DNA of 64,000 nucleotides, taken from NCBI GenBank assembly GCA_964629235.1, contig CAZVQB010000001.1, positions 4,431 to 68,430 of the forward strand, in the 5' to 3' direction. The notes beneath the pieces are model-generated. The model was not told the DNA's origin, ran no database searches, and saw only the letters and a program-made list of their open reading frames with translations. The position numbers were made by a program, and so were the translations under genes. Each line of letters starts with the position of its first letter. Position 1 is the stretch's first letter. The DNA comes from an uncultured Candidatus Saccharibacteria bacterium. GTDB taxonomy: Bacteria > Patescibacteriota > Minisyncoccia > Phycocordibacterales > PALSA-1337. Positions 1-64,000 of the stretch are shown here, in pieces.

Positions 1-57
1 AACGATCTAAAATAAGCCTATCATTGTTATTAAACAAAGCAAGTGTCGTGTTAGACT

Positions 58-498
58 TTGTATATGCGAGGTTACAATCTAGATAATTTAGTAAAAAAAT
101 ACTTTAAAGTCAGGGTAAGGGTAGTGAGAAGGCGAATAAGGATAAAAAATAAAAAAGGAAGTAAAAGTGAATATTTAAAATATAAAAACCAAGCTCTAAA
201 ATTGGTCAGAAATAAATTGGAGCATTTTAATAAATCTTATAATTTTAAATACAATAAAGTCACAGTAAGAAATCAAAGCACTAGATGGGGAAGTTGCTCA
301 AAAAGTGGAAATTTAAATTTTAACTATAAACTTTCTTTGCTACCAGAGAATCTTGTTGATTATGTTGTTGTGCACGAACTTTGTCATCTTGGTGAATTCA
401 ATCATTCAAAAAATTTCTGGGATTTGGTCGCAAGAGCGGTGCCAGATTATAAAGAGAGAAGGCAAGAGTTGAGAATAAAATCTATCAATTTATCCTAA
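58..498 (+). CDS. YgjP/DUF45-like metal-dependent hydrolase (HExxH motif VHELCHL)
   Basis: 146 aa ORF whose C-terminal region carries the WGSC...HELCHL zinc-hydrolase motif typical of the YgjP/M48-like family. Confidence 0.55.
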   Translation: MYMRGYNLDNLVKKYFKVRVRVVRRRIRIKNKKGSKSEYLKYKNQALKLVRNKLEHFNKSYNFKYNKVTVRNQSTRWGSCSKSGNLNFNYKLSLLPENLVDYVVVHELCHLGEFNHSKNFWDLVARAVPDYKERRQELRIKSINLS

Positions 499-1390
499 AC
501 TTACCTCCAATTTCTTTTATCATTCCATTTATTTCAAGAATGGATATAGTCTCATTTACTATCTGTGCTTTTAAACCAGTTTTTAATATTAGTGATTCAT
601 GATTCAAAGCTTCTATTTGTAAAAACTCCACAATCATTCTCTCTTCACTGTTTAAATTTATTAATAATTCTTTTTGTATTGGTTTTGACTCCGATGATTT
701 TATTCCAAGCATCTCCAGTATATCTTCTGAACATGTTATCGGTATTGCCCCTTCTCGTATCAATTTATTTGTTTCAATAGACAGTGGCGAAGTTATCTCA
801 CCAGGTAAAGCGCCTACATTTTTATTATAATCAAGAGCGAGTCTTGAGGTTATAAGTGTACCTGATTTTATTTTTGCTTCTATTATTATTACGGATTCAG
901 ATATTCCAGCCATGAGCCTGTTACGTCTAGGGAATGTCCATTCAAAAGCTGGCATAGTGTTGTCATATTCTGATATAAGACCTCCACCAGAATACAGTAT
1001 TTCTTTTGCCAAATCTCTATGTTTGTCTGGATAAAGAACACTCTCGTCCAAACCCGATCCTGGGAAAGCTATAGTCTGTAAACCTGCTTCTATAGCTGAT
1101 CTATGAGCTATACCATCTATACCTATAGCCAATCCTGACACTATACATATATTGTATCCTTTTAAGCCCAAAATAAGCTCTCTGACAGCTTGTTCACCAT
1201 AACTTGAATGTCTACGTGAACCAACAATACAGACTATTTTTGAATTCTTATTCGGTAGGCTACCTTTAATATAAAGTCTTTGGGGAGGTTCAGGTATTTG
1301 GGTAAGTTGAAAAGGGATTTCATCACCTTTTAATATTCGTATTTCATAATCATTCATAAATACAATGTAGCAAAGACTTATGAAATCCAA
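485..1390 (-). CDS. dprA: DNA processing protein DprA (Smf)
   Basis: 301 aa. Rossmann-like core with GSRRHS...GIDGIAHRSAIEAG motifs characteristic of DprA. Its 3-prime end overlaps the convergent YgjP-like gene by 14 bp. Confidence 0.7.
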   Translation of the reverse strand: MDFISLCYIVFMNDYEIRILKGDEIPFQLTQIPEPPQRLYIKGSLPNKNSKIVCIVGSRRHSSYGEQAVRELILGLKGYNICIVSGLAIGIDGIAHRSAIEAGLQTIAFPGSGLDESVLYPDKHRDLAKEILYSGGGLISEYDNTMPAFEWTFPRRNRLMAGISESVIIIEAKIKSGTLITSRLALDYNKNVGALPGEITSPLSIETNKLIREGAIPITCSEDILEMLGIKSSESKPIQKELLINLNSEERMIVEFLQIEALNHESLILKTGLKAQIVNETISILEINGMIKEIGGKFRIN

Positions 1391-1511
1391 ATAAAATTTT
1401 TGTAATTTTCAATTATGATTTCTTCATATTTCCACATGATATACATTGACTTTCTTTTATATAATTTCTTTGTTTTTTATAGACTTTCCAGTATAGACAT
1501 TTTCTGTTATT

Positions 1512-2780
1512 ATGTCTTTTATGTTAGATATTAAATTCATTCGAGAAAATAAAGAGATTGTACAACTTGGTGCCAAGAAGAAACATGTTGATATTAATAT
1601 CGATGAATTGATTTCGCTTGATGATAAAAGAAAAGAACTTCTTTCACAGATTGAAAAAAAGAGAGCTGAACAAAATGCTATAAGTGAAAAGATTCCATCT
1701 GCTTCTCCAGAAGATAGACAAAAGATGATTGATAGTATGAAAGTTGTAAAGGAATCTTTGCAAAAAGACGAAGAGTCTCTAAAGGAAATGATGAAAACAT
1801 GGCATGAAGCAATGCTACGAGTACCTAACGTTCCAGATATGACTGTTCCAGAGGGTGATAGTGATGCAGATAATAAAGAGGTAAAAGTTTGGGGTGAAAA
1901 GCCAGTTTTTAACTTTGAACCAAAAGACCATGTTGAAATAATGGAAAAGCTAAAAATGCTTGATATTGAACGTGGTACAAAAGTTCATGGTTTCCGAGGA
2001 TATTTCCTTACTGGTGAAGGAGCAAGACTTTCTTTTGCAATTTGGAACTATGCTATGGATTTCTTTTCTAGTAAAAAGTTCATACCAGTTATAGCTCCAT
2101 CAATAGTTAGAAAAATAAATCTATACGGTACAGGACATCTTCCTGGAGATATGGAAGATTTCTATACAACTCAAGATGGCGATGTTCTATCAGGAACTGC
2201 AGAAGTTGCTCTTATGGCAATGCATAGTGATGAAGTCCTTGATTCAAATAGTCTACCAATACGATACCTGGGTTTTTCTCCGTGTTATAGAAGAGAAGCG
2301 GGCGCGCATAGTAAAGATGTAAAAGGCCTTATTCGAGTTCATGAATTCTACAAACTTGAACAGTTGATCCTATCTGAAGCGAGCCATGAGACAAGTGTTG
2401 CTTTGCATGAAGAATTGAATAGAAATACTGAGGAATTCATAGAGTCACTAGGTATTCCGTATCATACAGTTCTAAACTGTGGAGGCGATCTTGGTTTGGG
2501 GCAAGTAAAGAAATACGACGTAGAACTTTGGGTTCCAAAGGAGAATAAATATAGAGAGATTTCTTCAGCATCATATTTTCATGATTTTCAGACTCGAAGA
2601 TTCAATACAAGATACAAGGACAAAGATGGTAAATTGCGCTATGCTCATTCATTGAACTGTACAGCTATTCCAACTCCAAGAATCCTTGTTTCTCTTGTCG
2701 AGAATTATCAACAAGCGGATGGATCAATAAAAATTCCTGAAGTTCTACACAAATATTTTGGCAAAGAGTTTATAAAATAA
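1512..2780 (+). CDS. serS: seryl-tRNA synthetase
   Basis: 422 aa class II aaRS with an N-terminal coiled-coil arm and conserved SerRS motifs (FRGYFLTGEGARL, GFSPCYRREAG). Confidence 0.9.
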   Translation: MSFMLDIKFIRENKEIVQLGAKKKHVDINIDELISLDDKRKELLSQIEKKRAEQNAISEKIPSASPEDRQKMIDSMKVVKESLQKDEESLKEMMKTWHEAMLRVPNVPDMTVPEGDSDADNKEVKVWGEKPVFNFEPKDHVEIMEKLKMLDIERGTKVHGFRGYFLTGEGARLSFAIWNYAMDFFSSKKFIPVIAPSIVRKINLYGTGHLPGDMEDFYTTQDGDVLSGTAEVALMAMHSDEVLDSNSLPIRYLGFSPCYRREAGAHSKDVKGLIRVHEFYKLEQLILSEASHETSVALHEELNRNTEEFIESLGIPYHTVLNCGGDLGLGQVKKYDVELWVPKENKYREISSASYFHDFQTRRFNTRYKDKDGKLRYAHSLNCTAIPTPRILVSLVENYQQADGSIKIPEVLHKYFGKEFIK

Positions 2781-2790
2781 TATTTTCTTC

Positions 2791-3627
2791 ATGAAGATAG
2801 GACGTTTGAGTACCTTACAATCAGCAAAGTATTTACAAAAGAAAAAAAAGCAAAGAATATTAACTATCACTATTTATTCTATCGCTTCGCTTATTGTAAT
2901 ACTTGCTATTCTTTTTTCTTTTAAACTATCATTTTTAAGAATCACAAATATTAGTGTAAATGATACATTAAACATCGAATCAGAAGAGATAAAAAATGAT
3001 GTTCTCGATATGATTTCTGGGAATTATTTTTTCTTTATTCCTAAAGATAGCTATTTCTTTTTATCTAAAGAAAAAATAAAAAATAAAATTGTAGACGATT
3101 TTAAAAAGATCAATACTATAGAAATAAAGAATAAAGGAATAACAGGCTTAGAAATAGAAATTACTGAAAGGCAACCTGAGGTTATGATTTGTGATGGATT
3201 TAGAGAAGATGAAGAAGGGGAACACTGCTCTTTTGCTGATAAGCAAGGAATAATTTTTGAAAAAGTGGCTACTAGTTCTGATAAGATTTATTTTAAATAT
3301 TATTCAAGTAATGAAATAAATCAAGATAAATTCATTCAATTACAAAACTTTGTTAAAAATGTAGAAAATTCAGGTATAATAGCTACAGGATTGCTTTTGA
3401 GTGAGGATGGTAGCTATGAATTGTATATAAAAAATGTAGACCAAAGTACTGCTGTCGTCTATTTTGACGATAGGACTAGTCTAGATAAAGTAGTTTCAAA
3501 TCTCTCTGTTTTTTGGAAAAATTCGCTAAATAAAAAAATAGGTTCGGATTTAATACCGAATTTTGAGTATATCAATCTACGTTTTGGTAACAACATTTTC
3601 TACCATATTAAGAATAATAAGGAATGA
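2791..3627 (+). CDS. FtsQ/DivIB-like cell division protein (single N-terminal TM + POTRA-like region)
   Basis: An N-terminal basic stretch and TM helix are followed by an ITNISVNDTLNIESEEI...IEITERQPEVMI segment resembling the FtsQ POTRA domain. The call is weak. Confidence 0.4.
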   Translation: MKIGRLSTLQSAKYLQKKKKQRILTITIYSIASLIVILAILFSFKLSFLRITNISVNDTLNIESEEIKNDVLDMISGNYFFFIPKDSYFFLSKEKIKNKIVDDFKKINTIEIKNKGITGLEIEITERQPEVMICDGFREDEEGEHCSFADKQGIIFEKVATSSDKIYFKYYSSNEINQDKFIQLQNFVKNVENSGIIATGLLLSEDGSYELYIKNVDQSTAVVYFDDRTSLDKVVSNLSVFWKNSLNKKIGSDLIPNFEYINLRFGNNIFYHIKNNKE

Positions 3628-4637
3628 TAAAAGTCTACTACTCGATGTTAAAAGCTTGTATTTGCGGAGCTATTATTGCTTTCGCTTTTATTTTCTTGCA
3701 GGACTATTTATCAAAAAATTTTGGTAAAAATACAATAAAAGTATCTAATTCAAAAACAGTTAATGAATCTCAGTTGGCATTGGCTACGATACCACATACA
3801 GCAATTCTTGAAGAAGCCGATCAAGATCCATCTTTTGTATCTAGATTTTCCCGTGTTTTTATCTATTCTGCTGATAATGGTAAAGAAGTTATAGAAAGTG
3901 CAAAAACCTCTTTAGCAAGAACAACTACTGCACGGAAAATTTCAGCGAAATCTTATGTAGTAATCGATCTAGATCGAAACGCGATTTTGCTTGAAAAGAA
4001 TCCTGAAAAGGCTTTGCCGATCGCTTCAATCACTAAGCTTGTAACAGCAGTCGTGGTGAAAAAACTCCTTAATCAAGATGAAACAATTACTATAACTAGT
4101 AGAGCTCTACTTACTTATGGTAATGAAGCATGGCTTAAGGAAGGCGAAAAATTAAAAGTTAGCGAATTAATGTACCCACTACTTATGGTATCAAGTAATG
4201 ATGCATCTGAAGCTTTAGCAGGTTCATATAAAAAGGGCAGAAAAGAATTCATTAAAGAAATGAATAATTGGGTAAATAGTATTGGAGCATATAGAACGTA
4301 TTTTGATGACCCGTCTGGGCTTTCAAATAAAAATGTTTCAACATCAAAAGATATTTCTATAATAATAAAATGGATTATAGAAAATGAACCAGATATTTTT
4401 AAAATTACTGCTCAGAAATCAAAATCAATACGATTCCATACTTGGACAAACCCGACTCATTTCCTAAACTTATCATCATATGCTGGTGGAAAAAATGGAT
4501 ATACTTTTGAGGCGAATAGAACAAGTGTTGCATTGTTCAAATTAGGTAAAGCAAATAAGCTTTATGGAATAATTTTACTTGGTAGTTCAAATAGAGATAG
4601 TGATATATTGGATTTGCTAGAAGAGGCTTTGAGGTAG
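3624..4637 (+). CDS. D-alanyl-D-alanine carboxypeptidase (peptidase S11, PBP5-like)
   Basis: SxxK motif (ASITK), SxN motif (VSSND) and KTG-like region. The start overlaps the upstream gene by 4 nt. Confidence 0.65.
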   Translation: MIKVYYSMLKACICGAIIAFAFIFLQDYLSKNFGKNTIKVSNSKTVNESQLALATIPHTAILEEADQDPSFVSRFSRVFIYSADNGKEVIESAKTSLARTTTARKISAKSYVVIDLDRNAILLEKNPEKALPIASITKLVTAVVVKKLLNQDETITITSRALLTYGNEAWLKEGEKLKVSELMYPLLMVSSNDASEALAGSYKKGRKEFIKEMNNWVNSIGAYRTYFDDPSGLSNKNVSTSKDISIIIKWIIENEPDIFKITAQKSKSIRFHTWTNPTHFLNLSSYAGGKNGYTFEANRTSVALFKLGKANKLYGIILLGSSNRDSDILDLLEEALR

Positions 4638-4650
4638 TAGTATTCAATAC

Positions 4651-5634
4651 ATGTCAAAAAGTGTTAATAAACAGAGTTCAAATCTATGGGAAAAGCTCAA
4701 AAAACCCATATTTGTCATAGCTCCTATGGCAAATGTGACAGATACAGCATTCCGCTCAATGTTTGCAAAATACGGCAAACCAGACGTTATGTGGACTGAA
4801 TTCGTATCAGCAGATGGGCTATGTTCTCCTGGTAAGAAAATGCTTTTGCGTGATCTAGAATATTCTGAGAATGAGAGACCAATAGTTGCTCAACTTTTTA
4901 CTGGTCATCCAGACAAGATGTTTGAAGCTGCGAAGCTAGTCGAGAGTCTTGGTTTTGATGGTGTAGATATAAACATGGGTTGTCCTGATAGAGCAGTAGA
5001 GAAACAGGGTTCAGGTGCTGGTCATATAAAAGATCCAGAAAATGCAAAAAAAGTTTTGGAAGCAGCAAGAGCAGGTGCACCGAATATTCCAATATCTATT
5101 AAGACAAGAATTGGTTATAACAAAGTTGAGATTGATACTTGGATTAGATTTCTTTTGGAACAAAAGTTACCAGCTTTAACAGTTCATCTAAGAACAAGAA
5201 AAGAAATGTCAGATGTTCCTGCACATTGGGAGCTTATGAATAAAATTGTTAAATTAAGAGATGAGATTTCACCAAAGACATTGATAATAGGGAATGGAGA
5301 TGTATTGAGTATCGAGCATGGTAAAAAGTTAATAGAAGAAACAGGTTGTGATGGTGTTATGGTTGGCCGTGGAATATTCGGGAATCCTTGGTTTTTTTCT
5401 GGAAAAGTTTTGGCAGACATTTCACCCAAAGATCGATTAAACGTGATGCTTGAACATGCAAAAGCTTTTGATAAAAAACTAGGTGATGTGAAGAATTTTG
5501 CAATAATGAAAAAACATTTTAAAGCTTATGTTTCAGGGTGGGATGGGGCAAAAGAATTGCGAGTAAAACTCATGGAGACAGAAAATATACAAGATGTGGA
5601 TAAAGTAGTTAAAGAATACTTGAAAAATATTTAA
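4651..5634 (+). CDS. dus: tRNA-dihydrouridine synthase
   Basis: Dus family motifs FVIAPMANVTD and VDINMGCP in a TIM-barrel FMN enzyme; 327 aa. Confidence 0.8.
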   Translation: MSKSVNKQSSNLWEKLKKPIFVIAPMANVTDTAFRSMFAKYGKPDVMWTEFVSADGLCSPGKKMLLRDLEYSENERPIVAQLFTGHPDKMFEAAKLVESLGFDGVDINMGCPDRAVEKQGSGAGHIKDPENAKKVLEAARAGAPNIPISIKTRIGYNKVEIDTWIRFLLEQKLPALTVHLRTRKEMSDVPAHWELMNKIVKLRDEISPKTLIIGNGDVLSIEHGKKLIEETGCDGVMVGRGIFGNPWFFSGKVLADISPKDRLNVMLEHAKAFDKKLGDVKNFAIMKKHFKAYVSGWDGAKELRVKLMETENIQDVDKVVKEYLKNI

Positions 5635-5639
5635 TGCGG

Positions 5640-6106
5640 GTGTAATCTTTTAGAAGATTAATCATCACATCGTCTATGTGATGCTGTACCTCTGGTTCAG
5701 TTAGCTCGATAGCTATTGATCGTCAACCGAGAATCCTTAACAAAGGACAATAGGTGAAAACAAATCAATACTGCGTGGCATATCATGGCTCCCCGCCATC
5801 GTGTCACGTTCTCTCCCGCCGATTCGTGTTCCCCTGCGTTCCCCTCGCCACCTCGTGAAGGTTTGGTTCGACGGCTTCTTGGAAGCCTCGCGACAAACTA
5901 TGAGTAGTGCCAACTACTCAGGCTGATGATAGAGAAAACAAAGGATATAGTTCTCAACTAGATGAGATAATGGATGTATTGGCAAATACATAGCGCTAGC
6001 CTGCTTTAGCTTAAAAAATAGCCTGTTTTTTAAAAATAAAGTTTTGTTGATGAAGATTAGTGCTCATCGTCTCTATCGCACCCTCCAAGTGGAGGGTGCT
6101 TTTTTA
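5640..6106 (+). ncRNA. GC-elevated structured ncRNA candidate upstream of dnaX (class unresolved: tmRNA/RNase P/SRP-like)
   Basis: About 460 nt with no credible ORF and much higher GC than the flanks, with C-rich/G-rich tracts (ctcccgcc, tcccctgcgttcccctcgccacc). A GGTTCGACGG motif is present. The element ends in a strong intrinsic terminator (gcaccctcc-aagt-ggagggtgc + T6) at 6078-6106, immediately 5-prime of dnaX. Confidence 0.35.
6078..6106 (+). terminator. intrinsic terminator (9-bp GC stem + T-run)
   Basis: gcaccctccaagtggagggtgctttttt. Confidence 0.75.
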
Positions 6107-6118
6107 TTTATGATATAA

Positions 6119-7201
6119 TTGATGTATTATATTTCAGTTATGTCAGACAAAAATTCTACAAATCCAAAATCCTCTTCAGTTTTATATAGGAAATACAGAC
6201 CATACAATTGGTCTGACGTTGTTGGGCAAGATCATATAATATCTGTTTTAGAGAATTCTATTAAACTTGATAAGATCGCTCACGCATATCTTTTTTCTGG
6301 TAGTAGAGGCACGGGTAAGACCTCTATTGCTCGTATATTCGCTCGTGCACTTGGTGTAAGTGACAATGATGTATATGAGATGGATGCAGCTTCAAATCGC
6401 GGTATAGACGATATACGAGAGATTCGTGATGGTGTAAGTGTTCTACCTTTTGAATCAAAATATAAAGTCTATATCATAGATGAAGTACACATGCTTACAA
6501 AAGAAGCATTCAATGCTTTGTTAAAGACTTTGGAAGAACCTCCAGCACATGCGATTTTTATCCTAGCTACAACTGAGACTGATAAAATTCCTGAGACGGT
6601 TCTTTCTCGATGTCAGATTTTTAGTTTTAAAAAGCCGAATAGGGAAGTATTAAAGACTTTGGTAAATAAAATAGCTAAGAAAGAAGGATTCACTATAGAT
6701 ACTGGTGTTGCTGATCTTATCGGTTTACTTGGAGATGGATCTTTTAGAGATACTTTGGGAATATTACAAAAAGTTATAAGTTCATCTTCTGATAAAAAGA
6801 TTTCAATGAAGGAAGTTGAAGAGATAACTGGAGCTCCAAGAGGGGAGTTGGTAAATAATTTTATATCTTCGCTAGCTTATGGTGATAAGGATCAAGCTTT
6901 TTCAATAATATTAAAAGTAAAAGAAGCAAATATTTCAATAAAGACATTTATTTCATTGATTCTAGAAAAAATTAGAATAATTTTAATTCTAAAGAATGTA
7001 AATTCTATATCATCAGTTGAATCGTTGAAACAGAGTGTATCAGAAGATGATTGGGTTATTTTGGAAAAGATTTCAAAAGATGAAAAAAGTAAAGTAGGAT
7101 TAAGTATGCTAAGAGAATTGTTGAAGGCTTATGATTTGACTTCCTATTCTTATATTGAGACTTTGCCTCTAGAAATAGCTATTGTTGACATAGTTTTATA
7201 G
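6119..7201 (+). CDS. dnaX: DNA polymerase III subunit gamma/tau (short form)
   Basis: AAA+ clamp-loader motifs (GSRGTGKTSIARIFARAL, SRC motif LSRCQIF); only 360 aa. Confidence 0.85.
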   Translation: MMYYISVMSDKNSTNPKSSSVLYRKYRPYNWSDVVGQDHIISVLENSIKLDKIAHAYLFSGSRGTGKTSIARIFARALGVSDNDVYEMDAASNRGIDDIREIRDGVSVLPFESKYKVYIIDEVHMLTKEAFNALLKTLEEPPAHAIFILATTETDKIPETVLSRCQIFSFKKPNREVLKTLVNKIAKKEGFTIDTGVADLIGLLGDGSFRDTLGILQKVISSSSDKKISMKEVEEITGAPRGELVNNFISSLAYGDKDQAFSIILKVKEANISIKTFISLILEKIRIILILKNVNSISSVESLKQSVSEDDWVILEKISKDEKSKVGLSMLRELLKAYDLTSYSYIETLPLEIAIVDIVL

Positions 7202-7204
7202 CGT

Positions 7205-7428
7205 GATACTATTCTGTGGACGGGTTCCTTAAATATTATGAAGCATATTATCATTGCTCGGCGTATCGGAGGAAAGCCGGAGAGAGTCGTGAGGTTGATC
7301 GAGATTTCGACACCCCCACCGAACAACGCAGTCGTGATCAATGACCACTGGAAACACAGGGTCATTCGACAAGGCACATAAGAGTCGCCAAACAGCCCTG
7401 TACGTACTATACGTACAGGGTCTTTTTT
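7205..7428 (+). ncRNA. structured ncRNA candidate downstream of dnaX (contains GAGGAAAGCCGGAG; class unresolved)
   Basis: About 220 nt GC-elevated ORF-less segment. It ends in an intrinsic terminator (ccctgtacgta-ctat-acgtacaggg + T-run, 7396-7428). Its motif tcGGAGGAAAGcCGGag resembles the RNase P P4 strand GAGGAAAGUCCGG and SRP domain IV purine-rich motifs, but the element is too short for a typical RNase P RNA. Confidence 0.3.
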
Positions 7429-7439
7429 CCACAATTTTA

Positions 7440-7695
7440 TTTGAAATCAGATTTGGGTTGTGATAATCTAGATTTTGGCTAGTTAATGACTCAAACCTAT
7501 GAATAAAGGTACCGTATTGCATCACCGAATCGGTCAAACCGATTCAATGCGCAAAAACAGGCGGAAGAAGGGATATACTCTTCCTGTCGGAATCAGACGT
7601 CATATGAGGAAGAGTTCTGAGGAAGGAGGTGAACACAAGTAGTGTTTGAAGAGTTCATCGTTCAATCCCCGAGTACATGTACTCGGGGATTTTGT
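7440..7695 (+). ncRNA. second possible small RNA / leader with its own terminator
   Basis: Purine-rich repeats (ggaagaaggg, gaggaagag, gaggaaggagg) are followed by a hairpin atccccgagtacatgtactcggggat + TTTGT at 7665-7695. No convincing ORF is present. Confidence 0.2.
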
Positions 7696-7736
7696 ATACT
7701 TGAGTTTATCTCGTTTTTAATGTATTTTAATAGTAT

Positions 7737-7810
7737 TGCGGGATCGTATAATGGTAGTACAGCGGCCTTTGAAGCCGTGAATCTTGGTTCGATTCCAAGT
7801 CCCGCAGCCA
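7737..7810 (+). tRNA. tRNA-Gln (anticodon TTG)
   Basis: Manual fold: acceptor TGCGGGA/TCCCGCA (7/7 pairs), anticodon stem-loop GCGGC-CTTTGAA-GCCGT with anticodon TTG, T-arm CTTGG-TTCGATT-CCAAG, encoded CCA. Total length 74 nt. Confidence 0.85.
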
Positions 7811-7916
7811 ACATGAGCTAGCTCAAAGATAGCTAGTTTACAAACAAAAACACCTCTTAAATTTGAAAGGCGTTTTTGTTGTTTTATATTGCAACAAAAT
7901 ATGCCATAATCTTTAT

Positions 7917-8090
7917 ATGAAAGATGGTGTCAAAAAGCTGGGAGAAAATATCAAAAAATTTAGGATCAAAAAAGATGTTAGCTAAACAGAACTTGCTCGT
8001 GTGTTGAGCGTTGTTTGATCTTTTGTGAGTAATATCGAGATTATATTGATGATGCAATTAGAGCTAGTTGCTAAGCTATGCAGACTTAAA
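7917..8090 (+). pseudogene. decayed XRE-family HTH regulator gene (in-frame TAA and TGA)
   Basis: Translation gives MKDGVKKLGENIKKFRIKKDVS*TELARVLSVV*SFVSNIEI..LELVAKLCRLK. This matches the XRE/Cro-C1 HTH pattern (..LSQ.ELA..LGVSRS.IS.IE.G....LE.L.KL...L) but is interrupted by two stop codons. Confidence 0.55.
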
Positions 8091-8146
8091 TTTTTATTTC
8101 ATACTCGTGCTAGTAAAAATACTATTTTCTGATAATATCATGGGTA

Positions 8147-8662
8147 ATGAATAAACCATTATTTACTAATGAATATATAGGAAACGCTGGTGTTAAATAT
8201 GTTTTCAAATACTACGATTCAGATAATTTTGACCATTTACCAAAAGACAGAATAAAGCAATCCTACGCTGTAGCTTTTTATAAAGACAAATTTCTAGTTG
8301 TTAATAATATAAAAAATCCTAAACAGCAATACGGGCTAATTGGAGGTAGTGTTGAAGAGGGGGAAGATCCAAATGAAACTTTAATCCGAGAAATTATGGA
8401 AGAATCAAGGATGAAAGTCTTAGAATATAAGTTAATTGGTTATCAAAAGGTGATTGATACTCGAGGAATTCAAAAAGATTTTTATCAACTAAGATATTTT
8501 GCAAGAGTTGAACCTGATGGTTTTTTTATTTCTGATCCTGCAGGTTGTGTTACAGAGATTATTGAGTGCACAAAAGATGACTATAAAAAATATTTTGATT
8601 GGGGTGAGATAGGTGATTATATAATTAAAAGAGCATATGAAATTAAACAACCATCAGCATAA
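8147..8662 (+). CDS. NUDIX hydrolase
   Basis: Nudix box GGSVEEGEDPNETLIREIMEESRM matches GX5EX7REUXEEXGU. Confidence 0.65.
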   Translation: MNKPLFTNEYIGNAGVKYVFKYYDSDNFDHLPKDRIKQSYAVAFYKDKFLVVNNIKNPKQQYGLIGGSVEEGEDPNETLIREIMEESRMKVLEYKLIGYQKVIDTRGIQKDFYQLRYFARVEPDGFFISDPAGCVTEIIECTKDDYKKYFDWGEIGDYIIKRAYEIKQPSA

Positions 8663-9683
8663 TTATTTGATTTCTACTTTTGATGGTTTGGGCGATGGAG
8701 TTATTTACTATCCAATTATTAGGTCTGTTGCAGAAGGCAATCCACGAAATCTATTTTATTGTGCGACAAACTTATTTTTTTCTGATAAAGACATATTAGA
8801 AAAACTAGACTTACCAAAAAATATCAAATTCGTTACTGAAGAATTTAGAAAGTTTCCAGAAGAAAACTATAATTATATATTAAACTTTTTATCTGAAAAT
8901 AATATAAAAAAAATAATAAATTTGAGATTTATCGGTAGAGATTTTGAAAAAGGCTACTTCAAATTCAAAGATCATGCAGAATCTAATAATCTAGATTTAA
9001 ATTTTTATGATAGTGAAAATATTTCTTTTTTTGAGAGCAACCATAACGCTCGGTCTGTGGTTTTAAAGATATTTGAAAATACCCTCGGTGGTGAAATTAA
9101 ATACAATGAATTTATACTGAAAACTATTTTCCCAGTATCTGATGATTCCGATGCTATTTTTATAAATATGCACTCAAGAGGCGATTTTAAATTATGGAAT
9201 ATCAATAAATGGTCTGAAGTTATCTCATCAATGGTTTTTTATGGTAAGAAGGTTTATGTTTATGACGGTTATGATGAAAAGGAAAAGGAATATACACGAA
9301 AAGTATTTGATAACTTAAGCCAAATCGTGAAAGGTAAAATTAATCTTTTGGTTGATAGTAATTTATTAGATTTGATATCTACTCTACAAAAGGCCAAATT
9401 GTTAATCTCAGTTGATTCTGGATTAATACATTTGGCTGATGCTGTCGGAGTCGAGTCTATAGGTATTTATCTAACCACCTCTCCTAGAATGTGGGGAGGT
9501 GTAACTGAAAAATTTCATTTTGTACAAAGTCTCCACATGAGAAATTGCAAAAAATTCTATAAACAATTTGGTATGTGTATGAATGGTAAGAAAAAATGCG
9601 AAGAGATTGAGGGTGAGAGTGACGATATAGACATTCATGAAATTTTTAATATAGTTAATAATATCTATGAAAAAGAAAATTAA
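8637..9683 (+). CDS. glycosyltransferase family 9 (heptosyltransferase-like)
   Basis: C-terminal motif LISVDSGLIHLADAVGVESIGIY matches the GT9 DSGpmHlAaAlg signature. Confidence 0.6.
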   Translation: MKLNNHQHNYLISTFDGLGDGVIYYPIIRSVAEGNPRNLFYCATNLFFSDKDILEKLDLPKNIKFVTEEFRKFPEENYNYILNFLSENNIKKIINLRFIGRDFEKGYFKFKDHAESNNLDLNFYDSENISFFESNHNARSVVLKIFENTLGGEIKYNEFILKTIFPVSDDSDAIFINMHSRGDFKLWNINKWSEVISSMVFYGKKVYVYDGYDEKEKEYTRKVFDNLSQIVKGKINLLVDSNLLDLISTLQKAKLLISVDSGLIHLADAVGVESIGIYLTTSPRMWGGVTEKFHFVQSLHMRNCKKFYKQFGMCMNGKKKCEEIEGESDDIDIHEIFNIVNNIYEKEN

Positions 9684-11505
9684 GCTAGCAGTTTTTGTTG
9701 ATGGAGATTTTATACCATCATATGATGGTGCTTCTAACCGATTTCACTATTTATCTAGGTATTTATCAAAACAAGGTATTGACCTGACTATATTTCATGG
9801 GTATAGAGGTTGGTCTAATATCTCTTTAATAAAAAAAGAGCCCTTTAAGACATACGTTTTTCCGATAGATAATTACTACAATAATCTTGAATTAATAGCA
9901 TCAATTTTGATTAAGGAAGGAGTAAACATTATTCAATTTGATAATCTTGAACCAATTCTCTTACAGGGAATTAAATTATCAAAACTTACTGGCGCTAAAT
10001 TGGTTAGCGAGATGCATTATGTGGTAAGAAGTTTGGCGAAAAGATTAGGCGCAGATAATGAGAGGCTATCTGAGATAGAGAAAATAGAATATGAAGTTGG
10101 TAAAAATATTGATCATTTAATATGTCTGAGTGAGCAAGATAAACCGTCTTTGATTAAGTATTTAAATATAGATGCTGATAAAGTATCGGTTATTCCTAGC
10201 GGGGTAGATATTAATGAGATTAAATACTTTGTTTCAGATTTTAAATCCAGAAATATTGTTTTTCTGGGGAATCTATATTTCAAACCCAATGAGGATGCGG
10301 TTAGGATTATAAAGGAAAAAGTATATCCAAAATTAAAAGATCAAGGTTTTAAATTTACTGTTGGAGGTGATTGTCCTCCGGATATTCAAAAAGAATTAAC
10401 TGATAAAAATTTTACTTTCATAGGCACAGTTCCTAATCTTAATGATTTGTTTAAGAATGCAACTTTTGCTCTGGCCCCCATTTTTGAAGGAACTGGTATG
10501 CGTATTAAATTATTGAATTATTTAGCTGCTGGTATCCCTGTTATAACTACGTCGATTGCTACAAATGGCTTTAACCAAAAAGAAGCTTTTATTGTTGAAG
10601 ACGATGTCTCAAAATACGCAGACATTATTCTAGATTTAGTTAATGATAAGAGGAAATTAAAAAATGTATCTAAAAGAGGACATAAGATTATTAAGAAATT
10701 TTATGATTGGAAAATTGTTGCTAAAAGAACAATTAAGACTTATAAAAATATTTTAAAAGAAAGAAATGTAGAAAAATTTGGTAACCATAGTATATTGAAA
10801 ACTAAAGAACCGGTATGGCTCCAAGAAGCTGTTGCCAAGCAAAGATTTAAACAGATTAAGAATCCTAGTCTACCAAAAGATTTTTCATATTGTGTTATAG
10901 AAAATAATTATATTAAAGATTATACTCTTAAAAAAATAGTTGCTTTGGAAGGTATGCCTGGTGCAGGTAAGACTACTTTTATAAATAGTTATGTAAAAAA
11001 TAATGGTAATATAAAATTCTTACCACAACTAGAGATTAAAAATAGAAAGATTTTAGAGAGAGATAATTTGGAAACAACTAAAATGTTTTTGTCTGCTGAA
11101 AAAGAAAAAAGTGATCTTATTAATCAAATTGCAAAAGAAAATAAGGAAATTGTAATTGATCGAACATTTTTAACTACCTTGGCATATTGTTATGCTAGGT
11201 CGAAAAAACTTAAAAATGATGAATACTCAAAGTTGATAGAGTTTTATAATAAGATTAAAGAAGATATCACTTTCCCTACAAAATTAATTTTCTTAGATGT
11301 TGAGAATAAAAGGAGTCTAGAAAGGAGAAGGCGATTTGCTAATAACCCCGATTACTCTAATTGGTTTGATGAAGAATTTTTAAATCATATGCGCGAATTT
11401 TATAAAAAAGAAATATCCAAATTTATTAACATAAAAGTTGATTATGTCGATACAACAAGTATGTCTATAGAAGAAGTTAGCAATACATTAAAAGAAATTA
11501 TATGA
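9667..11505 (+). CDS. bifunctional protein: N-terminal GT4/GT1 glycosyltransferase fused to C-terminal P-loop (TMPK/dNK-like) kinase domain
   Basis: Residues ~1-360 carry the GT4 signature (GTGMRIKLLNYLAAGIPVITT). Residues ~420-612 carry a Walker A motif (VALEGMPGAGKTTF) and a DR(Y)-like motif (VIDRTFLTTLAYCY) typical of thymidylate/deoxynucleoside kinase folds. Confidence 0.6.
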   Translation: MKKKIKLAVFVDGDFIPSYDGASNRFHYLSRYLSKQGIDLTIFHGYRGWSNISLIKKEPFKTYVFPIDNYYNNLELIASILIKEGVNIIQFDNLEPILLQGIKLSKLTGAKLVSEMHYVVRSLAKRLGADNERLSEIEKIEYEVGKNIDHLICLSEQDKPSLIKYLNIDADKVSVIPSGVDINEIKYFVSDFKSRNIVFLGNLYFKPNEDAVRIIKEKVYPKLKDQGFKFTVGGDCPPDIQKELTDKNFTFIGTVPNLNDLFKNATFALAPIFEGTGMRIKLLNYLAAGIPVITTSIATNGFNQKEAFIVEDDVSKYADIILDLVNDKRKLKNVSKRGHKIIKKFYDWKIVAKRTIKTYKNILKERNVEKFGNHSILKTKEPVWLQEAVAKQRFKQIKNPSLPKDFSYCVIENNYIKDYTLKKIVALEGMPGAGKTTFINSYVKNNGNIKFLPQLEIKNRKILERDNLETTKMFLSAEKEKSDLINQIAKENKEIVIDRTFLTTLAYCYARSKKLKNDEYSKLIEFYNKIKEDITFPTKLIFLDVENKRSLERRRRFANNPDYSNWFDEEFLNHMREFYKKEISKFINIKVDYVDTTSMSIEEVSNTLKEII

Positions 11506-12401
11506 AAGATATAAGTGTTATTATTCCAACATACCAACATAAAGATAGAGACATTCATCTGGGACTACTTCTCGACACCCTCCTAGTTGAAAGTAATCTA
11601 AAATATATTAATGAAATCTTAATCATAGACAATGGGTGTGCTTTAGATGGAAGTTCATTTGAAACTCAAAGTGCAGAAATAAAAATAATTAAAGAGCCTT
11701 TATTAGGTTTAAATAATGCTAGAAATTGTGGAATTTCTAATGCTAGTGGATTTATATTTGCTTTTCTAGATGACGATGTAACTGTTTCTAAGGATTGGTC
11801 TAAAGGAATATATAATGGATATAACAATAGAGGTGTTTTATGTGTTGGTGGCTCCGTCTCGTTGGGTGAGTATAATCTGAAATTGCCAAATTGGTTATCT
11901 GATTATTTCAAAAGGTTTTTGTTTCCTCCGAATTTTCCAGAAAATTCTGGAATACTAAAATTGCCATATTATTTGATTGGTGCAAATATGTCTTTCAAAA
12001 AGGAGGTCTTTGATAAATTTGGTCTATTTAATTCAGAACTGGATCGTAAAGGCAATAATCTATTATCCAATGGAGATACTGAATTTATTATTAGATTACC
12101 CACACAGTCTATATGGTATTCAGATGAAGCTCGAGTATCTACAATTGTAAAAATAGATAGATTTACCAGATTTTTTATGATTAAAAGATTATTTTGGCAA
12201 GGAATATCAGACTATATTATGGTTAAAGAAAATGGTACTTCTAATTTCTATGATAAGAATGAGATATTTTTCAGTAATAAATTTTTAAAGATATTTTTTC
12301 ATAAATTAGTCACACTCAAACTTTTTGAAGTTTTTTGTATTGTAGTTAGAATTGTGGGATTTCGTATGGGAATTTTTTATATTAAAGAAAAGAGGGGGTA
12401 G
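11502..12401 (+). CDS. glycosyltransferase family 2
   Basis: GT2 motifs ISVIIPTYQH, DNGC and FLDDDV. Confidence 0.65.
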   Translation: MKDISVIIPTYQHKDRDIHLGLLLDTLLVESNLKYINEILIIDNGCALDGSSFETQSAEIKIIKEPLLGLNNARNCGISNASGFIFAFLDDDVTVSKDWSKGIYNGYNNRGVLCVGGSVSLGEYNLKLPNWLSDYFKRFLFPPNFPENSGILKLPYYLIGANMSFKKEVFDKFGLFNSELDRKGNNLLSNGDTEFIIRLPTQSIWYSDEARVSTIVKIDRFTRFFMIKRLFWQGISDYIMVKENGTSNFYDKNEIFFSNKFLKIFFHKLVTLKLFEVFCIVVRIVGFRMGIFYIKEKRG

Positions 12402-12419
12402 AATCTTTCTACCCCCTCT
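12391..12419. terminator. perfect 12-bp palindrome hairpin spanning both convergent stop codons (bidirectional terminator candidate)
   Basis: AGAGGGGGTAGA-atctt-TCTACCCCCTCT. The left arm encodes the ...KRG* end of GT2 and the right arm (reverse complement) encodes the ...KRG* end of the TMPK-like gene. Confidence 0.6.
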
Positions 12420-12972
12420 TGATGATCTTGAGTATTTCGTTGACGGCGTTTTGAGGACCATCGACGGTATCGTCAATATGGTGTTGTATTCGTTTTTTAA
12501 ATTCCACAAGGCACCGACGCTCCATCTCTTGTCGAAGATTGAATTTCTCCATGTCCTTGACTGGTCCACCACGGCTGTAAAGTCGTTGTTGTCGCTTTTC
12601 TTCGTCACAAACTATCAGGAAAACATAGTCCGGCATGCGACAAAGGTGCTCGAAAGTTTCCTTGATATCGAGCCCATACACTGTGTGATAGCATATAGTC
12701 GACCAGATGTACTTATCACAGACAACGCTTTGGGTTTCCAGGGTCCTGCTAATCTCCCAGGAGGCATGTGCCACCGAAGAGAGATAAAACAAAAATCTGG
12801 ATCCTAGCGAAAGCCTGAGATCAGCCTCTTCCCGCATCTTACTGAATGGTGCGGGGGGAGTGGCGTAGTACTTGGCTGGTAGTTGTTGAGCCAACATCTT
12901 GGAAACTTCCGTCTTGCCGCTACCAGAAATACCTTCGATCACAATGAACAAGTTTGGATTTTTCTGATCCAT
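12409..12972 (-). CDS. thymidylate-kinase-like P-loop nucleotide kinase (GC-rich, likely horizontally acquired)
   Basis: Walker A motif FIVIEGISGSGKTEV and a DRY-equivalent CDKYIW; 187 aa. Local GC is roughly 45-48% against ~30% in neighbouring genes. Confidence 0.55.
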   Translation of the reverse strand: MDQKNPNLFIVIEGISGSGKTEVSKMLAQQLPAKYYATPPAPFSKMREEADLRLSLGSRFLFYLSSVAHASWEISRTLETQSVVCDKYIWSTICYHTVYGLDIKETFEHLCRMPDYVFLIVCDEEKRQQRLYSRGGPVKDMEKFNLRQEMERRCLVEFKKRIQHHIDDTVDGPQNAVNEILKIIKRG

Positions 12973-13039
12973 TTCATACTCCTTTCTGGTTAGGTGTCTT
13001 CCATAACTATATAACTAATATAGTTATGTGTCAATTTTA

Positions 13040-13555
13040 TTAAAAATAAGATTCTAACTTTTTTGTTAAATCGTATAGTTGATCTTTCCCAGCTAGTCCT
13101 TCGCAGTGTTCAAGAAATGTTCTAATGCTAGTAATATATTTGTCGTTATTAACGAACTTAGGAAACAGATGCTGTTCATTTCTTGCGTATATTTTTATAA
13201 AATTTCTCATATGGGAGGTAAAATCAGCCATCTTTATTAATTTACCGCCATTAGATATGGTTTTGATCCCTTCGTAATATTTAAGTTTTTGTTGTTCGTT
13301 ATAGTTTTTAGGGTGAGATACTTCTTGAACCATATCTGCTACTTCTCTTGAAAAATTTTCGGTTATTTCTTCATATGTTGCTGAAGTGTCTTCGAGCGTA
13401 TCGTGCAGTAATCCAGCTATTAAGACAGTTTCATCTTGGACTTCAAATTCATCTCTTAAAATTTGAAATACATCTAGAAAGTGATTCTTTTTGCTGATTT
13501 CTTCGAATTTTTTTGTTGCATATTCTTTTGCTAATTCTATTTTTGTGTGGTCCAT
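13040..13555 (-). CDS. HD-domain phosphohydrolase of RelA/SpoT type (small alarmone hydrolase-like)
   Basis: Motif IAGLLHDTLEDTSATYEEI matches the ppGpp-hydrolase HD signature (AALLHDvvEDT); 171 aa with no synthetase domain. Confidence 0.55.
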   Translation of the reverse strand: MDHTKIELAKEYATKKFEEISKKNHFLDVFQILRDEFEVQDETVLIAGLLHDTLEDTSATYEEITENFSREVADMVQEVSHPKNYNEQQKLKYYEGIKTISNGGKLIKMADFTSHMRNFIKIYARNEQHLFPKFVNNDKYITSIRTFLEHCEGLAGKDQLYDLTKKLESYF

Positions 13556-13605
13556 ATAATTTATATTGATTGTTTTTTTAAGATATTTTAACTATTATAT
13601 GAGTT

Positions 13606-14385
13606 ATGTCAGATATAGTAAATATATATAGGAAAAATACCACAAATACTGGAGATAAGTTTTCTACTCCAACAAAATATTTTGATTTTTTGAAAGATGT
13701 TGAAACTTTAGATTTCACTGAATTACCCAGAGAAGAGTTGGCTAAATATATAAAAGATAAGATTGTCATATTTGGCGGGGGTGGCTTTCTAGAACAAGAA
13801 TATTTTAAAGAATATATGAAGACTTTATTAGGAGCTGATACGAAAATGCTAGTTGGTTGGGGGGTAGGACATAACATTCATGGAGTTTCAGATGTACTGT
13901 TTAATTCTTATGATTACAAAAAAGAATTTGATCTGCTGGGTGTTAGAGACAGTGTTTCAGAAATGGATTGGGTTCCTTGTTCTAGTTGTATGCATGATGC
14001 ATTTGATAAAAAATATGAAATAAAAAATAAAATTGCAATTTATGAACATAAAAACTTTCCACTAAGAAGAATGAATCAGGATTTCCCAAAAATGAAAAAT
14101 GGGGATTCTTTCGAGGAGATTATAGAGTTTTTAGGTAGTGCAGAACTTGTCGTTACTAATAGTTATCATGGTGCTTATTGGGCAACCTTACTAGGGCGCA
14201 GGGTCATCGTCATGCAACCATTTTCTTCTAAATTTTTTAGTTTTAAACACCCATTAGTTGTTGCTAATAATTTTGATGTAAAAAATATTGAAAATATGCC
14301 GATGTATCCGAACGCTTTGGAAGAGGCAAGGGAAGCAAATCTATTATTTTCCGAGAAGGTTTCCCAATTGTTAAAACTAAGTTAG
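13606..14385 (+). CDS. polysaccharide pyruvyl transferase-like protein
   Basis: GGGGFL near the N-terminus and VTNSYHGAYWATLLGRRVIV near the C-terminus resemble PS_pyruv_trans (CsaB/WcaK) motifs. The assignment is weak. Confidence 0.4.
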   Translation: MSDIVNIYRKNTTNTGDKFSTPTKYFDFLKDVETLDFTELPREELAKYIKDKIVIFGGGGFLEQEYFKEYMKTLLGADTKMLVGWGVGHNIHGVSDVLFNSYDYKKEFDLLGVRDSVSEMDWVPCSSCMHDAFDKKYEIKNKIAIYEHKNFPLRRMNQDFPKMKNGDSFEEIIEFLGSAELVVTNSYHGAYWATLLGRRVIVMQPFSSKFFSFKHPLVVANNFDVKNIENMPMYPNALEEAREANLLFSEKVSQLLKLS

Positions 14386-14394
14386 TAAAACGGA

Positions 14395-15129
14395 ATGAAA
14401 ATAATTTCTCTAAATACTTGGGGTGGTCGAGTAAAGGAACCTTTTATTGACTTTGTAAAGAAGTACAACAATACAGATATATTTTGTTTTCAGGAAATAT
14501 ATGACAATGCCGAAGAAATAATGAAGAGGCATTATCCGGAAGATTCTTTTAATATATTTAGTGAACTTAAAGAATTACTACCTAATCACAATGGTTTCTT
14601 TCGACCAGTTCTACAAGGAGTATACGGTTTGGCTATTTTTATTAAAAAGGAGATTCTTCTTTTGGAGGAGGGTGAAATTTTCATCCATCGTTCTGATAGT
14701 AAATTAGTAACAGATGGACATCATTCAAGAAATCTTCAATGGGTTAAATTTAGTTTTAAAAATGAACTATTTACTGTTATGAACGTACACGGATTATGGA
14801 ATGGAAAAGGTAAAACAGATACTCCAGAAAGAATTGCACAATCAAACTTGATAAAGGAGTTTGTTAATAAAGCAGAAGGTAAGAAAATATTGGTAGGAGA
14901 TTTTAACCTAAATCCTGATACTGAAAGTGTTAGGATTTTGGCAAAAGATATGAAAAATCTCATAGAAGAATATTCAATAGTTTCAACTCGTACCAGTCTG
15001 TACAAAAGACCTGGTAAATTTGCAGATTATATTTTTGTTTCTCCTGATGTCGATGTGAATAATTTTACAGTATTACCAGACGAGGTTTCTGACCACGCCG
15101 CTCTTTCTTTAGAGCTAAAATTGGTTTAA
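14395..15129 (+). CDS. endonuclease/exonuclease/phosphatase (EEP) family protein
   Basis: ISLNTWGG N-terminus, VGDFNLNPD and C-terminal SDHAALSLEL match EEP catalytic motifs. Confidence 0.65.
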   Translation: MKIISLNTWGGRVKEPFIDFVKKYNNTDIFCFQEIYDNAEEIMKRHYPEDSFNIFSELKELLPNHNGFFRPVLQGVYGLAIFIKKEILLLEEGEIFIHRSDSKLVTDGHHSRNLQWVKFSFKNELFTVMNVHGLWNGKGKTDTPERIAQSNLIKEFVNKAEGKKILVGDFNLNPDTESVRILAKDMKNLIEEYSIVSTRTSLYKRPGKFADYIFVSPDVDVNNFTVLPDEVSDHAALSLELKLV

Positions 15130-15170
15130 ACTTCGTACTATACAGTCAGCAAATAAGTTATACTCTAAAT

Positions 15171-15608
15171 ATGAAAAATTTACCTTCAGAAATTCTTGAA
15201 TATCTTAAGACCCAACGAATTGGAGTTTTTGCAATTGAGATGTTGGACGGCTCACCTCATGCTGCAACTGTACACTTTGCACATGCAGAAAATCCATTTC
15301 AATTTTACATCGAGACTGGCATCAATTGTAGAAAAAGTGAACCACTTTTAAAAAATAGTTCTGCGCGGGCGACACTTGTTATCGGTACTGATGAGAATAA
15401 TATGAAGACTCTACAAATGGACGGAATTGCACGTATTGTTAAAGATTCAGAAAACGATTTCTTTATAGACACTTATCTTAAAAAATTTCCAAGCAAAGAA
15501 GGTAAAGTAAAAGATCCTGAAGCAGTTTACATTATTTTTACTCCTACGTGGTATCGATTCACTGACTGGAAAACTTCAGAAGGGAAGAAGATTTGGATTT
15601 CGAACTAG
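15171..15608 (+). CDS. pyridoxamine 5-prime-phosphate oxidase-like FMN-binding split-barrel protein
   Basis: General-stress-protein-26/PNPOx-like pattern (RIGVFAIEMLDGSPHAATVHFA...YIETG). Confidence 0.4.
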   Translation: MKNLPSEILEYLKTQRIGVFAIEMLDGSPHAATVHFAHAENPFQFYIETGINCRKSEPLLKNSSARATLVIGTDENNMKTLQMDGIARIVKDSENDFFIDTYLKKFPSKEGKVKDPEAVYIIFTPTWYRFTDWKTSEGKKIWISN

Positions 15609-15675
15609 GTTCTAGCTTATTAAACATTTTTGCAATATAATAAAAATAGAAACCATATTCTAAAGGATTCACCAA

Positions 15676-15837
15676 ATGAAAAAAGCTCTTACTGCTATCG
15701 GGATGTTGTATGTTCTTGTTGGTATGTTCATTGCAACCGATCTCAACCCTTTGCTTTACTGGAGCTGGTATCGTAACGGTGTGAACGAGTTGCTCAATAC
15801 CATGTTTAGTATTTATCCAGCATTACCACTTCTGTAG
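15676..15837 (+). CDS. small (53 aa) hydrophobic membrane peptide
   Basis: MKKALTAIGMLYVLVGMFIATDLNPLLYWSWYRNG... with an AGGA-like RBS upstream and a terminator hairpin (aaaccacc...ggtggttttt) ~90 nt downstream. It is below the ORF-track size cutoff. Confidence 0.3.
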   Translation: MKKALTAIGMLYVLVGMFIATDLNPLLYWSWYRNGVNELLNTMFSIYPALPLL

Positions 15838-15970
15838 CTCATATCGATATTCATTGTCGCGAATATCGTGACATTCTCAAAAGAAGTAAAGCGATTAATA
15901 CTTACTTAAAATGCGATAGAATTAAACCACCCCGCATAAACTGAGGTGGTTTTTCTGTTATAATTACCGC

Positions 15971-16429
15971 ATGCAAAAAATTCATTTTTCAATACAAATA
16001 AACGCTAAAAAGGAAAAGGTGTGGGATATTATGTTAAATGACACAACATACAGAGAATGGACGAAACCTTTTCATGAAGGTTCGTATTACAAGGGAGACT
16101 GGAGTGAAGGATCAAAGATGCTTTTCTTAGGCCCAGATGAGACAGGTAAAAAAGAGGGAGGTATGGTTAGTAGAATAAAAGAGAATCGTAAATATGAATT
16201 TATTTCTGTTGAACATTTAGGTTTCGTGATGGATGGCATTGAAGATACAACAAGTGAAGATGTTAAAAAATGGACCCCTGCTTTCGAGAATTATACATTT
16301 ATAGATAAGGGCGGTGGTACAGAATTAAATATTGATATGGAAGTAGCAAATGATGAATTTAAAACTATGTTTGAAGAAACATGGCCAAAAGCGCTTTTGG
16401 AATTAAAAAGGGTTGTAGAAAGATCATAA
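15971..16429 (+). CDS. SRPBCC/AHSA1-domain protein (activator of Hsp90 ATPase homolog-like)
   Basis: N-terminal IHFSIQINAKKEKVWDIMLNDTTYREWT is typical of AHSA1/START-like SRPBCC proteins. Confidence 0.55.
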   Translation: MQKIHFSIQINAKKEKVWDIMLNDTTYREWTKPFHEGSYYKGDWSEGSKMLFLGPDETGKKEGGMVSRIKENRKYEFISVEHLGFVMDGIEDTTSEDVKKWTPAFENYTFIDKGGGTELNIDMEVANDEFKTMFEETWPKALLELKRVVERS

Positions 16430-16539
16430 TGTAGTTTCACAATAAAAAATATAAACACACTTTGACTAGTGTGTTTTAATATGGTATTTTATGTATGAAT
16501 TTTTAGTTCTTCAGACATAAACCCATAGAAAAACTTACA

Positions 16540-17256
16540 ATGACGACAAGTGAACTCAGTTGGAACAAGGTTTCGTTTTTGGCCAAACTGCAGTTATATT
16601 TCAAATCAACGAATGACTTTAAAATGAAGGTATGGTCAGCAAATATTCTTGAACGTGCCGAAGCCTATTCCGCACTGTCTAGTTGCTATTATAGTATAGT
16701 TGGAACTGGAATAGCACATTTCAAAAACATCTTCAGAGATGATTGGAAATTTTTCTTATTTCCAGTGCTGACTGTGATTTGGTTTTTAACATGGTTTCCA
16801 TTAGTGCTTGGATGTTATATAAATATGCTTCGCTATTCGAACCAGGTAGTGAAGCTTATTGGTTACGACACCATGACAGTTGATCAGCTTGATATTCGAC
16901 AGAGTATACTACGTTGTACCTTTCAATATAAAGAGGCGAAATCTTGTATATATTTAGCACTTAAGAAAAATCCTGAAAAACCACATACAAGAGGATTGCT
17001 AAATGTTGGACTTGCAGAAATCCTTATAAAAGATGGTGATAGGATGAGCGCGAAATTTGAGTTGGCGCGTGCTGTAACTGAAGCCAAAGTTTCAGAAGAA
17101 GATAATCCCCAACAAGCTGTGCGTATTTACAGACATTGCGCAAGATTATACTTCAGACTTAATGATAACTTCATAATAGATGGGGAACTTTGTCTTCATA
17201 AAGCAAGAACTATTGCTTTAAAAATTGAAGCCATGGACCAAGTGATCAAAATGTAA
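16540..17256 (+). CDS. hypothetical membrane protein
   Basis: 238 aa with central hydrophobic helices (FFLFPVLTVIWFLTWFPLVLGCYI). It is followed by a strong terminator at 17261-17294. Confidence 0.3.
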   Translation: MTTSELSWNKVSFLAKLQLYFKSTNDFKMKVWSANILERAEAYSALSSCYYSIVGTGIAHFKNIFRDDWKFFLFPVLTVIWFLTWFPLVLGCYINMLRYSNQVVKLIGYDTMTVDQLDIRQSILRCTFQYKEAKSCIYLALKKNPEKPHTRGLLNVGLAEILIKDGDRMSAKFELARAVTEAKVSEEDNPQQAVRIYRHCARLYFRLNDNFIIDGELCLHKARTIALKIEAMDQVIKM

Positions 17257-17260
17257 ATCT

Positions 17261-17294
17261 CGCCTCGTGTTTTATACACGGGGCGGTTTTTTTA
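17261..17294 (+). terminator. intrinsic terminator
   Basis: cgcctcgtg-ttttata-cacggggcg + T7. Confidence 0.7.
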
Positions 17295-17330
17295 TTTTGT
17301 TTATATTTTAAAGCATTATAGAATAGCAAT

Positions 17331-17813
17331 ATGAATACAATACCCAAAAATACAATTTGTTTATGGTTTGATAAAGATGCAGAAGAAGCAGCAAATTTTT
17401 ATGCTTCTGTTTTTCCTGATAGTAAAGTAAATGCAATTTTTCGTGCGCCAGATGATTTCCCAGGTGGAAAGAAAGGTGATGTACTCACGGTAGATTTTAC
17501 CGTTTGCGGAATTCCTTGTATTGGTTTAAATGGTGGACCGATTTTTCCACACAGCGAAGCCTTTTCTTTTCAAATAGCTACTGACAATCAAGAGGAGACT
17601 GATAGATATTGGAATGCAATAGTATCAAATGGAGGAAAAGAGAGTGAATGCGGTTGGTGCAAGGATAAATACGGTATATCTTGGCAGATAACACCGAGAA
17701 CTCTAATTGAAGCGTTGGCAATAGGTGGTAGTGAAGCTGAACGGGCCTTTAAAGCAATGATGACTATGAGTAAAATCGATGTGGCGGTTATAGATAAAGC
17801 TAGGAGAGGGTAG
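17331..17813 (+). CDS. PhnB-like VOC-family protein (3-demethylubiquinone-9 3-methyltransferase domain)
   Basis: N-terminus ICLWFDKDAEEAANFYASVFPDS matches the PF06983 signature. Confidence 0.6.
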   Translation: MNTIPKNTICLWFDKDAEEAANFYASVFPDSKVNAIFRAPDDFPGGKKGDVLTVDFTVCGIPCIGLNGGPIFPHSEAFSFQIATDNQEETDRYWNAIVSNGGKESECGWCKDKYGISWQITPRTLIEALAIGGSEAERAFKAMMTMSKIDVAVIDKARRG

Positions 17814-17868
17814 ATTTGTAACAAGATCGATACTTGAATAATGTCACCACTTGATATAACCTAGCGTA

Positions 17869-18615
17869 ATGATAAGCAGTCTTTCGTCTATACAAAACAA
17901 TATCATTTCAAAGTTGAAGAATTCTAAGTCCCTTAGATATAGCGAGCTTCAACCAAGAGATATTCCAAATGATCTTTTTAACTATCATTTGCAACATTTA
18001 GTTAAAAAAGAGCTAATAATAAAAAATCCAAAAGGTTATTCGCTTTCAGAAAGAGGAATCAGATATGTAGCAGACCCATATCCGAATAACAATGTAATCT
18101 CGAGCCTCTTTAAAGTAAATGTTATAACTATTGTTTCTAGAGTCAGAAATGGAAAAATTGAAATATTAAACCAAATTAGAAAATCAAATCCATCATTCGG
18201 TAAGGTTGGAGTAATGGGAGGTGTTGTTTTAAAGGGAGAGCTTATAGAGGACGCAGCAAAAAGAAAGTTTAAACAAGAAACAGGGTTGGATGCGAAATTT
18301 AAACATATTGGAACAGAACGTAGAATCATGTATAAAAATGGAGAATTATTTTCAGATTTACTTTTCCCTATAATGTATTCAAGAAGATATACTGGCGAGT
18401 TGTTGGTCGATTCTGATTTTGGTCATAATATGTGGGTTTCAATAAATCAAGCAATTGAAAACGAATCTGGTGAATTCGATTCAATACGAAGTATAAATAT
18501 CGTTCTAAAATCAATTAAAAATAATAAAATTAAAAATTTGCCAATCTTTTTTAAAGAAGAAATTCAAAGTGACAATATAGAGAATAATAAAAATGATACA
18601 TTGTCTACCGAATAG
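17869..18615 (+). CDS. winged-helix (N-terminal) + NUDIX (C-terminal) fusion protein
   Basis: The N-terminal ~70 aa have a wHTH pattern (LFNYHLQHLVKKELIIKNPKGYSLSERG). A Nudix-like box GGVVLKGELIEDAAKRKFKQETGL follows. Confidence 0.45.
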   Translation: MISSLSSIQNNIISKLKNSKSLRYSELQPRDIPNDLFNYHLQHLVKKELIIKNPKGYSLSERGIRYVADPYPNNNVISSLFKVNVITIVSRVRNGKIEILNQIRKSNPSFGKVGVMGGVVLKGELIEDAAKRKFKQETGLDAKFKHIGTERRIMYKNGELFSDLLFPIMYSRRYTGELLVDSDFGHNMWVSINQAIENESGEFDSIRSINIVLKSIKNNKIKNLPIFFKEEIQSDNIENNKNDTLSTE

Positions 18616-18685
18616 ACACTCTCTTTTTTATTTTTTATGAAAAGTAAATAATACTATCGGACTCATTAAGTCTTTAATAAATATT

Positions 18686-19516
18686 ATGAGAAATATAAAA
18701 AATGAAATAGCCACTAAGGGTCATATAACTTTAGAGTATCCGTCTAACCTCAGAAAAGCTGTAGAAGAAACGAATACGCTTTGGGAGAAATTTTGTGAAT
18801 TGCCTGAAGATGTAAAAAGTAGTCTTGTGTATAGCAACAATTCAGACGGGGTGGGGTATGAACTTAAAGATGGAATAGGGAAAAATGCTGATCGAAAGGA
18901 GAATTTTGATATAACTATAGCTGGAGAAAAATGGTTAGTTGAAAATACAAGTAAAATCAAAGAACCAGTTGTTCTAGATTTCTTAAAGAGTGCAGTATCG
19001 CTTGTTGATATTATGAAATCTACTGTATTTGACTTTGCACTCTATCTTGAACAAGTATACGACATACAAGGATTTCATAATGAAGTAAGAGACAGTAAAG
19101 ACTCGTTCTTTGTAAGGTTCATTCACTATTTCGGTAATAGAAAAGATGGAGAAGAAACAGCTTCTGCACATGTTGATCAAAGTGGTTTTACTTTTCATTT
19201 GTATGAAAGCCAGCCAGGATTGCAGGCATTAAGTTTTAGAGGCGATTGGGAAGATATGCCAGTGTCGTCTGGTGAGACCGTTATAATACCCTCGATGCAG
19301 TTACAACTAAGAACAAAAGGGAAGTTAAAGGCATTGTGTCATAGAGTTGTAGCAACTCAGACTACTGCAAAAACCGGCCGGTATTCAGCAGTTTGTTTTG
19401 TACAATTAAAAAATACTTCAAAATACGATAAAGATAAGCACGGCCGTTTACAAGAAAAGACCCCAGGTTTTAATTATCAAATGGCGTACGAAGAATTCCA
19501 AGAGCTCTTCAAATAA
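18686..19516 (+). CDS. 2OG-Fe(II) oxygenase family protein
   Basis: HVDQSGFTFHLYESQPGLQAL matches the HxD...GLQV iron-binding core. A downstream LKALCHRVV provides the distal His and Arg. Confidence 0.55.
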   Translation: MRNIKNEIATKGHITLEYPSNLRKAVEETNTLWEKFCELPEDVKSSLVYSNNSDGVGYELKDGIGKNADRKENFDITIAGEKWLVENTSKIKEPVVLDFLKSAVSLVDIMKSTVFDFALYLEQVYDIQGFHNEVRDSKDSFFVRFIHYFGNRKDGEETASAHVDQSGFTFHLYESQPGLQALSFRGDWEDMPVSSGETVIIPSMQLQLRTKGKLKALCHRVVATQTTAKTGRYSAVCFVQLKNTSKYDKDKHGRLQEKTPGFNYQMAYEEFQELFK

Positions 19517-19550
19517 AAAACACCCGCACGACTGTCGTGCGGGTGAATTG

Positions 19551-20139
19551 CTATTCTCCAGGGTGATTCCAATCAAAGAAAACCCTACCTTCACGTTTGG
19601 TAATGTCTTCATGATCACCACCACTAGGGTCTCTCAAAGGACCAATGTATTTTCCAGGATAAATAGTAAGAATCGATGCAAAAATGTTATGACTATCATT
19701 AAAAATACCGTAAACAATAGAAACCAGTGAGGTTCTCGGTGCTTTGATATCAATAAGATGTTTTGCAACTCTCAATCCGACACTTCGATTGTTAGGATTA
19801 AAACTTTCGAGATGACCAAGGTTGTAGTGTTCAATCGAATCAGTTGACTCCCAACCGATTGTTTCTTCGAAATCGAGAGTAACTACACCCATTTTGCAAT
19901 CCTTGTTCTCATTGAGTGTACGGACGATACTCCTATACATTTCATCGCCAAAGTCGAAATCACCGTCGTATGCAAATTCCTCAAACGTATTCCATTTAGA
20001 GAAATTACCAGCGAGTTCATGATGAACCCCACGAAAACAGGTTCCATTGAGTCTGAGACGCGTTTTCCTTGTATAAAGGATACCAAATTTATAATGGTCG
20101 ATAGTTTTTCTGTAGAAATTTTCAAGATTTTCCTTTCAT
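19551..20139 (-). pseudogene. GC-shifted gene of unknown function requiring a +1 frameshift near its start (frameshifted/pseudo or slippery start)
   Basis: One reading frame is open from 20135 to 19551 (~195 codons). The only ATG (20139) lies in another frame: atg aaa g|gaa aat.... The ORF track splits it into 19883..20125 and 19551..19940. A terminator hairpin is present at 19521-19545. Confidence 0.4.
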
Positions 20140-20184
20140 TGCAAAATCTTTTTTTATACTACATATATAATTTATTTCTGTCAA

Positions 20185-20208
20185 CAAAAAAGGCCTTTCG
20201 GCCTTTTT
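20185..20208 (-). terminator. intrinsic terminator after typA
   Basis: aaaaaggcc-tttc-ggccttttt (bidirectional). Confidence 0.7.
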
Positions 20209-20210
20209 CA

Positions 20211-22007
20211 TTATTCTTTTCTTCTCGCTTTCGCTCTATCTGTTTCAGTTAAGAATTTCTTTCTCAGTCTTACTGATAGGGGAGTGATTTCTAGATATTC
20301 ATCTTCTCGCATTGTTTCAAGACCTCTTTCGACATCGATCTTCCAAGCCGGAGTAAGCATGATATGTTCATCATTACCTGATGATCTCATGTTTGTCAGA
20401 GCTTTACCCTTACATGGATTTACATCCATATCTTCACCCTTAGATACATCTCCAACAACCATTCCTTCGTATACGTCTGTTGTTGGTTCAATAAATATTC
20501 TTCCTCTTTCTTGTAGATTCCATAGAGCAAAAGCTAAAGCCTTACCTGTCATCATAGATGTCATAGATCCTGTAGTATGCTTCTCAATTTCTCCTGCATA
20601 TTCCTTGAATCCAATAAATCTACTAGCAAGAATTCCTTCACCCTTTGTGTCTATAACGAAAGCACTTCTGTATCCTAGTAAACCTCGTGTAGGAATTTCA
20701 AAAAGCATACGTGTTTGACCATCTTTTGATTTCATATCAACCATAGTCGCTTTTCTTTGCCCTAATTTTTCTATAATAGCTCCTGTGAATTCATCAGGGA
20801 TATCGATAGTAAGCTCTTCGAAAGGCTCACTCTTAACTCCGTCGATTTCCTTTACGATTACTTGTGGTTGAGATACTTGTAGTTCATATCCTTCTCGTCT
20901 CATATTTTCTAGCAGAACAGCGATATGAAGTTCACCTCGTCCAAATACTCTATAGTATTCATTTGATGAGAAATCCACCTTTAGACCTACGTTTATCTCA
21001 AGTTCCTTTTCCAGTCTTTCTCGGATTTGTCTACCTGTTACGAATTTACCCTCACGTCCTGCAAAAGGTGATGAGTTTACCAAGAAGTTTAGAGAGATTG
21101 TAGGCTCATCAATTTTAATAGCAGGAAGAGCTGGAGTTTCAGCTTTATCTGTTATTGTTTCTCCAATATAGATTTGTGGGAATCCAGCGATAGTTACGAT
21201 GTCACCAGCACTAGCTTCTTGTATTTCAACTCTCTTTTTTCCTTCGAAAGTAAATAATTTTGTTACTCTACCACTATTTACACTTCCATCAATTTTCTTT
21301 TCAAATACAGTTTGTCCAGTTTTTATTGTTCCATCGTAAACACGAGCAATAGCAAGACGGCCAAGGAAGTTGTCATATCCTAGGTTAAATACTTGCGCTG
21401 TAAGTGGGTCTGCAGCACTTCGATCTTTGTTTGCTGGTGGAACATGTTCAAGAATCATATCAAGAAGAGGAGTCAGATCTTTTCTTGGATCATCAAGCTT
21501 CTTCATAGCAACTCCTTCACGACCTATAGCGTATATAGTAGGGAAGTTCAATTGAGCATCATTTGCACCAAGTTCCATGAATAGTTCAAGCACCATCTCA
21601 TGACAATTGTCAGGATTTGCAGCTGGCTTGTCTATTTTATTTATAATTACGATTGGCTTTATACCAAGTTCTAGAGATTTCTTTAATACGAATCGAGTTT
21701 GTGGCATTGGGCCCTCTTGTGCATCAACTACAAGTAAAACTGTATCAATAGATCGTAGAACTCGCTCCACTTCTGATCCGAAGTCGGCGTGTCCTGGAGT
21801 GTCCACGATATTGATCTTTGTACCCTTGTATTCTATTGATGTATTTTTTGCATAAATAGTAATACCTCGCTCTTGTTCTAGAGCGTTTGAGTCCATTGTT
21901 CCATCTTCACCATGACCGCATTGTGTCATGATTGCGTCAGTAAGAGTTGTCTTACCGTGGTCCACGTGCGCAATGATTGCAATATTTCTTATATCCATAA
22001 AGGCCAA
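20211..22007 (-). CDS. typA: translational GTPase TypA/BipA
   Basis: 598 aa with an N-terminal G domain (AIIAHVDHGKTTL, DTPGHADF, NKID) and EF-G-like domains II-V. Confidence 0.9.
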   Translation of the reverse strand: MAFMDIRNIAIIAHVDHGKTTLTDAIMTQCGHGEDGTMDSNALEQERGITIYAKNTSIEYKGTKINIVDTPGHADFGSEVERVLRSIDTVLLVVDAQEGPMPQTRFVLKKSLELGIKPIVIINKIDKPAANPDNCHEMVLELFMELGANDAQLNFPTIYAIGREGVAMKKLDDPRKDLTPLLDMILEHVPPANKDRSAADPLTAQVFNLGYDNFLGRLAIARVYDGTIKTGQTVFEKKIDGSVNSGRVTKLFTFEGKKRVEIQEASAGDIVTIAGFPQIYIGETITDKAETPALPAIKIDEPTISLNFLVNSSPFAGREGKFVTGRQIRERLEKELEINVGLKVDFSSNEYYRVFGRGELHIAVLLENMRREGYELQVSQPQVIVKEIDGVKSEPFEELTIDIPDEFTGAIIEKLGQRKATMVDMKSKDGQTRMLFEIPTRGLLGYRSAFVIDTKGEGILASRFIGFKEYAGEIEKHTTGSMTSMMTGKALAFALWNLQERGRIFIEPTTDVYEGMVVGDVSKGEDMDVNPCKGKALTNMRSSGNDEHIMLTPAWKIDVERGLETMREDEYLEITPLSVRLRKKFLTETDRAKARRKE

Positions 22008-22150
22008 ATACTAAAAAGCTATTAAAAATTCGTATAAAGTTGAGAGTCCATTAAAGCATAAAAATTAAATTTAAGCAAGATAAATTCTATTAAATAAGTA
22101 AAAGAAAAACCCGCTTACAATATATGTAAGGCGGGTCTTCGAATGTTGTA

Positions 22151-22501
22151 TTAGGCTGACTCGATAGTACTTCTTCGTACTGAGGTCGAGACCTGCTGGT
22201 GAATAGGGAGAGCGAATGTAAACATTCCGAAATTATTCCCAACCTTCCTACTGTGTATGACCGCCGTAAAACGCTGACCGGTTGATTTGACATAACCATC
22301 AAATCCAATATCTTTGGAATGCTTGGTTCTGGTCACTGTATTTACTACCAAGTTGAAGGTCTGAGATTTTTCCCTGCAACCTCTCTCAATGACTACGACC
22401 TCCAATGTTGTATTGTCGTCACTACTCATGAGCGCTTTTAGTAATTGCTCTCGAACCACCTTTCTGACAATTAAATACTGTCCATCCATATTAACCTCCA
22501 T
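22151..22501 (-). CDS. hypothetical protein (GC-shifted singleton)
   Basis: 116 aa with no recognisable motif. Local GC is well above the flanks. Its own terminator lies at 22103-22136. Confidence 0.3.
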   Translation of the reverse strand: MEVNMDGQYLIVRKVVREQLLKALMSSDDNTTLEVVVIERGCREKSQTFNLVVNTVTRTKHSKDIGFDGYVKSTGQRFTAVIHSRKVGNNFGMFTFALPIHQQVSTSVRRSTIESA

Positions 22502-22550
22502 TTTGTGCTGTTTCAGGATAATCTTTACATCACAAGGGCAGCATTGTCAA

Positions 22551-23015
22551 CTACTTTACCAACTCCTCCACGACTTCTTTTACATGAGCACCATCCGCTT
22601 TTCCCTTTAACTCTTTCATAAGTCCACCTATAAAACCACCAAGCTTTTTTGAATCTGGTTTACCTTCTTTCTCGATCTTTGCTTGAACTATCTTTTTTAT
22701 ATCGTCTTTACTCATTGTCTCTGGAAGATATTTTTCAAGTATAGCCAATTCTTCTTTTTCCTTTTTCGCCAAATCACTTCTACCACCTTTTTCGAATTGT
22801 TCAATAGAATCTTTTCTTTGCTTTACACTTCTTTTTATTAAAGTTAAAGCGCTTTCATCATCTATATATTGTTCTGAACTTTTTTTAGTAATCAATTCAT
22901 AAGAGAAAAGGGAAGTGAGACCTCGAAGTGTTTCTAGGGTAATAGCGTCTTTTGCTCGCATAGCTTCGACTATTTGTCCTTTTATTTTTTCATGTAATGT
23001 TATGTTTTGTGTCAT
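22551..23015 (-). CDS. yqeY: GatB/YqeY domain protein
   Basis: YqeY family pattern (EAMRAKDAITLETLRGL...KRSVKQRKDSIEQFEKGGR). The internal start at MTQNITL is preferred, to avoid overlap with divergent rmuC. Confidence 0.7.
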   Translation of the reverse strand: MTQNITLHEKIKGQIVEAMRAKDAITLETLRGLTSLFSYELITKKSSEQYIDDESALTLIKRSVKQRKDSIEQFEKGGRSDLAKKEKEELAILEKYLPETMSKDDIKKIVQAKIEKEGKPDSKKLGGFIGGLMKELKGKADGAHVKEVVEELVK

Positions 23016-23034
23016 ATACTGTATAATATCACAT

Positions 23035-24087
23035 ATGAATATCCTTATCATAATACTAATTATCTTGGTTGCGGTTGCGATTTTTATAATGTTTTTAAAC
23101 TACAGACGTCTTTCTCCAAAAGAAGAAAAGGATGATATAGGTTTGAAACTTATTTTGGAACAAATAAATGAATTGAACCGCACCGTAGATGAAAAAATCG
23201 GTAGAGGTCATAGAGATATGCGTGAATCTATGCAGATGCAACTATCAGAATCAACAAAGATGATTCGTGAAGTTACTGCGGGTCTAACAAAACTTGATGA
23301 GACGAATAGGCAAGTAGTATCTTTCGCAGATCAGTTGCAATCTTTGCAAGATATATTAAAGAATCCGAAGCATCGTGGAATACTTGGTGAATATTATCTT
23401 GAAACTCTTTTAAACAATGTACTTGCTCCAACTCAATACAAAATGCAATATGCTTTTTCAAACGGTGAAATCGTCGACGCTGCGGTCTTTGTTAAAGATA
23501 AAATCATACCAATCGATTCAAAGTTTTCTCTGGAAAATTATAATAAATTGGTAAATGAAAGAGATCCGGTAGAAAAGGAAAGATTGGAAAAAGCTTTTGT
23601 AAATGATCTAAAACTTCGAATACAAGAAACAGCAAAATACGTACGTCCATCTGAAGGTACAATGGAATTCGCTTTTATGTTTATTCCACATGAAGCAATA
23701 TACTATGATCTATTGATAAATAAGATAGGGGCGGTAACAGAAGAAACCGATAATCTCATCCAGAGAGCAGCCAATAAGTATAAGGTGATAATAGTCTCGC
23801 CAACGTCGTTTTTGGCCTATTTACAGACGGTTTTACAGGGTTTAAAAGCATTACAGATAGAGGAGACAGCAAAAGATATAATAAAGCGTGTAGATGACCT
23901 TGGAAATCATTTAAAAAAGTATGAAGAATACCACGAAAAGCTCGGCGCTTCGCTTGGTACAGTAGTGAATCATTACAACAATTCAGGTAAAGAATTAAAG
24001 AAGGTAGATAAGGATATTTTACGAATTACCGGACAAAATCCTGGATTGGAGACAAAAGTGATTGACCAACCAGACGAGATAGTGTAA
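23035..24087 (+). CDS. rmuC: DNA recombination protein RmuC
   Basis: N-terminal TM (MNILIIILIILVAVAIF), coiled coil, and a C-terminal RmuC nuclease-like core (MEFAFMFIPHEAIYYDL). Start taken at Met41 of the ORF-track frame. Confidence 0.7.
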   Translation: MNILIIILIILVAVAIFIMFLNYRRLSPKEEKDDIGLKLILEQINELNRTVDEKIGRGHRDMRESMQMQLSESTKMIREVTAGLTKLDETNRQVVSFADQLQSLQDILKNPKHRGILGEYYLETLLNNVLAPTQYKMQYAFSNGEIVDAAVFVKDKIIPIDSKFSLENYNKLVNERDPVEKERLEKAFVNDLKLRIQETAKYVRPSEGTMEFAFMFIPHEAIYYDLLINKIGAVTEETDNLIQRAANKYKVIIVSPTSFLAYLQTVLQGLKALQIEETAKDIIKRVDDLGNHLKKYEEYHEKLGASLGTVVNHYNNSGKELKKVDKDILRITGQNPGLETKVIDQPDEIV

Positions 24088-24099
24088 TATAACTCCACT

Positions 24100-24417
24100 A
24101 TGGAATTTGCAGTAATACAAACAGGAGGAAAGCAATATAAAGTAAAAGCTGGGGATGAAATCAAGATTGAGAAAATCCTAGGCGAACACAAAGAAGGCGA
24201 TAAAATCGTTTTCGATAAGGTATTACTAGTAGATAATGGATCTGACACTACAATAGGTACACCTTATATTGAGAAGGCAAAAGTTACAGGAACTATTACA
24301 AAGATTGGAAGACTAGCGAAGGTAAACGTTATAAAGTACAAGCAAAAGAGTAAATACTTCAAGAAAAATGGTCATAAGCAACCATATTTCCAAGTTAAGA
24401 TTGAAGGATTAAAATAA
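24100..24417 (+). CDS. rplU: 50S ribosomal protein L21
   Basis: MEFAVIQTGGKQYKVKAGDEIKIEKI... is the canonical L21 sequence. Confidence 0.9.
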   Translation: MEFAVIQTGGKQYKVKAGDEIKIEKILGEHKEGDKIVFDKVLLVDNGSDTTIGTPYIEKAKVTGTITKIGRLAKVNVIKYKQKSKYFKKNGHKQPYFQVKIEGLK

Positions 24418-24425
24418 AGTAAAAG

Positions 24426-24450
24426 AAAGACCCGAAAGGGTTTTTCTTTT
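24426..24450 (+). terminator. intrinsic terminator after rplU
   Basis: agaccc-gaaa-gggtttttc. Confidence 0.6.
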
Positions 24451-25057
24451 AAACCCTCTCTCTATTCTTCAAAGCATTCTTTATTGTATCCGCATCTGAA
24501 TATTCAAGTTCAGTTCCTGTAGAAAGCCCGCGACCAAGTACACTGATTGTTATATTCCGATCTGGGAATTTATTTTTTAAATAATCTTTTATAAAGTCTG
24601 CAGTGTGTTCACCTTCAGCATTTGCATTTAAAGACAAAATGATTTCACTAAAGCTAGTAGTACTTAGTCTATTAAAAAGTTCATTCAATCTGACTTTTCT
24701 CTCAGGTTCTTTATCAAGTATCGGAATAGTGCCTCCAAGGATAAAGTAATACCCATTATAAAATTTACTTTTTTCAATTGCTTCAAAGTCTATGTCTCTT
24801 GATACGATCATTAATTGATTTTGATCTCGATTTTGATTTGAACAAATACTACATGAGCTTCTATTTTCATCCTGATAAAATCTGAAGCAAAGAGGGCAGA
24901 CCCGAATACTTTTCTTTATAGATAAAATAAGCCTAGATATTTCTTCAAGATAACTAGGATTTTTGGTTAAAAGAAAATAAACAAAGCGTTTTGCTTGTCT
25001 TGGGCCTATACCAGGGAATTCTTTAAAATATTCTGTTAGTTTAGAAATCGGATCCAT
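24449..25057 (-). CDS. recR: recombination protein RecR
   Basis: N-terminal HhH (LKEFPGIGPRQAKRFVYFLL), C4 zinc finger (CPLCF...CSICS) and Toprim domain. Start taken at MDPISKL. Confidence 0.85.
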   Translation of the reverse strand: MDPISKLTEYFKEFPGIGPRQAKRFVYFLLTKNPSYLEEISRLILSIKKSIRVCPLCFRFYQDENRSSCSICSNQNRDQNQLMIVSRDIDFEAIEKSKFYNGYYFILGGTIPILDKEPERKVRLNELFNRLSTTSFSEIILSLNANAEGEHTADFIKDYLKNKFPDRNITISVLGRGLSTGTELEYSDADTIKNALKNRERV

Positions 25058-26465
25058 TGCCTTGCTGACCGTTATTATCGAAATCACCAAAATCACTCTT
25101 TTCAATACTCATGAATGATGTTTTCTTATCATCAAAGTATAGTTCAGCATAGCCGGTTGGTCCATTTCTGTGTTTTTCAATCATAATTTTTGCAATATTT
25201 GGTCTTGCTTGTGAAGTATCTTTATTGTGTTTATCCTCACGATGAATGAACATAACAACATCAGCATCCTGTTCGATAGACCCTGAATCTCGAAGATCAG
25301 AAAGTCTAGGCTCGCCGCCTCTTTGTTCAACTGCTCGACTTAGCTGGGATAGGGCAATAACTGGAACTTCTAGTTCGCGAGCGAGTTGCTTTAATGATCT
25401 AGAGATCTCAGTTACTTGCTGAACAACGTTATCAGAATTCCTACTTTGAGTTGGAACCATAAGCTGTAGGTAATCAACGATGATAAGTCCTAAGCCTTTT
25501 TCACTTTTTAACCTTCTTGCTACAGCACGCATTTTTAGAATATTGTTTGCAGGTTGATCGTCAATGTAAATAGGTGCAGTAGAGAGTCTATCCATAGCAT
25601 CTCGAATTGCTTTGAAGTCATGTTCAACATTTAGATTTTGTCCTGTACGAATCTTCCAAGAATCAACTTGTGATTCAGCAGAAAGCATACGATCGACTAG
25701 TTGTTGCGAACTCATTTCAAGAGAGAATATACCTACAGGAACATTGTGCTTGATAGCTGCGAGACGTGCAAAGTCTAGAGCGAGAGAAGTTTTACCCATT
25801 GAAGGTCGTGCAGCAAGGATTATGAGGTCAGACTTTTGGAATCCAGCGAGTTTATTGTCTATAGCAGGGAAGCCGGTAGGGATTCCACGCATTTCATCTT
25901 TAGTTGCATGCAATTTATCTATTCTTTCCCATGCTTCAACAAGTGTGTCTTTTAGGGCGATGAACTTGTGGGTTCCTGTATAGTTTGTAACTTCAAATAT
26001 TTTCTTTTCTGCTTTATCAAGAGTCTCTTCTATATCCATTTCTTCATCGAAACCGAGGTTACCAACAAACTCTGAGGCATTTATCAATTCACGCATTATA
26101 TGCTTCTTTTGCACAATTTCAGCATAATGCTTTGCATTTGTGGAAGAAGGTACTCCATGCACAAGTTCTGTAAGATATGGCATTCCACCTGCTTGTTCCA
26201 ATAAATCCTTATCTCTGAGTCTCGCAGAAAGAGAGAGTAGATCAATTGGTGTACTTTTACCAAAAAGCTCCATCATAGTTACCCATATAAGCTTGTGTCT
26301 ATCAGAATAGAAAACTTTCTCAGATATGATATCTGTAATGTCGTGCATTACTTCAGGTCGGATCATGATGGATCCAAGCAAAGCTTTTTCGGCTTCAAGA
26401 CTTTGTGGTGGAACTCTTAAATCTTTTGCTTTGAAATATGGTGATGAAGTCGGATTCGAACTCAT
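25041..26465 (-). CDS. dnaB: replicative DNA helicase DnaB
   Basis: 474 aa. N-terminal domain, Walker A motif (ARPSMGKTSLAL) and RecA-like C-terminal motifs. Confidence 0.9.
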   Translation of the reverse strand: MSSNPTSSPYFKAKDLRVPPQSLEAEKALLGSIMIRPEVMHDITDIISEKVFYSDRHKLIWVTMMELFGKSTPIDLLSLSARLRDKDLLEQAGGMPYLTELVHGVPSSTNAKHYAEIVQKKHIMRELINASEFVGNLGFDEEMDIEETLDKAEKKIFEVTNYTGTHKFIALKDTLVEAWERIDKLHATKDEMRGIPTGFPAIDNKLAGFQKSDLIILAARPSMGKTSLALDFARLAAIKHNVPVGIFSLEMSSQQLVDRMLSAESQVDSWKIRTGQNLNVEHDFKAIRDAMDRLSTAPIYIDDQPANNILKMRAVARRLKSEKGLGLIIVDYLQLMVPTQSRNSDNVVQQVTEISRSLKQLARELEVPVIALSQLSRAVEQRGGEPRLSDLRDSGSIEQDADVVMFIHREDKHNKDTSQARPNIAKIMIEKHRNGPTGYAELYFDDKKTSFMSIEKSDFGDFDNNGQQGNGSDF

Positions 26466-26534
26466 GCAGACATTGTATCATGCAAAAAATATAGACACGA
26501 TAGAAAATAGAATAAACAGTGAACAAAGTGTGAA

Positions 26535-27962
26535 TTACTTTTTATTTAGAACAAAACCATCATCAGTATCTTTTAGAGAATAACCTCTATTTTCAATTTC
26601 AAGTCGAAGTGCATCGGCCATTTCCCATTTTTTATTTTTCCTTGCTTGTTCACGAGTTTCGGCTAGAGCAATTATCTCTTTTGGGATACTATCTTTTTCT
26701 CCTTTTTTCATTTCAAGAATAGATTTCAATCCAAAACCAAATACTCTATCAAAATCTAAAAGCAAAGATATTTTTTCTTTAGATTCAAGAGAATGGTCTT
26801 TTATAAGTTCCCAAGCCAAGGCTAGTGCTTCAGGCATATTAAAATCATCATTTATTTTAGTATTAAATTCAGCTTTATAGTCTCTAGGATTAGCACTAGC
26901 GTGGATATGTTCATGCTGTACCTCACCAAGTCTTAAGAATGTCTCTACGAAACGAATGAAAGCAGTTTGTGCGGCTTTTACAGCTTCCAAAGTAAAGTTA
27001 ACTTGTGATCGATAATGAGAAGTTAAAAGCCAATATCTAAAAGCAATAGGGGAGATTCCTGATTCTTCCAGATCAGCAAGTTTTAAGAAATTGCCTTTTG
27101 ATTTTGCCATTTTATCATCATTTACATTCATGAATGCACCATGAATCCAATACTTCACAAAGGTTTTATCAGTTGCACATTCTGATTGAGCAATTTCATT
27201 TGTATGATGAGGGAAAATAAGATCGATTCCACCGATATGGATATCGAAAGTTGGACCCAAGGCCCTAGTAGACATAGCGGAACATTCTATATGCCAACCT
27301 GGACGCCCTTTGCCAAAGGGTGCTTCGTATACAACATCGCCGTCAGTTTCAGTATAGAATTTCCATAGAGCAAAGTCTCTAGGATTTTCTTTTTCATATT
27401 CATCATTTGAAATTCTTTCTTTTAAATTTGAAGAATCTAAAGGATCTATTTTTAGTTTTGCCAATTTTCCATATTCTGGGAATTTCCCGATACTAAAATA
27501 AATTCCATCTTTTGAAACATAAGCAATGTCTTTTTCAAGTAAAATAGAGATCATCTCTATCATATCCTTTATATAGTCGGTTGCTCGAAGGAGTTTGTGA
27601 GGAGTTAGAATATTTAGAGAGTGTAAATCTGCCAAGAACAGAGTTTCATAATGTCTTGTTATTTGTTCTAAACTAGTTTTTTGATTAATACTTTTCTTAA
27701 TCGTCTTATCATCAACATCAGTAATATTCATTACTTGAGTTACGAAATAGTTATTGTATTCAAAAACTCTTCTTACAATATCGTATAAAACATTTGTTCG
27801 AAGATTACCTATATGCGCAGTGTCATAGACAGTAGGGCCACAACTATAGATTCCAACTTTTCCTTCGACAATAGGTTTAAATTCCTCCTTTTTACCTGAT
27901 AAAGTATTTTGGATATGGATTAACATATGTTGTAGTATAGCTTTCATATTGTATGAAATCAA
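26535..27962 (-). CDS. cysS: cysteinyl-tRNA synthetase
   Basis: HIGH motif (PTVYDTAHIGNLR) and KMSKS motif (KMAKSKGN). The likely true start is the internal Met at ~27926 (MLIHIQNTLSGKKEEF). Confidence 0.9.
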   Translation of the reverse strand: MISYNMKAILQHMLIHIQNTLSGKKEEFKPIVEGKVGIYSCGPTVYDTAHIGNLRTNVLYDIVRRVFEYNNYFVTQVMNITDVDDKTIKKSINQKTSLEQITRHYETLFLADLHSLNILTPHKLLRATDYIKDMIEMISILLEKDIAYVSKDGIYFSIGKFPEYGKLAKLKIDPLDSSNLKERISNDEYEKENPRDFALWKFYTETDGDVVYEAPFGKGRPGWHIECSAMSTRALGPTFDIHIGGIDLIFPHHTNEIAQSECATDKTFVKYWIHGAFMNVNDDKMAKSKGNFLKLADLEESGISPIAFRYWLLTSHYRSQVNFTLEAVKAAQTAFIRFVETFLRLGEVQHEHIHASANPRDYKAEFNTKINDDFNMPEALALAWELIKDHSLESKEKISLLLDFDRVFGFGLKSILEMKKGEKDSIPKEIIALAETREQARKNKKWEMADALRLEIENRGYSLKDTDDGFVLNKK

Positions 27963-27990
27963 ATTGTTTGCGATAATTCAGAGATAATTT

Positions 27991-29211
27991 ATGAACAAAG
28001 AAAAATTTTCTAAAATATCTTATACAGCAATTGGAATACTATTAATCGTCATTATATTCTTTATAGGGAACATTTATGGTCAGAATAAAGGCAAAAATCA
28101 GGCACTACTTAGTCTTGCACCTGAAGGAGTAAATATTAAGAATGAACAACTAGAACCATTTTGGAAAGTCTGGGGAATAATAAATGATAAATATGTAGAG
28201 GCAACAACTACAGATACACAAAAGAGGATTTGGGGAGCAATATCAGGTCTAGCAAGTTCACAAGGTGATCCATATACAGTTTTCTTCCCACCTGAAGAGA
28301 GTAAATCATTTAAGAGTGATATAAGCGGTAACTTTGAAGGTGTAGGAATGGAAATCGCTATTAAAGATAAGTTTCTGACTGTTGTAACCCCTATAAAGAA
28401 CAGCCCCGCAGAAAAAGCCGGAGTAAAAGCAGGAGATAAAATCATAAAAATAGATGATAAAGTTGTAGCGGATCAGCCTGTTGATCAAGCAGTAAAGCTT
28501 ATTCGAGGCGCAAGAGGAACAAAAGTAAAGATTGTATTTATGAGAGAAGGAGTTACTGGCCCAATAGAGAAATCAATAGTTCGTGATGTGATAGATATAC
28601 CAACTATAGAAACAGAAGTTAAGTCTGATATATTTATTATAAAGCTATTCAGCTTCACTAGCCAGTCTCCAAATCTATTTAGAGATGCTCTTAGAGAATT
28701 CCTACAATCTGGTAAAAATAAATTAATTATTGACCTGAGAGGGAATCCAGGAGGATATCTAGATGCCGCTTGGGACATAGCTAGCTGGTTCTTACCAGCA
28801 GGCAAAGTGATCGTTACAGAAGATTTTGGCGGAAAAGGGGAGAATAGGGTTTTCCGAAGTAAGGGTTACGATGTAATGAATACATATTTTACTGGAGGTT
28901 ATAAAGTCGCAGTTCTGGTAGATGGTGGTTCAGCATCAGCAGCAGAAATCCTTGCTGGAGCACTGCAAGAACAAGGAGTTGCGAAGCTTGTTGGTACAAA
29001 GACATTCGGAAAAGGTTCTGTACAAGAACTTATAGAGATTACTCCAGAAACTTCATTGAAAGTAACTGTTGCTAGATGGTTAACTCCAAGTGGGCACAAC
29101 CTATCACACGATGGTTTGAACCCAGACTTCGTAATTCCTGTAACACCAAAAGATATCGAAACCAAGAACGATGTTCAGACTCAAAAAGCTATTGAAATTT
29201 TAACTAAATAA
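27991..29211 (+). CDS. carboxyl-terminal processing protease (peptidase S41, Ctp/Prc-like) with PDZ domain
   Basis: N-terminal signal anchor, PDZ domain, and S41 catalytic motifs (GNPGGYLD; ...SASAAEILAGALQE..). Confidence 0.8.
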   Translation: MNKEKFSKISYTAIGILLIVIIFFIGNIYGQNKGKNQALLSLAPEGVNIKNEQLEPFWKVWGIINDKYVEATTTDTQKRIWGAISGLASSQGDPYTVFFPPEESKSFKSDISGNFEGVGMEIAIKDKFLTVVTPIKNSPAEKAGVKAGDKIIKIDDKVVADQPVDQAVKLIRGARGTKVKIVFMREGVTGPIEKSIVRDVIDIPTIETEVKSDIFIIKLFSFTSQSPNLFRDALREFLQSGKNKLIIDLRGNPGGYLDAAWDIASWFLPAGKVIVTEDFGGKGENRVFRSKGYDVMNTYFTGGYKVAVLVDGGSASAAEILAGALQEQGVAKLVGTKTFGKGSVQELIEITPETSLKVTVARWLTPSGHNLSHDGLNPDFVIPVTPKDIETKNDVQTQKAIEILTK

Positions 29212-29226
29212 GTTTAGTATAATCAT

Positions 29227-29670
29227 ATGAAAATAATATTATTGAAAGATGTTGCCAAGGTTGGAAAGAAATTTGATGTTAAAGAGATAAGCGAAGGATA
29301 TGCACACAATCTACTTATCCCAAAGGGTCTAGCTATTGCAGCTACTCCAGATGCATTGAAGAGAATTGATATTGAAAAGGCTCGAGATGAAGGAGAAAGA
29401 AAGATAAGACACGAACTTCTAGTAAAGAATTTAAAGGATCTTGATGGGGTTACAATCACTATGCTTGAAAAGGCAAATGACAAGGGCCACCTTTTTGCTG
29501 GAATTCATAAAGCAGAGATCATCCCTGAAATCCAAAAACAAACTAGAATCCAGATTGATGCAGAGCATATGGTTCTTGATAAACCAATCAAAGAGTTAGG
29601 AATGCATGTTATTGAGGTTAAAGTAGAGAATAAGAGTGCGAAGTTCAATCTAGACGTACAGGCAAAGTAA
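29227..29670 (+). CDS. rplI: 50S ribosomal protein L9
   Basis: MKIILLKDVAKVGKKFDVKEISEGYAHNLLIPKGLA is the canonical L9 N-domain. Confidence 0.85.
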   Translation: MKIILLKDVAKVGKKFDVKEISEGYAHNLLIPKGLAIAATPDALKRIDIEKARDEGERKIRHELLVKNLKDLDGVTITMLEKANDKGHLFAGIHKAEIIPEIQKQTRIQIDAEHMVLDKPIKELGMHVIEVKVENKSAKFNLDVQAK

Positions 29671-29694
29671 TAGGGGATATAGACAAAATATCAA

Positions 29695-29726
29695 AAAGTG
29701 AGTAAAAACAAAAAACCGATTATCTC
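29695..29726. terminator. bidirectional intrinsic terminator between rplI and rpmA
   Basis: aaaaaaccga-ttatc-tcggtttttt. Confidence 0.65.
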
Positions 29727-29739
29727 GGTTTTTTGCTGT

Positions 29740-30009
29740 TTATATTACATTTACGATTTTCTTTCTTTTAATAGTATTATCGAAATGCGTCTTTCTCTTT
29801 GTTCCAAACTCTACCTTACCGTCCTTTAAAGCAAATAGGGTATGATCCTTACCCATACCTATATTCTTGCCTGGGATAACGTCTGTACCTCTTTGTCGCA
29901 CGATAATTGAGCCTACAGTGACTGATTCACCGTGATTTACCTTAACTCCCAGGTATTTGGGATTAGAATCTCTACCGTTTGCGGTCGATCCACCTGATTT
30001 CTTGGTTGC
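29740..30009 (-). CDS. rpmA: 50S ribosomal protein L27
   Basis: [24 protein letters not shown]... Start taken at Met9 of the ORF-track frame. Confidence 0.9.
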
Positions 30010-30073
30010 CATAGTGGGAACAGTATATACCAATATGGGTATTTAATGCAAGCCCATAGGCCTATTTTAGCTA

Positions 30074-30102
30074 TTGACATTTTAGACAATAAATGCTAAT
30101 AT
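30074..30102 (+). promoter_or_regulatory. sigma70-like promoter (TTGACA-17-TAATAT)
   Basis: Consensus -35 box with 17-nt spacing to the -10 box, about 55 nt upstream of the transglycosylase-like gene. Confidence 0.45.
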
Positions 30103-30159
30103 ATATAGCAATAACGAGATTACGTTGATTCATATCAATATAGTCTCGTTTTAAATTAT

Positions 30160-30615
30160 ATGATTGAACTTACAACAGGTATCATGTTTCTTATGTCCTC
30201 AATGTACGGAGCAGGTAGTTATTCGGTAAATGCTGTAAATTTTCAACCATTAACAGCTACTACTTCGAAAAATACTGCTGCAGCTATAGATAGTATGGAT
30301 AGAGCAGCACTTGAAAAATATCTAAGAGAACACTTTGCTGATACACCTATCCTTGTTGAAATCGCTAGATGTGAATCAACATTTAGACAATTCGATAAAG
30401 ACGGTAAGGTTATCAGAGGTAAGGTAAACAGTGCAGACGTAGGTGTTATGCAAATAAATGAAAAGTACCATCTAGAAACTGCAAAGAAACTTGGTTTAGA
30501 CATACACACAGTAGACGGTAACATAGCTTATGCTAAGTATCTTTACTCAAAGTATGGAGCTGAACCATGGAGTGCATCATCACCATGTTGGGGGAATGCA
30601 GTTGCAGTTAAATAA
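30160..30615 (+). CDS. secreted lytic transglycosylase/lysozyme-like protein
   Basis: Signal-like N-terminus. ARCESTF....DVGVMQINEKYH resembles the SLT/GEWL catalytic Glu and GLMQ motifs. Confidence 0.5.
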   Translation: MIELTTGIMFLMSSMYGAGSYSVNAVNFQPLTATTSKNTAAAIDSMDRAALEKYLREHFADTPILVEIARCESTFRQFDKDGKVIRGKVNSADVGVMQINEKYHLETAKKLGLDIHTVDGNIAYAKYLYSKYGAEPWSASSPCWGNAVAVK

Positions 30616-30684
30616 ATATAAACAAAAGCCGGCCTAGCCGGTTTTTGTTTTGTGGGTTATCATGGATATAGAAAGGAGGTAATT

Positions 30685-30796
30685 GTGAAAATCAAATTAT
30701 CTAGAATATTGGCTCCATTGAATCCCGACACAGCTATTGGTATCATCATGCTTTGTATTATCTGCACAATCATATATGCAGTGTTTTATTTTTGAT
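30685..30796 (+). CDS. 37-aa hydrophobic micropeptide with strong RBS
   Basis: AAAGGAGGtaattGTG start. Product MKIKLSRILAPLNPDTAIGIIMLCIICTIIYAVFYF. Bracketed by terminators at 30626-30648 and 30807-30846. Confidence 0.35.
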
Positions 30797-30806
30797 CAGA
30801 AAAAAT

Positions 30807-30846
30807 AAAAACCAGCTACTCTACTGAAGTAGCTGGTTTTGTTTTA
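30807..30846 (+). terminator. intrinsic terminator
   Basis: aaaaccagctact-ctactgaa-gtagctggtttt. Confidence 0.7.
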
Positions 30847-31266
30847 ATCTTGGAATCGTGTAGGTGATTCTGTTGAATCATTATGCAGAAAGTACATTGA
30901 GATCAAGGTCCGTGTTGGACTAAGGATGATGCTACCGTTCTTACCTTTGATATTGACCAGTTTTTTCGGTAAGACTCCTCTCCAGTCGATGATTCTCAAA
31001 AGTGATTTTCTACTGATACCACTTATCAAGAATTTACCATGATCACTTCCGGAAAAAGAGATGAAATCAGTGATTGAAATTTCTCTCCAACAACCGATGA
31101 GTTGCCAGTACCGAATAAGAGACCAGATCACTAATCGATGGAATCTTATCGGCATTAGTTTATCGAAACCCTTAGGTTCGCAACTAGTTGAGAGATGCCG
31201 TGGCAAAATCGGATATTTCTGCACGGTCGATATTTTAATTCGTGGCATATTATTCCTTCTGAACAT
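30844..31266 (-). CDS. hypothetical protein (GC-shifted singleton)
   Basis: 140 aa with no recognisable family. GC is higher than the surrounding sequence. An AT-rich ~290 bp gap lies upstream. Confidence 0.3.
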   Translation of the reverse strand: MFRRNNMPRIKISTVQKYPILPRHLSTSCEPKGFDKLMPIRFHRLVIWSLIRYWQLIGCWREISITDFISFSGSDHGKFLISGISRKSLLRIIDWRGVLPKKLVNIKGKNGSIILSPTRTLISMYFLHNDSTESPTRFQD

Positions 31267-31558
31267 AAACTACCATAGTTATTTTTTATTATCTAGTGCA
31301 AGATATATTGTTGCACACCAGGGCAGGGAATTTAGCTCAAAATTAGACCCAGTCTTCCCCGATTCATTTTTTAATAAAAGGCACATGACATGCAGGGTAG
31401 AGAATAAGTAAATAAAAATGTATTAAATATAAAATATTTGTAGATTATTTTATCTATAGAAATATATTTATTAAATAATTTAATGCATACTAAGTATCAA
31501 TGGGTGATAGGTTTCCAGACCTTTTCTCCTCTATATACAACGTCGCACAATATATCTT

Positions 31559-31882
31559 TTACGCAATGTATAGGGCTAAAATACTGCCCCGATATATAGA
31601 AAAAAGCACCTTATGGTTGGTGCTTAATTCTTCTTTTACTGTTCCCTGCATCTTTTCATCTAATTTCTTTAGTGTTGGACTCCATACATATTTTATAAAT
31701 ACTTCTTTCCAAATAAATTCTGCTGGAATTTTTAAATATTTATTCCAAACAATAACTGTAAGTTCTTTAGCGAAATTAATGTTATTTTGAGCTGCAGTGT
31801 TTTCTAGAGCCTTTTTAACGTCAAAACCAAGGTTACCTAGTATGATGAGACCTATTAAAGCAATTATTAGCCACTTGATCAT
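31559..31882 (-). CDS. hypothetical small membrane protein
   Basis: N-terminal TM helix (MIKWLIIALIGLIILGNLGF). Confidence 0.3.
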   Translation of the reverse strand: MIKWLIIALIGLIILGNLGFDVKKALENTAAQNNINFAKELTVIVWNKYLKIPAEFIWKEVFIKYVWSPTLKKLDEKMQGTVKEELSTNHKVLFSIYRGSILALYIA

Positions 31883-31910
31883 AATATGCGAGTATTATAT
31901 CACTTATTTT

Positions 31911-33215
31911 TTATTTGCAATTAAGAATAGATCTGACAACTTTTCTATCGTCCCAGGGGATTGATTTGCCATCAATAATCATTGATTGTTCAGCTCCTTT
32001 GCCAGTTATAAGGACAATATCATCAGTCTTTGCGAGATTAAAAGCTTTTTCAATTGCTGTTTTACGATCTTCAATTGTAAATAAGTCTTTATTTCTAATT
32101 TTACCGAATTTCTCCGCGACAACGGCGATATCTTCAATAATCTCTTTAGGATCATCTTCATAAGGATCAACGTTCGCAACTATCACATAATCAGCCAGTT
32201 TGGCTGAAATTTCGCCCATAAGAGGTCTTTTTGCTTTATCGCGACCCCCACCTTCAGCACCCAGAAGAACGATTATCTTTGAACCAGGTTTGCGAATAGA
32301 AACTGCGGTTTGTAATAGATTAGTCATACTTTCTTTTTCATGAGCATAATCCACAACTACTGTAAAATCTTGGCCTTCATTTATTATTTCCATTCTTCCT
32401 GGTATAAGTTCAAGGTGTTTTAGACCTTTTCTTATATCAGTTTTATCTATATTAAAGAGCTTCGAAATCGCAATCGCCGGTAGGGCATTGTAAATATTGA
32501 ATTTACCTAGAATTTTTGTTTCATACTCTTCCCCATTTACATCAAATTTTACTCCTGTTTTTGTATTTGAAATATTTTCTGCTTTATAATCTGAATTTTT
32601 ATTTATTGAAAAAGAAATTTTTTCATCAGATTTAAAGCTAGAATAATATTCAGCATGATCGCTATCACTATTTGTGATAATTACTTTCTTAACTTCATCG
32701 CCGGCGACTATTTTTCTAAAACTTGAAATCAAATCTTTAAAAATAATCCCCTTTGTCTGTTTATATTTTTCAAAACTATTATCGTGAGATGGTAAATGTT
32801 CTGGGAAAAGGTTTGTAAACACTAAGATATCGTAACTAATACCTATATTTCTGTGCTGTTTTATACCTTCTGATGTAGTCTCGATAATGCAGAATCTACA
32901 TCCTTGTTTTGCCATATCTGACATTAGGCTTTGTATTACAAATCTTCCAGGCATAGTCATATGATATTTATTCATACTCTCTGTCTCACCGATTCTTATA
33001 TTTGCTGTACTTATTATTCCAGTTTTATATCCTCCAGCAGTTAAACATGACCAAATAAAGTTTATTGTAGAGGTCTTCCCTTTTGTACCCGTAACACCTA
33101 TTACGATCATTTTTTTTGAAGGGAAACTATAGATCAAAGCACTTAGAATTGCTGATGAATAGTAGTAAATATCAAAAATTTTATATGGAATAATTTTTTT
33201 AATTTTATTTTTCAT
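31911..33215 (-). CDS. Mur ligase family protein (MurE/MurF-like, lacks N-terminal domain)
   Basis: P-loop VIGVTGTKGKTST, central and C-terminal Mur ligase domains (DYAHEKESM); 434 aa. Confidence 0.6.
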   Translation of the reverse strand: MKNKIKKIIPYKIFDIYYYSSAILSALIYSFPSKKMIVIGVTGTKGKTSTINFIWSCLTAGGYKTGIISTANIRIGETESMNKYHMTMPGRFVIQSLMSDMAKQGCRFCIIETTSEGIKQHRNIGISYDILVFTNLFPEHLPSHDNSFEKYKQTKGIIFKDLISSFRKIVAGDEVKKVIITNSDSDHAEYYSSFKSDEKISFSINKNSDYKAENISNTKTGVKFDVNGEEYETKILGKFNIYNALPAIAISKLFNIDKTDIRKGLKHLELIPGRMEIINEGQDFTVVVDYAHEKESMTNLLQTAVSIRKPGSKIIVLLGAEGGGRDKAKRPLMGEISAKLADYVIVANVDPYEDDPKEIIEDIAVVAEKFGKIRNKDLFTIEDRKTAIEKAFNLAKTDDIVLITGKGAEQSMIIDGKSIPWDDRKVVRSILNCK

Positions 33216-34240
33216 AATTTTATTCTTTTAATTATTTTTCTAAAATTATATAGATTGTACCAGAATGTCTGTTCAATATGATCATAAAAAACAGAGTGAA
33301 TAACCTCCTCTCCTCCGAATTTCTTTTTAAATGCTGTTATACCCTCCCAGCCTGATTTACTCATCTTTTCATCTGTTATAGCACCAAAATTGTAATGAGT
33401 ACAGCCAATTCTTTTTGATTCAATGATAGCTTTCCATTGAGCGAGATATGCTGGCATTCTATTCCTTTCTTCATTACTTGAAGCGCCAAAAACATAGTTT
33501 GCTATGCCACCAAATGGAATAACAAGATCTATTGCAAGAACTTTTCCATAAAAACTTGCAACTGACAAAAAGGAATTTTGAATCTTCGGTAAGTCATTAA
33601 AGATGATCTGATAATATTGTTTATCATGAATACTAAAACCGTTTCTTTTTGCTGTTACATTCATTAATTCATAGAAATTATCGAAGTATTTTTGGAAATC
33701 CTTATTTATTATTTCGACTTTAATATCTTTTCGCTCTGATAGACGAATAGAATATCTAGTTTTCTCGTGCATATTCATAAGTATTTCATCCAAACTTTTA
33801 TCGAGTTTTAAAAACCATTCAAGTCTCGGTTGGAAATACGCTGAATAATAACTATATTTTGGAGATTTTTTAAAAAACTTTTGTATAGTATTTTCTGGAA
33901 TACTAGGTGTAAAATCAAATCTTGTAAAAACAATATTATTTTCTTTAGATAACTTTGAAATAAAATCCTTCAGAGCTTTCAAGAAATCTTCAGTAATATC
34001 TGTAGTTATAGGGCCGTATGGTATATAGAAATATGATTTATTAAAAAATAACTTGTATTTTATTATTTGAAAATATGCAATTTTTTTATTATTTTTTTTA
34101 ACTATAAACCTTTTTACTTCTCGATTCATTTTTTCTTGCCATTTTCCATAGAAAATTGCTTGGGTAAAGGGCGTACCTTGCACAATAGTATTTGGGTCAA
34201 AATCTTCCTCTTTTAATTCTATAAATTCGTAGGATTTCAT
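33212..34240 (-). CDS. FemAB-family aminoacyltransferase (peptidoglycan interpeptide bridge formation)
   Basis: GNAT-like duplicated fold with FemAB/FemX pattern (RFIVKKNNKKIAYFQIIKYKLFF..YIPYGP). Overlaps the mur ligase start by 4 nt, so operonic. Confidence 0.5.
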   Translation of the reverse strand: MKSYEFIELKEEDFDPNTIVQGTPFTQAIFYGKWQEKMNREVKRFIVKKNNKKIAYFQIIKYKLFFNKSYFYIPYGPITTDITEDFLKALKDFISKLSKENNIVFTRFDFTPSIPENTIQKFFKKSPKYSYYSAYFQPRLEWFLKLDKSLDEILMNMHEKTRYSIRLSERKDIKVEIINKDFQKYFDNFYELMNVTAKRNGFSIHDKQYYQIIFNDLPKIQNSFLSVASFYGKVLAIDLVIPFGGIANYVFGASSNEERNRMPAYLAQWKAIIESKRIGCTHYNFGAITDEKMSKSGWEGITAFKKKFGGEEVIHSVFYDHIEQTFWYNLYNFRKIIKRIKL

Positions 34241-34261
34241 CGTTAAATTATATATTAGAAA

Positions 34262-35533
34262 TTATAGATAAGATAATGGGTTTAGGTAAGCCTTTGTATC
34301 AGAAAGTGGTAGTACAACATTTCTACAATTTATACTTGTTGGTATAGTACCGATTCGAACTCCTTCTGAAGCATACACTCCGAAATGAAGGTGAGGGCCA
34401 GTAGAATTACCGGTATTTCCACTATAACCAATCTTCTCCCCTACTGAAACTTGTTGGCCTTTTACAACAGATATTAGTGATAAGTGACCATAAAGAGTTG
34501 TGAGGCCATTTGGGTGTTTTATCATTATCCATTTACCATAAGAAAGACATCGTCCGATGCTTGTATTACCAGCTCCTAGTACAACACCTTCCATGGCCGC
34601 CTTCACTGGTGTTCCTATGGGCGTTCCAAAATCTATACCATTGTGGCCGCTACCTTTATAGACTTGAGGATTTTTTGTTGCAAATTCTGTATTGCCGAAA
34701 TATTGTGTGATTCTCACATTATCTAAAGGCCATTTTAATATTCCTTTTCCAACACTTGGTATACTACTTGGATCAATTGCAATCTTCAAAGCGGATTCGA
34801 ATTCAAAAACTTCTCTTTCATAAAGTTTTTTCTGTGCTTCTCTAGCTGCTAGTATCTTTTTATAGTTTGCTTCAGTATTTTTTGTCTCAGTTAAAATAGA
34901 ATTTTTTTCTTTTACCGTTTCAGCAACTATCTTTGTTTGATCTTTAAGGTTATTTGTCAAAATTACCAATTCAGATTTTTTCTTTTCAGTTAATTTTTTA
35001 TTTTCCTCAAGATTTGTTTTTAAATCCTCTAACTCTTTTATTTTATCCTGCATATTTGTTTGCAAAGTAACTAGCTCATCTGTATCTTTCCAAAAATCTG
35101 AAAAAGTATTCTTACCCAATAAACTTTCAATTGTTGAAGCTGAATTCATTTGATTTATATCAAAAAAAGATCTTGATATAATTCTTCTTGCATCAACTAT
35201 ACGATCACTTTTATCACCGATTTGGAATGACAATTCTTTTATTTCAAGATTCTTTGCTGCGATTTTGTTTTCAGTTATTTTTGTATCAGCTTCAAGTTTC
35301 TTTTTTGAAATATCGAGAGATTTTACTGTATTACTCAAACTATCTTTCTCTTTACCTAATGCCTCGATATCAGTTTGATATTGTTTTATCTCTTGCTCAA
35401 GTCTATTTATTGCTTCGTTTCTATCTGATATTTTACTTTTTAATTCATCAATTGACTGCGCCTTTACTATTGAGGCACATGGTATTAGAAACGCTATAGA
35501 AAATATTAATATTTTAAAGTAGTTCATAAGCAA
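34262..35533 (-). CDS. M23-family metallopeptidase with N-terminal coiled coil (EnvC-like)
   Basis: Signal peptide, long coiled-coil, and C-terminal HNGIDF...GNTGNSTGPHLHFGVY M23 zinc motifs. Confidence 0.75.
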   Translation of the reverse strand: MLMNYFKILIFSIAFLIPCASIVKAQSIDELKSKISDRNEAINRLEQEIKQYQTDIEALGKEKDSLSNTVKSLDISKKKLEADTKITENKIAAKNLEIKELSFQIGDKSDRIVDARRIISRSFFDINQMNSASTIESLLGKNTFSDFWKDTDELVTLQTNMQDKIKELEDLKTNLEENKKLTEKKKSELVILTNNLKDQTKIVAETVKEKNSILTETKNTEANYKKILAAREAQKKLYEREVFEFESALKIAIDPSSIPSVGKGILKWPLDNVRITQYFGNTEFATKNPQVYKGSGHNGIDFGTPIGTPVKAAMEGVVLGAGNTSIGRCLSYGKWIMIKHPNGLTTLYGHLSLISVVKGQQVSVGEKIGYSGNTGNSTGPHLHFGVYASEGVRIGTIPTSINCRNVVLPLSDTKAYLNPLSYL

Positions 35534-36833
35534 ATTTGAGTCTCTTTATCGTCTCTTGTTTGCCTAGAATTTCTGAAATTATAAATGGGTCTGGCGACTT
35601 TTCTTTTCCTGACAATGCAAATCTCATTGGCCATAAGATATTACCTTTGCCTTTTTCTTCAGCTAAAGGCCATAGAATATTTTTTACACTTTCTTTTGAG
35701 AAGTCATCGATACTGTTTAACTTTTCTATTATCATCTTTAAATACTCTTTTGTATTCACCAAGTCTTTTTCTTGTTTCCACTTTAGTGATTCCTTATCAT
35801 AACTACCAACTCCATCTACAAAAGACAATTCACCATTTAATAGTGCTTCTATTTCTCCAAAATAACTAATTTTTTCTTTTATTAAGGGTAGTATTTTATT
35901 TGGAATATCTTTTGAAATAAAATTCTTTGCATAAACAGAAAATTCTATATCAGACATTTTTGAAATGTATTGTTTGTTGAACCAATTTAGTTTTTCAATA
36001 TTAAAAACTGCTCCAGCTTTTTGTATTTTTGAAATATCAAAAGCTTGTATCAATTCTTCAATACTAAAAATCTCTTGTTCTGTTCCCGGATTCCAACCAA
36101 GTAAAGCAAGATAGTTTATAAGCGCTTGAGGTAGATAGCCATTCTTCTCATATTCAGTAACACTTACAGCACCATGACGACCCGATAGCTTTGACTTATC
36201 TGGGGCTAAAATCAGTGGTAAATGGGCATAAATTGGCTTTGGAGCCCCTATTCCTTGCTGAATGAGGATTTGTCTAGGGGTATTGGAAATTCCATCATCA
36301 CCGCGAATTATATGAGTAATTCCCATTTCAAAGTCATCTACTACCACAGTTAGATGATATAAAGGTTCATCAATATTTCTAGCAATAATAAAATCACCAA
36401 GTTCAGTAGTATCGAATGTAATATCACCTCTTATAAGATCAGTAAAAGTAATCTTTGTATTTGGATTTTTAAAACGGACTACTTCATTTTCTTGTCCTGC
36501 TTTTTCACCTTCCTCTATTTTTTCTTTTGATAAATAGGCTTTATTCTCATCAACCAATTTTCTTAGATATTTTTTATAGATTTCAGTTCTTTCACTTTGC
36601 CTTTCAATAACTTCATTGTCCCAAGAAATACCTAGCCATTTTAAACTTTCAATCATTGAATCTTCATATTCTTTTTTTGATCTAGTTCTATCTGTATCTT
36701 CCAAACGAAAAACCATTTTACCATCATTCTTCTTTGCAAAAAGATAGTTAAAAAGTGCTGTTCTTGCTCGTCCAATATGTAAAAAACCTGTAGGACTTGG
36801 AGGAAATCTAGTTATAACTTTATTATTTTTCAT
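35514..36833 (-). CDS. gltX: glutamyl-tRNA synthetase
   Basis: HIGH motif (PSPTGFLHIGRARTALFNY) and class I GluRS core; 439 aa. Confidence 0.9.
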   Translation of the reverse strand: MKNNKVITRFPPSPTGFLHIGRARTALFNYLFAKKNDGKMVFRLEDTDRTRSKKEYEDSMIESLKWLGISWDNEVIERQSERTEIYKKYLRKLVDENKAYLSKEKIEEGEKAGQENEVVRFKNPNTKITFTDLIRGDITFDTTELGDFIIARNIDEPLYHLTVVVDDFEMGITHIIRGDDGISNTPRQILIQQGIGAPKPIYAHLPLILAPDKSKLSGRHGAVSVTEYEKNGYLPQALINYLALLGWNPGTEQEIFSIEELIQAFDISKIQKAGAVFNIEKLNWFNKQYISKMSDIEFSVYAKNFISKDIPNKILPLIKEKISYFGEIEALLNGELSFVDGVGSYDKESLKWKQEKDLVNTKEYLKMIIEKLNSIDDFSKESVKNILWPLAEEKGKGNILWPMRFALSGKEKSPDPFIISEILGKQETIKRLKFAYELL

Positions 36834-36850
36834 TGGAGACTATTATAGCA

Positions 36851-36878
36851 AAAAAGTACCTTTTACGGTACTTTTTTG
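36851..36878 (-). terminator. intrinsic terminator
   Basis: aaaaagtacc-ttttac-ggtactttttt. Confidence 0.6.
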
Positions 36879-36894
36879 TTTTGAAGAATTTTTA

Positions 36895-37404
36895 TTATCC
36901 CTTTATCTCTGTAACACTTGTACTTGCACGGAATGTCTTCATTATATCATTTCCTGAAGCATCTTTTACAGGCATATCTTTTGCTGAATCAAAAACTTTA
37001 TTTCCATCTGTATCAGCATAGATTACAGCGTAATACAATGAGCCCTCAGTAGTTGAACTCTTTAGAGTTACCTTTCCTGGGTTTATACCCTTATCAAAGT
37101 ATTGAGAACCGATTATATCTCCTGGTGTTCCTGATTTATCCTTCTTGATAACTACGAAACCTGGGTTTGATAGTTGAACTGAAGATAAATAAACTATATT
37201 ACCTGGAAATTGATCTGTTACAACAACTCGATTTGTATTCTTTGCATCAGTTGATGATACATCTTCTGTTGTCTGTGTATCATCCATTACAGTCTTAACA
37301 TCACTTCCTTTAAACATATAATAACCTACTAGGATCAAAGCGATAATTACAATCACTGTAACTACCCATTGCCATGTTTTTACTCCATTTGATTCTGGTT
37401 GCAT
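36895..37404 (-). CDS. hypothetical membrane-anchored protein
   Basis: N-terminal TM (WQWVVTVIVIIALILVGYYMF) followed by a Ser/Thr/Asp-rich extracytoplasmic region. Confidence 0.3.
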   Translation of the reverse strand: MQPESNGVKTWQWVVTVIVIIALILVGYYMFKGSDVKTVMDDTQTTEDVSSTDAKNTNRVVVTDQFPGNIVYLSSVQLSNPGFVVIKKDKSGTPGDIIGSQYFDKGINPGKVTLKSSTTEGSLYYAVIYADTDGNKVFDSAKDMPVKDASGNDIMKTFRASTSVTEIKG

Positions 37405-37456
37405 AATTTTATTTGCTGCGCTGATAATTACTTATGAGGCTATTATACCACAACCA

Positions 37457-38593
37457 CTACTCATGTTTCAAGGCAATTTCTAGTATTGCTTCTGATATTT
37501 TTTGTGCTGCATCCAGGCGACTGAAGGCTTTTGCCTCTTGACTCATCCTTTCTTTTAATCTCTGATTATTTAAAATTCTATCAATTTCTGATATTAGAAT
37601 GTGTGAACTTAAATTGTGTTCTTCGACTACAACACAAGAACCGCTACTTGCATAAGCGAAAGCGTTTTTTACTTGATCATGACTTACCTCTTTTGATAAA
37701 GGTACTATGATAGAAGGCACTCCCCACGCAGCAATTTCAAATATTGTTGAACCAGCTCTTGATATAACAAGACCTGAAATACCAGCAGACATTCTAATCT
37801 GTAAATCATTCATATAGTCGAAAGGATGATATCTAGATGCTAGAGGATTGTCTTTTAAGACGATTGATATGGTCTCTTTTACTAATTCAAAATTGTTACG
37901 ACCTGTTTGATGTATAATTTGATAATTTTTTACTAATTCATTTGCACTATCGATAATCACGTCATTAATAAGTTGTGAACCTTGTGATCCACCCATAACG
38001 AATATCGTTGGTATATTCTCTTCAAGATTAAGAAATTCTGCAGCACCTTGTGTAAGCGGTTGCATAATCTCTTTTCGTATCGGGTTACCTGTGAATGCAA
38101 CCTTGCCTTCTTTCTTTTGTTTTGAGAATGAATCAGAGACTTCTGGATATGAGACTGCGATCTTTTTCGCAAATTTTGCTGCCCACTTATTTACCCTTCC
38201 TGGAGTGCTATCAGATTCGTGAATAATAACTGGAATCTGTAGCAATCGCGCAGCAAATAATGCTGGGAAACTTGCATAACCACCTTTTGCAAACACCACA
38301 TCAGGATATATACTGTAAAGTTTGACAATTGCAATCAAAACTCCATAAATAGTCTTAAAAATATCTGTAAAATTTAAAAAAGAAAAATATCTTCTTATCT
38401 TCCCTGCAGGCACTGGGATAAATTCAATTTCATTATCAAAAAGAGCTCGAGCATTGTATTTTGTTGGAGACATAAAATACAACTTCGGTGGAATAAGTTT
38501 TTTTTCTTTTACTTTATCATTTATTGCTTGAGCAACGGCAATAATTGGATAAAAATGTCCTCCTGTTCCACCTCCTGCAAATAGTATTTTCAT
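37457..38593 (-). CDS. murG: undecaprenyldiphospho-muramoylpentapeptide beta-N-acetylglucosaminyltransferase
   Basis: MKILFAGGGTGGHFYPIIAVAQAI is the canonical MurG N-terminus; GT28 C-terminal domain. Confidence 0.85.
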   Translation of the reverse strand: MKILFAGGGTGGHFYPIIAVAQAINDKVKEKKLIPPKLYFMSPTKYNARALFDNEIEFIPVPAGKIRRYFSFLNFTDIFKTIYGVLIAIVKLYSIYPDVVFAKGGYASFPALFAARLLQIPVIIHESDSTPGRVNKWAAKFAKKIAVSYPEVSDSFSKQKKEGKVAFTGNPIRKEIMQPLTQGAAEFLNLEENIPTIFVMGGSQGSQLINDVIIDSANELVKNYQIIHQTGRNNFELVKETISIVLKDNPLASRYHPFDYMNDLQIRMSAGISGLVISRAGSTIFEIAAWGVPSIIVPLSKEVSHDQVKNAFAYASSGSCVVVEEHNLSSHILISEIDRILNNQRLKERMSQEAKAFSRLDAAQKISEAILEIALKHE

Positions 38594-38602
38594 TTTTTTA
38601 TT

Positions 38603-39700
38603 TTATTGATTTACCTGATATTTTGAAATATTCGCTATGATACCCGTCGCTGCCAGAGTAATTATCAATGCCGTACCTCCATGACTTACAAATAAAAGTG
38701 GCATTCCCGATAGCGGTATAAGTCCAAGCATTGATGAAATATTCATAAACGACTCTATAAGGATAAGTATAGCAATTCCAATTGCAGTTAGTCCACCAAA
38801 ATAATCAGGTGATCTTACAGATATTTTCATAGATTTTATAAAAAAGAACAAAAATAATCCGATGAGAACAATGCTCCCGATGAAACCGAACTCTTCAGCT
38901 CCAACGGCAAATATTGAATCTCCTATCGGTTCAGGCAAATAGTTGAATTTCTGAACACTTTGACCAAAACCTCTTCCGAATATTTTTCCAGAACCGATCG
39001 CTATCAAAGACTGTTGTATTTGATAGCCTGCACCTTGAGAATCTACACCATGATTGAAAAATGTCATAACTCTTTGCATTATATATGGTCTAACCAAGAC
39101 CAATGTCGCAAGTAAAATTATACCTAAACCAAATAGCATTAGAATATGTTTTATTCTCCCACCAGCTATAAAAAGCATTATTAGACCAGTTGTAGCAATA
39201 ACAACAAATGTATCAGTATCTGATTGAATCATAAGTAGTGTACCTAGTATTCCAACAACAACCATATAGGGAACAACACCAAATTTGAATTCTCCAATCT
39301 TTTCTTTTAATCCAGAGAGCCATGCTGCAAAATAAATGATAAAAGCGATTTTAAGAAATTCAGATGGTTGAAATGTTGTAAAACCAAGGTTTATCCATCT
39401 TGAAGCACCTCCATGATCAAAGGATAAACCTGGAACAAATAAAAGTAGATTTATACATATAGCACCTATTAAAATATAAAAAGCATTTTTTCTTAAAATT
39501 TTATAATTTATTTTAGACATTATATAAAAGGAAATAATACCTAAAATAAGTCCAGCGCTCTGACTCATAGCTACTGATTGGAAGCTTGCACCATTACGAG
39601 CAAGTAGACCTAGTGACGCAGAACTAAAAATAAAAAAGCCAACTACGGTAAGTAGAGTAACTGATGCCAGATATATCTTGTCGATCTTAAGTTTATTCAT
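38603..39700 (-). CDS. ftsW: SEDS-family peptidoglycan polymerase (FtsW/RodA)
   Basis: 10-TM protein with FtsW/RodA/SpoVE motifs, adjacent to murG. Confidence 0.8.
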   Translation of the reverse strand: MNKLKIDKIYLASVTLLTVVGFFIFSSASLGLLARNGASFQSVAMSQSAGLILGIISFYIMSKINYKILRKNAFYILIGAICINLLLFVPGLSFDHGGASRWINLGFTTFQPSEFLKIAFIIYFAAWLSGLKEKIGEFKFGVVPYMVVVGILGTLLMIQSDTDTFVVIATTGLIMLFIAGGRIKHILMLFGLGIILLATLVLVRPYIMQRVMTFFNHGVDSQGAGYQIQQSLIAIGSGKIFGRGFGQSVQKFNYLPEPIGDSIFAVGAEEFGFIGSIVLIGLFLFFFIKSMKISVRSPDYFGGLTAIGIAILILIESFMNISSMLGLIPLSGMPLLFVSHGGTALIITLAATGIIANISKYQVNQ

Positions 39701-40268
39701 TACTCTTTATTTGTTCTTTATCTTTTGAAGAATTTTCTTCAGCTTTTTTGAAAGATTCAATGTCTTTTCTAACTGATTCAAAATCTGGTAGATCAGTAAC
39801 ATTTGAAATACCCAGGAATGCCAATAGTTCAAGACTTGGTTTATACAAGAAACTTCTTTGATCTAGTGGATTGTCTACTTTTTCAATAAGACCTCTTATA
39901 AGTAGATTTCTTATAATAAATTGTGAATTAACACCTCTTATATAGTCTATATCTACGCGAGATATTGGTCCTTGATAAAGGATAATTGATAATGTTTCAA
40001 GTCCAGCCTTACCTAAATCTTTTGACAATTCCTCTTTATTTAAGGTCTCTATATGTTCAGAGACTTCTTTGGCAGTTCCAAGAGTAATGTCCTCTTCCCA
40101 TTCAATCAAAGTGATACCTCTACCCTTTAGAGATTCTTTTAGAATTTGGATTGCTTTTTTTATATCTTCAATATCCTTATTCAGAATATTCGCTATTTTT
40201 TTAATAGAAAGGGTTTCTGCTTTCCAGAATAATAGTGCTTCAATTTGTGATTCAAGTGGTAGTGACAT
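39693..40268 (-). CDS. scpB: segregation and condensation protein B
   Basis: Tandem winged-helix ScpB pattern (IEALLFWKAETLSIKKIANIL...). Confidence 0.8.
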   Translation of the reverse strand: MSLPLESQIEALLFWKAETLSIKKIANILNKDIEDIKKAIQILKESLKGRGITLIEWEEDITLGTAKEVSEHIETLNKEELSKDLGKAGLETLSIILYQGPISRVDIDYIRGVNSQFIIRNLLIRGLIEKVDNPLDQRSFLYKPSLELLAFLGISNVTDLPDFESVRKDIESFKKAEENSSKDKEQIKSNE

Positions 40269-40271
40269 AGT

Positions 40272-41003
40272 TTAATTATACCTCGGAACACCGACTTCTT
40301 TTGTTTCCATGTTGATATCCCCAAAATGATTCTCTTGAGTTACATGTATAACTCCCTGTTTTACAAGTTCAAGCATAGCTAAGAAACTTACAATAATATT
40401 CACCTTTTCTTCTTTATGAACACTAGCAAAATCACTGAATTTCATTCTTAGACCAGTAGTTATTCTTTTTGTTAAATTATCTATTGTTTCTTCGAGACTT
40501 ATAACTTTTCTAACAACAGCTTTTGGAATATTTTCTTTTTTCGGAAGAGCGTGAATCATATCTTTTATAGATTGAGCAAGCGATAAAAGATTCATTGATT
40601 CATGTGGAGAAAAAATAGGGTCAATCTTCGGAGTTTGAGATCTTTGAAATATTATTTCTTTTCCAAAAATATCTTTTATATGTACACTTGCATCCTTTAT
40701 TCTTTGATAGATTTTTAGTCTTGTTTCCAAATCGTGAATCTCAACCTCTTCTTCTTCAGTCAAAGTTAAAGCTGGCAATAGAGATTTTGATTTTATCAAA
40801 AGTAGAGTAGAAGCAATTAGAATAAAAGAAGCTGAGTCTTCCATAGGTAATTTCTCAAAATTTTGTATGTGATTTATAAAATCATCCGTGACTTTTGCAA
40901 GAGCGATGTCATTTATAAAAAGTTTTCTTTTTTCAACCAAAGAAAGAAGGAGATCTAGAGGACCTTCGAATACTTCGGATTTAATAATAAAAGATTGAGA
41001 CAT
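40272..41003 (-). CDS. scpA: segregation and condensation protein A
   Basis: FEGPLDLLLSLVEKRKLFINDIALAKVTDDF matches the ScpA kleisin N-terminus. Start taken at MSQSFII; the ORF-track start is 41066. Confidence 0.8.
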   Translation of the reverse strand: MSQSFIIKSEVFEGPLDLLLSLVEKRKLFINDIALAKVTDDFINHIQNFEKLPMEDSASFILIASTLLLIKSKSLLPALTLTEEEEVEIHDLETRLKIYQRIKDASVHIKDIFGKEIIFQRSQTPKIDPIFSPHESMNLLSLAQSIKDMIHALPKKENIPKAVVRKVISLEETIDNLTKRITTGLRMKFSDFASVHKEEKVNIIVSFLAMLELVKQGVIHVTQENHFGDINMETKEVGVPRYN

Positions 41004-41092
41004 GGAGATATTATAGCAGAAATAAAATAGACAAAACAAAAACCCCTCCAATTCGTAAAGAATCAAAGGGGTTAAGAGTTAAAAAACTCAAA

Positions 41093-41581
41093 TCACTCGG
41101 GTAAAACCATGCGATCCAGACATCCAATATCCATGAAATGATCGCTGTGGAAGTGGTCGAGATTTACTCCTAGTTTATTATTATGTATATCAACAACTGC
41201 AACGAAAAATTTTCCAAAAACAATGAATGGAAAGTATGATGAATATCCACTAGGGTGAATATGTTGAGGATAGCTCTCTATCCAAGTCAGGATTTGATCC
41301 TGACTTTTCCAAAGCAGAAGTTCCAGTGAAGTGTTAAAAGAGCCCAATAGCTCTCTATATCCTTTAGCTATCGTAATCTCATATAGAGCTGAGGATGCTG
41401 GGCCTGTAGCAATAGTGGGGACGTTAGTACCTAATTTGCTGAATTTTGAATCGAAAAATCCAGGAAACATGTCACGTTGTGTGTAGAACGTTCGAGTACC
41501 AGTAGTAGCTGGAATGACGAGACCGCTCTCCAACCTGCGGAGGTAAGTCGTTGTTTCAGGCAATGCAGAAATGATAGCCAT
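41093..41581 (-). CDS. hypothetical protein (GC-shifted singleton)
   Basis: 162 aa with no recognisable family and elevated GC. Confidence 0.3.
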   Translation of the reverse strand: MAIISALPETTTYLRRLESGLVIPATTGTRTFYTQRDMFPGFFDSKFSKLGTNVPTIATGPASSALYEITIAKGYRELLGSFNTSLELLLWKSQDQILTWIESYPQHIHPSGYSSYFPFIVFGKFFVAVVDIHNNKLGVNLDHFHSDHFMDIGCLDRMVLPE

Positions 41582-41675
41582 AACAGAATATTGAGTTATA
41601 TTTATACAGAACTATTTACCAAAAAATACCAGATATGTACTACTGTGTCAAATAGTGTATATTAAACTGCAATTA

Positions 41676-43067
41676 CTAGTTCTCCAAACTAATTCCCAAC
41701 TCCTTCAATTGCTTCTTACCCGCCGGTGACGGTGCATTCATCATAAGGTCTCTTCCCTCACCTGTTTTGGGGAAAGCAATAACTTCACGGATATTAGGCT
41801 CACCCATAAGTAACATTACGATTCTATCGATTCCAGGAGCAAATCCTCCGTGTGGTGGTGCACCATACTTGAATGCCTCTAGCATATGTGCGAATTTTAT
41901 CTGTTGTTCTTCATCACTAATATTCAATAGTTTAAATACTTGTTTCTGTACATCTGATTTATGAATTCTTATACTTCCAGAACTCAATTCATATCCATTC
42001 AAAACCAAGTCATATGAATTCGCTCGAATAGACATAAGATCTTCACCCTTCATAAATTTATCCATATCCTCATCTTTTATAGAACAAAATGGGTGATGTG
42101 CTGCTTGCAGGTGACCATCATCTGTTCTCTCAAACATTGGGAAATCTACTATCCAAGCAAAGGCTAGTTCATTCACATCGTTTTTGTCCTTTCTCAGATC
42201 TGGTTTATCAGAACCATATTTCTCCATTGATTCTTTGTATGTAATTCTTGGAAAAGGTATTGAAGAAATTTTCTTTTCAGGAAAAAGAGTCTTCACTAAT
42301 TCTATAAACATTGGTTCTGTATATGACAATATATCCTCTTGATTTACAAATGACATTTCATAATCAAGCTGAGTGAACTCTGGTTGTCTATCTCCTCTTA
42401 GATCTTCATCTCTCATGCATCTTGCAATTTGGAAATATTTTTCAAAACCTGCAACCATAGATAATTGTTTGAATTGTTGTGGAGATTGTGGAAGTGCATA
42501 GAAACTACCTTTATCTATACGTGAAGGTACAAGATATTCTCTTGAACCTTCTGGAGTTCCTTTCATAAGAATCGGAGTTTCGATCTCAATAAAGCCATCT
42601 TTATGCATATAATCACGGAAAAAAGAAATAATCTTATCTCGCATTATAATATTCTTTTGTAGTCTTTCTCTTCTAAGATCTAGATATCTATATTTCAATC
42701 TAATTTCTTCATTGATTTCTTTTCCATCAGTATGTAGATCGAAAGGAGGTGTCATTGCCTCATTCAAAACTTCAATAGTCAAAATCTCAAGCTCTATATC
42801 GCCATTCAATTTGTCTTTTTGAATATTTTTCTCTGGTCTAGGATTTACTTTTCCAATAACTTTAACAACCCATTCTGGTCGAACAGTTGAACCTACAGCG
42901 TGTGCATCTTTAGCATTTGGTAATATCACACCTTGGATTTTTCCAGTAATATCTCTAAAATCAAGGAAAATTAGTTTGCCTTGATCTCGTCTAATATCAA
43001 TCCATCCAGATATACTTACCTCTTTCCCTACATATTCCTTCAAATCTTTTATATATGTTCTTTTCAT
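41676..43067 (-). CDS. aspS: aspartyl-tRNA synthetase, archaeal/eukaryal short type (no GAD insertion)
   Basis: N-terminal OB anticodon-binding domain and class II motifs. FQIARCMRDEDLRGDRQPEFTQLDYEMSF matches the AspRS FRDEDLRADRQPEFTQ motif; 463 aa. Confidence 0.8.
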   Translation of the reverse strand: MKRTYIKDLKEYVGKEVSISGWIDIRRDQGKLIFLDFRDITGKIQGVILPNAKDAHAVGSTVRPEWVVKVIGKVNPRPEKNIQKDKLNGDIELEILTIEVLNEAMTPPFDLHTDGKEINEEIRLKYRYLDLRRERLQKNIIMRDKIISFFRDYMHKDGFIEIETPILMKGTPEGSREYLVPSRIDKGSFYALPQSPQQFKQLSMVAGFEKYFQIARCMRDEDLRGDRQPEFTQLDYEMSFVNQEDILSYTEPMFIELVKTLFPEKKISSIPFPRITYKESMEKYGSDKPDLRKDKNDVNELAFAWIVDFPMFERTDDGHLQAAHHPFCSIKDEDMDKFMKGEDLMSIRANSYDLVLNGYELSSGSIRIHKSDVQKQVFKLLNISDEEQQIKFAHMLEAFKYGAPPHGGFAPGIDRIVMLLMGEPNIREVIAFPKTGEGRDLMMNAPSPAGKKQLKELGISLEN

Positions 43068-43072
43068 AATTT

Positions 43073-44017
43073 TTATATTACACCAATTGCTGTCTTTGCT
43101 GCAAAAAGCTTTTCATCCGCTATCTCTCTCGCTTTTATTGCACCATCTTCTAGTATCTCTTCAACTTTATCAATATCTTTTGCTAACATCTCTCTTCTCT
43201 CTCTAAGTGGTTTTATAAAAGCATCTAGATCTTCTATCAATGCTTCTTTTAGAATCTTATACTTGCCCTTATTCTCATCATATATCTTTTTCAAATCTGC
43301 TTCTGTTCTAAATAGTTTGTGAATATTATAAACATTCATCGGGATTTCTCCGCTTGAATCAGTTACAATTCCCATCACTGCTTTAGTAATCTCTTCGCGA
43401 GTAGAGAAAAGTGGAATAGTATTACCGTAACTCTTAGACATCTTTTGTCCATCTGTTCCAGGAATAATAGCGACACTTTGCATGATGTATGGATCTGGAA
43501 GTTTAAATACTTCACCGAAAGTATTGTTGAACTTCTGTGCTATATCTCTAGTGTATTCAATATGTTGTTTTTGGTCTTGCCCAACTGGAACAATATCTGC
43601 ATCATAAAGCAGAATATCTGAAGCCATTAGAATCGGATAGTTGAATGTACCAACCGAAATCTCTTTGTCTTTTGCTTCAGCGTCCTTGAAAGCATGAGCT
43701 CTCATAAGATATGGCATTGTTGTAATAGTATCGAATATCCAAGTTAGCTCTGTGTGCGCATTTATATCAGACTGTTTAAATATTAGAGACTTCTCAGGAT
43801 CCAAACCTATAGCGAGATAGTCTAGAGCTAGATCTAAAGTATTTTTTCTCATCTCATCACCATTTTGAATGAAGTTCAAAGCATGATAATTGGCAATCAT
43901 AAAACGGCAATCATATTGAGATTGTAAATCAGTGAACTGTTTCATTGCTCCGAAATAATTACCAATATGAGGTCTACCTGTTGGCTTTACTCCAGAAAGT
44001 AATATCTTTTTTGACAT
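43073..44017 (-). CDS. trpS: tryptophanyl-tRNA synthetase
   Basis: HIGH-like motif (KPTGRPHIGNYFGA) and KMSKS motif (KMSKSYGN); 314 aa. Confidence 0.85.
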   Translation of the reverse strand: MSKKILLSGVKPTGRPHIGNYFGAMKQFTDLQSQYDCRFMIANYHALNFIQNGDEMRKNTLDLALDYLAIGLDPEKSLIFKQSDINAHTELTWIFDTITTMPYLMRAHAFKDAEAKDKEISVGTFNYPILMASDILLYDADIVPVGQDQKQHIEYTRDIAQKFNNTFGEVFKLPDPYIMQSVAIIPGTDGQKMSKSYGNTIPLFSTREEITKAVMGIVTDSSGEIPMNVYNIHKLFRTEADLKKIYDENKGKYKILKEALIEDLDAFIKPLRERREMLAKDIDKVEEILEDGAIKAREIADEKLFAAKTAIGVI

Positions 44018-44040
44018 ATCTATATAATAACAAAACTTTA

Positions 44041-47000
44041 CTAATCCGTCTTCTCTTTCATAAGAATCAAATAAAATGCAGGGACAAGGAACAATGTTAG
44101 GAATGATGAAAGTGTCAAACCAAATATCACAGAACTTCCAAGTGCTTGCCAGAATTCATCTGAGAGTGTAACCGGCAATATACCGAATATTGTACATATA
44201 GATGTAATAAATATCGCTTCAAGTCTTGATTTACCAGCATCTATGATTGCATCTTCAAAATCGATTCCACTCTTTAGATTAAGATTTATTTTATCTACTA
44301 GAATGATAGAGTTTTTAACCACAATACCGAATAGCGCCAATATACCGATAAGTGCAGGAAGTCCGATAGATACATCAAACACTGCCATTCCAAGGAACAC
44401 TCCAATCAAAGCAAGTGGTATCGGAACAAGTACGATAAGTGATTTTCTGAATGAATTGAATTGTATAACTAGAGTAGCAACGATAAGAAGTATTGCTATT
44501 ACCATTGCTTTTACTATAGATAAAAATGACTCGGCGTTCTGTTCATTCTCTCCTCCATAACTTATAGTATATCCAGCAGGAACGACATAGTCTTTTATTT
44601 TTTCTTTAAACTGAGCAAGTATCGTTGGTCCATTTGTACTTGAATCTGCGCCAGCTGAAAGTACCACAGTTCTCTTTTGATCGATACGTGTAATCACATT
44701 TACAGCAGGTTTCAATTCTATTTTTGCAACATCTTTTAAGAAAACTGGTTGCTTGAGAGTATTGAGTATTTGAAGATTTTGAATTGATTCCAAATCCGGC
44801 AGACTATCTTTATCAAAAGTAGTTATAAGCTTTATTTCTTTTTCACCCTTTATCACTTTTGCAATTTCAATATCCGATATTGCAGTTCTTAGAACTGTAC
44901 CTACATAAGCAGAACTTAGATAATTTCTTTCCAAAGCTTGTTGATCAAGAGTAAAAGTATATTCTGGAACTGAATCCTTGATAGAAGTATCTATATTTAT
45001 AACACCAGGGATTGTAGAAAGAGGTGCACGGAGATCATTCATAATTTTTGTTAAAACCACTAAATCGTCACCTCCTATATGTGCTTCAAAAGCAGCTCCA
45101 GCTGGTGGACCTCCTGCAGGTGTTGAAACTTTTATTTTTATTCCAGGAATATTCTTACTTTCCAAATCGTCTCTTATCTTATTTGCCAATTCATAAGATT
45201 TCATCGATCTCTCTTTTTTATCTTTCAAAGTAAGACTAATAGATGACATATTAAATGATCCAGTTCCAGCTCCACCAAATTGTCCTGAATTTGGACTTGC
45301 ACGTCCGATAATTGTAGAATAACTTGTTACATCAGGATAAATAGACAATTCCTTTTCTACAAGCTTGGTCTTTGCATCAGTTATATCTAGACTTGATCCT
45401 ACCGGAGTATTTATATCTATATAGACATAATCTTGATCTGATATTGGGAAGAATTCATTTCTAATAACTCCAGTTGGAATTAGCATTACAGAACCAAAGA
45501 AAAGTAGACCTACAAAACCGAGTACCATTCTTCTTCTCTTTTTATCGAAAATATAGTATCTCAAAGTTTTTTCATAAATTGGAATAAATTTATGAAAATC
45601 GACAATTCCGTGTATTAGACGATTTGTAAAATCCTCATGTGTTCTATCCCCTTGTGAAGCCAATTTCTTTTTTATAAGTGATTCATCTTTCCATTCTAGA
45701 TTCATCAATCGATTATTCTCTTTCATCTTCTCTACTCCTCCCTTTTCATACCACCAGATAAGCCAACCTTCTATGATAAGAGCGATAATTCCAAGAATTA
45801 TTTGTATTATTCCTCCGTTATAGAACATTGCTCCAGCAAATACAATAAGTAATCCTTCTATGATAAAGAAGAATCTCTTTGTTAAACGGATTCTCTCAAG
45901 AACAGCTGCAAGAGGGTGATTTATCATCAGAGCGATGATAAGTGATGCAGTAAGTGTTATTGAAATCGTTATTGGAATTGATTTTAGATATTGTCCTACG
46001 ATTCCTGTTGCAAAAAGTAGAGGTAGGAAAGCCCAAACAGTAGCAAGGGTTGTAGTTGTAAGAACCCATTTAAAGTCATTTAGAACCAAAAGAACTGCTT
46101 CTTCAGGTGTAAATTTACCAGTATTTAGATATTGTTTTGTAGCAGAAACTACCACTATAGCATCATCAACTAGAAGTCCCAGTGAAAGAATAAGTGAGAA
46201 AAGTGAGAGGAAGTTTAGCGTCATTCCTATGGCATGCAAAACTCCGAAACTCACAAAGAATACAAGTGGTATAGCCAAACCCGCAACGAAAGCTTCTTTC
46301 AATCCTACAATCAGGAAAAGAATTATTGATACAAGAAGTACAGTTATAAGGAAGTCATGACTTAGTTGGTCGAAACTAACTCTCACCTCTTTTGCCATAT
46401 CCATACTTACACTGTAGGTAATTCCTGGAGCAAAAGTTTTTAGCATTTCATCAACTTTTGCTTTTGCTTGGTCTACTGTATCAAGTACTGAAGCACCTTG
46501 TCTTTTTATAAGAGAAAGAGAAATAGAGTTCTTTGCTTCACTCCCATCTTGAGACAATCGTGAATATGAAGTTTTCTTAATTGCTTTTTCTGTAACTTTT
46601 GCAATATCTTTTAACTGTACTGTGCTACCATCACTCGTATGCATTACAGGAATTCTTGCTATATCATCAACTTCAGTCATTCTTCCATCAACTCTAATTG
46701 GAAAAATCAAACCTTTATTCTCAAAATTTCCAGAAGGTATAGCAATATTTGAAGAAAGTATAGATCTATTAGCATCATCAGTTGTTATTCCATAATAAAG
46801 TAGACGATCACTTTGATATGCGATCTCATAATCAAGTTCATCACCTCCGTAAATTTGGATTTCTCTAACGCCGGGATTTTTCTCTAGTTCATCTTTAATC
46901 TTTTCTATATAGTTTCTTAATGTAAAACCATCGTATGGACCAGTTAGAGAAATAGACCAGATCGGTGAATCGTCTAGTGATATTTCACTTACTACAGGTT

Positions 47001-47463
47001 CTTCAGCATCAGTTGATATATCTTTTTTAACTGTTGAGACTTTGTCACGAAGATTTCTTATAGCATCTTCTAGATTCTCATTTGCATTAAATTCGACTTG
47101 TATAGTTGAAAGTGAATTGTATGAGTTTGAAGTAAGTTTGTTGAGCCCCTTTAGTCCTGAAAGTTTTGCTTCAATCTTTTTTGTAACAAATTCCTCTACG
47201 TCTGAAGGTGATGCTCCAGGATAGAAGGTAGAAACTATTGCAATCGGAATCTTTATTTCTGGGTTTGATTCTCTAGGCAAACTAAAAAATGAAAATAGTC
47301 CCCAAGCAGTTATCATAAGAATCAAAAGGACAACCACTCTAAAATTGGTCACAAAGAAGTTTAACCAAGTATTCCTTAGTTCAGGTCGAAACTCTAGACG
47401 TTCAAGATATCGACTGTCTGAAGATTTTTCATTATTTTTATTATCCATATTTTTATTGAACAA
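44041..47463 (-). CDS. RND-family efflux transporter permease (AcrB/HAE-like)
   Basis: 1140 aa with 12 TM segments in two repeats and large periplasmic loops, characteristic of RND pumps. Confidence 0.85.
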   Translation of the reverse strand: MFNKNMDNKNNEKSSDSRYLERLEFRPELRNTWLNFFVTNFRVVVLLILMITAWGLFSFFSLPRESNPEIKIPIAIVSTFYPGASPSDVEEFVTKKIEAKLSGLKGLNKLTSNSYNSLSTIQVEFNANENLEDAIRNLRDKVSTVKKDISTDAEEPVVSEISLDDSPIWSISLTGPYDGFTLRNYIEKIKDELEKNPGVREIQIYGGDELDYEIAYQSDRLLYYGITTDDANRSILSSNIAIPSGNFENKGLIFPIRVDGRMTEVDDIARIPVMHTSDGSTVQLKDIAKVTEKAIKKTSYSRLSQDGSEAKNSISLSLIKRQGASVLDTVDQAKAKVDEMLKTFAPGITYSVSMDMAKEVRVSFDQLSHDFLITVLLVSIILFLIVGLKEAFVAGLAIPLVFFVSFGVLHAIGMTLNFLSLFSLILSLGLLVDDAIVVVSATKQYLNTGKFTPEEAVLLVLNDFKWVLTTTTLATVWAFLPLLFATGIVGQYLKSIPITISITLTASLIIALMINHPLAAVLERIRLTKRFFFIIEGLLIVFAGAMFYNGGIIQIILGIIALIIEGWLIWWYEKGGVEKMKENNRLMNLEWKDESLIKKKLASQGDRTHEDFTNRLIHGIVDFHKFIPIYEKTLRYYIFDKKRRRMVLGFVGLLFFGSVMLIPTGVIRNEFFPISDQDYVYIDINTPVGSSLDITDAKTKLVEKELSIYPDVTSYSTIIGRASPNSGQFGGAGTGSFNMSSISLTLKDKKERSMKSYELANKIRDDLESKNIPGIKIKVSTPAGGPPAGAAFEAHIGGDDLVVLTKIMNDLRAPLSTIPGVINIDTSIKDSVPEYTFTLDQQALERNYLSSAYVGTVLRTAISDIEIAKVIKGEKEIKLITTFDKDSLPDLESIQNLQILNTLKQPVFLKDVAKIELKPAVNVITRIDQKRTVVLSAGADSSTNGPTILAQFKEKIKDYVVPAGYTISYGGENEQNAESFLSIVKAMVIAILLIVATLVIQFNSFRKSLIVLVPIPLALIGVFLGMAVFDVSIGLPALIGILALFGIVVKNSIILVDKINLNLKSGIDFEDAIIDAGKSRLEAIFITSICTIFGILPVTLSDEFWQALGSSVIFGLTLSSFLTLFLVPAFYLILMKEKTD

Positions 47464-48943
47464 CTACCTTTTCACCTTCTTCTATTTCATAGACTGGAGT
47501 TACTATCATCATATCTGGATTTATTCCACTTATTATCTCTACGAAATCTCCTTGCACTTTTCCAAGTACTACTGGATTCTTAACAATTTTTGATTCTGAA
47601 TCTAGAGTATAGACGAAAGCATCACCTGGAATAATTTTTACATTTTGTATTGGAAGACTGTAATTGTTATTTTTATTATTCAATTGTTCATCTGTAGAGA
47701 TAGACAAAGTTACATTCTGACCAACCACCAATTCATTTGTATTTGAATCATCTACTGAAATTTTAACCTCAACTTTTTTATTTATTACATTTACACTTGG
47801 TGCAACATTCACTACTGTTCCAGTTATTTTACCTTGTATTAGAACCTTTGCACCATTTTTAATTCTTGAGAAATCCTCACCACTTGCATATGCTTTTATT
47901 TGTAATCCTCCGCCACCAACCACTGTAGCGATAAGTTGTCCTGGTTGTGCCAATTCTCCAGTTCTTAGTGGTAATGAAGCGATTTTGCCTGATATTGGTG
48001 ATGTGATAATAGTCTTTGCAAATTGTGCTTCAAGATTTCTAACTATAGCTTGAGCTGAAGAAATCTGTGCCGCTGAACTTGAAAGTCCTGATTCTGTAGA
48101 AGTTAGGCTTTTATTTGCAGTATTTGCTGAACTTCTTGCTTCGTTTACCATTGATTGCCAACTAGCAAACACAGCATAAGTTCCAGGATCCTTTATACCT
48201 TTCACAGCATCGTTTAATGATAGAGATATATCATCAAGAAGAGAGTTTATTTTATTTAAATTTGTTTGAGATAGAGAGATAACAGCTTCAACTTCAGAAT
48301 TCTTTGAATTTATAGTTAAAGAATCGATATTTGCTTTCCAATCTGTAAAACCACTCTTAAGTGCTAAATATTTGTCTCTTATAGACTCACTTAATTTCCT
48401 ATCAGAAATAAATGAAGATAAAGTCGGACTACCTCCTGTACTTTCATACAGAGATTGAGCGATTTTAATATTTATTATTTCATCAGCAGTTAGATAACTA
48501 CTTCTTAAAGTTTCTAAAGAATTCTTTCTAGCTGATTCCAATGAAGCACCTGTACTTGAATATTGACCTTGTGCCAATTGCAAACCCGCTCTAGCTTGAT
48601 CAAGTTGAGCCTTTATATCAGCGTTTTGTAATACCGCTATTGTCTGTCCAACGGAAACACTGTCTCCAACAGAAACATTCACAACAGATATTGGAGCTGA
48701 GATCTGACTTTTTAGATCAACTTGTGATACTGATTCGACGATACCATCTGCTGAGACTTTTGATTGATTATTTCGAAAATCAGATACACTAACTAGTGAT
48801 ACCTTTTTTATATTTGATTGACTATTGTCCACTACCTTATTTCTACCTGCCATTCTACCCGCAACAATCATAGAAATGACTGCTACAATAGCAATACCAG
48901 ACGAAAGAACCGCATGACTACGTATATAGCTAAATATTTTCAT
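47453..48943 (-). CDS. RND efflux periplasmic adaptor (membrane fusion protein, HlyD-like)
   Basis: N-terminal TM, long coiled-coil/lipoyl region and beta-barrel. Overlaps the pump start, so operonic. Confidence 0.6.
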   Translation of the reverse strand: MKIFSYIRSHAVLSSGIAIVAVISMIVAGRMAGRNKVVDNSQSNIKKVSLVSVSDFRNNQSKVSADGIVESVSQVDLKSQISAPISVVNVSVGDSVSVGQTIAVLQNADIKAQLDQARAGLQLAQGQYSSTGASLESARKNSLETLRSSYLTADEIINIKIAQSLYESTGGSPTLSSFISDRKLSESIRDKYLALKSGFTDWKANIDSLTINSKNSEVEAVISLSQTNLNKINSLLDDISLSLNDAVKGIKDPGTYAVFASWQSMVNEARSSANTANKSLTSTESGLSSSAAQISSAQAIVRNLEAQFAKTIITSPISGKIASLPLRTGELAQPGQLIATVVGGGGLQIKAYASGEDFSRIKNGAKVLIQGKITGTVVNVAPSVNVINKKVEVKISVDDSNTNELVVGQNVTLSISTDEQLNNKNNNYSLPIQNVKIIPGDAFVYTLDSESKIVKNPVVLGKVQGDFVEIISGINPDMMIVTPVYEIEEGEKVVVQ

Positions 48944-48976
48944 ATATTGAAATATAACACAAAAATCTAATAAAGA

Positions 48977-49840
48977 CTAGAGACCTTCCTTTTTTAACTC
49001 TTCAACCAGTTTTTGAGCACTTTTTGATAGTTTCTTTGGCATATCTACTCTAGTAACGATAAGCAAATCCCCTCTTCTTCCTCTTTCATCTGGAACTCCC
49101 TTTTGTCTTACACGAAGTATTTCATTGTGTGTTGTTCCAGCTGGAATCTTTAATTCTATTTTTCCATCCAAAGTATCGAGATCTATAGTTGCTCCAAGCA
49201 ATGCTGTTGTTAGCTTTAGATCAAGCTCCATTATTAGATTCATTCCCTCTTTTCTAAAAACATCATGATCAGTCACCCATATTCGAACTATTAGATCACC
49301 TTTTCCTCCAGCACCCTCTTCACCCTTTCCTGATACTCGGAGTCCTTGTCCATTTTCTATTCCTGGTGGAATCTTTATAGATAGTTTCTCCTTATTTACT
49401 GTTACATCTTTTTCAACTCCGAAAATTGATTCTTTAAATGATATTTGAATATCAACTGTAATATTTGCACCCTTTCTCGGACGTCGTCCTCCACCTCCAC
49501 CGAAGAATTCTCCGAATATATCACCTAGATCGAATTCAAACGCTTGGCCGTTTTGACTCTGATATTGTCGAGCGAATCCTGAGAAATCAAATCCATCAGC
49601 ATTGAATCCTCCTTGATTTGGATTAAAACCAGATGGACCATCAGAACCGAATCTGTCATAATTTTGACGCTTTTGATCGTCAGAAAGAGTCGTATACGCT
49701 TCGTTTATCTCTTTGAATTTAGTATCGTTCCCATTATTTTTGTCTGGGTGATATTCATGAGCCAGCTTACGAAAAGCTTTTTTTATATCCTCTTTTGATG
49801 CGTTCTTTTCGACGCCTAAAGTCTTGTAGTAATCTTTCAT
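48977..49840 (-). CDS. J-domain co-chaperone (DnaJ type II / CbpA-like, no zinc-finger domain)
   Basis: J domain with the HPD motif (AHEYHPDKN), G/F-rich linker and two C-terminal beta-sandwich domains. No CxxCxGxG repeats. Confidence 0.75.
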   Translation of the reverse strand: MKDYYKTLGVEKNASKEDIKKAFRKLAHEYHPDKNNGNDTKFKEINEAYTTLSDDQKRQNYDRFGSDGPSGFNPNQGGFNADGFDFSGFARQYQSQNGQAFEFDLGDIFGEFFGGGGGRRPRKGANITVDIQISFKESIFGVEKDVTVNKEKLSIKIPPGIENGQGLRVSGKGEEGAGGKGDLIVRIWVTDHDVFRKEGMNLIMELDLKLTTALLGATIDLDTLDGKIELKIPAGTTHNEILRVRQKGVPDERGRRGDLLIVTRVDMPKKLSKSAQKLVEELKKEGL

Positions 49841-49954
49841 ATAGAGACAAATAATAGCAGAAATTGGGGTTGAGTAGGTCTTGACCTAGACTGTATTTTG
49901 TGATATGTATTTAGTAGATTTTGAGTAAATGATTGCTCAAAAAATATTGATATT

Positions 49955-50371
49955 ATGGATAAAAGTGATCGAACGAAAAGAATTTTGGCTTTGTCTGAAA
50001 GCATACAAAGCAAAATCAACGAACTCCGAGATCTATTGTGTGAGGATGCAAGGAGTCAGAAACTTGTGACTCATGACAATAATCCTTTTAATTGTAATCT
50101 TGGTGTATACATTGGAAGGAAAAGGTTGACACATAGTTATAAGATAAGGGGTCTGCCACTATTTTGTTCAGTAATGAAAAAGGGGTGGGAGATTTATCCC
50201 ACAGACTCAGGTCTCGAAAACAAAGTGTCTTTTCGCGACGTACCGATGGAAGATTTCATGTTAATACCTAAGTCTTGCCTGCTGAAGTACAGGCGAGTGG
50301 GTGAAAAGTCAATTTCTGTACTCAAGGAAATTGTACTGGAAGATGGTGGAAGACCACATTCATCCTGGTAA
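49955..50371 (+). CDS. hypothetical protein with RpoA-CTD-like helix-hairpin-helix C-terminus
   Basis: The C-terminal MEDFMLIPKSCLLKYRRVGEKSISVLKEIV resembles the RpoA alpha-CTD pattern L.VRS.NCLK....GKKSL.EIK. Elevated GC. First gene of the inserted cassette. Confidence 0.35.
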   Translation: MDKSDRTKRILALSESIQSKINELRDLLCEDARSQKLVTHDNNPFNCNLGVYIGRKRLTHSYKIRGLPLFCSVMKKGWEIYPTDSGLENKVSFRDVPMEDFMLIPKSCLLKYRRVGEKSISVLKEIVLEDGGRPHSSW

Positions 50372-50378
50372 CATTTTT

Positions 50379-50513
50379 CGCAAAACCGACCTCCGTAAGG
50401 ACAAGTCGGTTTTCTTTTATACCTGAAAGCTAATAACCGAAATATTGAGAGAATTTAACTAGATTTATTTTTGACTTTATATTCTACTCGTGTTATAAGT
50501 AAATAAACGAATT
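50379..50513 (+). repeat. 135-bp direct repeat copy 1: GNRA-hairpin terminator + TTGACT-17-TATAAG promoter
   Basis: About 94% identical to 51147-51281. Hairpin aaaACCGACcUCC-GUAA-GGAcaaGUCGGUuuuc at 50382-50418. Promoter at 50471-50499. Confidence 0.8.
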
Positions 50514-50602
50514 CGGGACGGATGTCCAAAGTTCTTCGCAACAATACAACAGGTTGGCCTAGAAAGGGCCAGGTTACCTGCATAAGAAAACCACATAAAT
50601 AA

Positions 50603-51127
50603 ATGAGCGAACAAGATTCGGATAGAATTGTGCCCCTCTTTGGGAAAATCAATTACGAGACAATGACGAAAACAATGGAATTGATGCTTGGCCATTGGAA
50701 AAAGGATCGTAATAAGGAAATCAAGCTTATCGTGTGTTCCTATGGAGGAATGTGTGATCCATCCTTCATGTTCATCGATATGATCAAATTTTACAAAATC
50801 AATTTGACCACAATTGCTTCTGGCGGTGTTGGTTCCATGGCTGTGCCAATTTTTGCATCAGGAATTAGGAGGTTTGTATCAAAACATGCAGACTTTTTTC
50901 TACACGACCTTGGTTTCAGTCCAGATAGCTACGAGCGCCTCTCAGTCTCTGAGCTTCAAAGAAAGTCAGACAATCTAGGAGTGTCACAGAGATGGTATGC
51001 GGATTATCTTGAAGAAAGAACTTCTGGCAAATTCAAGGCCTCAGAAGTTCTAAAAAGAATGAAAGCTGAGGTGTATCTATATCCCGAAGATATCATCAAA
51101 TTAGGCCTAGCACATGAGATGATTTGA
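50603..51127 (+). CDS. truncated ClpP-family (S14) serine protease-like protein
   Basis: 174 aa alignable to the ClpP core. The Ser-containing GGVGSMA aligns with GQAASMG, and His in FFLHDL aligns with MIHQP. An acidic residue sits near the Asp171 position. Lacks the N-terminal axial loops. GC-shifted. Confidence 0.6.
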   Translation: MSEQDSDRIVPLFGKINYETMTKTMELMLGHWKKDRNKEIKLIVCSYGGMCDPSFMFIDMIKFYKINLTTIASGGVGSMAVPIFASGIRRFVSKHADFFLHDLGFSPDSYERLSVSELQRKSDNLGVSQRWYADYLEERTSGKFKASEVLKRMKAEVYLYPEDIIKLGLAHEMI

Positions 51128-51146
51128 GATCAGGATTAGATTTAAA

Positions 51147-51281
51147 CGCAAAACCGACCTCCGTAAGGACAAGTCGGTTTTCTTTTATACCTGAAAGCTA
51201 ATAACCGAAATATAGCGAGATTTTAACTAGATTTATTATTGACTTTATATTCTACTTGTGTTATAAATAAATAAGCAAATT
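51147..51281 (+). repeat. 135-bp direct repeat copy 2: terminator + TTGACT-17-TATAAA promoter
   Basis: Same module as 50379-50513. Promoter at 51238-51266, upstream of the 88-aa ORF. Confidence 0.8.
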
Positions 51282-51320
51282 GAAACAAAAACTAAAAGTT
51301 CATCAAAAATAAGGTAATAT

Positions 51321-51587
51321 ATGAGTGAATTCAAGTGTCTCATCAGTCTTGGGGTAAAATCTGAAACAGAAGAAATGGAATTTCTCCGCAAGAGGCTTCT
51401 TTCATTCGTTCCACAATTGGGAATGAGCATACTACTTCTAGGAATGGATTATGAATCAAAGATAGTCCATGTTGGCTATGTTGAGTCAACTCAAGAATCT
51501 TCGTTTGATGTATCTCTTGGTGTTCAAAATTTGAATCAACACCAGATTAATCAATTGATAGAAAATGGGTGGGAAAAAATGAGTTGA
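51321..51587 (+). CDS. hypothetical 88-aa protein (third cassette gene)
   Basis: No recognisable motif. Followed by a third related hairpin terminator at 51612-51650. Confidence 0.3.
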   Translation: MSEFKCLISLGVKSETEEMEFLRKRLLSFVPQLGMSILLLGMDYESKIVHVGYVESTQESSFDVSLGVQNLNQHQINQLIENGWEKMS

Positions 51588-51611
51588 TAATTGCTTGTAT
51601 TTTTTAAATAC

Positions 51612-51650
51612 GAAAACCGGCCTCCTTACGGAAAGCCGGTCTTCTTTTTA
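51612..51650 (+). terminator. intrinsic terminator, covarying variant of the cassette hairpin
   Basis: aaaACCGGCcUCC-UUAC-GGAaaGCCGGUcuuc. The stem changes versus the repeat copies (accgac/gtcggt to accggc/gccggt) are compensatory. Confidence 0.7.
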
Positions 51651-51667
51651 TTTACTATATTTATTTT

Positions 51668-53572
51668 CTACTTCTTCTCTTTAAACTCCGCATCTTTCAC
51701 ATCTCCTTCTGCACCTTGTGGGCCCGCTCCGCCATTTGCTCCTGTATCACCTGGTGGTGTCTGAGCTTGTTGAGCTTTTGACAATATCTCACCTATCTTT
51801 GAAAGTTCTGAAGATAGTGCTTCTGTTGTTGTCTTTAATCTTGCACTATCTGTTCCTTCTTTTGCACTTTTTACATCTGCTATTTTATCTTCAATACTCT
51901 TTCTTAGATCTGCTGGAACTTTGTCTCCTGCATCTTTCAATGATTTTTCTGAAGTGTGGATTAGTTGTTCTGCCATATTCTTTGCTTCAACCATTTCCTT
52001 TTTCTTTGCATCTTCTGCTGCATGCATTTCGGCTTCCTTTTTCATTTTTTCTACTTCTTCTTTTGAAAGTCCTGAACTTGCTGTGATCTTTATACTATTT
52101 GCTTTTCCAGTTGCTTTGTCTTTTGCTGTAACTGAAAGAATACCGTTTGCATCAAGGTCAAAAGTAACTTCGACTTGTGGCATTCCTCTAGGTGCTGGTG
52201 CAATACCGTCTAGTATAAATCGTCCTAGTGACTTATTGTCTGCTGACATTGATCTTTCACCTTGTGTTATGTGAATTTCTACTGATGTCTGATTGTCCGC
52301 TGCTGTAGAGAATACTTGGGACTTCTGAGTAGGAATTGTAGTGTTCTTGTCGATTAGTTTTGTTGCTACTCCTCCCATAGTTTCTATAGCTAAAGAAAGT
52401 GGAGTAACATCTAGTAGCAAAACCCCTTTTACATCACCACCAAGAATACCTCCTTGGATAGCCGCTCCCACCGCAACCACTTCGTCTGGATTTACACCAA
52501 GGTGTAAATCTTTACCGAAGAAATCTTTCACTGCTTTTTGCATAGCAGGCATACGTGTCTGTCCTCCAACCAAGATCACTTCATTTATCTCCGGGATCTT
52601 AAATGGTGAAGCGTCCATAGCACGCTTTGTGATAGTTATAGCTCTATCAATAAACTCTCGTGTAAGCTCTTCGAGCTTCGCTCTAGTCATTGTAACTAGA
52701 AGGTGTTTTGGTCCATCTGCACCTGAAGTTAGGAATGGAATATTCACTTCTGTTTGCATTGCTGTTGAAAGCTCAATCTTTGCTTTTTCTGCAGCTTCAT
52801 CAAGTCTCTGTAGAGCCAATGCATCTTTTCTTACATCTATTCCTTCTTGCTTCCTGAACTCTTCAGCAAGCCAATCGATGATCTTTTGATCGATATCTTT
52901 ACCTCCAAGATGTGCATCTCCATCTGTTGATTTTACTTCTACTACATCGTCTCCAACTTCAAGAACAGAGATATCAAATGTACCTCCACCGAAGTCGAAT
53001 ACTACGATCTTTTCATTCTTCTTTTTATCGAAACCATAAGCAAGAGCGGCTGCTGTTGGTTCGTTTATAATTCTCTTTACATCAAGACCTGCGATCTTAC
53101 CCGCATCCTTTGTTGCTTGTCTTTGTGCATCGTTAAAGTATGCAGGTACTGTTATAACAGCTTCAGTTACTGGTTCTCCAAGTCTTGATTCTGCATCAGC
53201 TTTCATCTTTGCAAGAATCATAGCTGATATCTCTTCTGGTCTATACCATTTATCTCCCATCTTCACTTCAATTCCTCCAGTTGCACTCTTTTGAATTTCA
53301 AAAGGTACAGATGATCTGTCTTTCTGAACTGCTGGATCATCGAAGTTGTGACCGATGAATCTTTTTATTTGATAAATAGTATTTTTAGGATTTGTAACTC
53401 CTTGTCTTTTTGCCAATAGACCTACCATTCTATCGCCAGCTTTTGACATGGCAACTATAGAAGGAGTAGTTCTAGCACCTTCTGCGTTTTCTAATATTTT
53501 AGGTGTACCAGCTTCCATCACTGCGACGGCTGAGTTGGTAGTACCTAGATCAATTCCGATTATTTTACTCAT
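51668..53572 (-). CDS. dnaK: molecular chaperone DnaK (Hsp70)
   Basis: 634 aa with canonical Hsp70 motifs ([18 protein letters not shown], ...). Confidence 0.95.
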
Positions 53573-53726
53573 ATTTTAATTTAGTTTATTTTTTAATTAC
53601 TTTACTTCCTCATAGAATTTATTGTATAATATGTAAGGCATATCAATACCAAATAGAAAGGAGGAAATATGTACGGCGAATAATAAATTTAGCGACGAAA
53701 TCAATTGAGAGTAGTCGCCTTTTCTT

Positions 53727-54023
53727 TTACATAGAAGGCGCCCTAGTTGGTTGACTCATAAAAAAATCTAAATTTATATAAGGAGATAAAATAGAAATAA
53801 AACTAGATGTAGTATCTAGAGCAATATCTTTCTTTGATATTTCTTGAGGAAGAAAAACTACTTCTTCTTTATTTTTAACTAAAGCTTCAGCAGAAATAAT
53901 AACAGGTTGAAACTTCCCGTTATTTTCAACTACAGTAAAACGAATACGAACTAAAATACCATTTTTATCTCGTATTATTCTTTCGAATATGCTATTCAGT
54001 TGTTTAGTTGGAATAGCTAACAT
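53727..54023 (-). CDS. hypothetical 98-aa protein between grpE and dnaK
   Basis: ORF in the conserved grpE-dnaK intergenic position; no recognisable domain. Confidence 0.3.
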   Translation of the reverse strand: MLAIPTKQLNSIFERIIRDKNGILVRIRFTVVENNGKFQPVIISAEALVKNKEEVVFLPQEISKKDIALDTTSSFISILSPYINLDFFMSQPTRAPSM

Positions 54024-54059
54024 AATAGTATTATATAATTAATTTAAATCTTGTCCAGA

Positions 54060-54602
54060 CTATTTAGCTTCCCCAATCTTCACCTTTGGAGCCTTTAAAA
54101 CCTTACCATGAAGCTCGTAGCCTTTTTGGACGACTGTTGTAACGATATCATTTGCCTTACCATCCTCTATTGCCTCATCTCGCATAGGGTCAAAAGTCTT
54201 ACCTATAGGATCTATTTCTTTTAGACCGAATTCTTCTAATACTTTCTTTAGTTGATTTGCTATATATTCAACACCGACTCTCCAGTTTTTATCTGCTTTT
54301 TCCCATACCTCTTTGTTCCCCATCGCCATATTGAAACTATCAAGTACTGGTATAAGTTCAGATATTAGACTTTCATTAGAAAAACGAGCGAAGTCTTTTT
54401 GAGCTTCTTGATCTCTTCTTCTTGCATTCATGAAGTCAGCTTTGTCTCTTTGCCAAGAGTTTAGATACTCTTGTTTTTCTTCAATAGCTTTCTTTAATTT
54501 TTCTTTTAAAACCTTAACAGTTTCAGTTGCATTGTCTTCAACAACAACTGAATCGTCTAGGTTTTCATCTTTTTCAATTGTTATATCATTTTCATCTTTC
54601 AT
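54060..54602 (-). CDS. grpE: nucleotide exchange factor GrpE
   Basis: Long N-terminal coiled coil plus C-terminal GrpE beta-domain (DPMRDEAIE...G..L.KA.V..GE). Confidence 0.85.
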   Translation of the reverse strand: MKDENDITIEKDENLDDSVVVEDNATETVKVLKEKLKKAIEEKQEYLNSWQRDKADFMNARRRDQEAQKDFARFSNESLISELIPVLDSFNMAMGNKEVWEKADKNWRVGVEYIANQLKKVLEEFGLKEIDPIGKTFDPMRDEAIEDGKANDIVTTVVQKGYELHGKVLKAPKVKIGEAK

Positions 54603-54651
54603 ATAGTTTTAGTATATATAAAATCTAGATAAAAGAAAAGTATTAATAAAT

Positions 54652-54680
54652 AAAAAAAAATCCGGTTGCCCGGATTTTTC
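54652..54680. terminator. bidirectional intrinsic terminator (A9-atccgg-ttgc-ccggat-T5)
   Basis: Hairpin flanked by an A-run and a T-run. Terminates rpsI on the minus strand. Confidence 0.7.
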
Positions 54681-54686
54681 TTGAGA

Positions 54687-55109
54687 TTATCTCTTACTCC
54701 ACTGAGGTGACTTTCGAGCTTTCTTTAGACCGAACTTTCGTCTTTCTTTTGCTCTTGGATCTCGCTTTAGAAGTCCTGCTTTCTTTAGTTTTCCTCTTAA
54801 CTCTTTATCATAAACAATAAGTGCTCGGGCAATACCATGTCTCATAGCATCTGCTTGTCCACTTATACCTCCTCCCTTTGCAACTACAGTAACTTTGAAC
54901 TTTGTTTCTGTAAGTTTTGATTCTTTCATAGATTCAACAGCTGTTGATCTTAACTCTGTTGTAGGAAAATATTCTTCTACAGTCTTACCATTTATGTCAT
55001 ATGACATCTTTGAAGATGGTGTGATTCGTACTCGAGCAGAAGCAGTCTTTCGTCTTCCGATCGCTTCAATATATCTCTCTGATGACTTTGTAGTTGTATT
55101 TTTTTCCAT
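54687..55109 (-). CDS. rpsI: 30S ribosomal protein S9
   Basis: C-terminal ...RDPRAKERRKFGLKKARKSPQWSKR is canonical for S9. Confidence 0.9.
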   Translation of the reverse strand: MEKNTTTKSSERYIEAIGRRKTASARVRITPSSKMSYDINGKTVEEYFPTTELRSTAVESMKESKLTETKFKVTVVAKGGGISGQADAMRHGIARALIVYDKELRGKLKKAGLLKRDPRAKERRKFGLKKARKSPQWSKR

Positions 55110-55110
55110 A

Positions 55111-55479
55111 TTATTCTGTAATAGTTAAATTCTTCATTATTTGCTTTCTCAAAGTATTTGAAGGAAGCATTCTGTATACCGCTCTTTCAAAAACTTCCTT
55201 TGTACCCTTTCGAGCAATCAAATGTTCTAGAGATTCTGTATATAGACCACCTCTAAAGCCTGTGAAAGTAATATATTCTTTTTCTTTTAGCTTCTTGATA
55301 TCAAAATCAGCTTTACTTGTATTTATGATACTTACCTTAACTCCTGATGCTTTGTTTCTAGTATAAGAAACAGTTCTCTTTCCATTAAGTAAACTCGCTG
55401 CTTCACTTGCAACTCGTCCTAACTTCTTTCCTTGTGCGTCTATAGTGTGATTCATGTTTTTTATATTATACAAATTCAA
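55111..55479 (-). CDS. rplM: 50S ribosomal protein L13
   Basis: IDAQGKKLGRVASEAASLLNGK matches the L13 N-terminal region. Directly abuts rpsI. Confidence 0.85.
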   Translation of the reverse strand: MNLYNIKNMNHTIDAQGKKLGRVASEAASLLNGKRTVSYTRNKASGVKVSIINTSKADFDIKKLKEKEYITFTGFRGGLYTESLEHLIARKGTKEVFERAVYRMLPSNTLRKQIMKNLTITE

Positions 55480-55816
55480 TCATGGCCATAGGGGCTGCGT
55501 CAAGCTTTCTTGGTGCCATCTTAATAATTCTTATATATCCCCCATTTCGGTCCATATATTTCTTTGCTATTGTATCAAAAAGAACTTTTGTTTCTGATTC
55601 TCCACCTAGCTTAGAAATAACAACTCTTCTTGAAGCGATAGTGCCGGTCTTTGCCTTTGCAACTAGTTTTTCAACATAAGGTCGTAGCTCTTTTGCTTTT
55701 GCAAGAGTAGTTTCGATTTTATTTTCATTTATAAGATTTCGCGCAAGAGAACGCATCAAAGCGTTTCTTTGATCTTTCTCTAGTCCGAATTTTCGTTTTA
55801 CTGAATGGTGTCTCAT
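55466..55816 (-). CDS. rplQ: 50S ribosomal protein L17
   Basis: MRHHSVKRKFGLEKDQRNALMRSLARNLI is canonical for L17. Confidence 0.9.
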   Translation of the reverse strand: MRHHSVKRKFGLEKDQRNALMRSLARNLINENKIETTLAKAKELRPYVEKLVAKAKTGTIASRRVVISKLGGESETKVLFDTIAKKYMDRNGGYIRIIKMAPRKLDAAPMAMIEFV

Positions 55817-55839
55817 AAATTTATTCTTTAATTATTCTT

Positions 55840-56805
55840 TTACTTTAATGTTATACCGTATTGTGAAAGCACTTTCTTGATCTCTTGAATACCCTTACTT
55901 CCTAATCCTTCAATATCTAAGATATCAATTTCCTTCTTTCTTGCAAGTCCACCGACTGTTCTTATGTTTGCACTTGTAAGAGCTTTTGTTGTTCTTGGAG
56001 AAAGTCCGATAGCGTCGATTCTTGTCTTTAGGAATTCAACATCCATCTCTTCCTTTACTCCTGATTCTTTTGAATCTGAAGATTCTTCTTTCTCAGGAAC
56101 AATAACTTCTTCTTCCTTAAATCCTACAATAGACTTAAGTTGCATAATCATAAGTGAAATTGAATTCTCCAAAGCTTCCTTCGCAGTTAGAGTTCCATCT
56201 GTCTCGATAGAGATTCTTAGTCTGTTGAAATCTGTTCGGTCTCCAACTCGCATATTCTCTACTTCGTAGTTTACTTTCTTAATAGGAGTGAAAGTAGCAT
56301 CAAGTGATATAACACCTATATCAACTCTGTCTTTTGTTAATACATCTTTTGAAACATAACCAAGACCCTTTTCAACAGTTATTTCTGCTTCGAAATCTGA
56401 ACTCTTATCTGTAAGAGTAACGATATGTAGATCTGGGTTTAGAATTTCCACTTGTCCAGGAACTTCTATATCCTTTGCTGTAAGAGTTTTAATACCCTTT
56501 GCTTTTAAAGTGATTGTTTGTGGTTCATCAGTTATAAGTCTGATTCTCAATTTCTTTAGACTCAAAAGTAGAGTTATAACATCTTCCTTTACACCTTCAA
56601 TTGTTGAAAATTCGTGTTCAACTCCCTTTATCTTTACTCGAGTAACTGCTGATCCTGGTAGAGATGATAGGATAATTCTTCTAAGAGAATTTCCTAGTGT
56701 ATGTCCATATCCTGGGTATAGACCATCAATTTCATATACACCACTAAAACCCTCCTCTCGGATTATTTTTGGCTTTGATGGAACAATTATTGAATGATTT
56801 GACAT
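55840..56805 (-). CDS. rpoA: DNA-directed RNA polymerase subunit alpha
   Basis: N-terminal dimerisation domain and C-terminal alpha-CTD (LSPRTTKALTSANIRTVGGL); 321 aa. Confidence 0.9.
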   Translation of the reverse strand: MSNHSIIVPSKPKIIREEGFSGVYEIDGLYPGYGHTLGNSLRRIILSSLPGSAVTRVKIKGVEHEFSTIEGVKEDVITLLLSLKKLRIRLITDEPQTITLKAKGIKTLTAKDIEVPGQVEILNPDLHIVTLTDKSSDFEAEITVEKGLGYVSKDVLTKDRVDIGVISLDATFTPIKKVNYEVENMRVGDRTDFNRLRISIETDGTLTAKEALENSISLMIMQLKSIVGFKEEEVIVPEKEESSDSKESGVKEEMDVEFLKTRIDAIGLSPRTTKALTSANIRTVGGLARKKEIDILDIEGLGSKGIQEIKKVLSQYGITLK

Positions 56806-56846
56806 ATATTTTTTATTAAAAATTAATTTGCATTCACTTATTAATA

Positions 56847-57458
56847 CTAACGACTATAAAATTCCAAAACTGATCCTACATTGAATAATAACTCCGTAGA
56901 CGGAACTTTCGGTATACCCTCAACCTTTATCTCATACTTCTCTACATTGAGTTTTAACCATGATGGAACTTTAACAGTCTTTAGTCTGTCACCTAGTGTT
57001 GAAAAAATAGCTTTCTTCTTACTTCCTTCTCTTATAGCAATAACGTCTCCAACTTTAACTTGATATGAAGGAATTGTTACGATCTTACCATTTATTGTAA
57101 GGTGACCATGAGAAGTCATTTGTCTTGCGGCTTGTCGAGTAGTAGCAAATCCAGCTCTGAATGCGATATTATCAAATCGACTCTCAAGTAGACTAACTAG
57201 TATTTCACTTGAATTTCCTTTTGCTTCAGTAGCTTTTGCAACATAATTACCAAATTGCTTACTTGTTACACCGTAACTGTATCTAGCTTTTTGCTTTTCC
57301 AATAGACCAAGTCCATAATCACTTTTTGTTCTAGGTTTTGAAGATTTACTATTTGCTCTCTTTTGTTCTGTTCGAACAGCAAATTTTTGTGTCTGTGTCT
57401 TTTCGAATACAGGCACTCCTAGTCTTCTTGCAATTTTATATCTTGGTCCAATTTTCAT
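56847..57458 (-). CDS. rpsD: 30S ribosomal protein S4
   Basis: Canonical S4 N-terminus (KIARRLGVPVF...) and S4 RNA-binding domain. Confidence 0.9.
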   Translation of the reverse strand: MKIGPRYKIARRLGVPVFEKTQTQKFAVRTEQKRANSKSSKPRTKSDYGLGLLEKQKARYSYGVTSKQFGNYVAKATEAKGNSSEILVSLLESRFDNIAFRAGFATTRQAARQMTSHGHLTINGKIVTIPSYQVKVGDVIAIREGSKKKAIFSTLGDRLKTVKVPSWLKLNVEKYEIKVEGIPKVPSTELLFNVGSVLEFYSR

Positions 57459-57480
57459 AAAAAATTATATATTATATTTA

Positions 57481-57909
57481 TTATACTCTTCGTGGCTTCT
57501 TTGCCTGTGGTCCATTATGAGGCACTGGAGTCTCGTCCTTTATAGATGAAATATTTACTCCTCTTGATATAAAGCCTCGGATTGCTGACTCTCTTCCAGA
57601 ACCAACACCCTTAACAACAACCTTAATATCTTTAAGTCCTAGAGTTTCTGCTTTTAGAGCAAGAGTTTCTCCTACTTTTGCAGCAGCAAATGGTGTACCC
57701 TTTTTTGCACCCTTAAATCCTAGAGTACCACAAGATGACCAGATAACAGCATTTCCATCTTCATCAGTTAGAAGAACTTTAGTGTTATTGTAAGTTGATT
57801 GAACATATAGAATACCAGAGTCTAGTCTTTTCTTACTAGAAGTAGCCGGCTGTTTTACAGCTTTCTCTTTTGCTCCTGCTTCAGTTGTCTCAATTTTTTT
57901 CTTTACCAT
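57481..57909 (-). CDS. rpsK: 30S ribosomal protein S11
   Basis: Canonical S11 (GILYVQSTYNNTKVLLTDEDGNAVIWSS...). Confidence 0.9.
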   Translation of the reverse strand: MVKKKIETTEAGAKEKAVKQPATSSKKRLDSGILYVQSTYNNTKVLLTDEDGNAVIWSSCGTLGFKGAKKGTPFAAAKVGETLALKAETLGLKDIKVVVKGVGSGRESAIRGFISRGVNISSIKDETPVPHNGPQAKKPRRV

Positions 57910-57931
57910 TTTATTCGTTAGTATTTAGATA

Positions 57932-58312
57932 TTATTTCTTTTCTTCCTTCTTTCGTCCTGAACCCATGGTCTTTCTTATGTTTCCTCTTATTGTTCTTGA
58001 ATTTGTCTTCGTTCTCTGTCCTCTAGCTGGTAGTCTTCTCATATGTCTCATTCCTCTGTAGGTCTTTATGTCCTTGTGTCTCTTTATATTTGAAGCTACT
58101 TCTCGCTTTAGGTCTCCTTCGATTTTAAATGTTTCGATAACCTTTCTTATTTCATTTTCTTGATCTACAGTTAGATCCTTTGCCTTTATATCCTTAGGGA
58201 TTTTGGCTTTTTCTAAAATAAATACTGCACGTGATCTACCAACACCATATAAAACTGTAAGTGCAATGTCTAGTCTTTTTGTATCTGGAATTGTTATACC
58301 AAGTATTCTCAT
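57932..58312 (-). CDS. rpsM: 30S ribosomal protein S13
   Basis: MRILGITIPDTKRLDIALTVLYGVGRS is canonical for S13. Confidence 0.9.
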   Translation of the reverse strand: MRILGITIPDTKRLDIALTVLYGVGRSRAVFILEKAKIPKDIKAKDLTVDQENEIRKVIETFKIEGDLKREVASNIKRHKDIKTYRGMRHMRRLPARGQRTKTNSRTIRGNIRKTMGSGRKKEEKK

Positions 58313-58326
58313 AAAATTATAATTAA

Positions 58327-58443
58327 TTATCCTTGTCTTTGCTTATGTCTAGGATTAGCTTTGCATATAACATAAACGTAGCCCTTTCTTCGAACTACTT
58401 TACATTTTGGACAAATTTTCTTTACAGATGCTTTAACCTTCAT
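58327..58443 (-). CDS. rpmJ: 50S ribosomal protein L36
   Basis: Manual translation gives [38 protein letters not shown] (38 aa; C-x2-C-x12-C-x4-H zinc ribbon). Below the ORF-track size cutoff. Confidence 0.85.
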
Positions 58444-58473
58444 TTTCTTTTAATTATTGAAATCTTTTAGCGA

Positions 58474-58722
58474 TTAAAATCTTTTTGTAATACGTGCTCT
58501 ACCTCCATAAGGATCCAATTCAAGCTCGACTTTATCGCCAATAAGTACTCTGATGCGATGCATTCGCATCTTTCCAGCTAAATAAGCAAGCTGTGTTTCC
58601 TCTTTTCCGTCAATTTTAACCTTAAACAAGGTATCTGGTAAAGCTTCGGTTACAACACCAAATGCTGTAGTCGTACTCTTTTGTTTTTGACTACTATTTA
58701 TCTTTGGATTGATTTCAGAAAC
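58474..58722 (-). CDS. infA: translation initiation factor IF-1
   Basis: S1-like OB fold; GKMRMHRIRVLIGDKVELELDPY matches IF-1. Start taken at MVSEINPK. Confidence 0.85.
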   Translation of the reverse strand, partial: VSEINPKINSSQKQKSTTTAFGVVTEALPDTLFKVKIDGKEETQLAYLAGKMRMHRIRVLIGDKVELELDPYGGRARITKRF

Positions 58723-58768
58723 CATTAATTTTCGGTTTATACATACTACTATAACTACCCACAATAAG

Positions 58769-60151
58769 TCAATGCTTATACTCTATTGTAATCTTTTCTA
58801 CAGAATTTGGGAAGGACCTTAGCCAGAAAGGTGTGATTAAAGCATAAGCATTTGCTATTGCAGAATACTTTGCAAAAATAGCATTACTATCCTTCAAATT
58901 TATACCTTTTAATTCATCCTTTAACTTCTCTTCAGAGAAAGTACCAGTTATAGATATTGGCCCCTTAAGAGTGAAAATTAGTGGAGTCGCCTTTTTTGCT
59001 GAAAAATCCTTAATATTTGAAATATTAAATGTTAATTCTTTATCACCAGTTATATTGTAAGTATCAGATGGGAACTTTTTTATCTCTTTACCTGCTATGT
59101 ATTTTATCAATGTATCACTATTAAATATCGCTCCATAAGCTATTCCTTTAACTATAAGATCAGCATCTTCATTTGTCTTCATCACTGGTTCTGATACCTC
59201 GTATTCAATATTGTAAGCACCATCATAAAGTATATGATCTGGGGTAACACTTTCCTTTAATTTTGAAATTAATTGTTCCTTTAGACTATCCTGCATATCT
59301 TTAATAGCTGTCTTTTTTGATTCCTCATTTATAGTCATTTTATTACCAGAGTAACCACCTACCACATCAGTCTTTAATCTAGCATAGAAACCTGCATACT
59401 TTGGTGTACCTTGATATCCAGGAAGTTTAAAATCACCTTTCAAATCAGCAACTTTTAAATTGTACTTATCCCCAGCTTGATCAGCCACGATTGCTACAGA
59501 TACACTACCAGGTGTTGTTTTTTTACCAGGCACCACAACAGTTGATGAGGTTCTGTATACATTCCCTTGTGTATTTGAAAGTCTTGTACCGGCAACTATA
59601 GTCTGGGCTGTTGCAGAATAATTATTGTATATAATGGCTGTCCCTTTTGCTTTTGTCTGAACTAAAGGACCTTTAGTTGCAGGAATAGTTTGACTTAGCA
59701 TATCTGTGACAGAAATTACCTCATAACCAAATTCTTCTGTTGTATTTGATTGTGATTTTTTAGCAGTAAATGTACCGCTTATATCGAAATTTGTAATTTT
59801 AGGAGTAATGGTAACCACTGCTTTAGAATATGATAAAGACAGAGCAATACCTATAACAACCAATGAAACTAATACAATTATAAAAGTTAGTAAATATTTA
59901 TAAGAGCCTCCTCCAGAACTAGGCTTCTTTATTTTTGTTTTTCTTCGGTGAGATTTTTCTTCAACCTCTTCCTCTTTTTCCTCAACTTCGTCGTTTACCT
60001 CCTCTTGTTCTTGTTCCTCTTCTATTTCTTCCTCTTCTTCATCCTCTACTACAGGTCGTCTCTTCTCTTTAGTTATATTGATCTTACGGATAGAGCGTCT
60101 ATCCCCAGGTACAATATCTTGAACAATTTTTTTTCCAGTTTTTATTGCCAT
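58769..60151 (-). CDS. hypothetical membrane-anchored protein with highly acidic N-terminal tail
   Basis: A Glu-rich run (EDEEEEEIEEEQEQEEVNDEVEEKEEEVEE), one TM helix and a ~350 aa Thr/Gly-rich extracytoplasmic domain. It sits where secY-adk-map normally precede infA. Confidence 0.3.
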   Translation of the reverse strand: MAIKTGKKIVQDIVPGDRRSIRKINITKEKRRPVVEDEEEEEIEEEQEQEEVNDEVEEKEEEVEEKSHRRKTKIKKPSSGGGSYKYLLTFIIVLVSLVVIGIALSLSYSKAVVTITPKITNFDISGTFTAKKSQSNTTEEFGYEVISVTDMLSQTIPATKGPLVQTKAKGTAIIYNNYSATAQTIVAGTRLSNTQGNVYRTSSTVVVPGKKTTPGSVSVAIVADQAGDKYNLKVADLKGDFKLPGYQGTPKYAGFYARLKTDVVGGYSGNKMTINEESKKTAIKDMQDSLKEQLISKLKESVTPDHILYDGAYNIEYEVSEPVMKTNEDADLIVKGIAYGAIFNSDTLIKYIAGKEIKKFPSDTYNITGDKELTFNISNIKDFSAKKATPLIFTLKGPISITGTFSEEKLKDELKGINLKDSNAIFAKYSAIANAYALITPFWLRSFPNSVEKITIEYKH

Positions 60152-60171
60152 ACAAATTTGTAAATATTATA

Positions 60172-61335
60172 TCATACTCTGTCCTTTCTTAAAGCAAATG
60201 TGTATATCCTCATCATATTACTAACTTCAACTCCCTTACCAAACTTTATTTGATTACCAATAGATATTGAATCATAAGCTATTACATCAAAGTTTAATTT
60301 ATTTTGAAATATCAAAGCTTCTTTAAAAAGATCAAAATGGCTGTGTGCAGATAAATACACAGTTCTTGGAATACTTGTTATATCCAAAACCCCCTCAAAA
60401 GATTTTATACACAAATCACTCCATTCATGGACCAAGGGGGTAATGATTCTTTGCATATTTTCTTTTTCTTGTTCACTTAATTTATCACCTTGAAATAGAG
60501 ATATTAAAGAATCACTTGTTTCAACACTTTCATTTGATCCATTTGCTACTTTTCTTAAAACAGTTTTAATTCCAAAAGGAAAAGATATTATATGTTTACA
60601 CAATCCATCTTTAACAGCAATAAGGTCGGTCAATTCACTATGTACATGTATATAAAGATATTCATTCTTATTCTTCAAAACCTCTTGCATAGCAATATAT
60701 TGCATCAATAATGCCGAATGAATACTATGTTTCTTAACATGAATATATTTGTTTATCGTATCGTGTACCTTATCTAAAAACTGACTCGAGCCAAATGAAG
60801 TAGACAGAGAAACTTCTAAAGTATGTGCCTTTTTACCCTGAAACATTACTGCCGGATAGCCATTCAGTCTCACCTCAAATATTTTCTGTTCTACAGGTCT
60901 AATATCAGCAACTGCTGAATTGTTTTTTAATTCTTCTTTTATAATATTTTCTAGAATATCTGTAGTGATTTCAGTTTCTTTTTCATAATTAATCCTTACA
61001 GTTTTCAGTTTTGAATTGATCCAAGGATCTGAGAGTGTATAACTTACATAAGATATTGTATTTCTGCCATTATCTCTAGCGAGATGTTCTGCTACTTCAG
61101 CAATCAATTTTAGCATTTTCTTAACTAAATGCTCAGAATTTAATATTTGCGATTTGCCAGATATAGACTTGGTTACAACACAAGTAATAGTCGAGGGTTC
61201 ATTCGGTTTATCAACAACCAAAGCGCCTCTGACAAGACCACTTTGAATATCAATTATAATACTTCTTACTTCCTTTTTTTTATTGGAAAAAAGCGAAAAC
61301 ATGATTGCTATATTATAGCATGGAGAAATATGCAA
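60172..61335 (-). CDS. hypothetical actin-like ATPase fold protein (FtsA/PilM-like?)
   Basis: Two phosphate-like motifs, SIIIDIQSGLVRGALV and YLYIHVHSELTDLIAVKDG, are spaced as in ASKHA-fold proteins. Assignment is weak. Confidence 0.25.
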   Translation of the reverse strand: MHISPCYNIAIMFSLFSNKKKEVRSIIIDIQSGLVRGALVVDKPNEPSTITCVVTKSISGKSQILNSEHLVKKMLKLIAEVAEHLARDNGRNTISYVSYTLSDPWINSKLKTVRINYEKETEITTDILENIIKEELKNNSAVADIRPVEQKIFEVRLNGYPAVMFQGKKAHTLEVSLSTSFGSSQFLDKVHDTINKYIHVKKHSIHSALLMQYIAMQEVLKNKNEYLYIHVHSELTDLIAVKDGLCKHIISFPFGIKTVLRKVANGSNESVETSDSLISLFQGDKLSEQEKENMQRIITPLVHEWSDLCIKSFEGVLDITSIPRTVYLSAHSHFDLFKEALIFQNKLNFDVIAYDSISIGNQIKFGKGVEVSNMMRIYTFALRKDRV

Positions 61336-61382
61336 AAGAAAAGACCCGCATTAGCGAGTCTTTAATCTTGTTAGAAGATTCT

Positions 61383-61718
61383 CTATTTTTCTATTGATGG
61401 AAGTCCTCTCTTCATCTTGTGTTTGATAAAGAAAAGAATACAAACCAGAATGAAACATAAAAGAATATCCAGATTCGAAAAATCGAAATATCTTTTGTAA
61501 AATAATGCGATCAGAACAAACATAATCGCTGAGAATGACACGACCACTATTTTCCTGAAAAACCTGGTAAGATAATCCATTAAAAATGGCATACTTACCA
61601 CGAAACCAATCGTCCCAGCAAAGAGTGTTACAAAAAGTGCAAAGAAGAGCAAGAACGAACCGAGTACAAGACTGTTCAATGTCCATCCTGCAGAACTATT
61701 ATTTTTAGTATTTTCCAC
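61383..61718 (-). CDS. hypothetical small membrane protein
   Basis: Three predicted TM helices. Preferred over the overlapping alternative-frame ORF at 61351..61686. Confidence 0.3.
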   Translation of the reverse strand: MENTKNNSSAGWTLNSLVLGSFLLFFALFVTLFAGTIGFVVSMPFLMDYLTRFFRKIVVVSFSAIMFVLIALFYKRYFDFSNLDILLCFILVCILFFIKHKMKRGLPSIEK

Positions 61719-61765
61719 GAATTCCTCCCTTTTAGATCCGACAAAAATATAACTTAATTTGAGTA

Positions 61766-63541
61766 TTAAGTCAAAATTGCTTTTATCCTCCTTACTCCTT
61801 GCGAACTAGCTTCTTCCTTTTGAATTTTGAATTTTCCAAGCTCACTTGTATTCTTTACATGAGGACCTCCACAGAATTCTTTTGAATATGCAGTCTCTAA
61901 ATCATTACCGATAAAATATATTGACACCACATCACCATATTTTTCACCGAAGAAATGCCTAGCTCCAGTCTTCTCTGCTTCAGCTTTCGGCATGACTACA
62001 TTTTGTACTGGCAAACCAAGTTTTATTTTTTCATTTATTATATCTTCAACTTTTTTCTTTTCTTCATCAGTCATTTTTTTATCATATGAAAAATCAAATC
62101 TTAGTCTCTCTGGAGTTATATTTGAACCCTTTTGTCCAACTCCATCACCCAAAACATCGTGAAGCGCCTGATGTAAAAGATGTGTTGCTGTATGGTACTT
62201 TATAGACATTTCACTTGTATCTGCCAAACCTCCTTTGAATTTTTGTTCTGCTCCAGAACGAGATAGATCTTGATGTTTTTTGAATTCTTCATTGAATTTC
62301 TCTATATCAACAGAAAGTCCTTTTTCTTTTGCCAATTCTAAAGTTAATTCAAGAGGGAAACCATAACTTGAAAATAATACGAAAGCATCAGTTCCCTTTT
62401 CAAATTCTTTTAATCCTTTCTCCAGTGTCTTTCTGAATTTTTCTTCTTCAGTATTTATCTCATTCTTTATATAATCAGACTTTTCAGCAAGTACCGGATA
62501 TACTTCTTTATAGTTATTTACGACAATATCTACTAGATTTTTTAGACTAAATTCTTGCAACTTTATTTTATTTGCATTTACAATAGCTCTTCTTAGAAAT
62601 CTTCTCAATATATAACCTCTATCTGTATTTGAAGGTATTACTCCGTCACCTATTAGAAGTATTGATGATCGTATATGATCTGAAATGATTCTAGCTGATT
62701 TTAGATTCCAATCTCTTGATGAATTTTTTATATAATCCATCAAAGGCTTCAACAGATCTGTATCATAAATATTATCAACACCCTGTAGTGTCATTGTAAG
62801 TCTCTCAAGTCCTGCACCTGTATCTACTGATGGCTTTGGAAGTTTACCAACAATCTTCCCATCTTTCTTTTCATATTGCATGAATACATCATTCCAAACT
62901 TCTATAACATATCTTTCATCATCAGCTTTAATATATTCTTCATGAGTTAATCCTTTACCGTTAAAAGTATTTGAAACATCATAGAACATTTCCGTATCAG
63001 GACCACAAGGACCATTATCTCCCGCTTCCCACCAATTGTTCTTTGCTGGAAGATAAAATATTCTATTTCCTTCTATCCCATTTTCATCAAATATCTTTTT
63101 CCAAATTGAAGCAGCTTCTTCGTCTCTAGGTGCAATATCATCACCTTCAAAAACTGTTACATAAAGTCTCTTTGGATCGAGACCTAATCCTTGCTCTTTA
63201 TCTGTAAGAAATTTATAACTCCAATTTATTGCTTCCTCTTTGAAATAATCACCTAGAGACCAGTTCCCAAGCATTTCAAAAAAAGTTGCATGAGTCTTGT
63301 CGCCAATATCATCAATATCAACTGTTCTTAGAACCTTTTGTACATTTACTAGTCTTTTACCTTCAGGATGAGCTTTACCGAGTAAATATGGAACAAGCGG
63401 TTGCATTCCTGCAGTATTAAAAAGGGTGCTATTTGTAACTCCTTTATCATCACTAGTTACAAGAGAAGCTGAAGGGATAATAGCATGTTCCCTTTCTTTA
63501 AAAAAATTAAGAAATTTTGACCTTATTTCACTTGATTTCAT
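61766..63541 (-). CDS. alaS: alanyl-tRNA synthetase, C-terminally truncated form
   Basis: Class II catalytic core, tRNA-recognition region and editing-domain HxxxH/CxxxH motifs (HTATHLLHQALHDV, CGGPHV). Only 591 aa, with no C-Ala/oligomerisation domain. Confidence 0.85.
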   Translation of the reverse strand: MKSSEIRSKFLNFFKEREHAIIPSASLVTSDDKGVTNSTLFNTAGMQPLVPYLLGKAHPEGKRLVNVQKVLRTVDIDDIGDKTHATFFEMLGNWSLGDYFKEEAINWSYKFLTDKEQGLGLDPKRLYVTVFEGDDIAPRDEEAASIWKKIFDENGIEGNRIFYLPAKNNWWEAGDNGPCGPDTEMFYDVSNTFNGKGLTHEEYIKADDERYVIEVWNDVFMQYEKKDGKIVGKLPKPSVDTGAGLERLTMTLQGVDNIYDTDLLKPLMDYIKNSSRDWNLKSARIISDHIRSSILLIGDGVIPSNTDRGYILRRFLRRAIVNANKIKLQEFSLKNLVDIVVNNYKEVYPVLAEKSDYIKNEINTEEEKFRKTLEKGLKEFEKGTDAFVLFSSYGFPLELTLELAKEKGLSVDIEKFNEEFKKHQDLSRSGAEQKFKGGLADTSEMSIKYHTATHLLHQALHDVLGDGVGQKGSNITPERLRFDFSYDKKMTDEEKKKVEDIINEKIKLGLPVQNVVMPKAEAEKTGARHFFGEKYGDVVSIYFIGNDLETAYSKEFCGGPHVKNTSELGKFKIQKEEASSQGVRRIKAILT

Positions 63542-63674
63542 AAAACAGAGTTTATCACGGAATCCATTTATTTTGAACTATTGCCTATTATGTAGCATTT
63601 GCTAATATTTTAATAGATGTCTGCACGAATAGACGAATCATCAGATTGAAAACTAAAATTGAAAAGGGGTATAA

Positions 63675-64000
63675 ATGAAAGCAAAATCAATATTTAATGG
63701 CAAAATGCCAGCGTTAAGTCACATCGATGGATTGTTGCATTTTGTTGATTGTGTGATAAAAGCAATGGCCACAGATGAAAATATAGACTACGTTGCGACC
63801 TTGAAGTCGAAACTCGAGGCTCAAGCAAAGTGTAGTGATGTTCAAGGTTCTGCGATAACGGCATTACGAATCTTTAAAGTGTTGAGTCCAGTATCTGCCT
63901 CGCAGTACCCAGCAGCAAATAACAAAAATCAACTTGTCTGGAATTGTTTTTTATACGATCGAAATTTAAATCTCTATGTAGGTTGTCTACAATGGTTCGC
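63675..64000 (+). CDS. hypothetical protein, 3-prime truncated by window edge
   Basis: aaaGGGGtataaATG start. Product MKAKSIFNGKMPALSHIDGLLHFVDCVIKAM... The frame is open to the window end. Confidence 0.3.
   Translation, partial: MKAKSIFNGKMPALSHIDGLLHFVDCVIKAMATDENIDYVATLKSKLEAQAKCSDVQGSAITALRIFKVLSPVSASQYPAANNKNQLVWNCFLYDRNLNLYVGCLQWF

Follow-up and report, generated by a model that had tools for sequence, protein, structure and literature searches.

The analysed window, a contiguous stretch of 64,000 nucleotides from a Patescibacteria (candidate phyla radiation, CPR) genome with a GC content of 33.9% over the window, contains a dnaX gene, named gamma/tau in the sources, between dus and a tRNA-Gln gene. 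As the earlier note had proposed, three GC-rich segments surround dnaX. Segment 1 (5640–6106; 43.5% GC) is an outlier relative to the window, and its stretch 5760–5930 reaches 55% GC, in the top 0.03% among windows of the same length; segment 2 (7205–7428) has 47.3% GC (top 0.6%) and segment 3 (7440–7695) has 41.8% (top 4%). The plus-strand terminators attributed to these segments are also present: the hairpins at 6078–6099 and 7395–7421 are each followed by T6, and the weaker one at 7664–7691 is followed only by TTTT. The description of the segments as ORF-less does not hold, since segments 2 and 3 each contain a 47-codon ORF with an ATG start that is conserved as protein, and segment 1 contains several ORFs of 34–41 codons. 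All three units carry a promoter-like site and, on the plus strand, a terminator hairpin (Table 1), and dnaX appears to have on its flanks three short transcription units, each autonomous and monocistronic, with predicted promoters and terminators. The promoters are consensus matches only, and from them we infer transcription of the units.

Table 1. Predicted and observed features of the dus–dnaX–tRNA-Gln region, in window coordinates
Feature	Position	Strand	Basis or remark
Unit 1 promoter-like site, TTGAAA-17 nt-TAATCT	5620–5648	+	Pattern match
Unit 1 variable GC/C-rich 5' module	5650–5865	+	GC up to 0.64, the most GC-rich DNA of the window
Small hairpin TCCTT/AAGGA with AAAGGA purine box	5734–5747	+	Read from sequence
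34-codon ORF, MKTNQYCVAYHGSPPSCHVLSRRFVFPCVPLATS	5754–5858	+	ORF list; candidate coding only
Unit 1 conserved structured core	5873–6106	+	Helices complementary in all alleles
Core helices H0; H1; P1	5873–5887; 5901–5920; 5929–5935 with 6070–6076	+	
Core helices H3; H4; H6	5952–5967; 5974–5991; 6049–6068	+	
Unit 1 terminator and T-run	6078–6099 and 6100–6105	+	Terminator scan
dnaX extended -10, TGATATAAT	6111–6119	+	Read from sequence; past the unit 1 terminator
dnaX, 353 aa, DNA polymerase III gamma/tau, anchor gene	6140–7201	+	Pfam DNA_pol3_delta2 and AAA
Unit 2 promoter-like site, TTGACA-16-TACTAT with TG	7185–7212	+	10/12 matches; overlaps the end of dnaX
Unit 2 small-protein gene, 47 codons, MKHIIIARRIGGKPERVVRLIEISTPPPNNAVVINDHWKHRVIRQGT, pI 11.7	7238–7381	+	ORF and pN/pS
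Unit 2 intrinsic terminator, 12-bp stem and T6	7395–7428	+	Terminator scan; stem invariant and loop variable in relatives
Unit 3 promoter-like site, TTGAAA-17-TAATCT, alternatively TGTGATAAT	7441–7469	+	Pattern match
Unit 3 small basic-protein gene, 47 codons, MNKGTVLHHRIGQTDSMRKNRRKKGYTLPVGIRRHMRKSSEEGGEHK	7499–7642	+	ORF and pN/pS
Unit 3 terminator-like hairpin, 14-nt perfect inverted repeat (7664–7691), then TTTT, G	7664–7693	+	
tRNA-Gln (UUG), conserved right boundary of the variable spacer	7737–7810	+	Rfam, ARAGORN

Comparisons were made with relatives whose DnaX proteins are 87–99% identical, the closer ones obtained via exact-protein look-ups; a metagenome scan using dnaX yielded one locus only. 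Searching with the three segments by blastn against relatives at 51–79% dnaX identity returned no match. The same tRNA-Gln gene lies downstream of dnaX in relatives. Segment 1 is mosaic among close strains and missing in relatives near 78–79% dnaX identity, which is unlike the behaviour of an essential RNA. A variable 230-aa ORF adjoins tRNA-Gln at three related loci (L018, L019 and L021); by eye it resembled a homing endonuclease, but it has no significant Pfam match.

The 3' part of unit 1 preserves a fold. In each allele, helices H0, H1, P1, H3, H4 and H6 remain complementary along their whole length despite differing sequences. P1 occurs as ATAGAGA/TCTCTAT, ATAGGAG/CTCCTAT and AGGGAA/TTCCCT, with three consecutive compensatory pairs, and its pair probability is 0.93–0.98 in six of seven alleles when each is folded separately. 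In alignment A9, 96% of cells pair, versus 33–56% with slid partners, and seven pairs of the core are changed on both sides; this pair count covers the four well-registered helices and stands beside the hand-checked helices and the separate folds. MAFFT mis-registers H0, H4 and the terminator, which were registered by hand. For the core, a covariation score of 0.292 compares with 0.158 on average after shuffling, and none of 500 shuffles reached it; with just four or five independent alleles, this comparison has low statistical power. The window allele and that of L019, 97% identical, are separated by one-nucleotide indels at 5983, 6009 and 6032, and the core is therefore non-coding; ORFs running through it vary in frame and length between alleles. 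An nhmmer profile of the core detected neither another copy in the window nor any match in more distant loci, and the core matches no Rfam family in the window or in eight related loci. The core is thus a genuine, lineage-restricted candidate for a structured RNA as judged from its sequence variation, and the fallback suggestion that the segments are new sRNAs stands for segment 1 only, where compensatory changes support the 3' 240 nt, and fails for segments 2 and 3.

Unit 1 as a whole, located between dus and dnaX, would give a transcript of ~450 nt, of which the 3' 240 nt contain the conserved fold: two hairpins lead into a multi-hairpin domain closed by P1, and the terminator follows. Most likely, these 240 nt function either as a small RNA or as a stabilising, structured 3' module. 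A 14-nt complementarity between 5923–5936, on the 5' strand of P1, and dnaX codons at 7003–7016 was considered as a target site and rejected, as it shows no covariation in relatives.

The 5' part of unit 1 is far more variable. The -35 hexamer falls within the final codons of dus, and the TTGAAA/TA(A/G)(T/G)CT arrangement recurs in L013, L016–L019 and L026, with a weak -10 (TAATCT/TAGGCT). The module that follows is shared by the window and L019, gives way to other sequence in L026, L013 and L017, and is missing in the short alleles L016 and L018. Within it, the AAAGGA purine box sits 6–7 nt upstream of the ORF start at 5754, and the string GAATCCTTA(A/C)CAAAGGA is conserved in L019, L026, L013 and L017. 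This ORF, beginning MKT, is a short, fast-evolving frame carried by the optional 5' module; its start, RTG-AAA-ACN, is kept in five alleles, and the peptides, of 20–34 aa, are hypervariable. The peptide part is dispensable, because the short alleles lack it.

It is conceivable but unlikely that segment 1 is simply the mRNA of a small protein with a long 3' UTR, whose hairpins merely stabilise the message. Two frames could serve, the MKT frame at 5754–5858 and a second at 5801–5926. For the latter, five of seven changes relative to L019 are synonymous, and for the former the start and purine box persist in five alleles, as noted above. However, the 5801–5926 frame lacks both a canonical start context and any counterpart in other alleles and runs across H0 and H1, and all five changes in the MKT frame relative to L019 are non-synonymous, in keeping with a peptide conserved in neither length nor sequence. 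In addition, L016 and L018 retain the core with no conserved ORF.

A cis-acting role is distinctly improbable. Segment 1 could be a leader or attenuator of dnaX in which translation of the MKT frame, or binding of a ligand or protein at the P1 domain, decides if the terminator at 6078–6099 forms and, with it, if transcription from the dus side runs on into dnaX. The order of elements fits such a device, with a short ORF, a P1-closed domain and a terminator placed 34 nt ahead of the dnaX ATG, and the 3' strand of P1 directly adjoins the terminator stem. Yet dnaX has its own extended -10 beyond the terminator: a TG-n-TA(T/C)AAT element lies 10–25 nt upstream of the dnaX ATG in every locus, whether or not unit 1 is present. 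Relatives near 78–79% dnaX identity have no leader whatever, the ORF is missing from the short alleles, and by eye no conserved antiterminator alternative was seen.

Units 2 and 3 evolve differently, as protein-coding genes. In unit 2, for which the -10 and the start region are conserved in relatives, pN/pS is 0.21–0.37 in frame, whereas the other two frames give 0.4–5.7 and contain up to four stops. The frame is open in six alleles (47–60 codons), indels are of 3, 6 or 9 nt only, and differences cluster at third codon positions (e.g. 3, 3 and 11 over the three positions). Homologues P0122 and P0123 have been called as genes by other pipelines. On this pattern of codon evolution, unit 2 is an unannotated small-protein gene. 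Its product is basic and probably rich in beta-strands; the AlphaFold2 model, with a pLDDT of 49.7, is unusable. A profile search of 1.84 billion representatives recovered P0122 and P0123 and, beyond these, only a repeat protein, P0124, whose match sums three weak stretches and was treated as chance. PDB matches of the profile to designed 'Pizza' beta-propellers were likewise discarded, as no single stretch is significant. The only hint at a fold is that residues 31–47 resemble an NHL-type strand pair.

Unit 3 presents the same picture. Its promoter-like site is conserved in L013, L016–L019 and L026, and the ORF has an in-frame pN/pS of 0.41–0.54, against 0.4–5.7, with stops, for shifted frames in the test applied to both units. 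Relative to L016 and L018, all four changes fall at third codon positions and the stop TAG becomes TAA; relative to L017, 76 of 141 bases differ and both alleles nevertheless keep 47 open codons. The frame is open in seven alleles (33–50 codons), and other pipelines have called a homologue, P0121, as a gene. Nine loci carry the motif [LR]P[VR]G[IV][RKH]R, in each case within the final unit ahead of tRNA-Gln or of a 230-aa insertion. The hairpin that follows is not listed by the consensus terminator scan because its U-tract is short; the L019 allele carries T5. Unit 3 is thus, by the same codon-level signature, a second unannotated small-protein gene. Its product contains 13 Lys and Arg residues (28%) and has a pI of 11.4, a composition that suggests binding to nucleic acid or the ribosome. 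The sequence AAGGAGGTGA at 7623–7632 encodes part of the C-terminal EEGGE. The string RAAGGAGGTGA is also retained in L005, L006 and L012, where it lies in no ORF, and past an early stop in L013, and part of unit 3 may therefore be under selection at the nucleotide level.

Neither protein has a Pfam, NCBIfam, PHROG or convincing PDB relative, and standard gene callers missed both 47-codon ORFs on contigs carrying this exact dnaX. No Shine-Dalgarno sequence precedes either ORF, which is normal here because ordinary genes of the window also lack one. We infer that both ORFs are translated, and the molecular functions suggested for their products are of the same conditional kind. The GC excess of the two units results from Arg/Gly/Pro-rich coding with unusually GC-rich third positions and from GC-rich terminator hairpins, not from a housekeeping fold. 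GC3 of the two ORFs is 0.60 and 0.46, versus 0.21–0.24 for dus and dnaX; plain vertical coding evolution leaves this unexplained, and it points to a foreign origin or to an added constraint at the RNA level.

A further alternative is that segments 2 and 3 are structured non-coding sRNAs in which the 47-codon ORFs are incidental. Folding z-scores of -4.2 and -2.7 for segments 2 and 3, respectively, the atypical GC3 and the conservation of a Shine-Dalgarno-like string even outside ORFs are in its favour, but frame-specific purifying selection, indels confined to in-frame lengths and ORFs held open in six or seven alleles make it very unlikely. For segment 2, moreover, the RNAalifold covariation term is only -1.24 kcal/mol, the terminator alone is solid, and the pairs changed on both sides all derive from the divergent L013 row, bar one terminator loop-closing pair.

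An origin of the segments as pseudogene remnants, through decay of coding sequence, or as a recent insertion of mobile or phage DNA is highly improbable. Their GC and GC3 differ from those of the host genome, their alleles are mosaic between strains, and the variable 230-aa ORF lies beside tRNA-Gln at some loci. The ORFs are, however, intact and under purifying selection; blastn against 50,697 phage records gave no match, the unit 2 protein has no relative in IMG/VR, no PHROG family matches and no terminal repeats surround the units. The outcome that the earlier note named as refuting its idea, that the segments would prove to be decayed coding sequence, applies in spirit: two of the three are coding, though as intact small genes and not as decayed ones.

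Least credible of all, and already refuted within the reach of the tools used, is the proposal that the GC-rich, terminator-ended segments are reduced or divergent housekeeping RNAs (ssrA, rnpB, ffs or ssrS), with tmRNA in segment 1, RNase P or SRP RNA in segment 2 and 6S RNA somewhere among them. In Firmicutes the SRP RNA gene precedes dnaX, and two short look-alike motifs do exist at this locus, GGTTCGACGG at 5865–5874 and TCGGAGGAAAGCCGGAG at 7266–7282; the RNA significance assigned to them does not survive, the first being an unconserved box and the second a run of codons. At gathering score, Rfam finds only tRNA-Gln in the whole window. At E<=10 on 5500–7900, there is no tmRNA, RNase P, SRP or 6S match, only chance-level terminator look-alikes, and matches to the PyrG leader (27 bits versus a cutoff of 65), the ClpQY promoter, sau-6072 and CRISPR-DR were rejected as chance. 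At E<=1 in eight related loci, Rfam gives tRNAs and two sub-threshold matches and nothing else. ARAGORN on the window reports tRNA-Gln only and no tmRNA. Segment 1 is also missing where dus abuts dnaX (L005, L006, L007, L012 and L025; the dus–dnaX spacer is recorded as missing in L005, L006, L012 and L025), and segments 2 and 3 show protein-type evolution.

The individual candidates fare no better. Segment 1 resembles tmRNA (RF00023 and permuted forms) in that its 10-nt box GGTTCGACGG recalls the tmRNA 5' region GGAUUCGACGG and its short frame terminates in three stop codons (5924–5932). It differs in having no tRNA-like domain and no ARAGORN or Rfam match; by eye, neither an acceptor nor a T-arm was seen, and a standard or permuted tmRNA was rejected. 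The box aligns to TTTTGATGGC, ATTAACGGCT and TTCGGTGGCT in other alleles, and reading frames through the region vary in length and phase between them, with no conserved tag frame. For RNase P, there is no RF00010 or RF00011 match at E<=10 and no evidence of P4. The purine motif GGAGGAAAGCCGG consists of codons GGA-GGA-AAG-CCG (Gly-Gly-Lys-Pro) in the 7238–7381 ORF, with synonymous variants in relatives (GGG, ATT and GAA), and the longer GGAGGAAAG corresponds to codons 10–15 (I-G-G-K-P-E), whose synonymous sites vary. SRP RNA models RF00169 and RF01854 match neither the window (E<=10) nor the relatives. The 6S model RF00013 has no match at E<=10, a weaker test than the others because Rfam detects divergent 6S with limited sensitivity; several short hairpins in a P1-closed junction make up the conserved segment 1 fold, versus the single long irregular hairpin of 6S with its large central bubble.

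Taken jointly, the observations are probably best explained by units 2 and 3 being small-protein genes and the core of unit 1 a structured RNA, with no housekeeping RNA at the locus. A bolder reading is put forward tentatively: the 240-nt core may represent an undescribed class of structured RNA confined to one clade of Patescibacteria, some alleles may be dual-function through the Cys/Ser/Pro/Gly-rich MKT frame, and together with the two small basic proteins it may make up an island around dnaX and tRNA-Gln that recombines and whose alleles are shuffled. If so, the island could serve interaction between host and episymbiont, or the RNA and ribosome biology of reduced organisms.

The overall outcome is an ordinary one, unannotated small ORFs, with one modestly interesting new sRNA candidate, and it changes no major open question. 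It does illustrate by example that, in AT-rich CPR genomes, islands that are GC-rich, seemingly ORF-less and terminator-ended are often small-protein genes that have been overlooked, and not housekeeping RNAs in hiding. It also contributes one candidate structured RNA and two uncharacterised small-protein families, one of which is syntenic with tRNA-Gln over a wider clade, in a lineage with hardly any exploration of small genes and RNAs so far. A local recombination hotspot is indicated by the shuffling of alleles around an essential gene.

Several known systems invite comparison. One parallel is with dual-function sRNAs (Staphylococcus RNAIII/hld, SgrS/SgrT and Bacillus SR1/SR1P, for example): like them, unit 1 joins a short frame, a separate multi-hairpin body and its own terminator within a few hundred nucleotides. 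It differs in having no sequence or covariance-model similarity to known examples, in a peptide that is hypervariable and dispensable, and in that its only dnaX complementarity, of 14 nt, does not covary. The unit 3 protein recalls the small basic ribosome-associated proteins bTHX, bS22 and Sra in composition only, with ~47 aa, high Lys and Arg content, strongly basic pI and a gene adjoining a tRNA gene; Pfam and NCBIfam give no match to any such family up to E<=10, and the PDB contains no sequence relative. The closest precedent for units 2 and 3 comes from screens of GC-rich intergenic regions in AT-rich genomes, in which about a third of the unknown regions proved to be unannotated protein genes and a quarter short ORFs (Stav et al. 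2019, PMC6429828). Units 2 and 3 differ from these in having no ribosome-binding site, a GC3 far above that of the genome and alleles shuffled among close strains, but they too lie in long GC-rich, terminator-ended intergenic regions on an AT-rich background, and they too are resolved by a conserved frame with no structure beyond the terminator.

Genes and segments here follow the order peptidase S11, dus, segment 1, dnaX, segment 2, segment 3, tRNA-Gln and NUDIX. At least four samples (ERZ17987696, ERZ27283032 and SRR6837583 among them) have contigs on which the region is identical, and gene callers place no genes there in any of the three segments. The segments are indeed GC outliers in an AT-rich window (33.9% GC), at 43.5%, 47.3% and 41.8% for segments 1, 2 and 3, and one stretch of segment 1 is the most extreme of the 64 kb. 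A promoter-like site precedes and a terminator hairpin follows every segment, so the description as three self-contained units is correct; the two TTGAAA-17-TAATCT sites are the sole such matches in the window. The earlier note gave each segment a textbook terminator, which holds for the first two; the third, a perfect inverted repeat, is weaker. Its description of the segments as ORF-less fails, since 47-codon ATG ORFs lie in segments 2 and 3 and several 34–41-codon ORFs in segment 1. GC at codon positions 1/2/3 is 0.50/0.40/0.60 in the unit 2 ORF and 0.48/0.42/0.46 in the unit 3 ORF, compared with 0.42/0.34/0.21 in dnaX. An Arg-, Gly- and Pro-rich composition explains the values at positions 1 and 2 but not GC3, which in both ORFs could stem from foreign origin or from a further constraint at the RNA level. 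No phage or viral relatives were found.

Coordinates of features in the window and in related dnaX loci
Feature	Position	Strand	Detail
Promoter-like site, segment 1	5620		TTGAAA-17-TAATCT
Segment 1	5640-6106		dus-dnaX spacer
MKT ORF	5754-5858	+	
GC-richest stretch	5760-5930		55% GC
Alternative frame	5801-5926		
Box	5865-5874		GGTTCGACGG
Segment 1 core	5873-6106		
Terminator 1	6078-6099	+	T6
dnaX extended -10	6111-6119		TGATATAAT
Promoter-like site, segment 2	7185-7212		TTGACA-16-TACTAT, upstream TG
Segment 2	7205-7428		
Unit 2 ORF	7238-7381	+	
Unit 2 motif	7266-7282		TCGGAGGAAAGCCGGAG
Terminator 2	7395-7421	+	T6
Segment 3	7440-7695		
Promoter-like site, segment 3	7441		TTGAAA-17-TAATCT
Unit 3 ORF	7499-7642	+	
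Unit 3 string	7623-7632		AAGGAGGTGA
Third hairpin	7664-7691		14-nt inverted repeat, four T
187-aa ORF	12409-12972	-	
Small hydrophobic ORF	15676-15836	+	
Small hydrophobic ORF	30673-30796	+	Shine-Dalgarno GAAAGGAGGTAATT-GTG
135-nt direct repeat	50379-50513; 51147-51281		94% identical
Mini-ORF	53657-53687	+	Shine-Dalgarno AGAAAGGAGGAAAT
ORF in unit 2 position	L005 5048-5350; L006 5024-5320; L012 3518-3830		50-53 codons
230-aa ORF	L018 3020-3712; L019 about 3510-4200; L021 3864-4556		

A genome-collection scan with dnaX yields loci at 51–79% dnaX identity, and closer relatives were obtained by exact-protein look-ups, with dnaX protein identities to the window of 94% (L013), 91% (L016), 87% (L017), 98.6% (L018 and L019) and 99% (L026). 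Relatives of the window dnaX come from metagenome-assembled genomes bearing the labels Candidatus Saccharibacteria, Taylorbacteria, Adlerbacteria, Paceibacterota or ‘Patescibacteria group’, which places this bacterium in the candidate phyla radiation. No spacer separates dus from dnaX in L005, L006, L007, L012 and L025, and segment 1 therefore does not exist there. The dnaX-tRNA-Gln spacer at 51–79% identity spans several hundred bases in most loci (only 198 nt in L008), and blastn of the three segments against these loci returns no similarity.

Comparisons of alleles make it very probable that segments 2 and 3 are small-protein genes. First, an ATG-initiated frame of 47–60 codons is kept in all six unit 2 alleles. 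Among the five close ones, in-frame pN/pS is 0.21–0.37, substitutions concentrate at third codon positions (e.g., 3, 3 and 11 or 5, 3 and 12 at successive positions), and length differences are 3, 6 or 9 nt in every case; the two shifted frames of the same alignments give ratios of 0.4–5.7 and up to four stop codons. The terminator is the sole solid structure in segment 2, where the RNAalifold covariation term is just −1.24 kcal/mol. Second, the unit 3 ORF differs from those of L016 and L018 at four sites, all third codon positions (three synonymous, one Glu to Asp; stop TAG to TAA). More distant unit 3 alleles differ at about half of their bases and stay open for 33–50 codons, with pN/pS of 0.41–0.54 in frame versus about 0.8–1.7 and two to five stops in the other frames. 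The family is recognised by its core motif, [LR]P[VR]G[IV][RKH]R, in nine loci, L012 and L025 (78–79% dnaX identity) among them, and its member is invariably the final unit ahead of tRNA-Gln or of a 230-aa insertion.

Both products are basic, and their predicted peptides include IGGKPER, LIEISTPPPNNAVVINDHWK and GYTLPVGIR. The unit 2 protein (MKHIIIARRIGGKPERVVRLIEISTPPPNNAVVINDHWKHRVIRQGT; pI 11.7) has no family in Pfam, NCBIfam or PHROG, and its only homologues in two very large protein collections are two proteins from this clade, one of them named ‘hypothetical protein’ by one source; its AlphaFold model has three short strands at low confidence (pLDDT 49.7). A database protein, P0124 (200 aa predicted, three 59-aa tandem repeats), weakly matches its IGGKP...TPPP part (E=7e-5, summed over the repeats), probably by chance. 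The unit 3 product carries 13 Lys+Arg in 47 residues (pI 11.4), and searches of Pfam, NCBIfam and PHROG return no known family and those of PDB no sequence relative. The string AAGGAGGTGA codes for part of its C-terminal Glu-Glu-Gly-Gly-Glu. Because RAAGGAGGTGA persists where no ORF covers it (L005, L006 and L012) and, in L013, downstream of an early stop, some nucleotide-level selection on this string is possible.

Other small ORFs occupy the same region in relatives. A different ORF (MNGKDE... or MNGMDD...) with in-frame indels takes the unit 2 position in three loci, with GAAGGAGGTGACAAAAG in its 3’ UTR and a terminator behind it; unrelated small genes have reused the slot downstream of dnaX. 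The 230-aa ORF has no significant Pfam match; it follows the unit 3 terminator, precedes tRNA-Gln and extends into the 5’ end of the tRNA. The window has no copy and L013 and L017 keep a 3’ remnant only, making it a variable insertion beside the tRNA.

Shine-Dalgarno sequences are nearly absent at the starts of 40 ORFs in the window, and their absence before the unit 2 and 3 ORFs is therefore unremarkable. Many window genes have a TATAAT-like box within 10–25 nt of the ATG, a placement that suggests mRNAs with very short leaders or none at all. Unlike ordinary genes here, a 4-codon mini-ORF (ATG TAC GGC GAA TAA TAA), whose neighbours lie on the other strand, follows a perfect Shine-Dalgarno. 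Two unlisted small hydrophobic ORFs each have their own terminator, one also a strong Shine-Dalgarno; small-gene cassettes are common in the window. The 135-nt repeat resembles an intergenic control region that has been duplicated; each copy places a terminator-like hairpin and a promoter-like stretch upstream of a + strand ORF. The 187-aa ORF (DNA 50–56% GC in places, about 0.45 overall) is a compositional outlier that may be horizontally acquired.

Segment 1 is confined to the close clade, where it exists as several alleles: two long forms, one in the window and L019 (96.9% identical here) and one in L026, a third form shared by L013 and L017, and a short form, carried by L016 and L018, from which the GC-rich 5’ 215 nt are wholly absent. 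Allele type is discordant with dnaX relatedness, since of the two relatives at 98.6% dnaX identity, L018 has the short allele and L019 has a segment 3 allele that is divergent; thus the cassettes are exchanged by recombination. The 3’ 240 nt are common to the alleles, with hairpins kept while sequences differ: H0 (GGCTTC/GAAGCC, GATGGC/GCCATC, GGCTCC/GGAGTC or GGAGCC), H1 (TGAGTAGT/ACTACTCA, ATCAGTAGT/ACTACTGAT, CATCAGTAT/ATACTGATG), H3 (TCTCA/TGAGA, TCTCAA/TTGAGA, TCTCGG/CCGAGA), H4 (ATGTATT/AATACAT, ATGTTT/AAACAT, GTATGTC/GACGTAC), H6 (GATGA/TCATC, GGTGA/TCACC) and the long-range P1 (ATAGAGA/TCTCTAT, ATAGGAG/CTCCTAT, AGGGAA/TTCCCT). RNAalifold detects P1 unaided, with three consecutive double changes, and its probability is 0.93–0.98 in six of seven alleles folded separately. 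In the four helices correctly registered by MAFFT, to which the pair count was restricted, 96% of cells pair versus 33–56% with slid partners; seven pairs are changed on both sides and none of 500 shuffles reaches the covariation score, statistics that are suggestive rather than decisive because only four or five alleles are independent. Within the core, near-identical alleles differ by one-nucleotide indels, which exclude a coding role. On these sequence comparisons the core is a credible structured RNA without an Rfam counterpart, and segment 1 probably contains a lineage-restricted structured RNA candidate.

The 5’ module carries a putative start, RTG-AAA-ACN (‘MKT’), kept in five alleles, including that of L023 at 78% dnaX identity, with an AAAGGA box 6–7 nt upstream within a TCCTT/AAGGA hairpin. 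Downstream of it are 20–34 hypervariable codons with a composition rich in Cys, Ser, Pro, Gly and Ala. Relative to L019, all five changes in the MKT frame are non-synonymous, and five of seven in the alternative frame are synonymous; no plausible start exists for the latter, which shares sequence with H0 and H1. It is unlikely that segment 1 is a cis-acting leader or attenuator of dnaX, as dnaX keeps its own extended -10 past the terminator in every locus, which argues for an independent unit.

The proposal that the segments are reduced or divergent tmRNA, RNase P, SRP or 6S RNAs is rejected. Across the whole window, tRNA-Gln is the sole Rfam 15 match at gathering thresholds, and with permissive filters (E≤10, 5500-7900) the extra matches are terminator look-alikes far under cutoffs. 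ARAGORN reports no tmRNA, standard or permuted, and cmscan of eight related loci (E≤1) gives tRNAs plus two sub-threshold sRNA matches only. The segment 2 motif once likened to RNase P or SRP purine motifs is simply the codons Ile-Gly-Gly-Lys-Pro-Glu of the unit 2 ORF, with synonymous variants ATT, GGG and GAA in relatives. The tmRNA-like box of segment 1 lies at the 5’ flank of H0, sharing its first two bases, and other alleles do not conserve it.

Unit 1 is a member of no Rfam family, and its likeness to dual-function sRNAs is in layout only. The unit 2 and unit 3 protein families are both undescribed, and these two units represent the classic false positive of screens of GC-rich intergenic regions; in one such screen, about a third were unannotated protein genes and a quarter short ORFs (Stav et al. 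2019; PMC6429828).

Follow-up and report, generated by a model that had tools for sequence, protein, structure and literature searches.

Prochlorococcus has tRNA-flanked flexible islands, and Rodriguez-Valera and colleagues have reportedly described glycosylation "glycotype" islands in streamlined free-living bacteria. Genes for cell-surface glycoconjugates are what strain-variable islands usually carry. The genomes of Patescibacteria are tiny and streamlined, and gene gain and loss in them are little documented. Genomic islands at tRNA genes (tDNA) have been catalogued by Islander, the integrases described there being tyrosine integrases (PMC4383910). The locus analysed here lies in a 64-kb stretch of a Paceibacteria (Patescibacteria/CPR) chromosome, hereafter the window, and its interval between tRNA-Gln and typA is likely to be a mosaic flexible genomic island in a hypervariable slot. 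As in the Islander islands (PMC4383910), the island starts at a tRNA 3' end and carries strain-variable cargo, and in relatives the tRNA end shows regenerated tRNA, displaced 3' fragments and adjacent recombinase genes. In contrast to those islands, the window has neither an integrase nor a displaced fragment, so that no discrete element can be delimited, and the relatives' recombinases at this site are large serine recombinases. The island shares with those of Prochlorococcus and the glycotype type a fixed slot between core genes, content that varies in close relatives, glycosyltransferase-rich cargo and host-like composition, but differs in its CPR host, in a cargo block that is itself conserved across genera at other loci, and in the direct evidence of a site-specific junction at the tRNA.

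The interval is accessory rather than core, since it differs in each relative (1.8 to ~12 kb) while both flanks are syntenic in relatives with 79–94% DnaX identity. Six or seven genes of the left flank are collinear in related genomes (dprA–serS–ftsQ–peptidase–dus–dnaX in L081, L084 and L085), as are six of the right flank (typA–yqeY–rmuC–rplU–recR–dnaB), with typA 92% identical in L085/L086, where yqeY to dnaB are also collinear. Four layers make up the interval: an XRE/HTH_3 pseudogene, a NUDIX gene with a seven-gene cassette, four small genes and an older typA-side trio (Table 1). The nearest relative, L081, also has the trio, which leaves 7811–17850 as specific to the window; turnover is fastest next to the tRNA.

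Table 1. Features of the tRNA-Gln–typA interval and its borders (window positions).
Feature	Position	Strand	Basis
dnaX, last gene of conserved left flank	6140..7201	+	Pfam DNA_pol3_delta2/AAA
Spacer with two short units, each bounded by a terminator and containing a 47-aa ORF	7238..7642	+	ORFs 7238-7381, 7499-7642
tRNA-Gln(TTG) with encoded CCA, left boundary of variable interval	7737..7810	+	ARAGORN; Rfam 63.7 bits
Recombination core AAGTCCCGCAGCCA, acceptor 3' strand plus CCA	7798..7810	+	Exact swap point, sister-strain contigs
XRE/HTH_3 pseudogene, 213 nt, cut off after helix 3	7917..8129	+	Translation, Pfam, tblastn
NUDIX hydrolase, 171 aa, directly 5' of cassette	8147..8662	+	Pfam NUDIX E=8.6e-9
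Seven-gene cassette, conserved	8637..15129	both	Pfam; order kept elsewhere
GT9 (cassette)	8637-9683	+	Pfam
GT4::dNMP-kinase fusion (cassette)	9667-11505	+	Pfam
GT2 (cassette)	11502-12401	+	Pfam
TMK-like kinase (cassette)	12409-12972	-	Pfam
HD_4 hydrolase (cassette)	13040-13555	-	Pfam
Pyruvyl-transferase-like, PS_pyruv_trans (cassette)	13606-14385	+	Pfam
EEP phosphoesterase (cassette)	14395-15129	+	Pfam
Four small cargo genes	15171..17813	+	Pfam, ORFs
PNPOx-like	15171-15608	+	Pfam
53-aa hydrophobic ORF	15676-15837	+	ORF listing
AHSA1/SRPBCC	15971-16429	+	Pfam
Unknown membrane protein	16540-17256	+	ORF
PhnB-like 3-dmu-9_3-mt	17331-17813	+	Pfam
Older resident layer, common to nearest relative L081	17851..20210	both	blastn
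wHTH-NUDIX (older layer)	17869-18615	+	Pfam; 83% protein identity to L081
2OG-Fe(II) oxygenase (older layer)	18686-19516	+	Pfam; 80% protein identity to L081
Unknown gene without canonical start (older layer)	19551-20105	-	51% protein identity to L081
typA/bipA, first gene of conserved right flank	20211..21998	-	Pfam GTP_EFTU, BipA_C

At least five configurations of the slot are found among genomes with a DnaX identity of 79% or more. L081 (DnaX 94%) has 9.6 kb with SET, HTH+SocA, DUF1653 and DUF1761 genes, followed by the shared NUDIX-2OG-unknown trio. L089 (91%) leaves window homology exactly at the tRNA end and bears part of the L081 cargo; L084 (80%) carries His_Phos, HIT, S66, DUF2177 and SOUL genes, and L085/86/87 (79%) carry isochorismatase, DUF2177 and SOUL genes only. 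The original prediction placed a mobile element beside the tRNA and had proposed comparing related dnaX...typA intervals; with gene content not common to relatives and flanks collinear, the idea survives this comparison. The window cargo is absent from this position in all 80 typA loci and all 80 tRNA-Gln loci; weak, paralogue-level matches (29-38% identity) to the HD, EEP and PhnB-like proteins occur downstream in 4 of the 80 tRNA-Gln loci. The typA-anchored synteny across 80 GTDB genomes was mostly uninformative, as gene order around typA is not kept beyond the close clade.

The predicted tRNA-Gln(TTG), confirmed by ARAGORN and Rfam, is the only tRNA in the window and follows dnaX in L081, L084-L087 and L089. 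Homology between the window and L089 stops at 7808, which places the start of the island at the tRNA 3' end, although tRNA conservation next to unconserved intergenic DNA would by itself also make homology end at this point. In sister strains this 3' end is an exact recombination junction, at which one left arm (an NYN gene and a 200-aa gene) is joined at the core to three different right arms (L090/L095, L096 and L097). L090 is 99.96% identical to window positions 7794-15410 but has the NYN and 200-aa genes upstream, and its join is a degenerate partial tRNA copy, GGTTCTAACGTCGTCTAAGACCCGCAGCCA. The junction was recovered from three further samples, in which the right arm takes three alternative forms, and the 200-aa gene family occurs in recombinase-bounded modules. 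With its encoded CCA and CAACATGAG flank, the tRNA of the window resembles a site without an occupant. The fully occupied form (tRNA-Gln, recombinase ... NYN, 200-aa gene, attR, XRE pseudogene) is present in no contig of the window's own species, so that we infer the direction of the L090-type event.

In more distant Paceibacteria the tRNA-Gln 3' end hosts large-serine-recombinase (LSR) defence islets and displaced tRNA fragments. An LSR gene (Resolvase + Recombinase + Zn_ribbon_recom) lies 12-24 nt from tRNA-Gln, or overlaps it, in L165/L148 and L108/L130, and the L165 element encodes an EcoRI-type methylase and a GmrSD/HNH enzyme. Displaced tRNA copies (TCCAAGTCCCGCAGC) are located 168-805 nt downstream in nine loci (seven distinct, with two duplicate pairs). 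The crossover that large serine recombinases leave is normally very short, whereas repeats of 12-20 nt are not expected of them; more than one recombinase type may therefore act at the site. No direct repeat of tRNA-Asn flanks the L098 recombinase module. In relatives tRNA-Gln is an integration hotspot, and the window's island beside it is a familiar kind of genome feature, strain-variable and in this case made of several pieces. The architecture of LSR elements with restriction-modification (R-M) or defence genes is shown in relatives by elements of the L165, L098 and L100 type, and the XRE pseudogene of the window resembles their HTH_3 gene. Unlike these elements, the window retains no recombinase or R-M gene, and the link consists only of the pseudogene and the shared target site.

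The XRE gene next to the tRNA is dead, as had been predicted: it translates as MKDGVKKLGENIKKFRIKKDVS*TELARVLSVV*SFVSNIE..., with in-frame TAA and TGA codons. The pseudogene is identical in L090 and L095, both stops included, and as these contigs are independent the stops are not sequencing errors. It matches the Pfam HTH_3 profile weakly (13.7 bits against a cut-off of 23 bits, E=0.067, profile positions 1-30 of 55) and shows 50% identity over 36 aa (tblastn, E=9e-7) to an intact 57-aa HTH_3 gene in L098/L099, which neighbours a serine recombinase and a type ISP R-M enzyme. Judged by this similarity, it is probably the relic of a regulator from a mobile element or restriction-modification module, and it looks like the only mobile-element relic in the island.

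The NUDIX gene that follows is also identical in L090/L095. The order and orientation of the adjoining cassette are kept in L091/L092 (after rplE) and in L093/L094 (in another context), with 49-79% amino acid identity, and its sites in these other Paceibacteria genomes are not tRNA-adjacent. Its GT4::kinase fusion has ~60 full-length homologues, the few with organism names being Paceibacterota/Parcubacteria. Pfam supports the domains originally listed for the interval (NUDIX x2, GT9, GT4+kinase, GT2, TMK-like, HD_4, PNPOx, AHSA1, PhnB-like, 2OG and wHTH-NUDIX) and adds two calls, PS_pyruv_trans and an EEP-family protein. By Pfam, the cargo is enriched in putative envelope or glycosylation genes, namely GT9, GT4, GT2 and PS_pyruv_trans. 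From Pfam domains only, the main cargo (GT9/GT4/GT2, the pyruvyl-transferase-like protein, two P-loop dNMP-kinase-like domains, HD_4, NUDIX and EEP) most likely serves to assemble or decorate a cell-surface glycoconjugate; every match in an NCBIfam search for specific enzyme names was below its cut-off. It is doubtful that the slot is fed by a family of large serine recombinases targeting CPR tRNA 3' ends (with att at the 3' end of the recombinase gene) and that the cassette is a transferable nucleotide/DNA glycosylation or defence module, with nucleotides or DNA, rather than a surface glycan, as the substrate of its kinases. If this were true, the cassette kinases resembling PDC-M51B/VakA would be nucleotide/DNA-active and the cassette no plain envelope cluster.

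The four small cargo genes have ordinary composition and occur in no examined relative's dnaX-typA interval. Beyond them, the older layer, the right 2.4 kb of the interval, aligns with L081 13416-16217 at 76.8% identity (blastn), compared with 78.7% for the flanking core. Conserved core had been thought to resume only at 20211, but synteny with this nearest relative resumes at 17851. The interval contains no frameshifted gene of the kind first suggested: the last gene of the trio aligns in a single frame, over 190 aa, with its 198-aa L081 orthologue, from which it differs in lacking the start region (there is no ATG/GTG/TTG upstream of the internal Met), and the gap at 15609-15970 holds just the 53-aa hydrophobic ORF.

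The suggestion of mixed composition with several GC-rich singletons was overstated. The GC content of 14 of the 15 island genes is within ~1.6 sd of the window's gene GC, the sole outlier being the TMK-like gene (GC 0.47, GC3 0.53, z=+3.8). Its orthologues in L091 and L093 are GC-enriched over their neighbours to an equal degree; a recent foreign origin of this gene is thus rejected and the GC excess is a family trait. An antisense overlapping gene as the source of the GC was likewise rejected, the + strand not being consistently open in L091/L093. A Pfam scan of all ORFs of at least 95 aa revealed no integrase in the interval, and tblastn no serine-recombinase homologue in the 64-kb window. 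Within the 64 kb, the 25-mer and 18-mer from the tRNA 3' end, allowing up to 3 mismatches, have a single occurrence each, as has the 10-mer core. These searches uphold the original observation that neither integrase nor att duplication is visible; the direct repeat of the tRNA-Gln 3' end that it proposed to look for is absent from the window. Exact and degenerate searches on both strands gave no att repeats in the window, the internal layer boundaries carry no scar, and a repeat finder returned AT-rich chance pairs only. No att scars were found in L081, L084, L085 or L089. Neither IMG/VR, searched with the GT4-kinase and the 200-aa protein, nor blastn of 7811-15800 against phage genomes gave a viral or phage match.

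The original prediction that the whole of 7737-20210 is one old tRNA-integrated element (either a genomic island or what is left of a prophage) that has shed its integrase and att sites is unlikely. It would account for a position adjoining the tRNA 3' end and for a dead XRE regulator at the tRNA-side edge, in the orientation and position of the HTH_3 gene in the L098 recombinase element; recombinase elements use tRNA-Gln in relatives, and the cargo is absent from these. However, no displaced tRNA fragment is present in the 64 kb, and there is no phage or viral similarity. The segment 17851-20210 is common to L081 at core-like identity and 7811-17850 is not, so the interval has at least two ages. 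The 7-kb cassette is conserved after rplE or elsewhere in other genomes without a tRNA beside it, and composition is normal in 14 of 15 genes, the outlier being GC-rich in all orthologues. What stands of the prediction is the place beside the tRNA, where relatives differ in content and the tRNA end recombines; the single old element that lost its integrase does not. An ancestral region, whose genes were at this position in the common ancestor and were lost from relatives lineage by lineage, is very unlikely: relatives bear different genes rather than subsets, the cassette is found at unrelated loci in L091 and L093, and in a sister strain a different left arm meets the island at the tRNA core. 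Host-like composition and codon usage, the lack of mobility genes and the Paceibacteria/Parcubacteria origin of the named cassette homologues would nevertheless fit such a history.

The TMK-like protein matches the PADLOC candidate PDC-M51B over its full length (E=1.2e-28) and VakA (1e-19), the kinase domain of the fusion is a weak match, and a NUDIX protein matches PDC-S07 (1e-6). Together with the R-M and GmrSD genes of same-site occupants in relatives, this would suit a mainly anti-phage cluster whose effectors are NUDIX, kinase and HD proteins, a reading that is highly improbable. The PADLOC matches among the window proteins, namely the kinase and weak NUDIX and NDT matches, are single components of generic fold, with no complete system or partners and no match for the other 13 proteins, and four cassette genes encode glycosyl or pyruvyl transferases. 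The literature library searched contains nothing on VakA or PDC-M51. An artificial junction at the tRNA, made by an assembly or binning chimera, is scarcely credible. The exact tRNA-Gln/XRE-pseudogene junction does occur in no independent contig, and sister contigs break there; but assembler k-mers (k119-k141 contigs) are much longer than the shared core of 10-14 nt, the tRNA and its CCA are intact, 7794-15410 and 17851-20624 are independently supported, and the window's proteins occur on 3-11 public contigs, one of 80 kb.

For the mosaic island that we favour, new DNA would enter beside the tRNA by site-specific integration, shifting older cargo towards typA, and mobility genes and att scars would be deleted afterwards. 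Blocks such as the seven-gene cassette may be swapped between hotspots or strains by recombination, and the XRE pseudogene would be the sole trace of an earlier regulator, one that probably controlled an R-M system or an element. The site in the window appears to be unoccupied at present, because CCA is still encoded in the tRNA and the flank is of the native type, and the island would be immobile. The present cargo need not have come in by integration: homologous replacement via the conserved flanks would leave an identical pattern. The locus overturns no current view. It provides a concrete, well-bounded flexible slot, with the tRNA-Gln 3' end as target site, serine-recombinase defence islets as occupants in relatives and a conserved cassette found at different hotspots, and is useful as a strain-typing marker and for gene flow in uncultivated CPR populations.

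The spacer between dnaX and the tRNA belongs to the conserved left flank and not to the island; it aligns with L081/L088/L089 and has a terminator at 7395-7421. A structured RNA was considered here and rejected: there is no Rfam match at gathering or E-value thresholds, and the spacer instead contains two small protein-like ORFs with terminators. The scanned part of the rest of the window (~20 further ORFs) is housekeeping. The true start of dnaX is probably the ATG at 6140, which gives a protein of 353 aa, matching the 353 aa of its homologues.

Between tRNA-Gln and typA (7737-20210, 15 genes) lies a mosaic flexible island, a known kind of feature, which occupies an integration hotspot at tRNA-Gln in the genome of a Paceibacteria bacterium; the slot is fixed between conserved flanks and its content is variable and layered. 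The window has a GC content of 34%. Its left flank encodes DprA, SerRS, FtsQ, a D,D-peptidase, Dus and a short DnaX followed by tRNA-Gln, and the genes 3' of the interval encode TypA, YqeY, RmuC, L21, RecR and DnaB. The best matches of TypA and DnaX are to metagenome-assembled Patescibacteria of the Paceibacteria/Taylorbacteria type. Pfam reproduced all domain assignments of the original prediction, to which two further genes were added (see table). NCBIfam gave no equivalog-level names for the interval proteins, and no similarity was seen between 7811-15800 and phage genomes or between the GT4::kinase protein and IMG/VR contigs. In PADLOC only the kinase matched, to PDC-M51B (1.2e-28) and VakA (1e-19), apart from weak hits for the two NUDIX proteins.

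Coordinates of features in the window and in contigs of relatives
Feature	Locus	Position (strand)	Remark
47-aa spacer ORF	window	7238-7381	followed by terminator
47-aa spacer ORF	window	7499-7642	followed by terminator
tRNA-Gln(TTG)	window	7737-7810	sole tRNA within 64-kb window
TMK-like gene	window	12409-12972 (-)	
TMK-like gene	L091	12731-13297	
TMK-like gene	L093	12773-13324	
Polysaccharide-pyruvyl-transferase-like gene	window	13606-14385	added to original list
EEP-family gene	window	14395-15129	added to original list
GC-rich 116-aa ORF	window	22151-22501 (-)	between typA and yqeY
ORF with N-terminal HTH	L088	2275-2883	
Cassette with accessory genes	L091/L092	8255-15484	directly after rplE
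Partial 5' tRNA-Asn copy	L098	3688-3725	
GIY-YIG gene, 99 aa	L098	3748-4047	
tRNA-Asn	L098	4067-4139	
Recombinase gene	L098	4127-5626	
Recombinase gene	L165	4159-5697	
tRNA-Gln	L165	5635-5708	

The original prediction read the interval as one decayed 12.5-kb integrative element of heterogeneous composition; its observations are mostly correct and its description as accessory, tRNA-linked and bordered by a relic regulator holds, but the single element and the heterogeneity do not. Fourteen of the 15 genes are ordinary in composition, the TMK-like gene being the sole outlier (GC 0.47, GC3 z=+3.8). A supposedly frameshifted gene was not found, as the typA-adjacent gene aligns in a single frame to a 198-aa orthologue, of which it has lost the start region. 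As had been noted, neither an integrase nor a second copy of the tRNA 3' end is present in the 64 kb.

Contigs encoding close DnaX homologues formed the comparison set, and the interval is accessory because these relatives hold other genes between conserved flanks. In the nearest relative (L081, DnaX 94% identical to that of the window) both flanks are collinear and the slot carries 9.6 kb of other genes (SET, HTH_3 with SocA, DUF1653, DUF1761 and unknowns), followed by orthologues of the window wHTH-NUDIX, 2OG oxygenase and unknown gene. Nucleotide homology to this contig ends at 7479 and returns at 17851 with 76.8% identity (78.7% in the left core), ahead of position 20211, where conserved synteny had been thought to resume. 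Shared gene content in relatives would have refuted the original prediction; their content differs from that of the window, with the exception of the typA-proximal trio common to L081. Another contig (L089, DnaX 91%) is alignable to 7808, the tRNA end, and thereafter carries part of the L081 cargo. Three contigs with 79% DnaX identity (L085, L086 and L087) have only isochorismatase, DUF2177 and SOUL genes (1.8 kb) between tRNA-Gln and typA, and their right flank is collinear with the window through dnaB; L084 (DnaX 80%) has yet another gene set. Within 10 kb of typA, 80 loci inspected from GTDB genomes carry none of the 15 interval genes. The part peculiar to the window is 7811-17850, and the trio next to typA is an older layer. 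In L088 (DnaX 99%) the spacer is followed by an ORF in place of tRNA-Gln; with its N-terminal HTH and LAGLIDADG-like motif (LYWAEGSKE), and no Pfam match, it is possibly a homing endonuclease.

A dead gene resembling XRE regulators does lie beside tRNA-Gln. The remnant, from 7917, reads MKDGVKKLGENIKKFRIKKDVS*TELARVLSVV*SFVSNIE, with asterisks for in-frame stops, and the identical pseudogene, stops included, recurs in two independent contigs (L090 and L095). It matches Pfam HTH_3 weakly (13.7 bits, E=0.067, first 30 of 55 profile positions), and an intact 57-aa HTH_3 gene of L098/L099 aligns with it over 36 residues at 50% identity (E=9e-7). It is oriented and placed with respect to the tRNA as is the HTH_3 gene in the L098 element, and it may be the sole relic of a past visiting element at the tRNA.

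The tRNA-Gln 3' end is an exact recombination core. L090, which with L095-L097 derives from ERZ27283013, ERZ27283008, ERZ27283032 and ERZ17987222, matches window 7794-15410 at 99.96% identity; upstream of the shared part it has an NYN-domain gene and a 200-aa gene, neither of which has a match in the window. The join, GGTTCTAACGTCGTCTAAGACCCGCAGCCA, copies the tRNA T-arm and acceptor end in partial and degenerate form, with only the last 10 nt exact. The left arm recurs in the other three samples at 97-99.8% identity and past the core runs into three different sequences, and the 1.57 Mb of fetched loci contain the 10-mer core at just one further place, within a coding sequence. The 200-aa family comprises about 167 Paceibacteria proteins; members end a serine-recombinase/HTH_3/type-ISP R-M module adjoining tRNA-Asn (L098), and others (L100-L105) lie within a ~12-kb serine-recombinase-bounded module with an HTH_17 gene and a D5-type primase. 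The most likely source of the L090-type contigs is sister strains in which an element has inserted itself between tRNA and older island. The occupied locus would then read dnaX, tRNA-Gln, convergent serine recombinase, cargo, NYN, 200-aa gene, GGTTCTAAC.TCGTCTAAG.CCCGCAGCC and XRE pseudogene; no contig shows it in full in the window's own species. The junction of tRNA-Gln with the XRE pseudogene is seen in no second, independent contig, but a shared core of 10-14 nt is too short to produce a misassembly at k119-141. In L098 a GIY-YIG gene lies between a partial 5' tRNA-Asn copy and the intact tRNA, which suggests a homing-endonuclease insertion adjoining the tRNA.

Searching metagenomes with the 3' half of tRNA-Gln yielded 80 loci of more distant Paceibacteria. 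The tRNA is preceded by dnaX in about 25 of these and the sequence 3' of it is different almost everywhere. Recombinase-borne defence islets and att scars occur at the equivalent tRNA. For example, the large serine recombinase genes of L165/L148 and L108/L130 are convergent with tRNA-Gln, ending 12-24 nt away or overlapping it, and the L165 cargo includes an EcoRI-type methyltransferase, a GmrSD/HNH enzyme and DUF4209. In nine loci (seven distinct, with two duplicate pairs) part of the tRNA, (G)TCCAAGTCCCGCAGC, is found again 168-805 nt 3' of the intact gene; in these loci no CCA is encoded in the intact tRNA, and the displaced copy has CCA followed by CAAC[A/T]T. The window tRNA reads CCCGCAGCCAACATGAG, and we infer that in the window the site is unoccupied and of native type. 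A serine-recombinase model would place a 2-bp crossover inside CCCGCAGC; the displaced direct repeats are long, which is unusual for serine recombinases. Serine rather than tyrosine recombinases targeting tRNAs seem common in these Paceibacteria. The large serine recombinase genes of L165 and L098 overlap the 3' ends of tRNA-Gln and tRNA-Asn, respectively, in antisense, which suggests an attachment site inside the gene's own 3' end. In L121, L125, L126, L134 and L141 small inserts in the first 170-270 nt 3' of tRNA-Gln contain a hairpin, an inverted partial T-arm/acceptor copy and then a direct partial copy; they may be either miniature elements that target tRNA ends or composite att scars.

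Full-length homologues of the GT4::kinase fusion number about 60 (57-70% identity), and the few with organism names are from Paceibacterota/Parcubacteria. The cassette order GT9, GT4::kinase, GT2, TMK(-), HD(-), pyruvyl-transferase-like and EEP is kept directly after rplE in L091/L092, and its first six genes are kept in yet another context in L093/L094 (49-79% protein identity to the window). The TMK-like gene has a GC3 of 0.41-0.53, against 0.23-0.29 in its neighbours, in three divergent genomes; the GC excess thus belongs to the family and does not mark recent import. Recent transfer is excluded as its source, orthologues being GC-enriched too, and so is an overlapping ORF in antisense. We read the cassette and small enzymes as lineage-typical genes relocated as blocks. 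Judging from their GT9, GT4, GT2 and pyruvyl-transferase-like domains, they most likely serve surface glycoconjugate synthesis or decoration, and the two dNMP-kinase-like domains, RelA/SpoT-type HD_4 hydrolase, NUDIX and EEP may provide nucleotide-linked precursors or trim them. In L091/L092 the cassette is accompanied by HIT, two SET-domain genes and a histidine kinase, and this block appears to split an otherwise conserved ribosomal-protein operon.

The layers of the slot probably accumulated by additive insertion at the tRNA, with later loss of mobility genes. Homologous replacement via the conserved flanks would leave the slot looking no different, and there are no att scars between the island layers.

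The two spacer ORFs between dnaX and tRNA-Gln are conserved at protein level in L081, L088 and L089 and have no Rfam or Pfam assignment; the second is very basic (MNKGTVLHHRIGQTDSMRKNRRKKGYTLPVGIRRHMRK...). The GC-rich ORF beyond typA has no Pfam match, and L085/L086 have a 99-aa gene at the equivalent position.

Follow-up and report, generated by a model that had tools for sequence, protein, structure and literature searches.

What would glycosyltransferases do with kinases of the thymidylate kinase (TMPK) type, to the point that one such kinase is part of a glycosyltransferase polypeptide? The question is raised by a gene block of an uncultured Candidatus Saccharibacteria bacterium (GCA_964629235.1), found in a stretch of 64,000 nt that is called the window here (contig CAZVQB010000001.1, positions 4,431-68,430, forward strand). 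Its features are listed below, with K for the kinase domain of the fusion and TMPKl for the separate TMPK-like kinase; every Pfam call for a cassette gene scored above the gathering threshold.

7737-7810, plus strand: tRNA-Gln(UUG) (ARAGORN; Rfam tRNA, 63.7 bits), left edge of the island
7811-20210, strand not applicable: variable island of 12.4 kb, from tRNA-Gln to bipA/typA
7863-8132, plus strand: decayed, frameshifted XRE/HTH_3 regulator pseudogene (fragments compared with the intact XRE of locus L005)
8147-8662, plus strand: NUDIX hydrolase (PF00293, 35.9 bits), variable add-on
8637-9683, plus strand: GT9, heptosyltransferase-family (PF01075, 75.9 bits)
9667-11505, plus strand: 612-aa GT4::kinase fusion, whole ORF (Pfam)
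9667-10761, plus strand: GT4 domain of the fusion, retaining GT-B (Glyco_transf_4 and Glyco_trans_1_4)
10930-11505, plus strand: K domain of the fusion, residues ~422-612 (PF02223, 29.9 bits)
11502-12401, plus strand: GT2 glycosyltransferase (PF00535, 53.5 bits)
12390-12420, minus strand: terminator-like hairpin with a 14-bp stem (consensus scan)
12409-12972, minus strand: TMPKl, 187 aa (PF02223, 71 bits)
13040-13555, minus strand: Mesh1-type HD_4 hydrolase (PF13328, 40.7 bits)
13606-14385, plus strand: PS_pyruv_trans-like protein, 259 aa (PF04230, 45.7 bits)
14395-15129, plus strand: EEP-family (Exo_endo_phos) phosphoesterase (PF03372, 57.8 bits), variable add-on

All open reading frames and domain calls of the original prediction were recovered, and so was its layout of a co-directional run met by two convergent genes. 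The 3' end of the NUDIX gene overlaps the GT9 start by 26 nt and the fusion gene overlaps the GT2 start by 4 nt, and the hairpin divides the converging GT2 and TMPKl units, a position from which alone we infer its terminator-like role. The block had been predicted to be accessory, and this is borne out by the close relative L029 (DnaX 79% identical), which is colinear with the window on both flanks of the island but carries a different, far shorter cargo after the same tRNA-Gln, with just ~1.8 kb between tRNA-Gln and BipA compared with the 12.4-kb island in the window. The island also holds miscellaneous small accessory genes, assigned by Pfam to PNPOx, SRPBCC, PhnB-like, a 2OG-Fe(II) oxygenase and another NUDIX that carries a winged-helix domain, and a search for a repeat of the tRNA 3' end found none. 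The predicted dead XRE gene downstream of tRNA-Gln is present as well: its fragments, which occupy at least two frames, include ‘KKLGENIKKFRIKKDVS’ and, in another frame, ‘SNIE...LELVAKLCRLKF’, and match the intact 67-aa XRE regulator (‘KKLGENLRKWRLKKNMSQ...ISNIENG...LEKIAGALRIS’) that precedes the same cassette in L005.

The genes are a conserved, horizontally mobile accessory cassette of glycosyltransferases and two TMPK-like kinases, one of them fused to a glycosyltransferase. GT4 with K (in one protein or as neighbouring genes), GT2 and a TMPK-like kinase are found together at ~20 loci, in many Paceibacteria, in one organism of 52% GC, where GT4-K-GT2-TMPKl-GT9 stand in a single operon, and in a conjugative element (ICE) of a cultured Siphonobacter, whose cargo they are between ArdC/RadC and TrwC/TraG; the flanks differ in every genome compared. 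Across the 22 module loci compared, K is fused to GT4 or lies directly 3' of it in every case (a separate gene directly after GT4 in L008, L019, L020, L027, L028 and L030), a GT2 orthologue follows K in 19/22, and TMPKl is present in 19/22. GT2 is itself fused in P0019, giving a GT4-K-GT2 triple fusion of 918 aa, and at L030 GT4, K, GT2, TMPKl and GT9 follow one another as a five-gene operon with overlaps of 4 nt, the kinases interleaved with the glycosyltransferases. This conserved gene order upholds the predicted linkage of kinases and phosphohydrolases to glycosyltransferases.

The constant core is GT4 coupled to K, GT2 and TMPKl, to which this lineage adds GT9, the pyruvyl-transferase-like protein and phosphohydrolases. 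GT9, the pyruvyl-transferase-like protein, the Mesh1-like HD protein, EEP and NUDIX, which the original prediction had included in the block, have orthologues in some loci only and are clade-specific add-ons. GT9, far under the cutoffs of all heptosyltransferase equivalogs, has orthologues in the closer clade (L001, L003, L005, L009, L010, L012 and L018) and is also the final gene of the L030 operon. Orthologues of the pyruvyl-transferase-like protein occur in L001, L003, L005, L009, L012 and L018; its match to PF04230 (cutoff 25.3) covers, with large gaps, positions 21-276 of the 280 in the profile, and neither an NCBIfam match nor a PDB sequence relative was found. The NUDIX protein meets no equivalog cutoff and has orthologues in L005 and L010 only, other variants adjoining unrelated NUDIX genes, and EEP orthologues are limited to L001/L002 and, upstream on the opposite strand, L019. 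The top NCBIfam match of GT2, AglG-like (4e-25), is under its cutoff, and no conserved transmembrane helix was found in GT2. HD_4, which precedes TMPKl in their minus-strand pair, has orthologues in 14/22 loci, all Paceibacteria-type, and is absent from L019, L020, L027 and L030. It is indeed a standalone HD hydrolase, with the HDxxED motif visible as ‘LLHDTLEDT’, but with Drosophila and human Mesh1 as best PDB matches (3nqw, 9e-14; 3nr1; 5vxa) the predicted ‘SpoT-type’ is better replaced by a Mesh1-type small alarmone hydrolase.

The 612-aa fusion is real. Glyco_transf_4 spans residues 20-183, Glyco_trans_1_4 residues 195-327 and Thymidylate_kin residues 427-605, the last with 29.9 bits at a cutoff of 27 bits, and the AlphaFold2 model describes a confident, compact two-domain protein (pLDDT 90.4, pTM 0.90), in which a conserved linker with a beta-hairpin (residues ~366-421) precedes the K domain (pLDDT 86.8 in its model). 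Kinase-fold homology of the C-terminal domain is found both by profile, with the deoxynucleoside kinase (dNK) 8puu as best PDB match (6.5e-9; TMPKs ~1e-6), and by structure, as the top 50 PDB matches in Foldseek (TM 0.53-0.70) are all dNK or TMPK except for one respirasome chain (complex I subunit). The alignment of 49 full-length fusion homologues has 70 invariant columns, 48 of them inside the GT4 domain. In K, the P-loop G434-K435, D498-R499-x-F501, S550, R553-R554 and W566 are invariant, and as P-loop, DR motif and both lid Arg residues are among them, K is probably an active kinase; the TMPK base-recognition residues (TREP Arg, AYQ Gln) are not kept. Foldseek matches of the GT4 domain are ManT (7qsg), MshA, GlgM, BshA, PglA, PimA and WaaG, and in full-length homologues the second Glu of its EX7E motif is replaced by an invariant Asn284. 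The fusion is not singular, since public data contain over 50 full-length homologues and the JGI pipeline already labels them ‘glycosyltransferase/thymidylate kinase’; split adjacent genes and the triple fusion are further architectures, and our literature search found no publication on the GT4::K fusion or the module.

TMPKl is GC-rich as had been noted (GC 0.466 and GC3 0.527, against a GC3 of 0.17-0.28 in the other genes; window GC 0.339), and had been taken for a horizontally acquired kinase. TMPKl is, by its presence in 19/22 loci, a core member of the module; the GC3 excess is common to the orthologues of a whole clade, so that TMPKl is no private recent acquisition, and its divergence from the distant clade equals that of the GT4 fusion (~47-48% identity for both). 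Its best PDB match by profile is the P. falciparum TMPK (1.4e-14), PADLOC matches are PDC-M51B (1e-28) and VakA (1e-19), and its motifs are altered from DRY to D-K-Y and from ‘TREP’ to ‘TPP’. It could nevertheless be argued that TMPKl is a housekeeping dTMP kinase and HD_4 a housekeeping (p)ppGpp hydrolase, by chance beside a glycan operon, as both families have housekeeping members and, in L019, a different HD_4 protein adjoins a RelA_SpoT synthetase gene. However, the tie of TMPKl to the module holds across phyla, shuffled flanks, the ICE and a single operon, TMPKl scores 64.3 in TIGR00041 and is thus below the equivalog cutoff of 83.25, NCBI calls its orthologues ‘hypothetical protein’, the DRY Arg is a Lys, and the close relative without the whole island must still make dTTP. 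A fortuitous neighbourhood is largely refuted by these points and keeps next to no probability.

The dNK/TMPK fold and motifs of both kinases would also suit true nucleos(t)ide kinases that re-phosphorylate the donor nucleotide (N -> NMP -> NDP) or clear an inhibitory product, while the glycosyltransferases build an ordinary glycan. TMPKl is similar to viperin-associated-type kinases, and a distant relative adjoins a viperin-like radical-SAM gene; ndk lies directly upstream of the split GT4-K-GT2 in L008, Patescibacteria rely on nucleotide salvage, and the Asn at the second EX7E Glu, a GT4 ribose contact, hints at an unusual donor nucleotide. The supply role would be like that of CMPK2-type kinases, which feed viperin, and viperin linked or fused to a kinase is a documented case of an NMP kinase dedicated to supplying a nucleotide-consuming enzyme (bioRxiv 10.1101/2023.09.13.557418). 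Yet none of the variants compared has a nucleotidyltransferase or a sugar-modifying or sugar-activating enzyme, so that local NDP or NTP would be without a dedicated route into a donor, and this equally leaves the originally proposed ‘unusual activated sugar’ unsupported. Moreover, the NDP released by Leloir glycosyltransferases is not a forward substrate of NMP kinases, the ICE copy belongs to a free-living Bacteroidota whose nucleotide metabolism is complete and which seems to need no supply line, and K does not conserve the TREP Arg and AYQ Gln, nor TMPKl the DRY Arg. We regard nucleotide supply or recycling as unlikely.

Membrane, transporter/export, polymerase and priming genes are likewise absent from all variants compared, and all proteins are soluble. 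Such a compact 4-6-gene unit could assemble a phosphorylated, glycosylated nucleoside or nucleotide, a thuringiensin-like toxin or antiviral analogue against hosts, competitors or phages, with the phosphohydrolases for activation or self-protection. Carriage as ICE cargo, or within a variable island that adjoins a tRNA gene and includes an XRE regulator, would agree with this, as would the PADLOC matches of TMPKl, the action of MshA, BshA and GlgM on small soluble acceptors, and tailoring genes typical of small-molecule pathways (a NodU/TobZ-type carbamoyltransferase plus NUDIX in L007 and L028, an APH kinase, methyltransferases). Thuringiensin itself, adenosine-glucose-allaric acid-phosphate made with plasmid-borne glycosyltransferases and a P-loop kinase, is a precedent (PMC4147579), and GT4 domains are among the predicted conflict-system effectors (PMC8195603). 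However, the window GT4 has no match to Pfam GT4-conflict (PF20706) at E<=0.01, the glycosyltransferases have no PADLOC match and those of TMPKl are limited to a generic kinase family, no homologue was found in IMG/VR or phage-like settings, neither a transporter nor an obvious immunity gene is present, and add-ons such as GT9 and the pyruvyl transferase typically go with glycans rather than nucleoside metabolites. A small-molecule or conflict product is, like nucleotide supply, unlikely.

Glycosylation of a modified DNA or RNA base, known from T-even phages and from the 5hmC-glycan pathways of phages, would require the kinases to make a modified dNTP or to activate a hydroxymethyl base. The parallel is given by phage clusters in which GT-A and GT-B enzymes, sometimes with APH/HAD, put mono- or oligosaccharides on 5hmC, the GT-Bs resembling BshA/MshA (bioRxiv 10.1101/2023.12.21.572611); the nucleotide-kinase fold of both kinases, the anti-restriction gene ArdC beside the ICE copy, and a distant K relative whose neighbours, in a phage-like contig, include PTPS/QueD and a GT4-conflict-nuclease fusion would fit. 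But cassette and island are without a maker of the acceptor base (C5-methyltransferase with TET/5mYOX, or a thymidylate-synthase-type hydroxymethylase), the 2OG oxygenase of the island belongs to PF03171 and matches no other family, viral homologues were not found in IMG/VR, and no activity on nucleic acids is known for the families of GT9 and the pyruvyl transferase. This explanation is highly improbable.

In the best reading, to which we assign a probability of roughly 0.35, a wholly cytoplasmic module would assemble a phosphorylated oligosaccharide surface decoration at the cytoplasmic face, in the manner of the LPS core. The soluble glycosyltransferases would lengthen a short oligosaccharide on an existing lipid- or wall-linked acceptor at the cytoplasmic face, and the kinases would phosphorylate the glycan as the chain grows, K at a hydroxyl group on the acceptor or product of GT4 and TMPKl possibly adding a second phosphate. 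The pyruvyl transferase may contribute another anionic group, the phosphohydrolases (Mesh1-like HD, EEP, NUDIX) may trim or proof-read, and the surface would gain a decoration that is variable and negatively charged. Here we infer the acceptor, the kinase substrates, the step order and the surface destination, beside the observed domain identities, predicted fusion geometry, catalytic-motif conservation, cross-phylum gene order, island and ICE location and lack of membrane and export genes. The other enzyme families (GT9, GT4, GT2 and PF04230) point to glycan work, and the PF04230 pyruvyl transferases characterised so far all have, to our knowledge, glycan substrates. The variants L019, L020 and L027 add a kinase of the APH/fructosamine-kinase fold, which takes in known sugar kinases, plus His_Phos_1 or EEP phosphatases, so that enzymes which would add phosphate to a non-nucleotide hydroxyl, or remove it, keep recurring. 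The constancy of K/GT4 coupling, GT2 and TMPKl and the physical coupling in the double and triple fusions favour a glycan module, and its mobility fits a surface-variation cargo. Against a phospho-glycan stands that K and TMPKl are nearest specifically to the TMPK/dNK families, whose characterised members, as far as we know, all phosphorylate nucleosides or nucleotides and none a glycan; that the nearest profile matches of TMPKl are defence-candidate kinases (VakA, PDC-M51B); that NUDIX and HAD nucleotidase-like domains occur in fusion with K relatives, again pointing to nucleotides; and that the Mesh1-like hydrolase is a nucleotide enzyme in every case known to us. From the original interpretation, accessory status, architecture and linkage of kinases and phosphohydrolases to glycosyltransferases are retained and the phospho-glycan stays the best reading, while a recent horizontal gain of the TMPK, a singular fusion and the activated sugar are not supported.

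Two further points count against this reading: Paceibacteria are thought to be without LPS, and the kinases of the LPS core, WaaP and WaaY, adopt a protein-kinase fold, whereas K and TMPKl have a P-loop fold. The E. coli waa core-assembly enzymes follow the same soluble pattern without transporter, polymerase or priming genes, and we propose that the module works like the assembly of the LPS inner core, in which sugar kinases are interspersed among GT9 and GT4 transferases.

The gene block between the tRNA-Gln gene and bipA is built around a 612-aa protein in which a glycosyltransferase of family GT4 is joined to a C-terminal P-loop domain of the deoxynucleoside kinase/thymidylate kinase (dNK/TMPK) fold, here called K. 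All genes named in the original prediction were recovered in our ORF list with matching coordinates, each named family scored above its Pfam gathering score, and the XRE gene that had been called dead is real, as its two-frame fragments match an intact XRE regulator that precedes the cassette in the related locus L005. The features are as follows:

7737-7810, tRNA-Gln
7863-8132, remnant of the XRE regulator gene, in two frames
8147-8662, plus strand, NUDIX protein (Pfam)
8637-9683, plus strand, GT9 glycosyltransferase (Pfam PF01075, 75.9 bits)
plus strand, 612-aa fusion (Glyco_transf_4 and Glyco_trans_1_4; Thymidylate_kin at residues 427-605, 29.9 bits, cutoff 27)
11502-12401, plus strand, GT2 glycosyltransferase (Pfam)
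12409-12972, minus strand, TMPKl, a standalone 187-aa divergent kinase of the thymidylate kinase family (Thymidylate_kin, 71 bits)
13040-13555, minus strand, 171-aa HD_4 hydrolase (Pfam PF13328, 40.7 bits, cutoff 27.2)
plus strand, PS_pyruv_trans protein, then Exo_endo_phos phosphoesterase (EEP; both Pfam)

The plus-strand genes overlap by 26 nt (NUDIX/GT9), 17 nt (GT9/fusion) and 4 nt (fusion/GT2), and a hairpin with a 14-bp stem lies between the two converging units (12390-12420). A simple hydropathy scan found no conserved transmembrane helix in any cassette protein, and an integral-membrane GT2 was dropped on this ground. Between dnaX and tRNA-Gln, about 530 nt (7202-7736) contain no convincing ORF; this spacer falls within a relatively GC-rich 1-kb bin (0.383 for 7001-8000, window mean 0.339), aligns in part with the equivalent spacer of L029, a syntenic close relative that lacks the island, and comes near the threshold of no Rfam family (best manA-II, 22 bits against 100).

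The predicted kinase homology of the C-terminal domain was borne out by profile and by model. Searched against the PDB, its profile matched several thymidylate kinases as well as the deoxynucleoside kinase 8puu (6.5e-9), and the 50 best PDB neighbours of a model of K alone (pLDDT 86.8) are dNKs or TMPKs, save one respirasome chain, with a similarity as high to dNKs as to TMPKs (TM 0.53-0.70). K has the P-loop EGMPGAGKTT, the motif D498-R499-T-F501 and the lid arginines R553-R554; G434, K435, D498, R499, F501, R553 and R554 are invariant in 49 sequences, W566 is also invariant across the family, and the DRxF motif continues as 'STLAY', aligned to 'DRFVLSTIAYQ' of the A. aeolicus TMPK. Given these invariant kinase residues, K is predicted to be an active kinase. 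Judged by its sequence, it is not a canonical dTMP kinase: it scores 35.2 against a cutoff of 83.25 for the dTMP-kinase equivalog TIGR00041, and it lacks the residues with which TMPKs contact dTMP (the Arg of TREP and the Gln of AYQ), with 'REP' changed to 'LPQ' or 'PEL' and 'AYQ' to 'AYC' or 'AFS'. Nor does it belong to the dNK family PF01712 by score (19.9 bits, cutoff 27) or by the ERS motif and catalytic Glu, in whose place the window's clade has Gln ('PQL') and only distant members have Glu ('PEL'). TMPKl is a distant paralogue of K (17% identity; hhalign probability 98.7%). An exhaustive profile search showed that the wider K family, with 56 cluster representatives at E<=1e-30 and 1244 at E<=1e-10, consists mostly of standalone proteins of about 200 aa, and some members are fused to NUDIX or HAD phosphatase domains.

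The N-terminal part of the fusion (9667-10761) is a two-Rossmann GT-B domain of CAZy family GT4 (PF13439, 54.3 bits; PF13692, 70.7 bits). An AlphaFold (AF2) model of the whole fusion, built from 49 homologues, reached a pLDDT of 90.4 and a pTM of 0.90, so that the two domains are predicted to form one compact body. In this model, the N-terminal part matches the retaining GT4 enzymes ManT, MshA, GlgM, BshA, PglA, PimA and WaaG, with TM values normalised to the target of 0.66-0.77 for MshA, BshA, PimA and WaaG; at sequence level, the GT4 domain alone found nothing in the PDB at 1e-4 by phmmer, and its profile reached just 1e-5 to 1e-8. The EX7E motif has one of its two glutamates: the first is E274, and the second position ('YEGFSLPAVEAMASG' in 7qsg) is Asn284, each nearly invariant (>=90% of the 49 homologues). 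Since changes in EX7E are tolerated by some active GT4 enzymes, the substitution lowers the canonical membership but not the predicted activity; Asn284 may point to an unusual donor nucleotide.

The original prediction knew of no described GT4-TMPK-like fusion. Full-text literature searches indeed found no paper that describes the module or the fusion, but the fusion is a family that has already been labelled automatically, as 'glycosyltransferase.../thymidylate kinase' by the JGI pipeline for some homologues. Public metagenomes and MAGs, with names such as Paceibacterota, Zambryskiibacteria, Taylorbacteria and Parcubacteria, contain over 50 homologues of full length, at 46-70% identity and about 606-622 aa. 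GT4 and K are separate, directly adjacent genes in L008, L019, L020, L027, L028 and L030, and GT4, K and GT2 are united in one 918-aa protein. A search of IMG/VR returned no relatives of the fusion, and the fusion search against PLSDB plasmids returned generic GT4 matches only. An apparent frameshift breaks the fusion gene inside the kinase domain in L017 (9980-11828) and inside GT4 in L018 (1592-3476); these are either pseudogenes or assembly errors, and the taxonomic labels of both MAGs (Saccharibacteria, Methanosarcinales) look like binning errors. All domains were thus already known, and the module exists as automatic annotation only; what is new is the obligate pairing of GT4 with a TMPK-fold kinase and the cross-phylum mobile module around it. 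We found no earlier description of the complex that this pairing predicts, an obligate one of a GT4 glycosyltransferase and a thymidylate-kinase-fold protein.

The second kinase, TMPKl, can be aligned from end to end with type-I TMPKs (P. falciparum, 1.4e-14) and belongs to the Pfam family, yet it scores 64.3 against the TIGR00041 cutoff of 83.25. Its DRY motif reads C-D-K-Y, with D86 and Y88 invariant and Lys in the majority, 'TREP' has become 'TPP', and NCBI names its orthologues 'hypothetical protein'. The best PADLOC profile matches are PDC-M51B and VakA, the latter a name that we guess to stand for viperin-associated kinase. P0191, a distant relative of TMPKl (33% identity), adjoins a gene for a 315-aa radical-SAM protein and an integrase, a neighbourhood that by analogy fits the CMPK2-like kinases accompanying viperins. 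Such a radical-SAM gene was seen beside P0191 only; Pfam scans found none in the island, and TMPKl thus lacks the adjacent viperin gene that defines the viperin system.

TMPKl had been described as GC-rich and horizontally acquired. The first part holds, as its GC is 0.466 and its GC3 0.527, against a GC3 of 0.17-0.28 in all other genes examined. However, closer-clade orthologues (L001-L005, L009-L012, L018) share the excess (0.37-0.53, neighbours about 0.25), which is missing from the distant clade, and the divergence of the protein parallels that of the fusion. TMPKl is therefore no recent acquisition of this genome alone. Xenologous replacement was rejected, as the divergence tracks the fusion protein. 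As causes of the GC anomaly, an antisense gene and a known RNA were also discarded: antisense ORFs overlapping TMPKl are not conserved among orthologues, and Rfam finds tRNA alone.

For GT9, the best equivalog is TIGR02193 (53.9 bits against a cutoff of 185.3), matched by the C-terminal half alone, so the protein is a member of the GT9 family that stays below the score level of the WaaC/WaaF/WaaQ heptosyltransferase equivalogs. The pyruvyl-transferase-like protein scores 45.7 bits for PF04230 (cutoff 25.3), with only 173 residues spread over profile positions 21-276; it has no match in NCBIfam, and by sequence nothing related to it was found in the PDB. For the HD protein, the best PDB matches are the Mesh1 enzymes of Drosophila and human (3nqw, 9e-14 over residues 14-118); with its domain, its HDxxED motif ('LLHDTLEDT' in translation) and its single-domain size, within about 170-200 aa, it is a candidate small alarmone hydrolase of the Mesh1 type, with (p)ppGpp or NADPH as putative substrate.

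The block had been predicted to be accessory, and the comparison with L029, a metagenome contig whose DnaX is 79% identical to that of the window, agrees with this. L029 is colinear with the window for the upstream six genes, dnaX and tRNA-Gln, and again for bipA, yqeY, rmuC and onward. In between, a stretch of 12.4 kb in the window (7811-20210), the whole cassette included, stands against only about 1.8 kb in L029, whose genes are unrelated. The cassette flanks differ in every other genome; in L005, for example, it follows lepA-divIC. As the island is absent from L029 and the flanks differ elsewhere, the block is not a conserved core envelope locus of ordinary GC. In L001 (8255-10017, JGI Ga0222676_1000031), the cassette begins right after the gene for ribosomal protein L5; the spc operon normally continues past L5 with S14/S8/L6, and the cassette seems to break or terminate the ribosomal gene string. 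No att repeat of the tRNA-Gln 3' end, no long direct repeats bounding the island and no integrase in the window were found. The rest of the island (15171-19940) is a row of small accessory genes unrelated to one another. They encode PNPOx-like, SRPBCC/AHSA1, 238-aa unknown and PhnB-like (PF06983) proteins, a NUDIX protein that begins with a winged-helix domain, a 2OG-Fe(II) oxygenase and a further unknown protein of 129 aa, and none of these genes was seen in the syntenic L029. In the cultured Bacteroidota strain Siphonobacter sp. SORGH_AS_0500 (L027, JAVIYT010000001.1, 6453-11864), the order is GT2-APH-(P-loop protein)-TMPKl-GT4-K, the 353-aa P-loop protein being encoded on the opposite strand. 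ArdC/RadC/HTH_17 genes lie on one side and genes for a TrwC relaxase and a TraG coupling protein on the other, a position that marks this copy as cargo of an integrative conjugative element (ICE).

We mapped the window proteins onto about 20 related loci and counted orthologues over 22 module loci, the window included. The constant core is GT4 with K, then GT2, plus TMPKl: K is fused or adjacent to GT4 in all 22 loci, while GT2 and TMPKl orthologues each occur in 19 of 22 and the Mesh1-like HD_4 in 14 of 22. The Mesh1-like HD_4 and TMPKl are a gene pair in Paceibacteria and converge on the GT operon; this HD_4 protein is missing from module versions outside Paceibacteria. The pyruvyl-transferase-like gene is found in the closer clade only, GT9 in the closer clade and as last gene of the L030 operon, and EEP and NUDIX are sporadic. 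Variants L019, L020 and L027 have an APH-fold kinase and His_Phos_1 or EEP phosphatases swapped in, and L007 and L028 a carbamoyltransferase and NUDIX. In L019 (12722-16789) and L020 (12743-14941), the APH-family kinase follows GT2, with a His_Phos_1 phosphatase. L019 also has a 286-aa HD_4 protein followed by a 378-aa protein with a RelA_SpoT synthetase domain, a split alarmone pair adjoining the module; this HD_4 protein was rejected as an orthologue of the one in the window (phmmer E 3e-4 only). On an ENA GROS21 scaffold of 52% GC (L030, 4772-9186), GT4-K-GT2-TMPKl-GT9 form one co-directional operon with 4-nt start/stop overlaps; the large proteins encoded on its flanks (916, 471 and 434 aa) match nothing in Pfam. 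A chance adjacency of housekeeping genes is extremely improbable, as it is contradicted by a gene order conserved across phyla. Transporters, polymerases, priming phosphoglycosyl transferases, nucleotidyltransferases and sugar-modifying enzymes are absent from every variant.

The best-supported reading, to which we give a probability of roughly 35%, is that the module assembles, at the cytoplasmic face, an oligosaccharide decoration that carries phosphate and, in this clade, pyruvyl groups as well, with K acting on the acceptor or the product of GT4. Several features point to the glycan side: glycan-type enzymes, parts that are all soluble and cytoplasmic, kinases interleaved with glycosyltransferases, recurrent extra phosphatases and APH kinases of the sugar type, and a distribution that is mobile and variable. 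By analogy, they resemble LPS inner-core assembly and surface-variation cargo. Of the two products named originally, an unusual activated sugar or a phospho-glycan, the former finds no nucleotidyltransferase or sugar-modifying enzyme to make it, and the latter becomes this tentative preferred reading. What pulls against a glycan is that the known substrates of the K, TMPKl, HD hydrolase and NUDIX families are nucleotides. These families could instead serve the supply or recycling of nucleotides for the glycosyltransferases, which is rather unlikely given that every variant lacks a nucleotidyltransferase and that one copy is ICE-borne in a metabolically complete host.

Equally doubtful is a nucleoside-glycoside-phosphate metabolite or antiviral analogue as product. 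Thuringiensin is a precedent (PMC4147579), as is the prediction of GT4 domains as conflict effectors (PMC8195603); however, there is no transporter or immunity gene, the glycosyltransferases have no PADLOC match, and the window protein has no match at E<=0.01 to the GT4-conflict family PF20706, which is matched only by the very distant hits P0102 and P0105 and in L032. A sensor NTPase was absent from the loci compared. On the 70% GC contig L032 (3049-8650), a distant K-family kinase adjoins an Acb5-family gene, a PTPS/QueD-like gene, DUF2797 and a 535-aa fusion of GT4-conflict (PF20706) and staphylococcal nuclease, a setting that looks phage- or conflict-related. Glycosylation of nucleic acids is very unlikely: the Pfam-scanned island and cassette proteins include no enzyme that would prepare an acceptor base by hydroxymethylation (C5-MT with TET/5mYOX, dCMP/dUMP hydroxymethylase), and no viral relatives were found in IMG/VR.

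The phosphorylated-oligosaccharide reading can be refined. K would put a phosphate on a hydroxyl by dNK-type chemistry, TMPKl would extend it to a diphosphate by TMPK-type chemistry, and the Mesh1-type enzyme would erase the O-diphosphate; removal of an O-diphosphate from ribose is known Mesh1-type chemistry. This scheme, which we purely infer, would be chemically coherent. That one of two more specific outcomes applies, namely that the two TMPK-fold enzymes are no nucleotide kinases and instead write phosphate and then pyrophosphate on a sugar hydroxyl of a glycan, or that the module makes a glycosylated nucleotide analogue, is a speculative proposal with low odds. If true, the former would be a new substrate class for both kinase families, the latter might have a role in phage defence or symbiont-host conflict, and in either case a mobile pathway that crosses phyla and depends on an obligate complex of GT4 and kinase would have gone unrecognised so far. 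The surface chemistry of Patescibacteria, which live attached to other cells, is barely charted, and a conserved yet mobile cassette for envelope decoration would matter directly for host recognition and for resistance to phages. The kinase substrate would decide between a new use of the TMPK fold in glycan phosphorylation, a new coupling of nucleotide turnover to glycosyl transfer, and a new nucleotide-derived natural product. As the module lies on a conjugative element of a cultured Siphonobacter, it is experimentally tractable without growing a CPR bacterium.

Among known systems, the kinases share with the TMPK/dNK superfamily (PF02223, PF01712) the fold, the P-loop, the DR(F) motif with 'STLAY' and the lid arginines. 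Viperin-CMPK2 (bioRxiv 10.1101/2023.09.13.557418) is an earlier case of such a kinase genetically linked or fused to an enzyme that uses nucleotides; the partner there, however, is a radical-SAM enzyme and not a glycosyltransferase. Unlike Mesh1, the HD protein of the window shares its operon with a TMPK-like kinase, the pair facing the GT operon in convergent orientation, and the island contains no alarmone synthetase partner for it. The thuringiensin cluster of B. thuringiensis is plasmid-borne and uses glycosyltransferases and a P-loop small-molecule kinase to make a nucleoside-sugar-phosphate compound (PMC4147579). By gene content alone, the module is like it, a mobile cluster of glycosyltransferases and a P-loop kinase, but the module has none of the sugar-acid-forming dehydrogenases, NRPS-like carrier and export protein that thu also requires, and ThuE is shikimate-kinase-like, not TMPK-like.

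MshA and GlgM count among the solved structures nearest to the GT4 domain, and together with sucrose-phosphate synthase/phosphatase they follow a logic in which a phosphorylated acceptor is glycosylated and then dephosphorylated. Such a logic would explain a kinase fused to GT4 and the phosphohydrolases of the cassette. In these systems, however, a phosphatase and not a kinase is fused to the glycosyltransferase, their sequence similarity to the module GT4 is very low, and no acceptor-forming enzyme is evident in the cassette. The other glycan system that the module brings to mind is the waa/rfa locus of the LPS inner core, in which WaaC, WaaF and WaaQ belong to GT9, WaaG to GT4, and WaaP and WaaY are sugar kinases. 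The waa kinases have the protein-kinase fold, whereas those of the module have the P-loop dNK/TMPK fold, one being fused to GT4; waa is core, whereas the module is mobile and patchy; and the module GT9 lies far under every heptosyltransferase equivalog cutoff. The hosts of the module are mostly Patescibacteria, which are thought to have no LPS. The likeness, drawn from gene composition, consists in the combination of GT9 and GT4 transferases, in kinase action interleaved with glycosyl transfers, and in enzymes that are soluble or peripheral at the cytoplasmic face with no exporter in the locus, and the product of waa is an anionic phosphorylated oligosaccharide.
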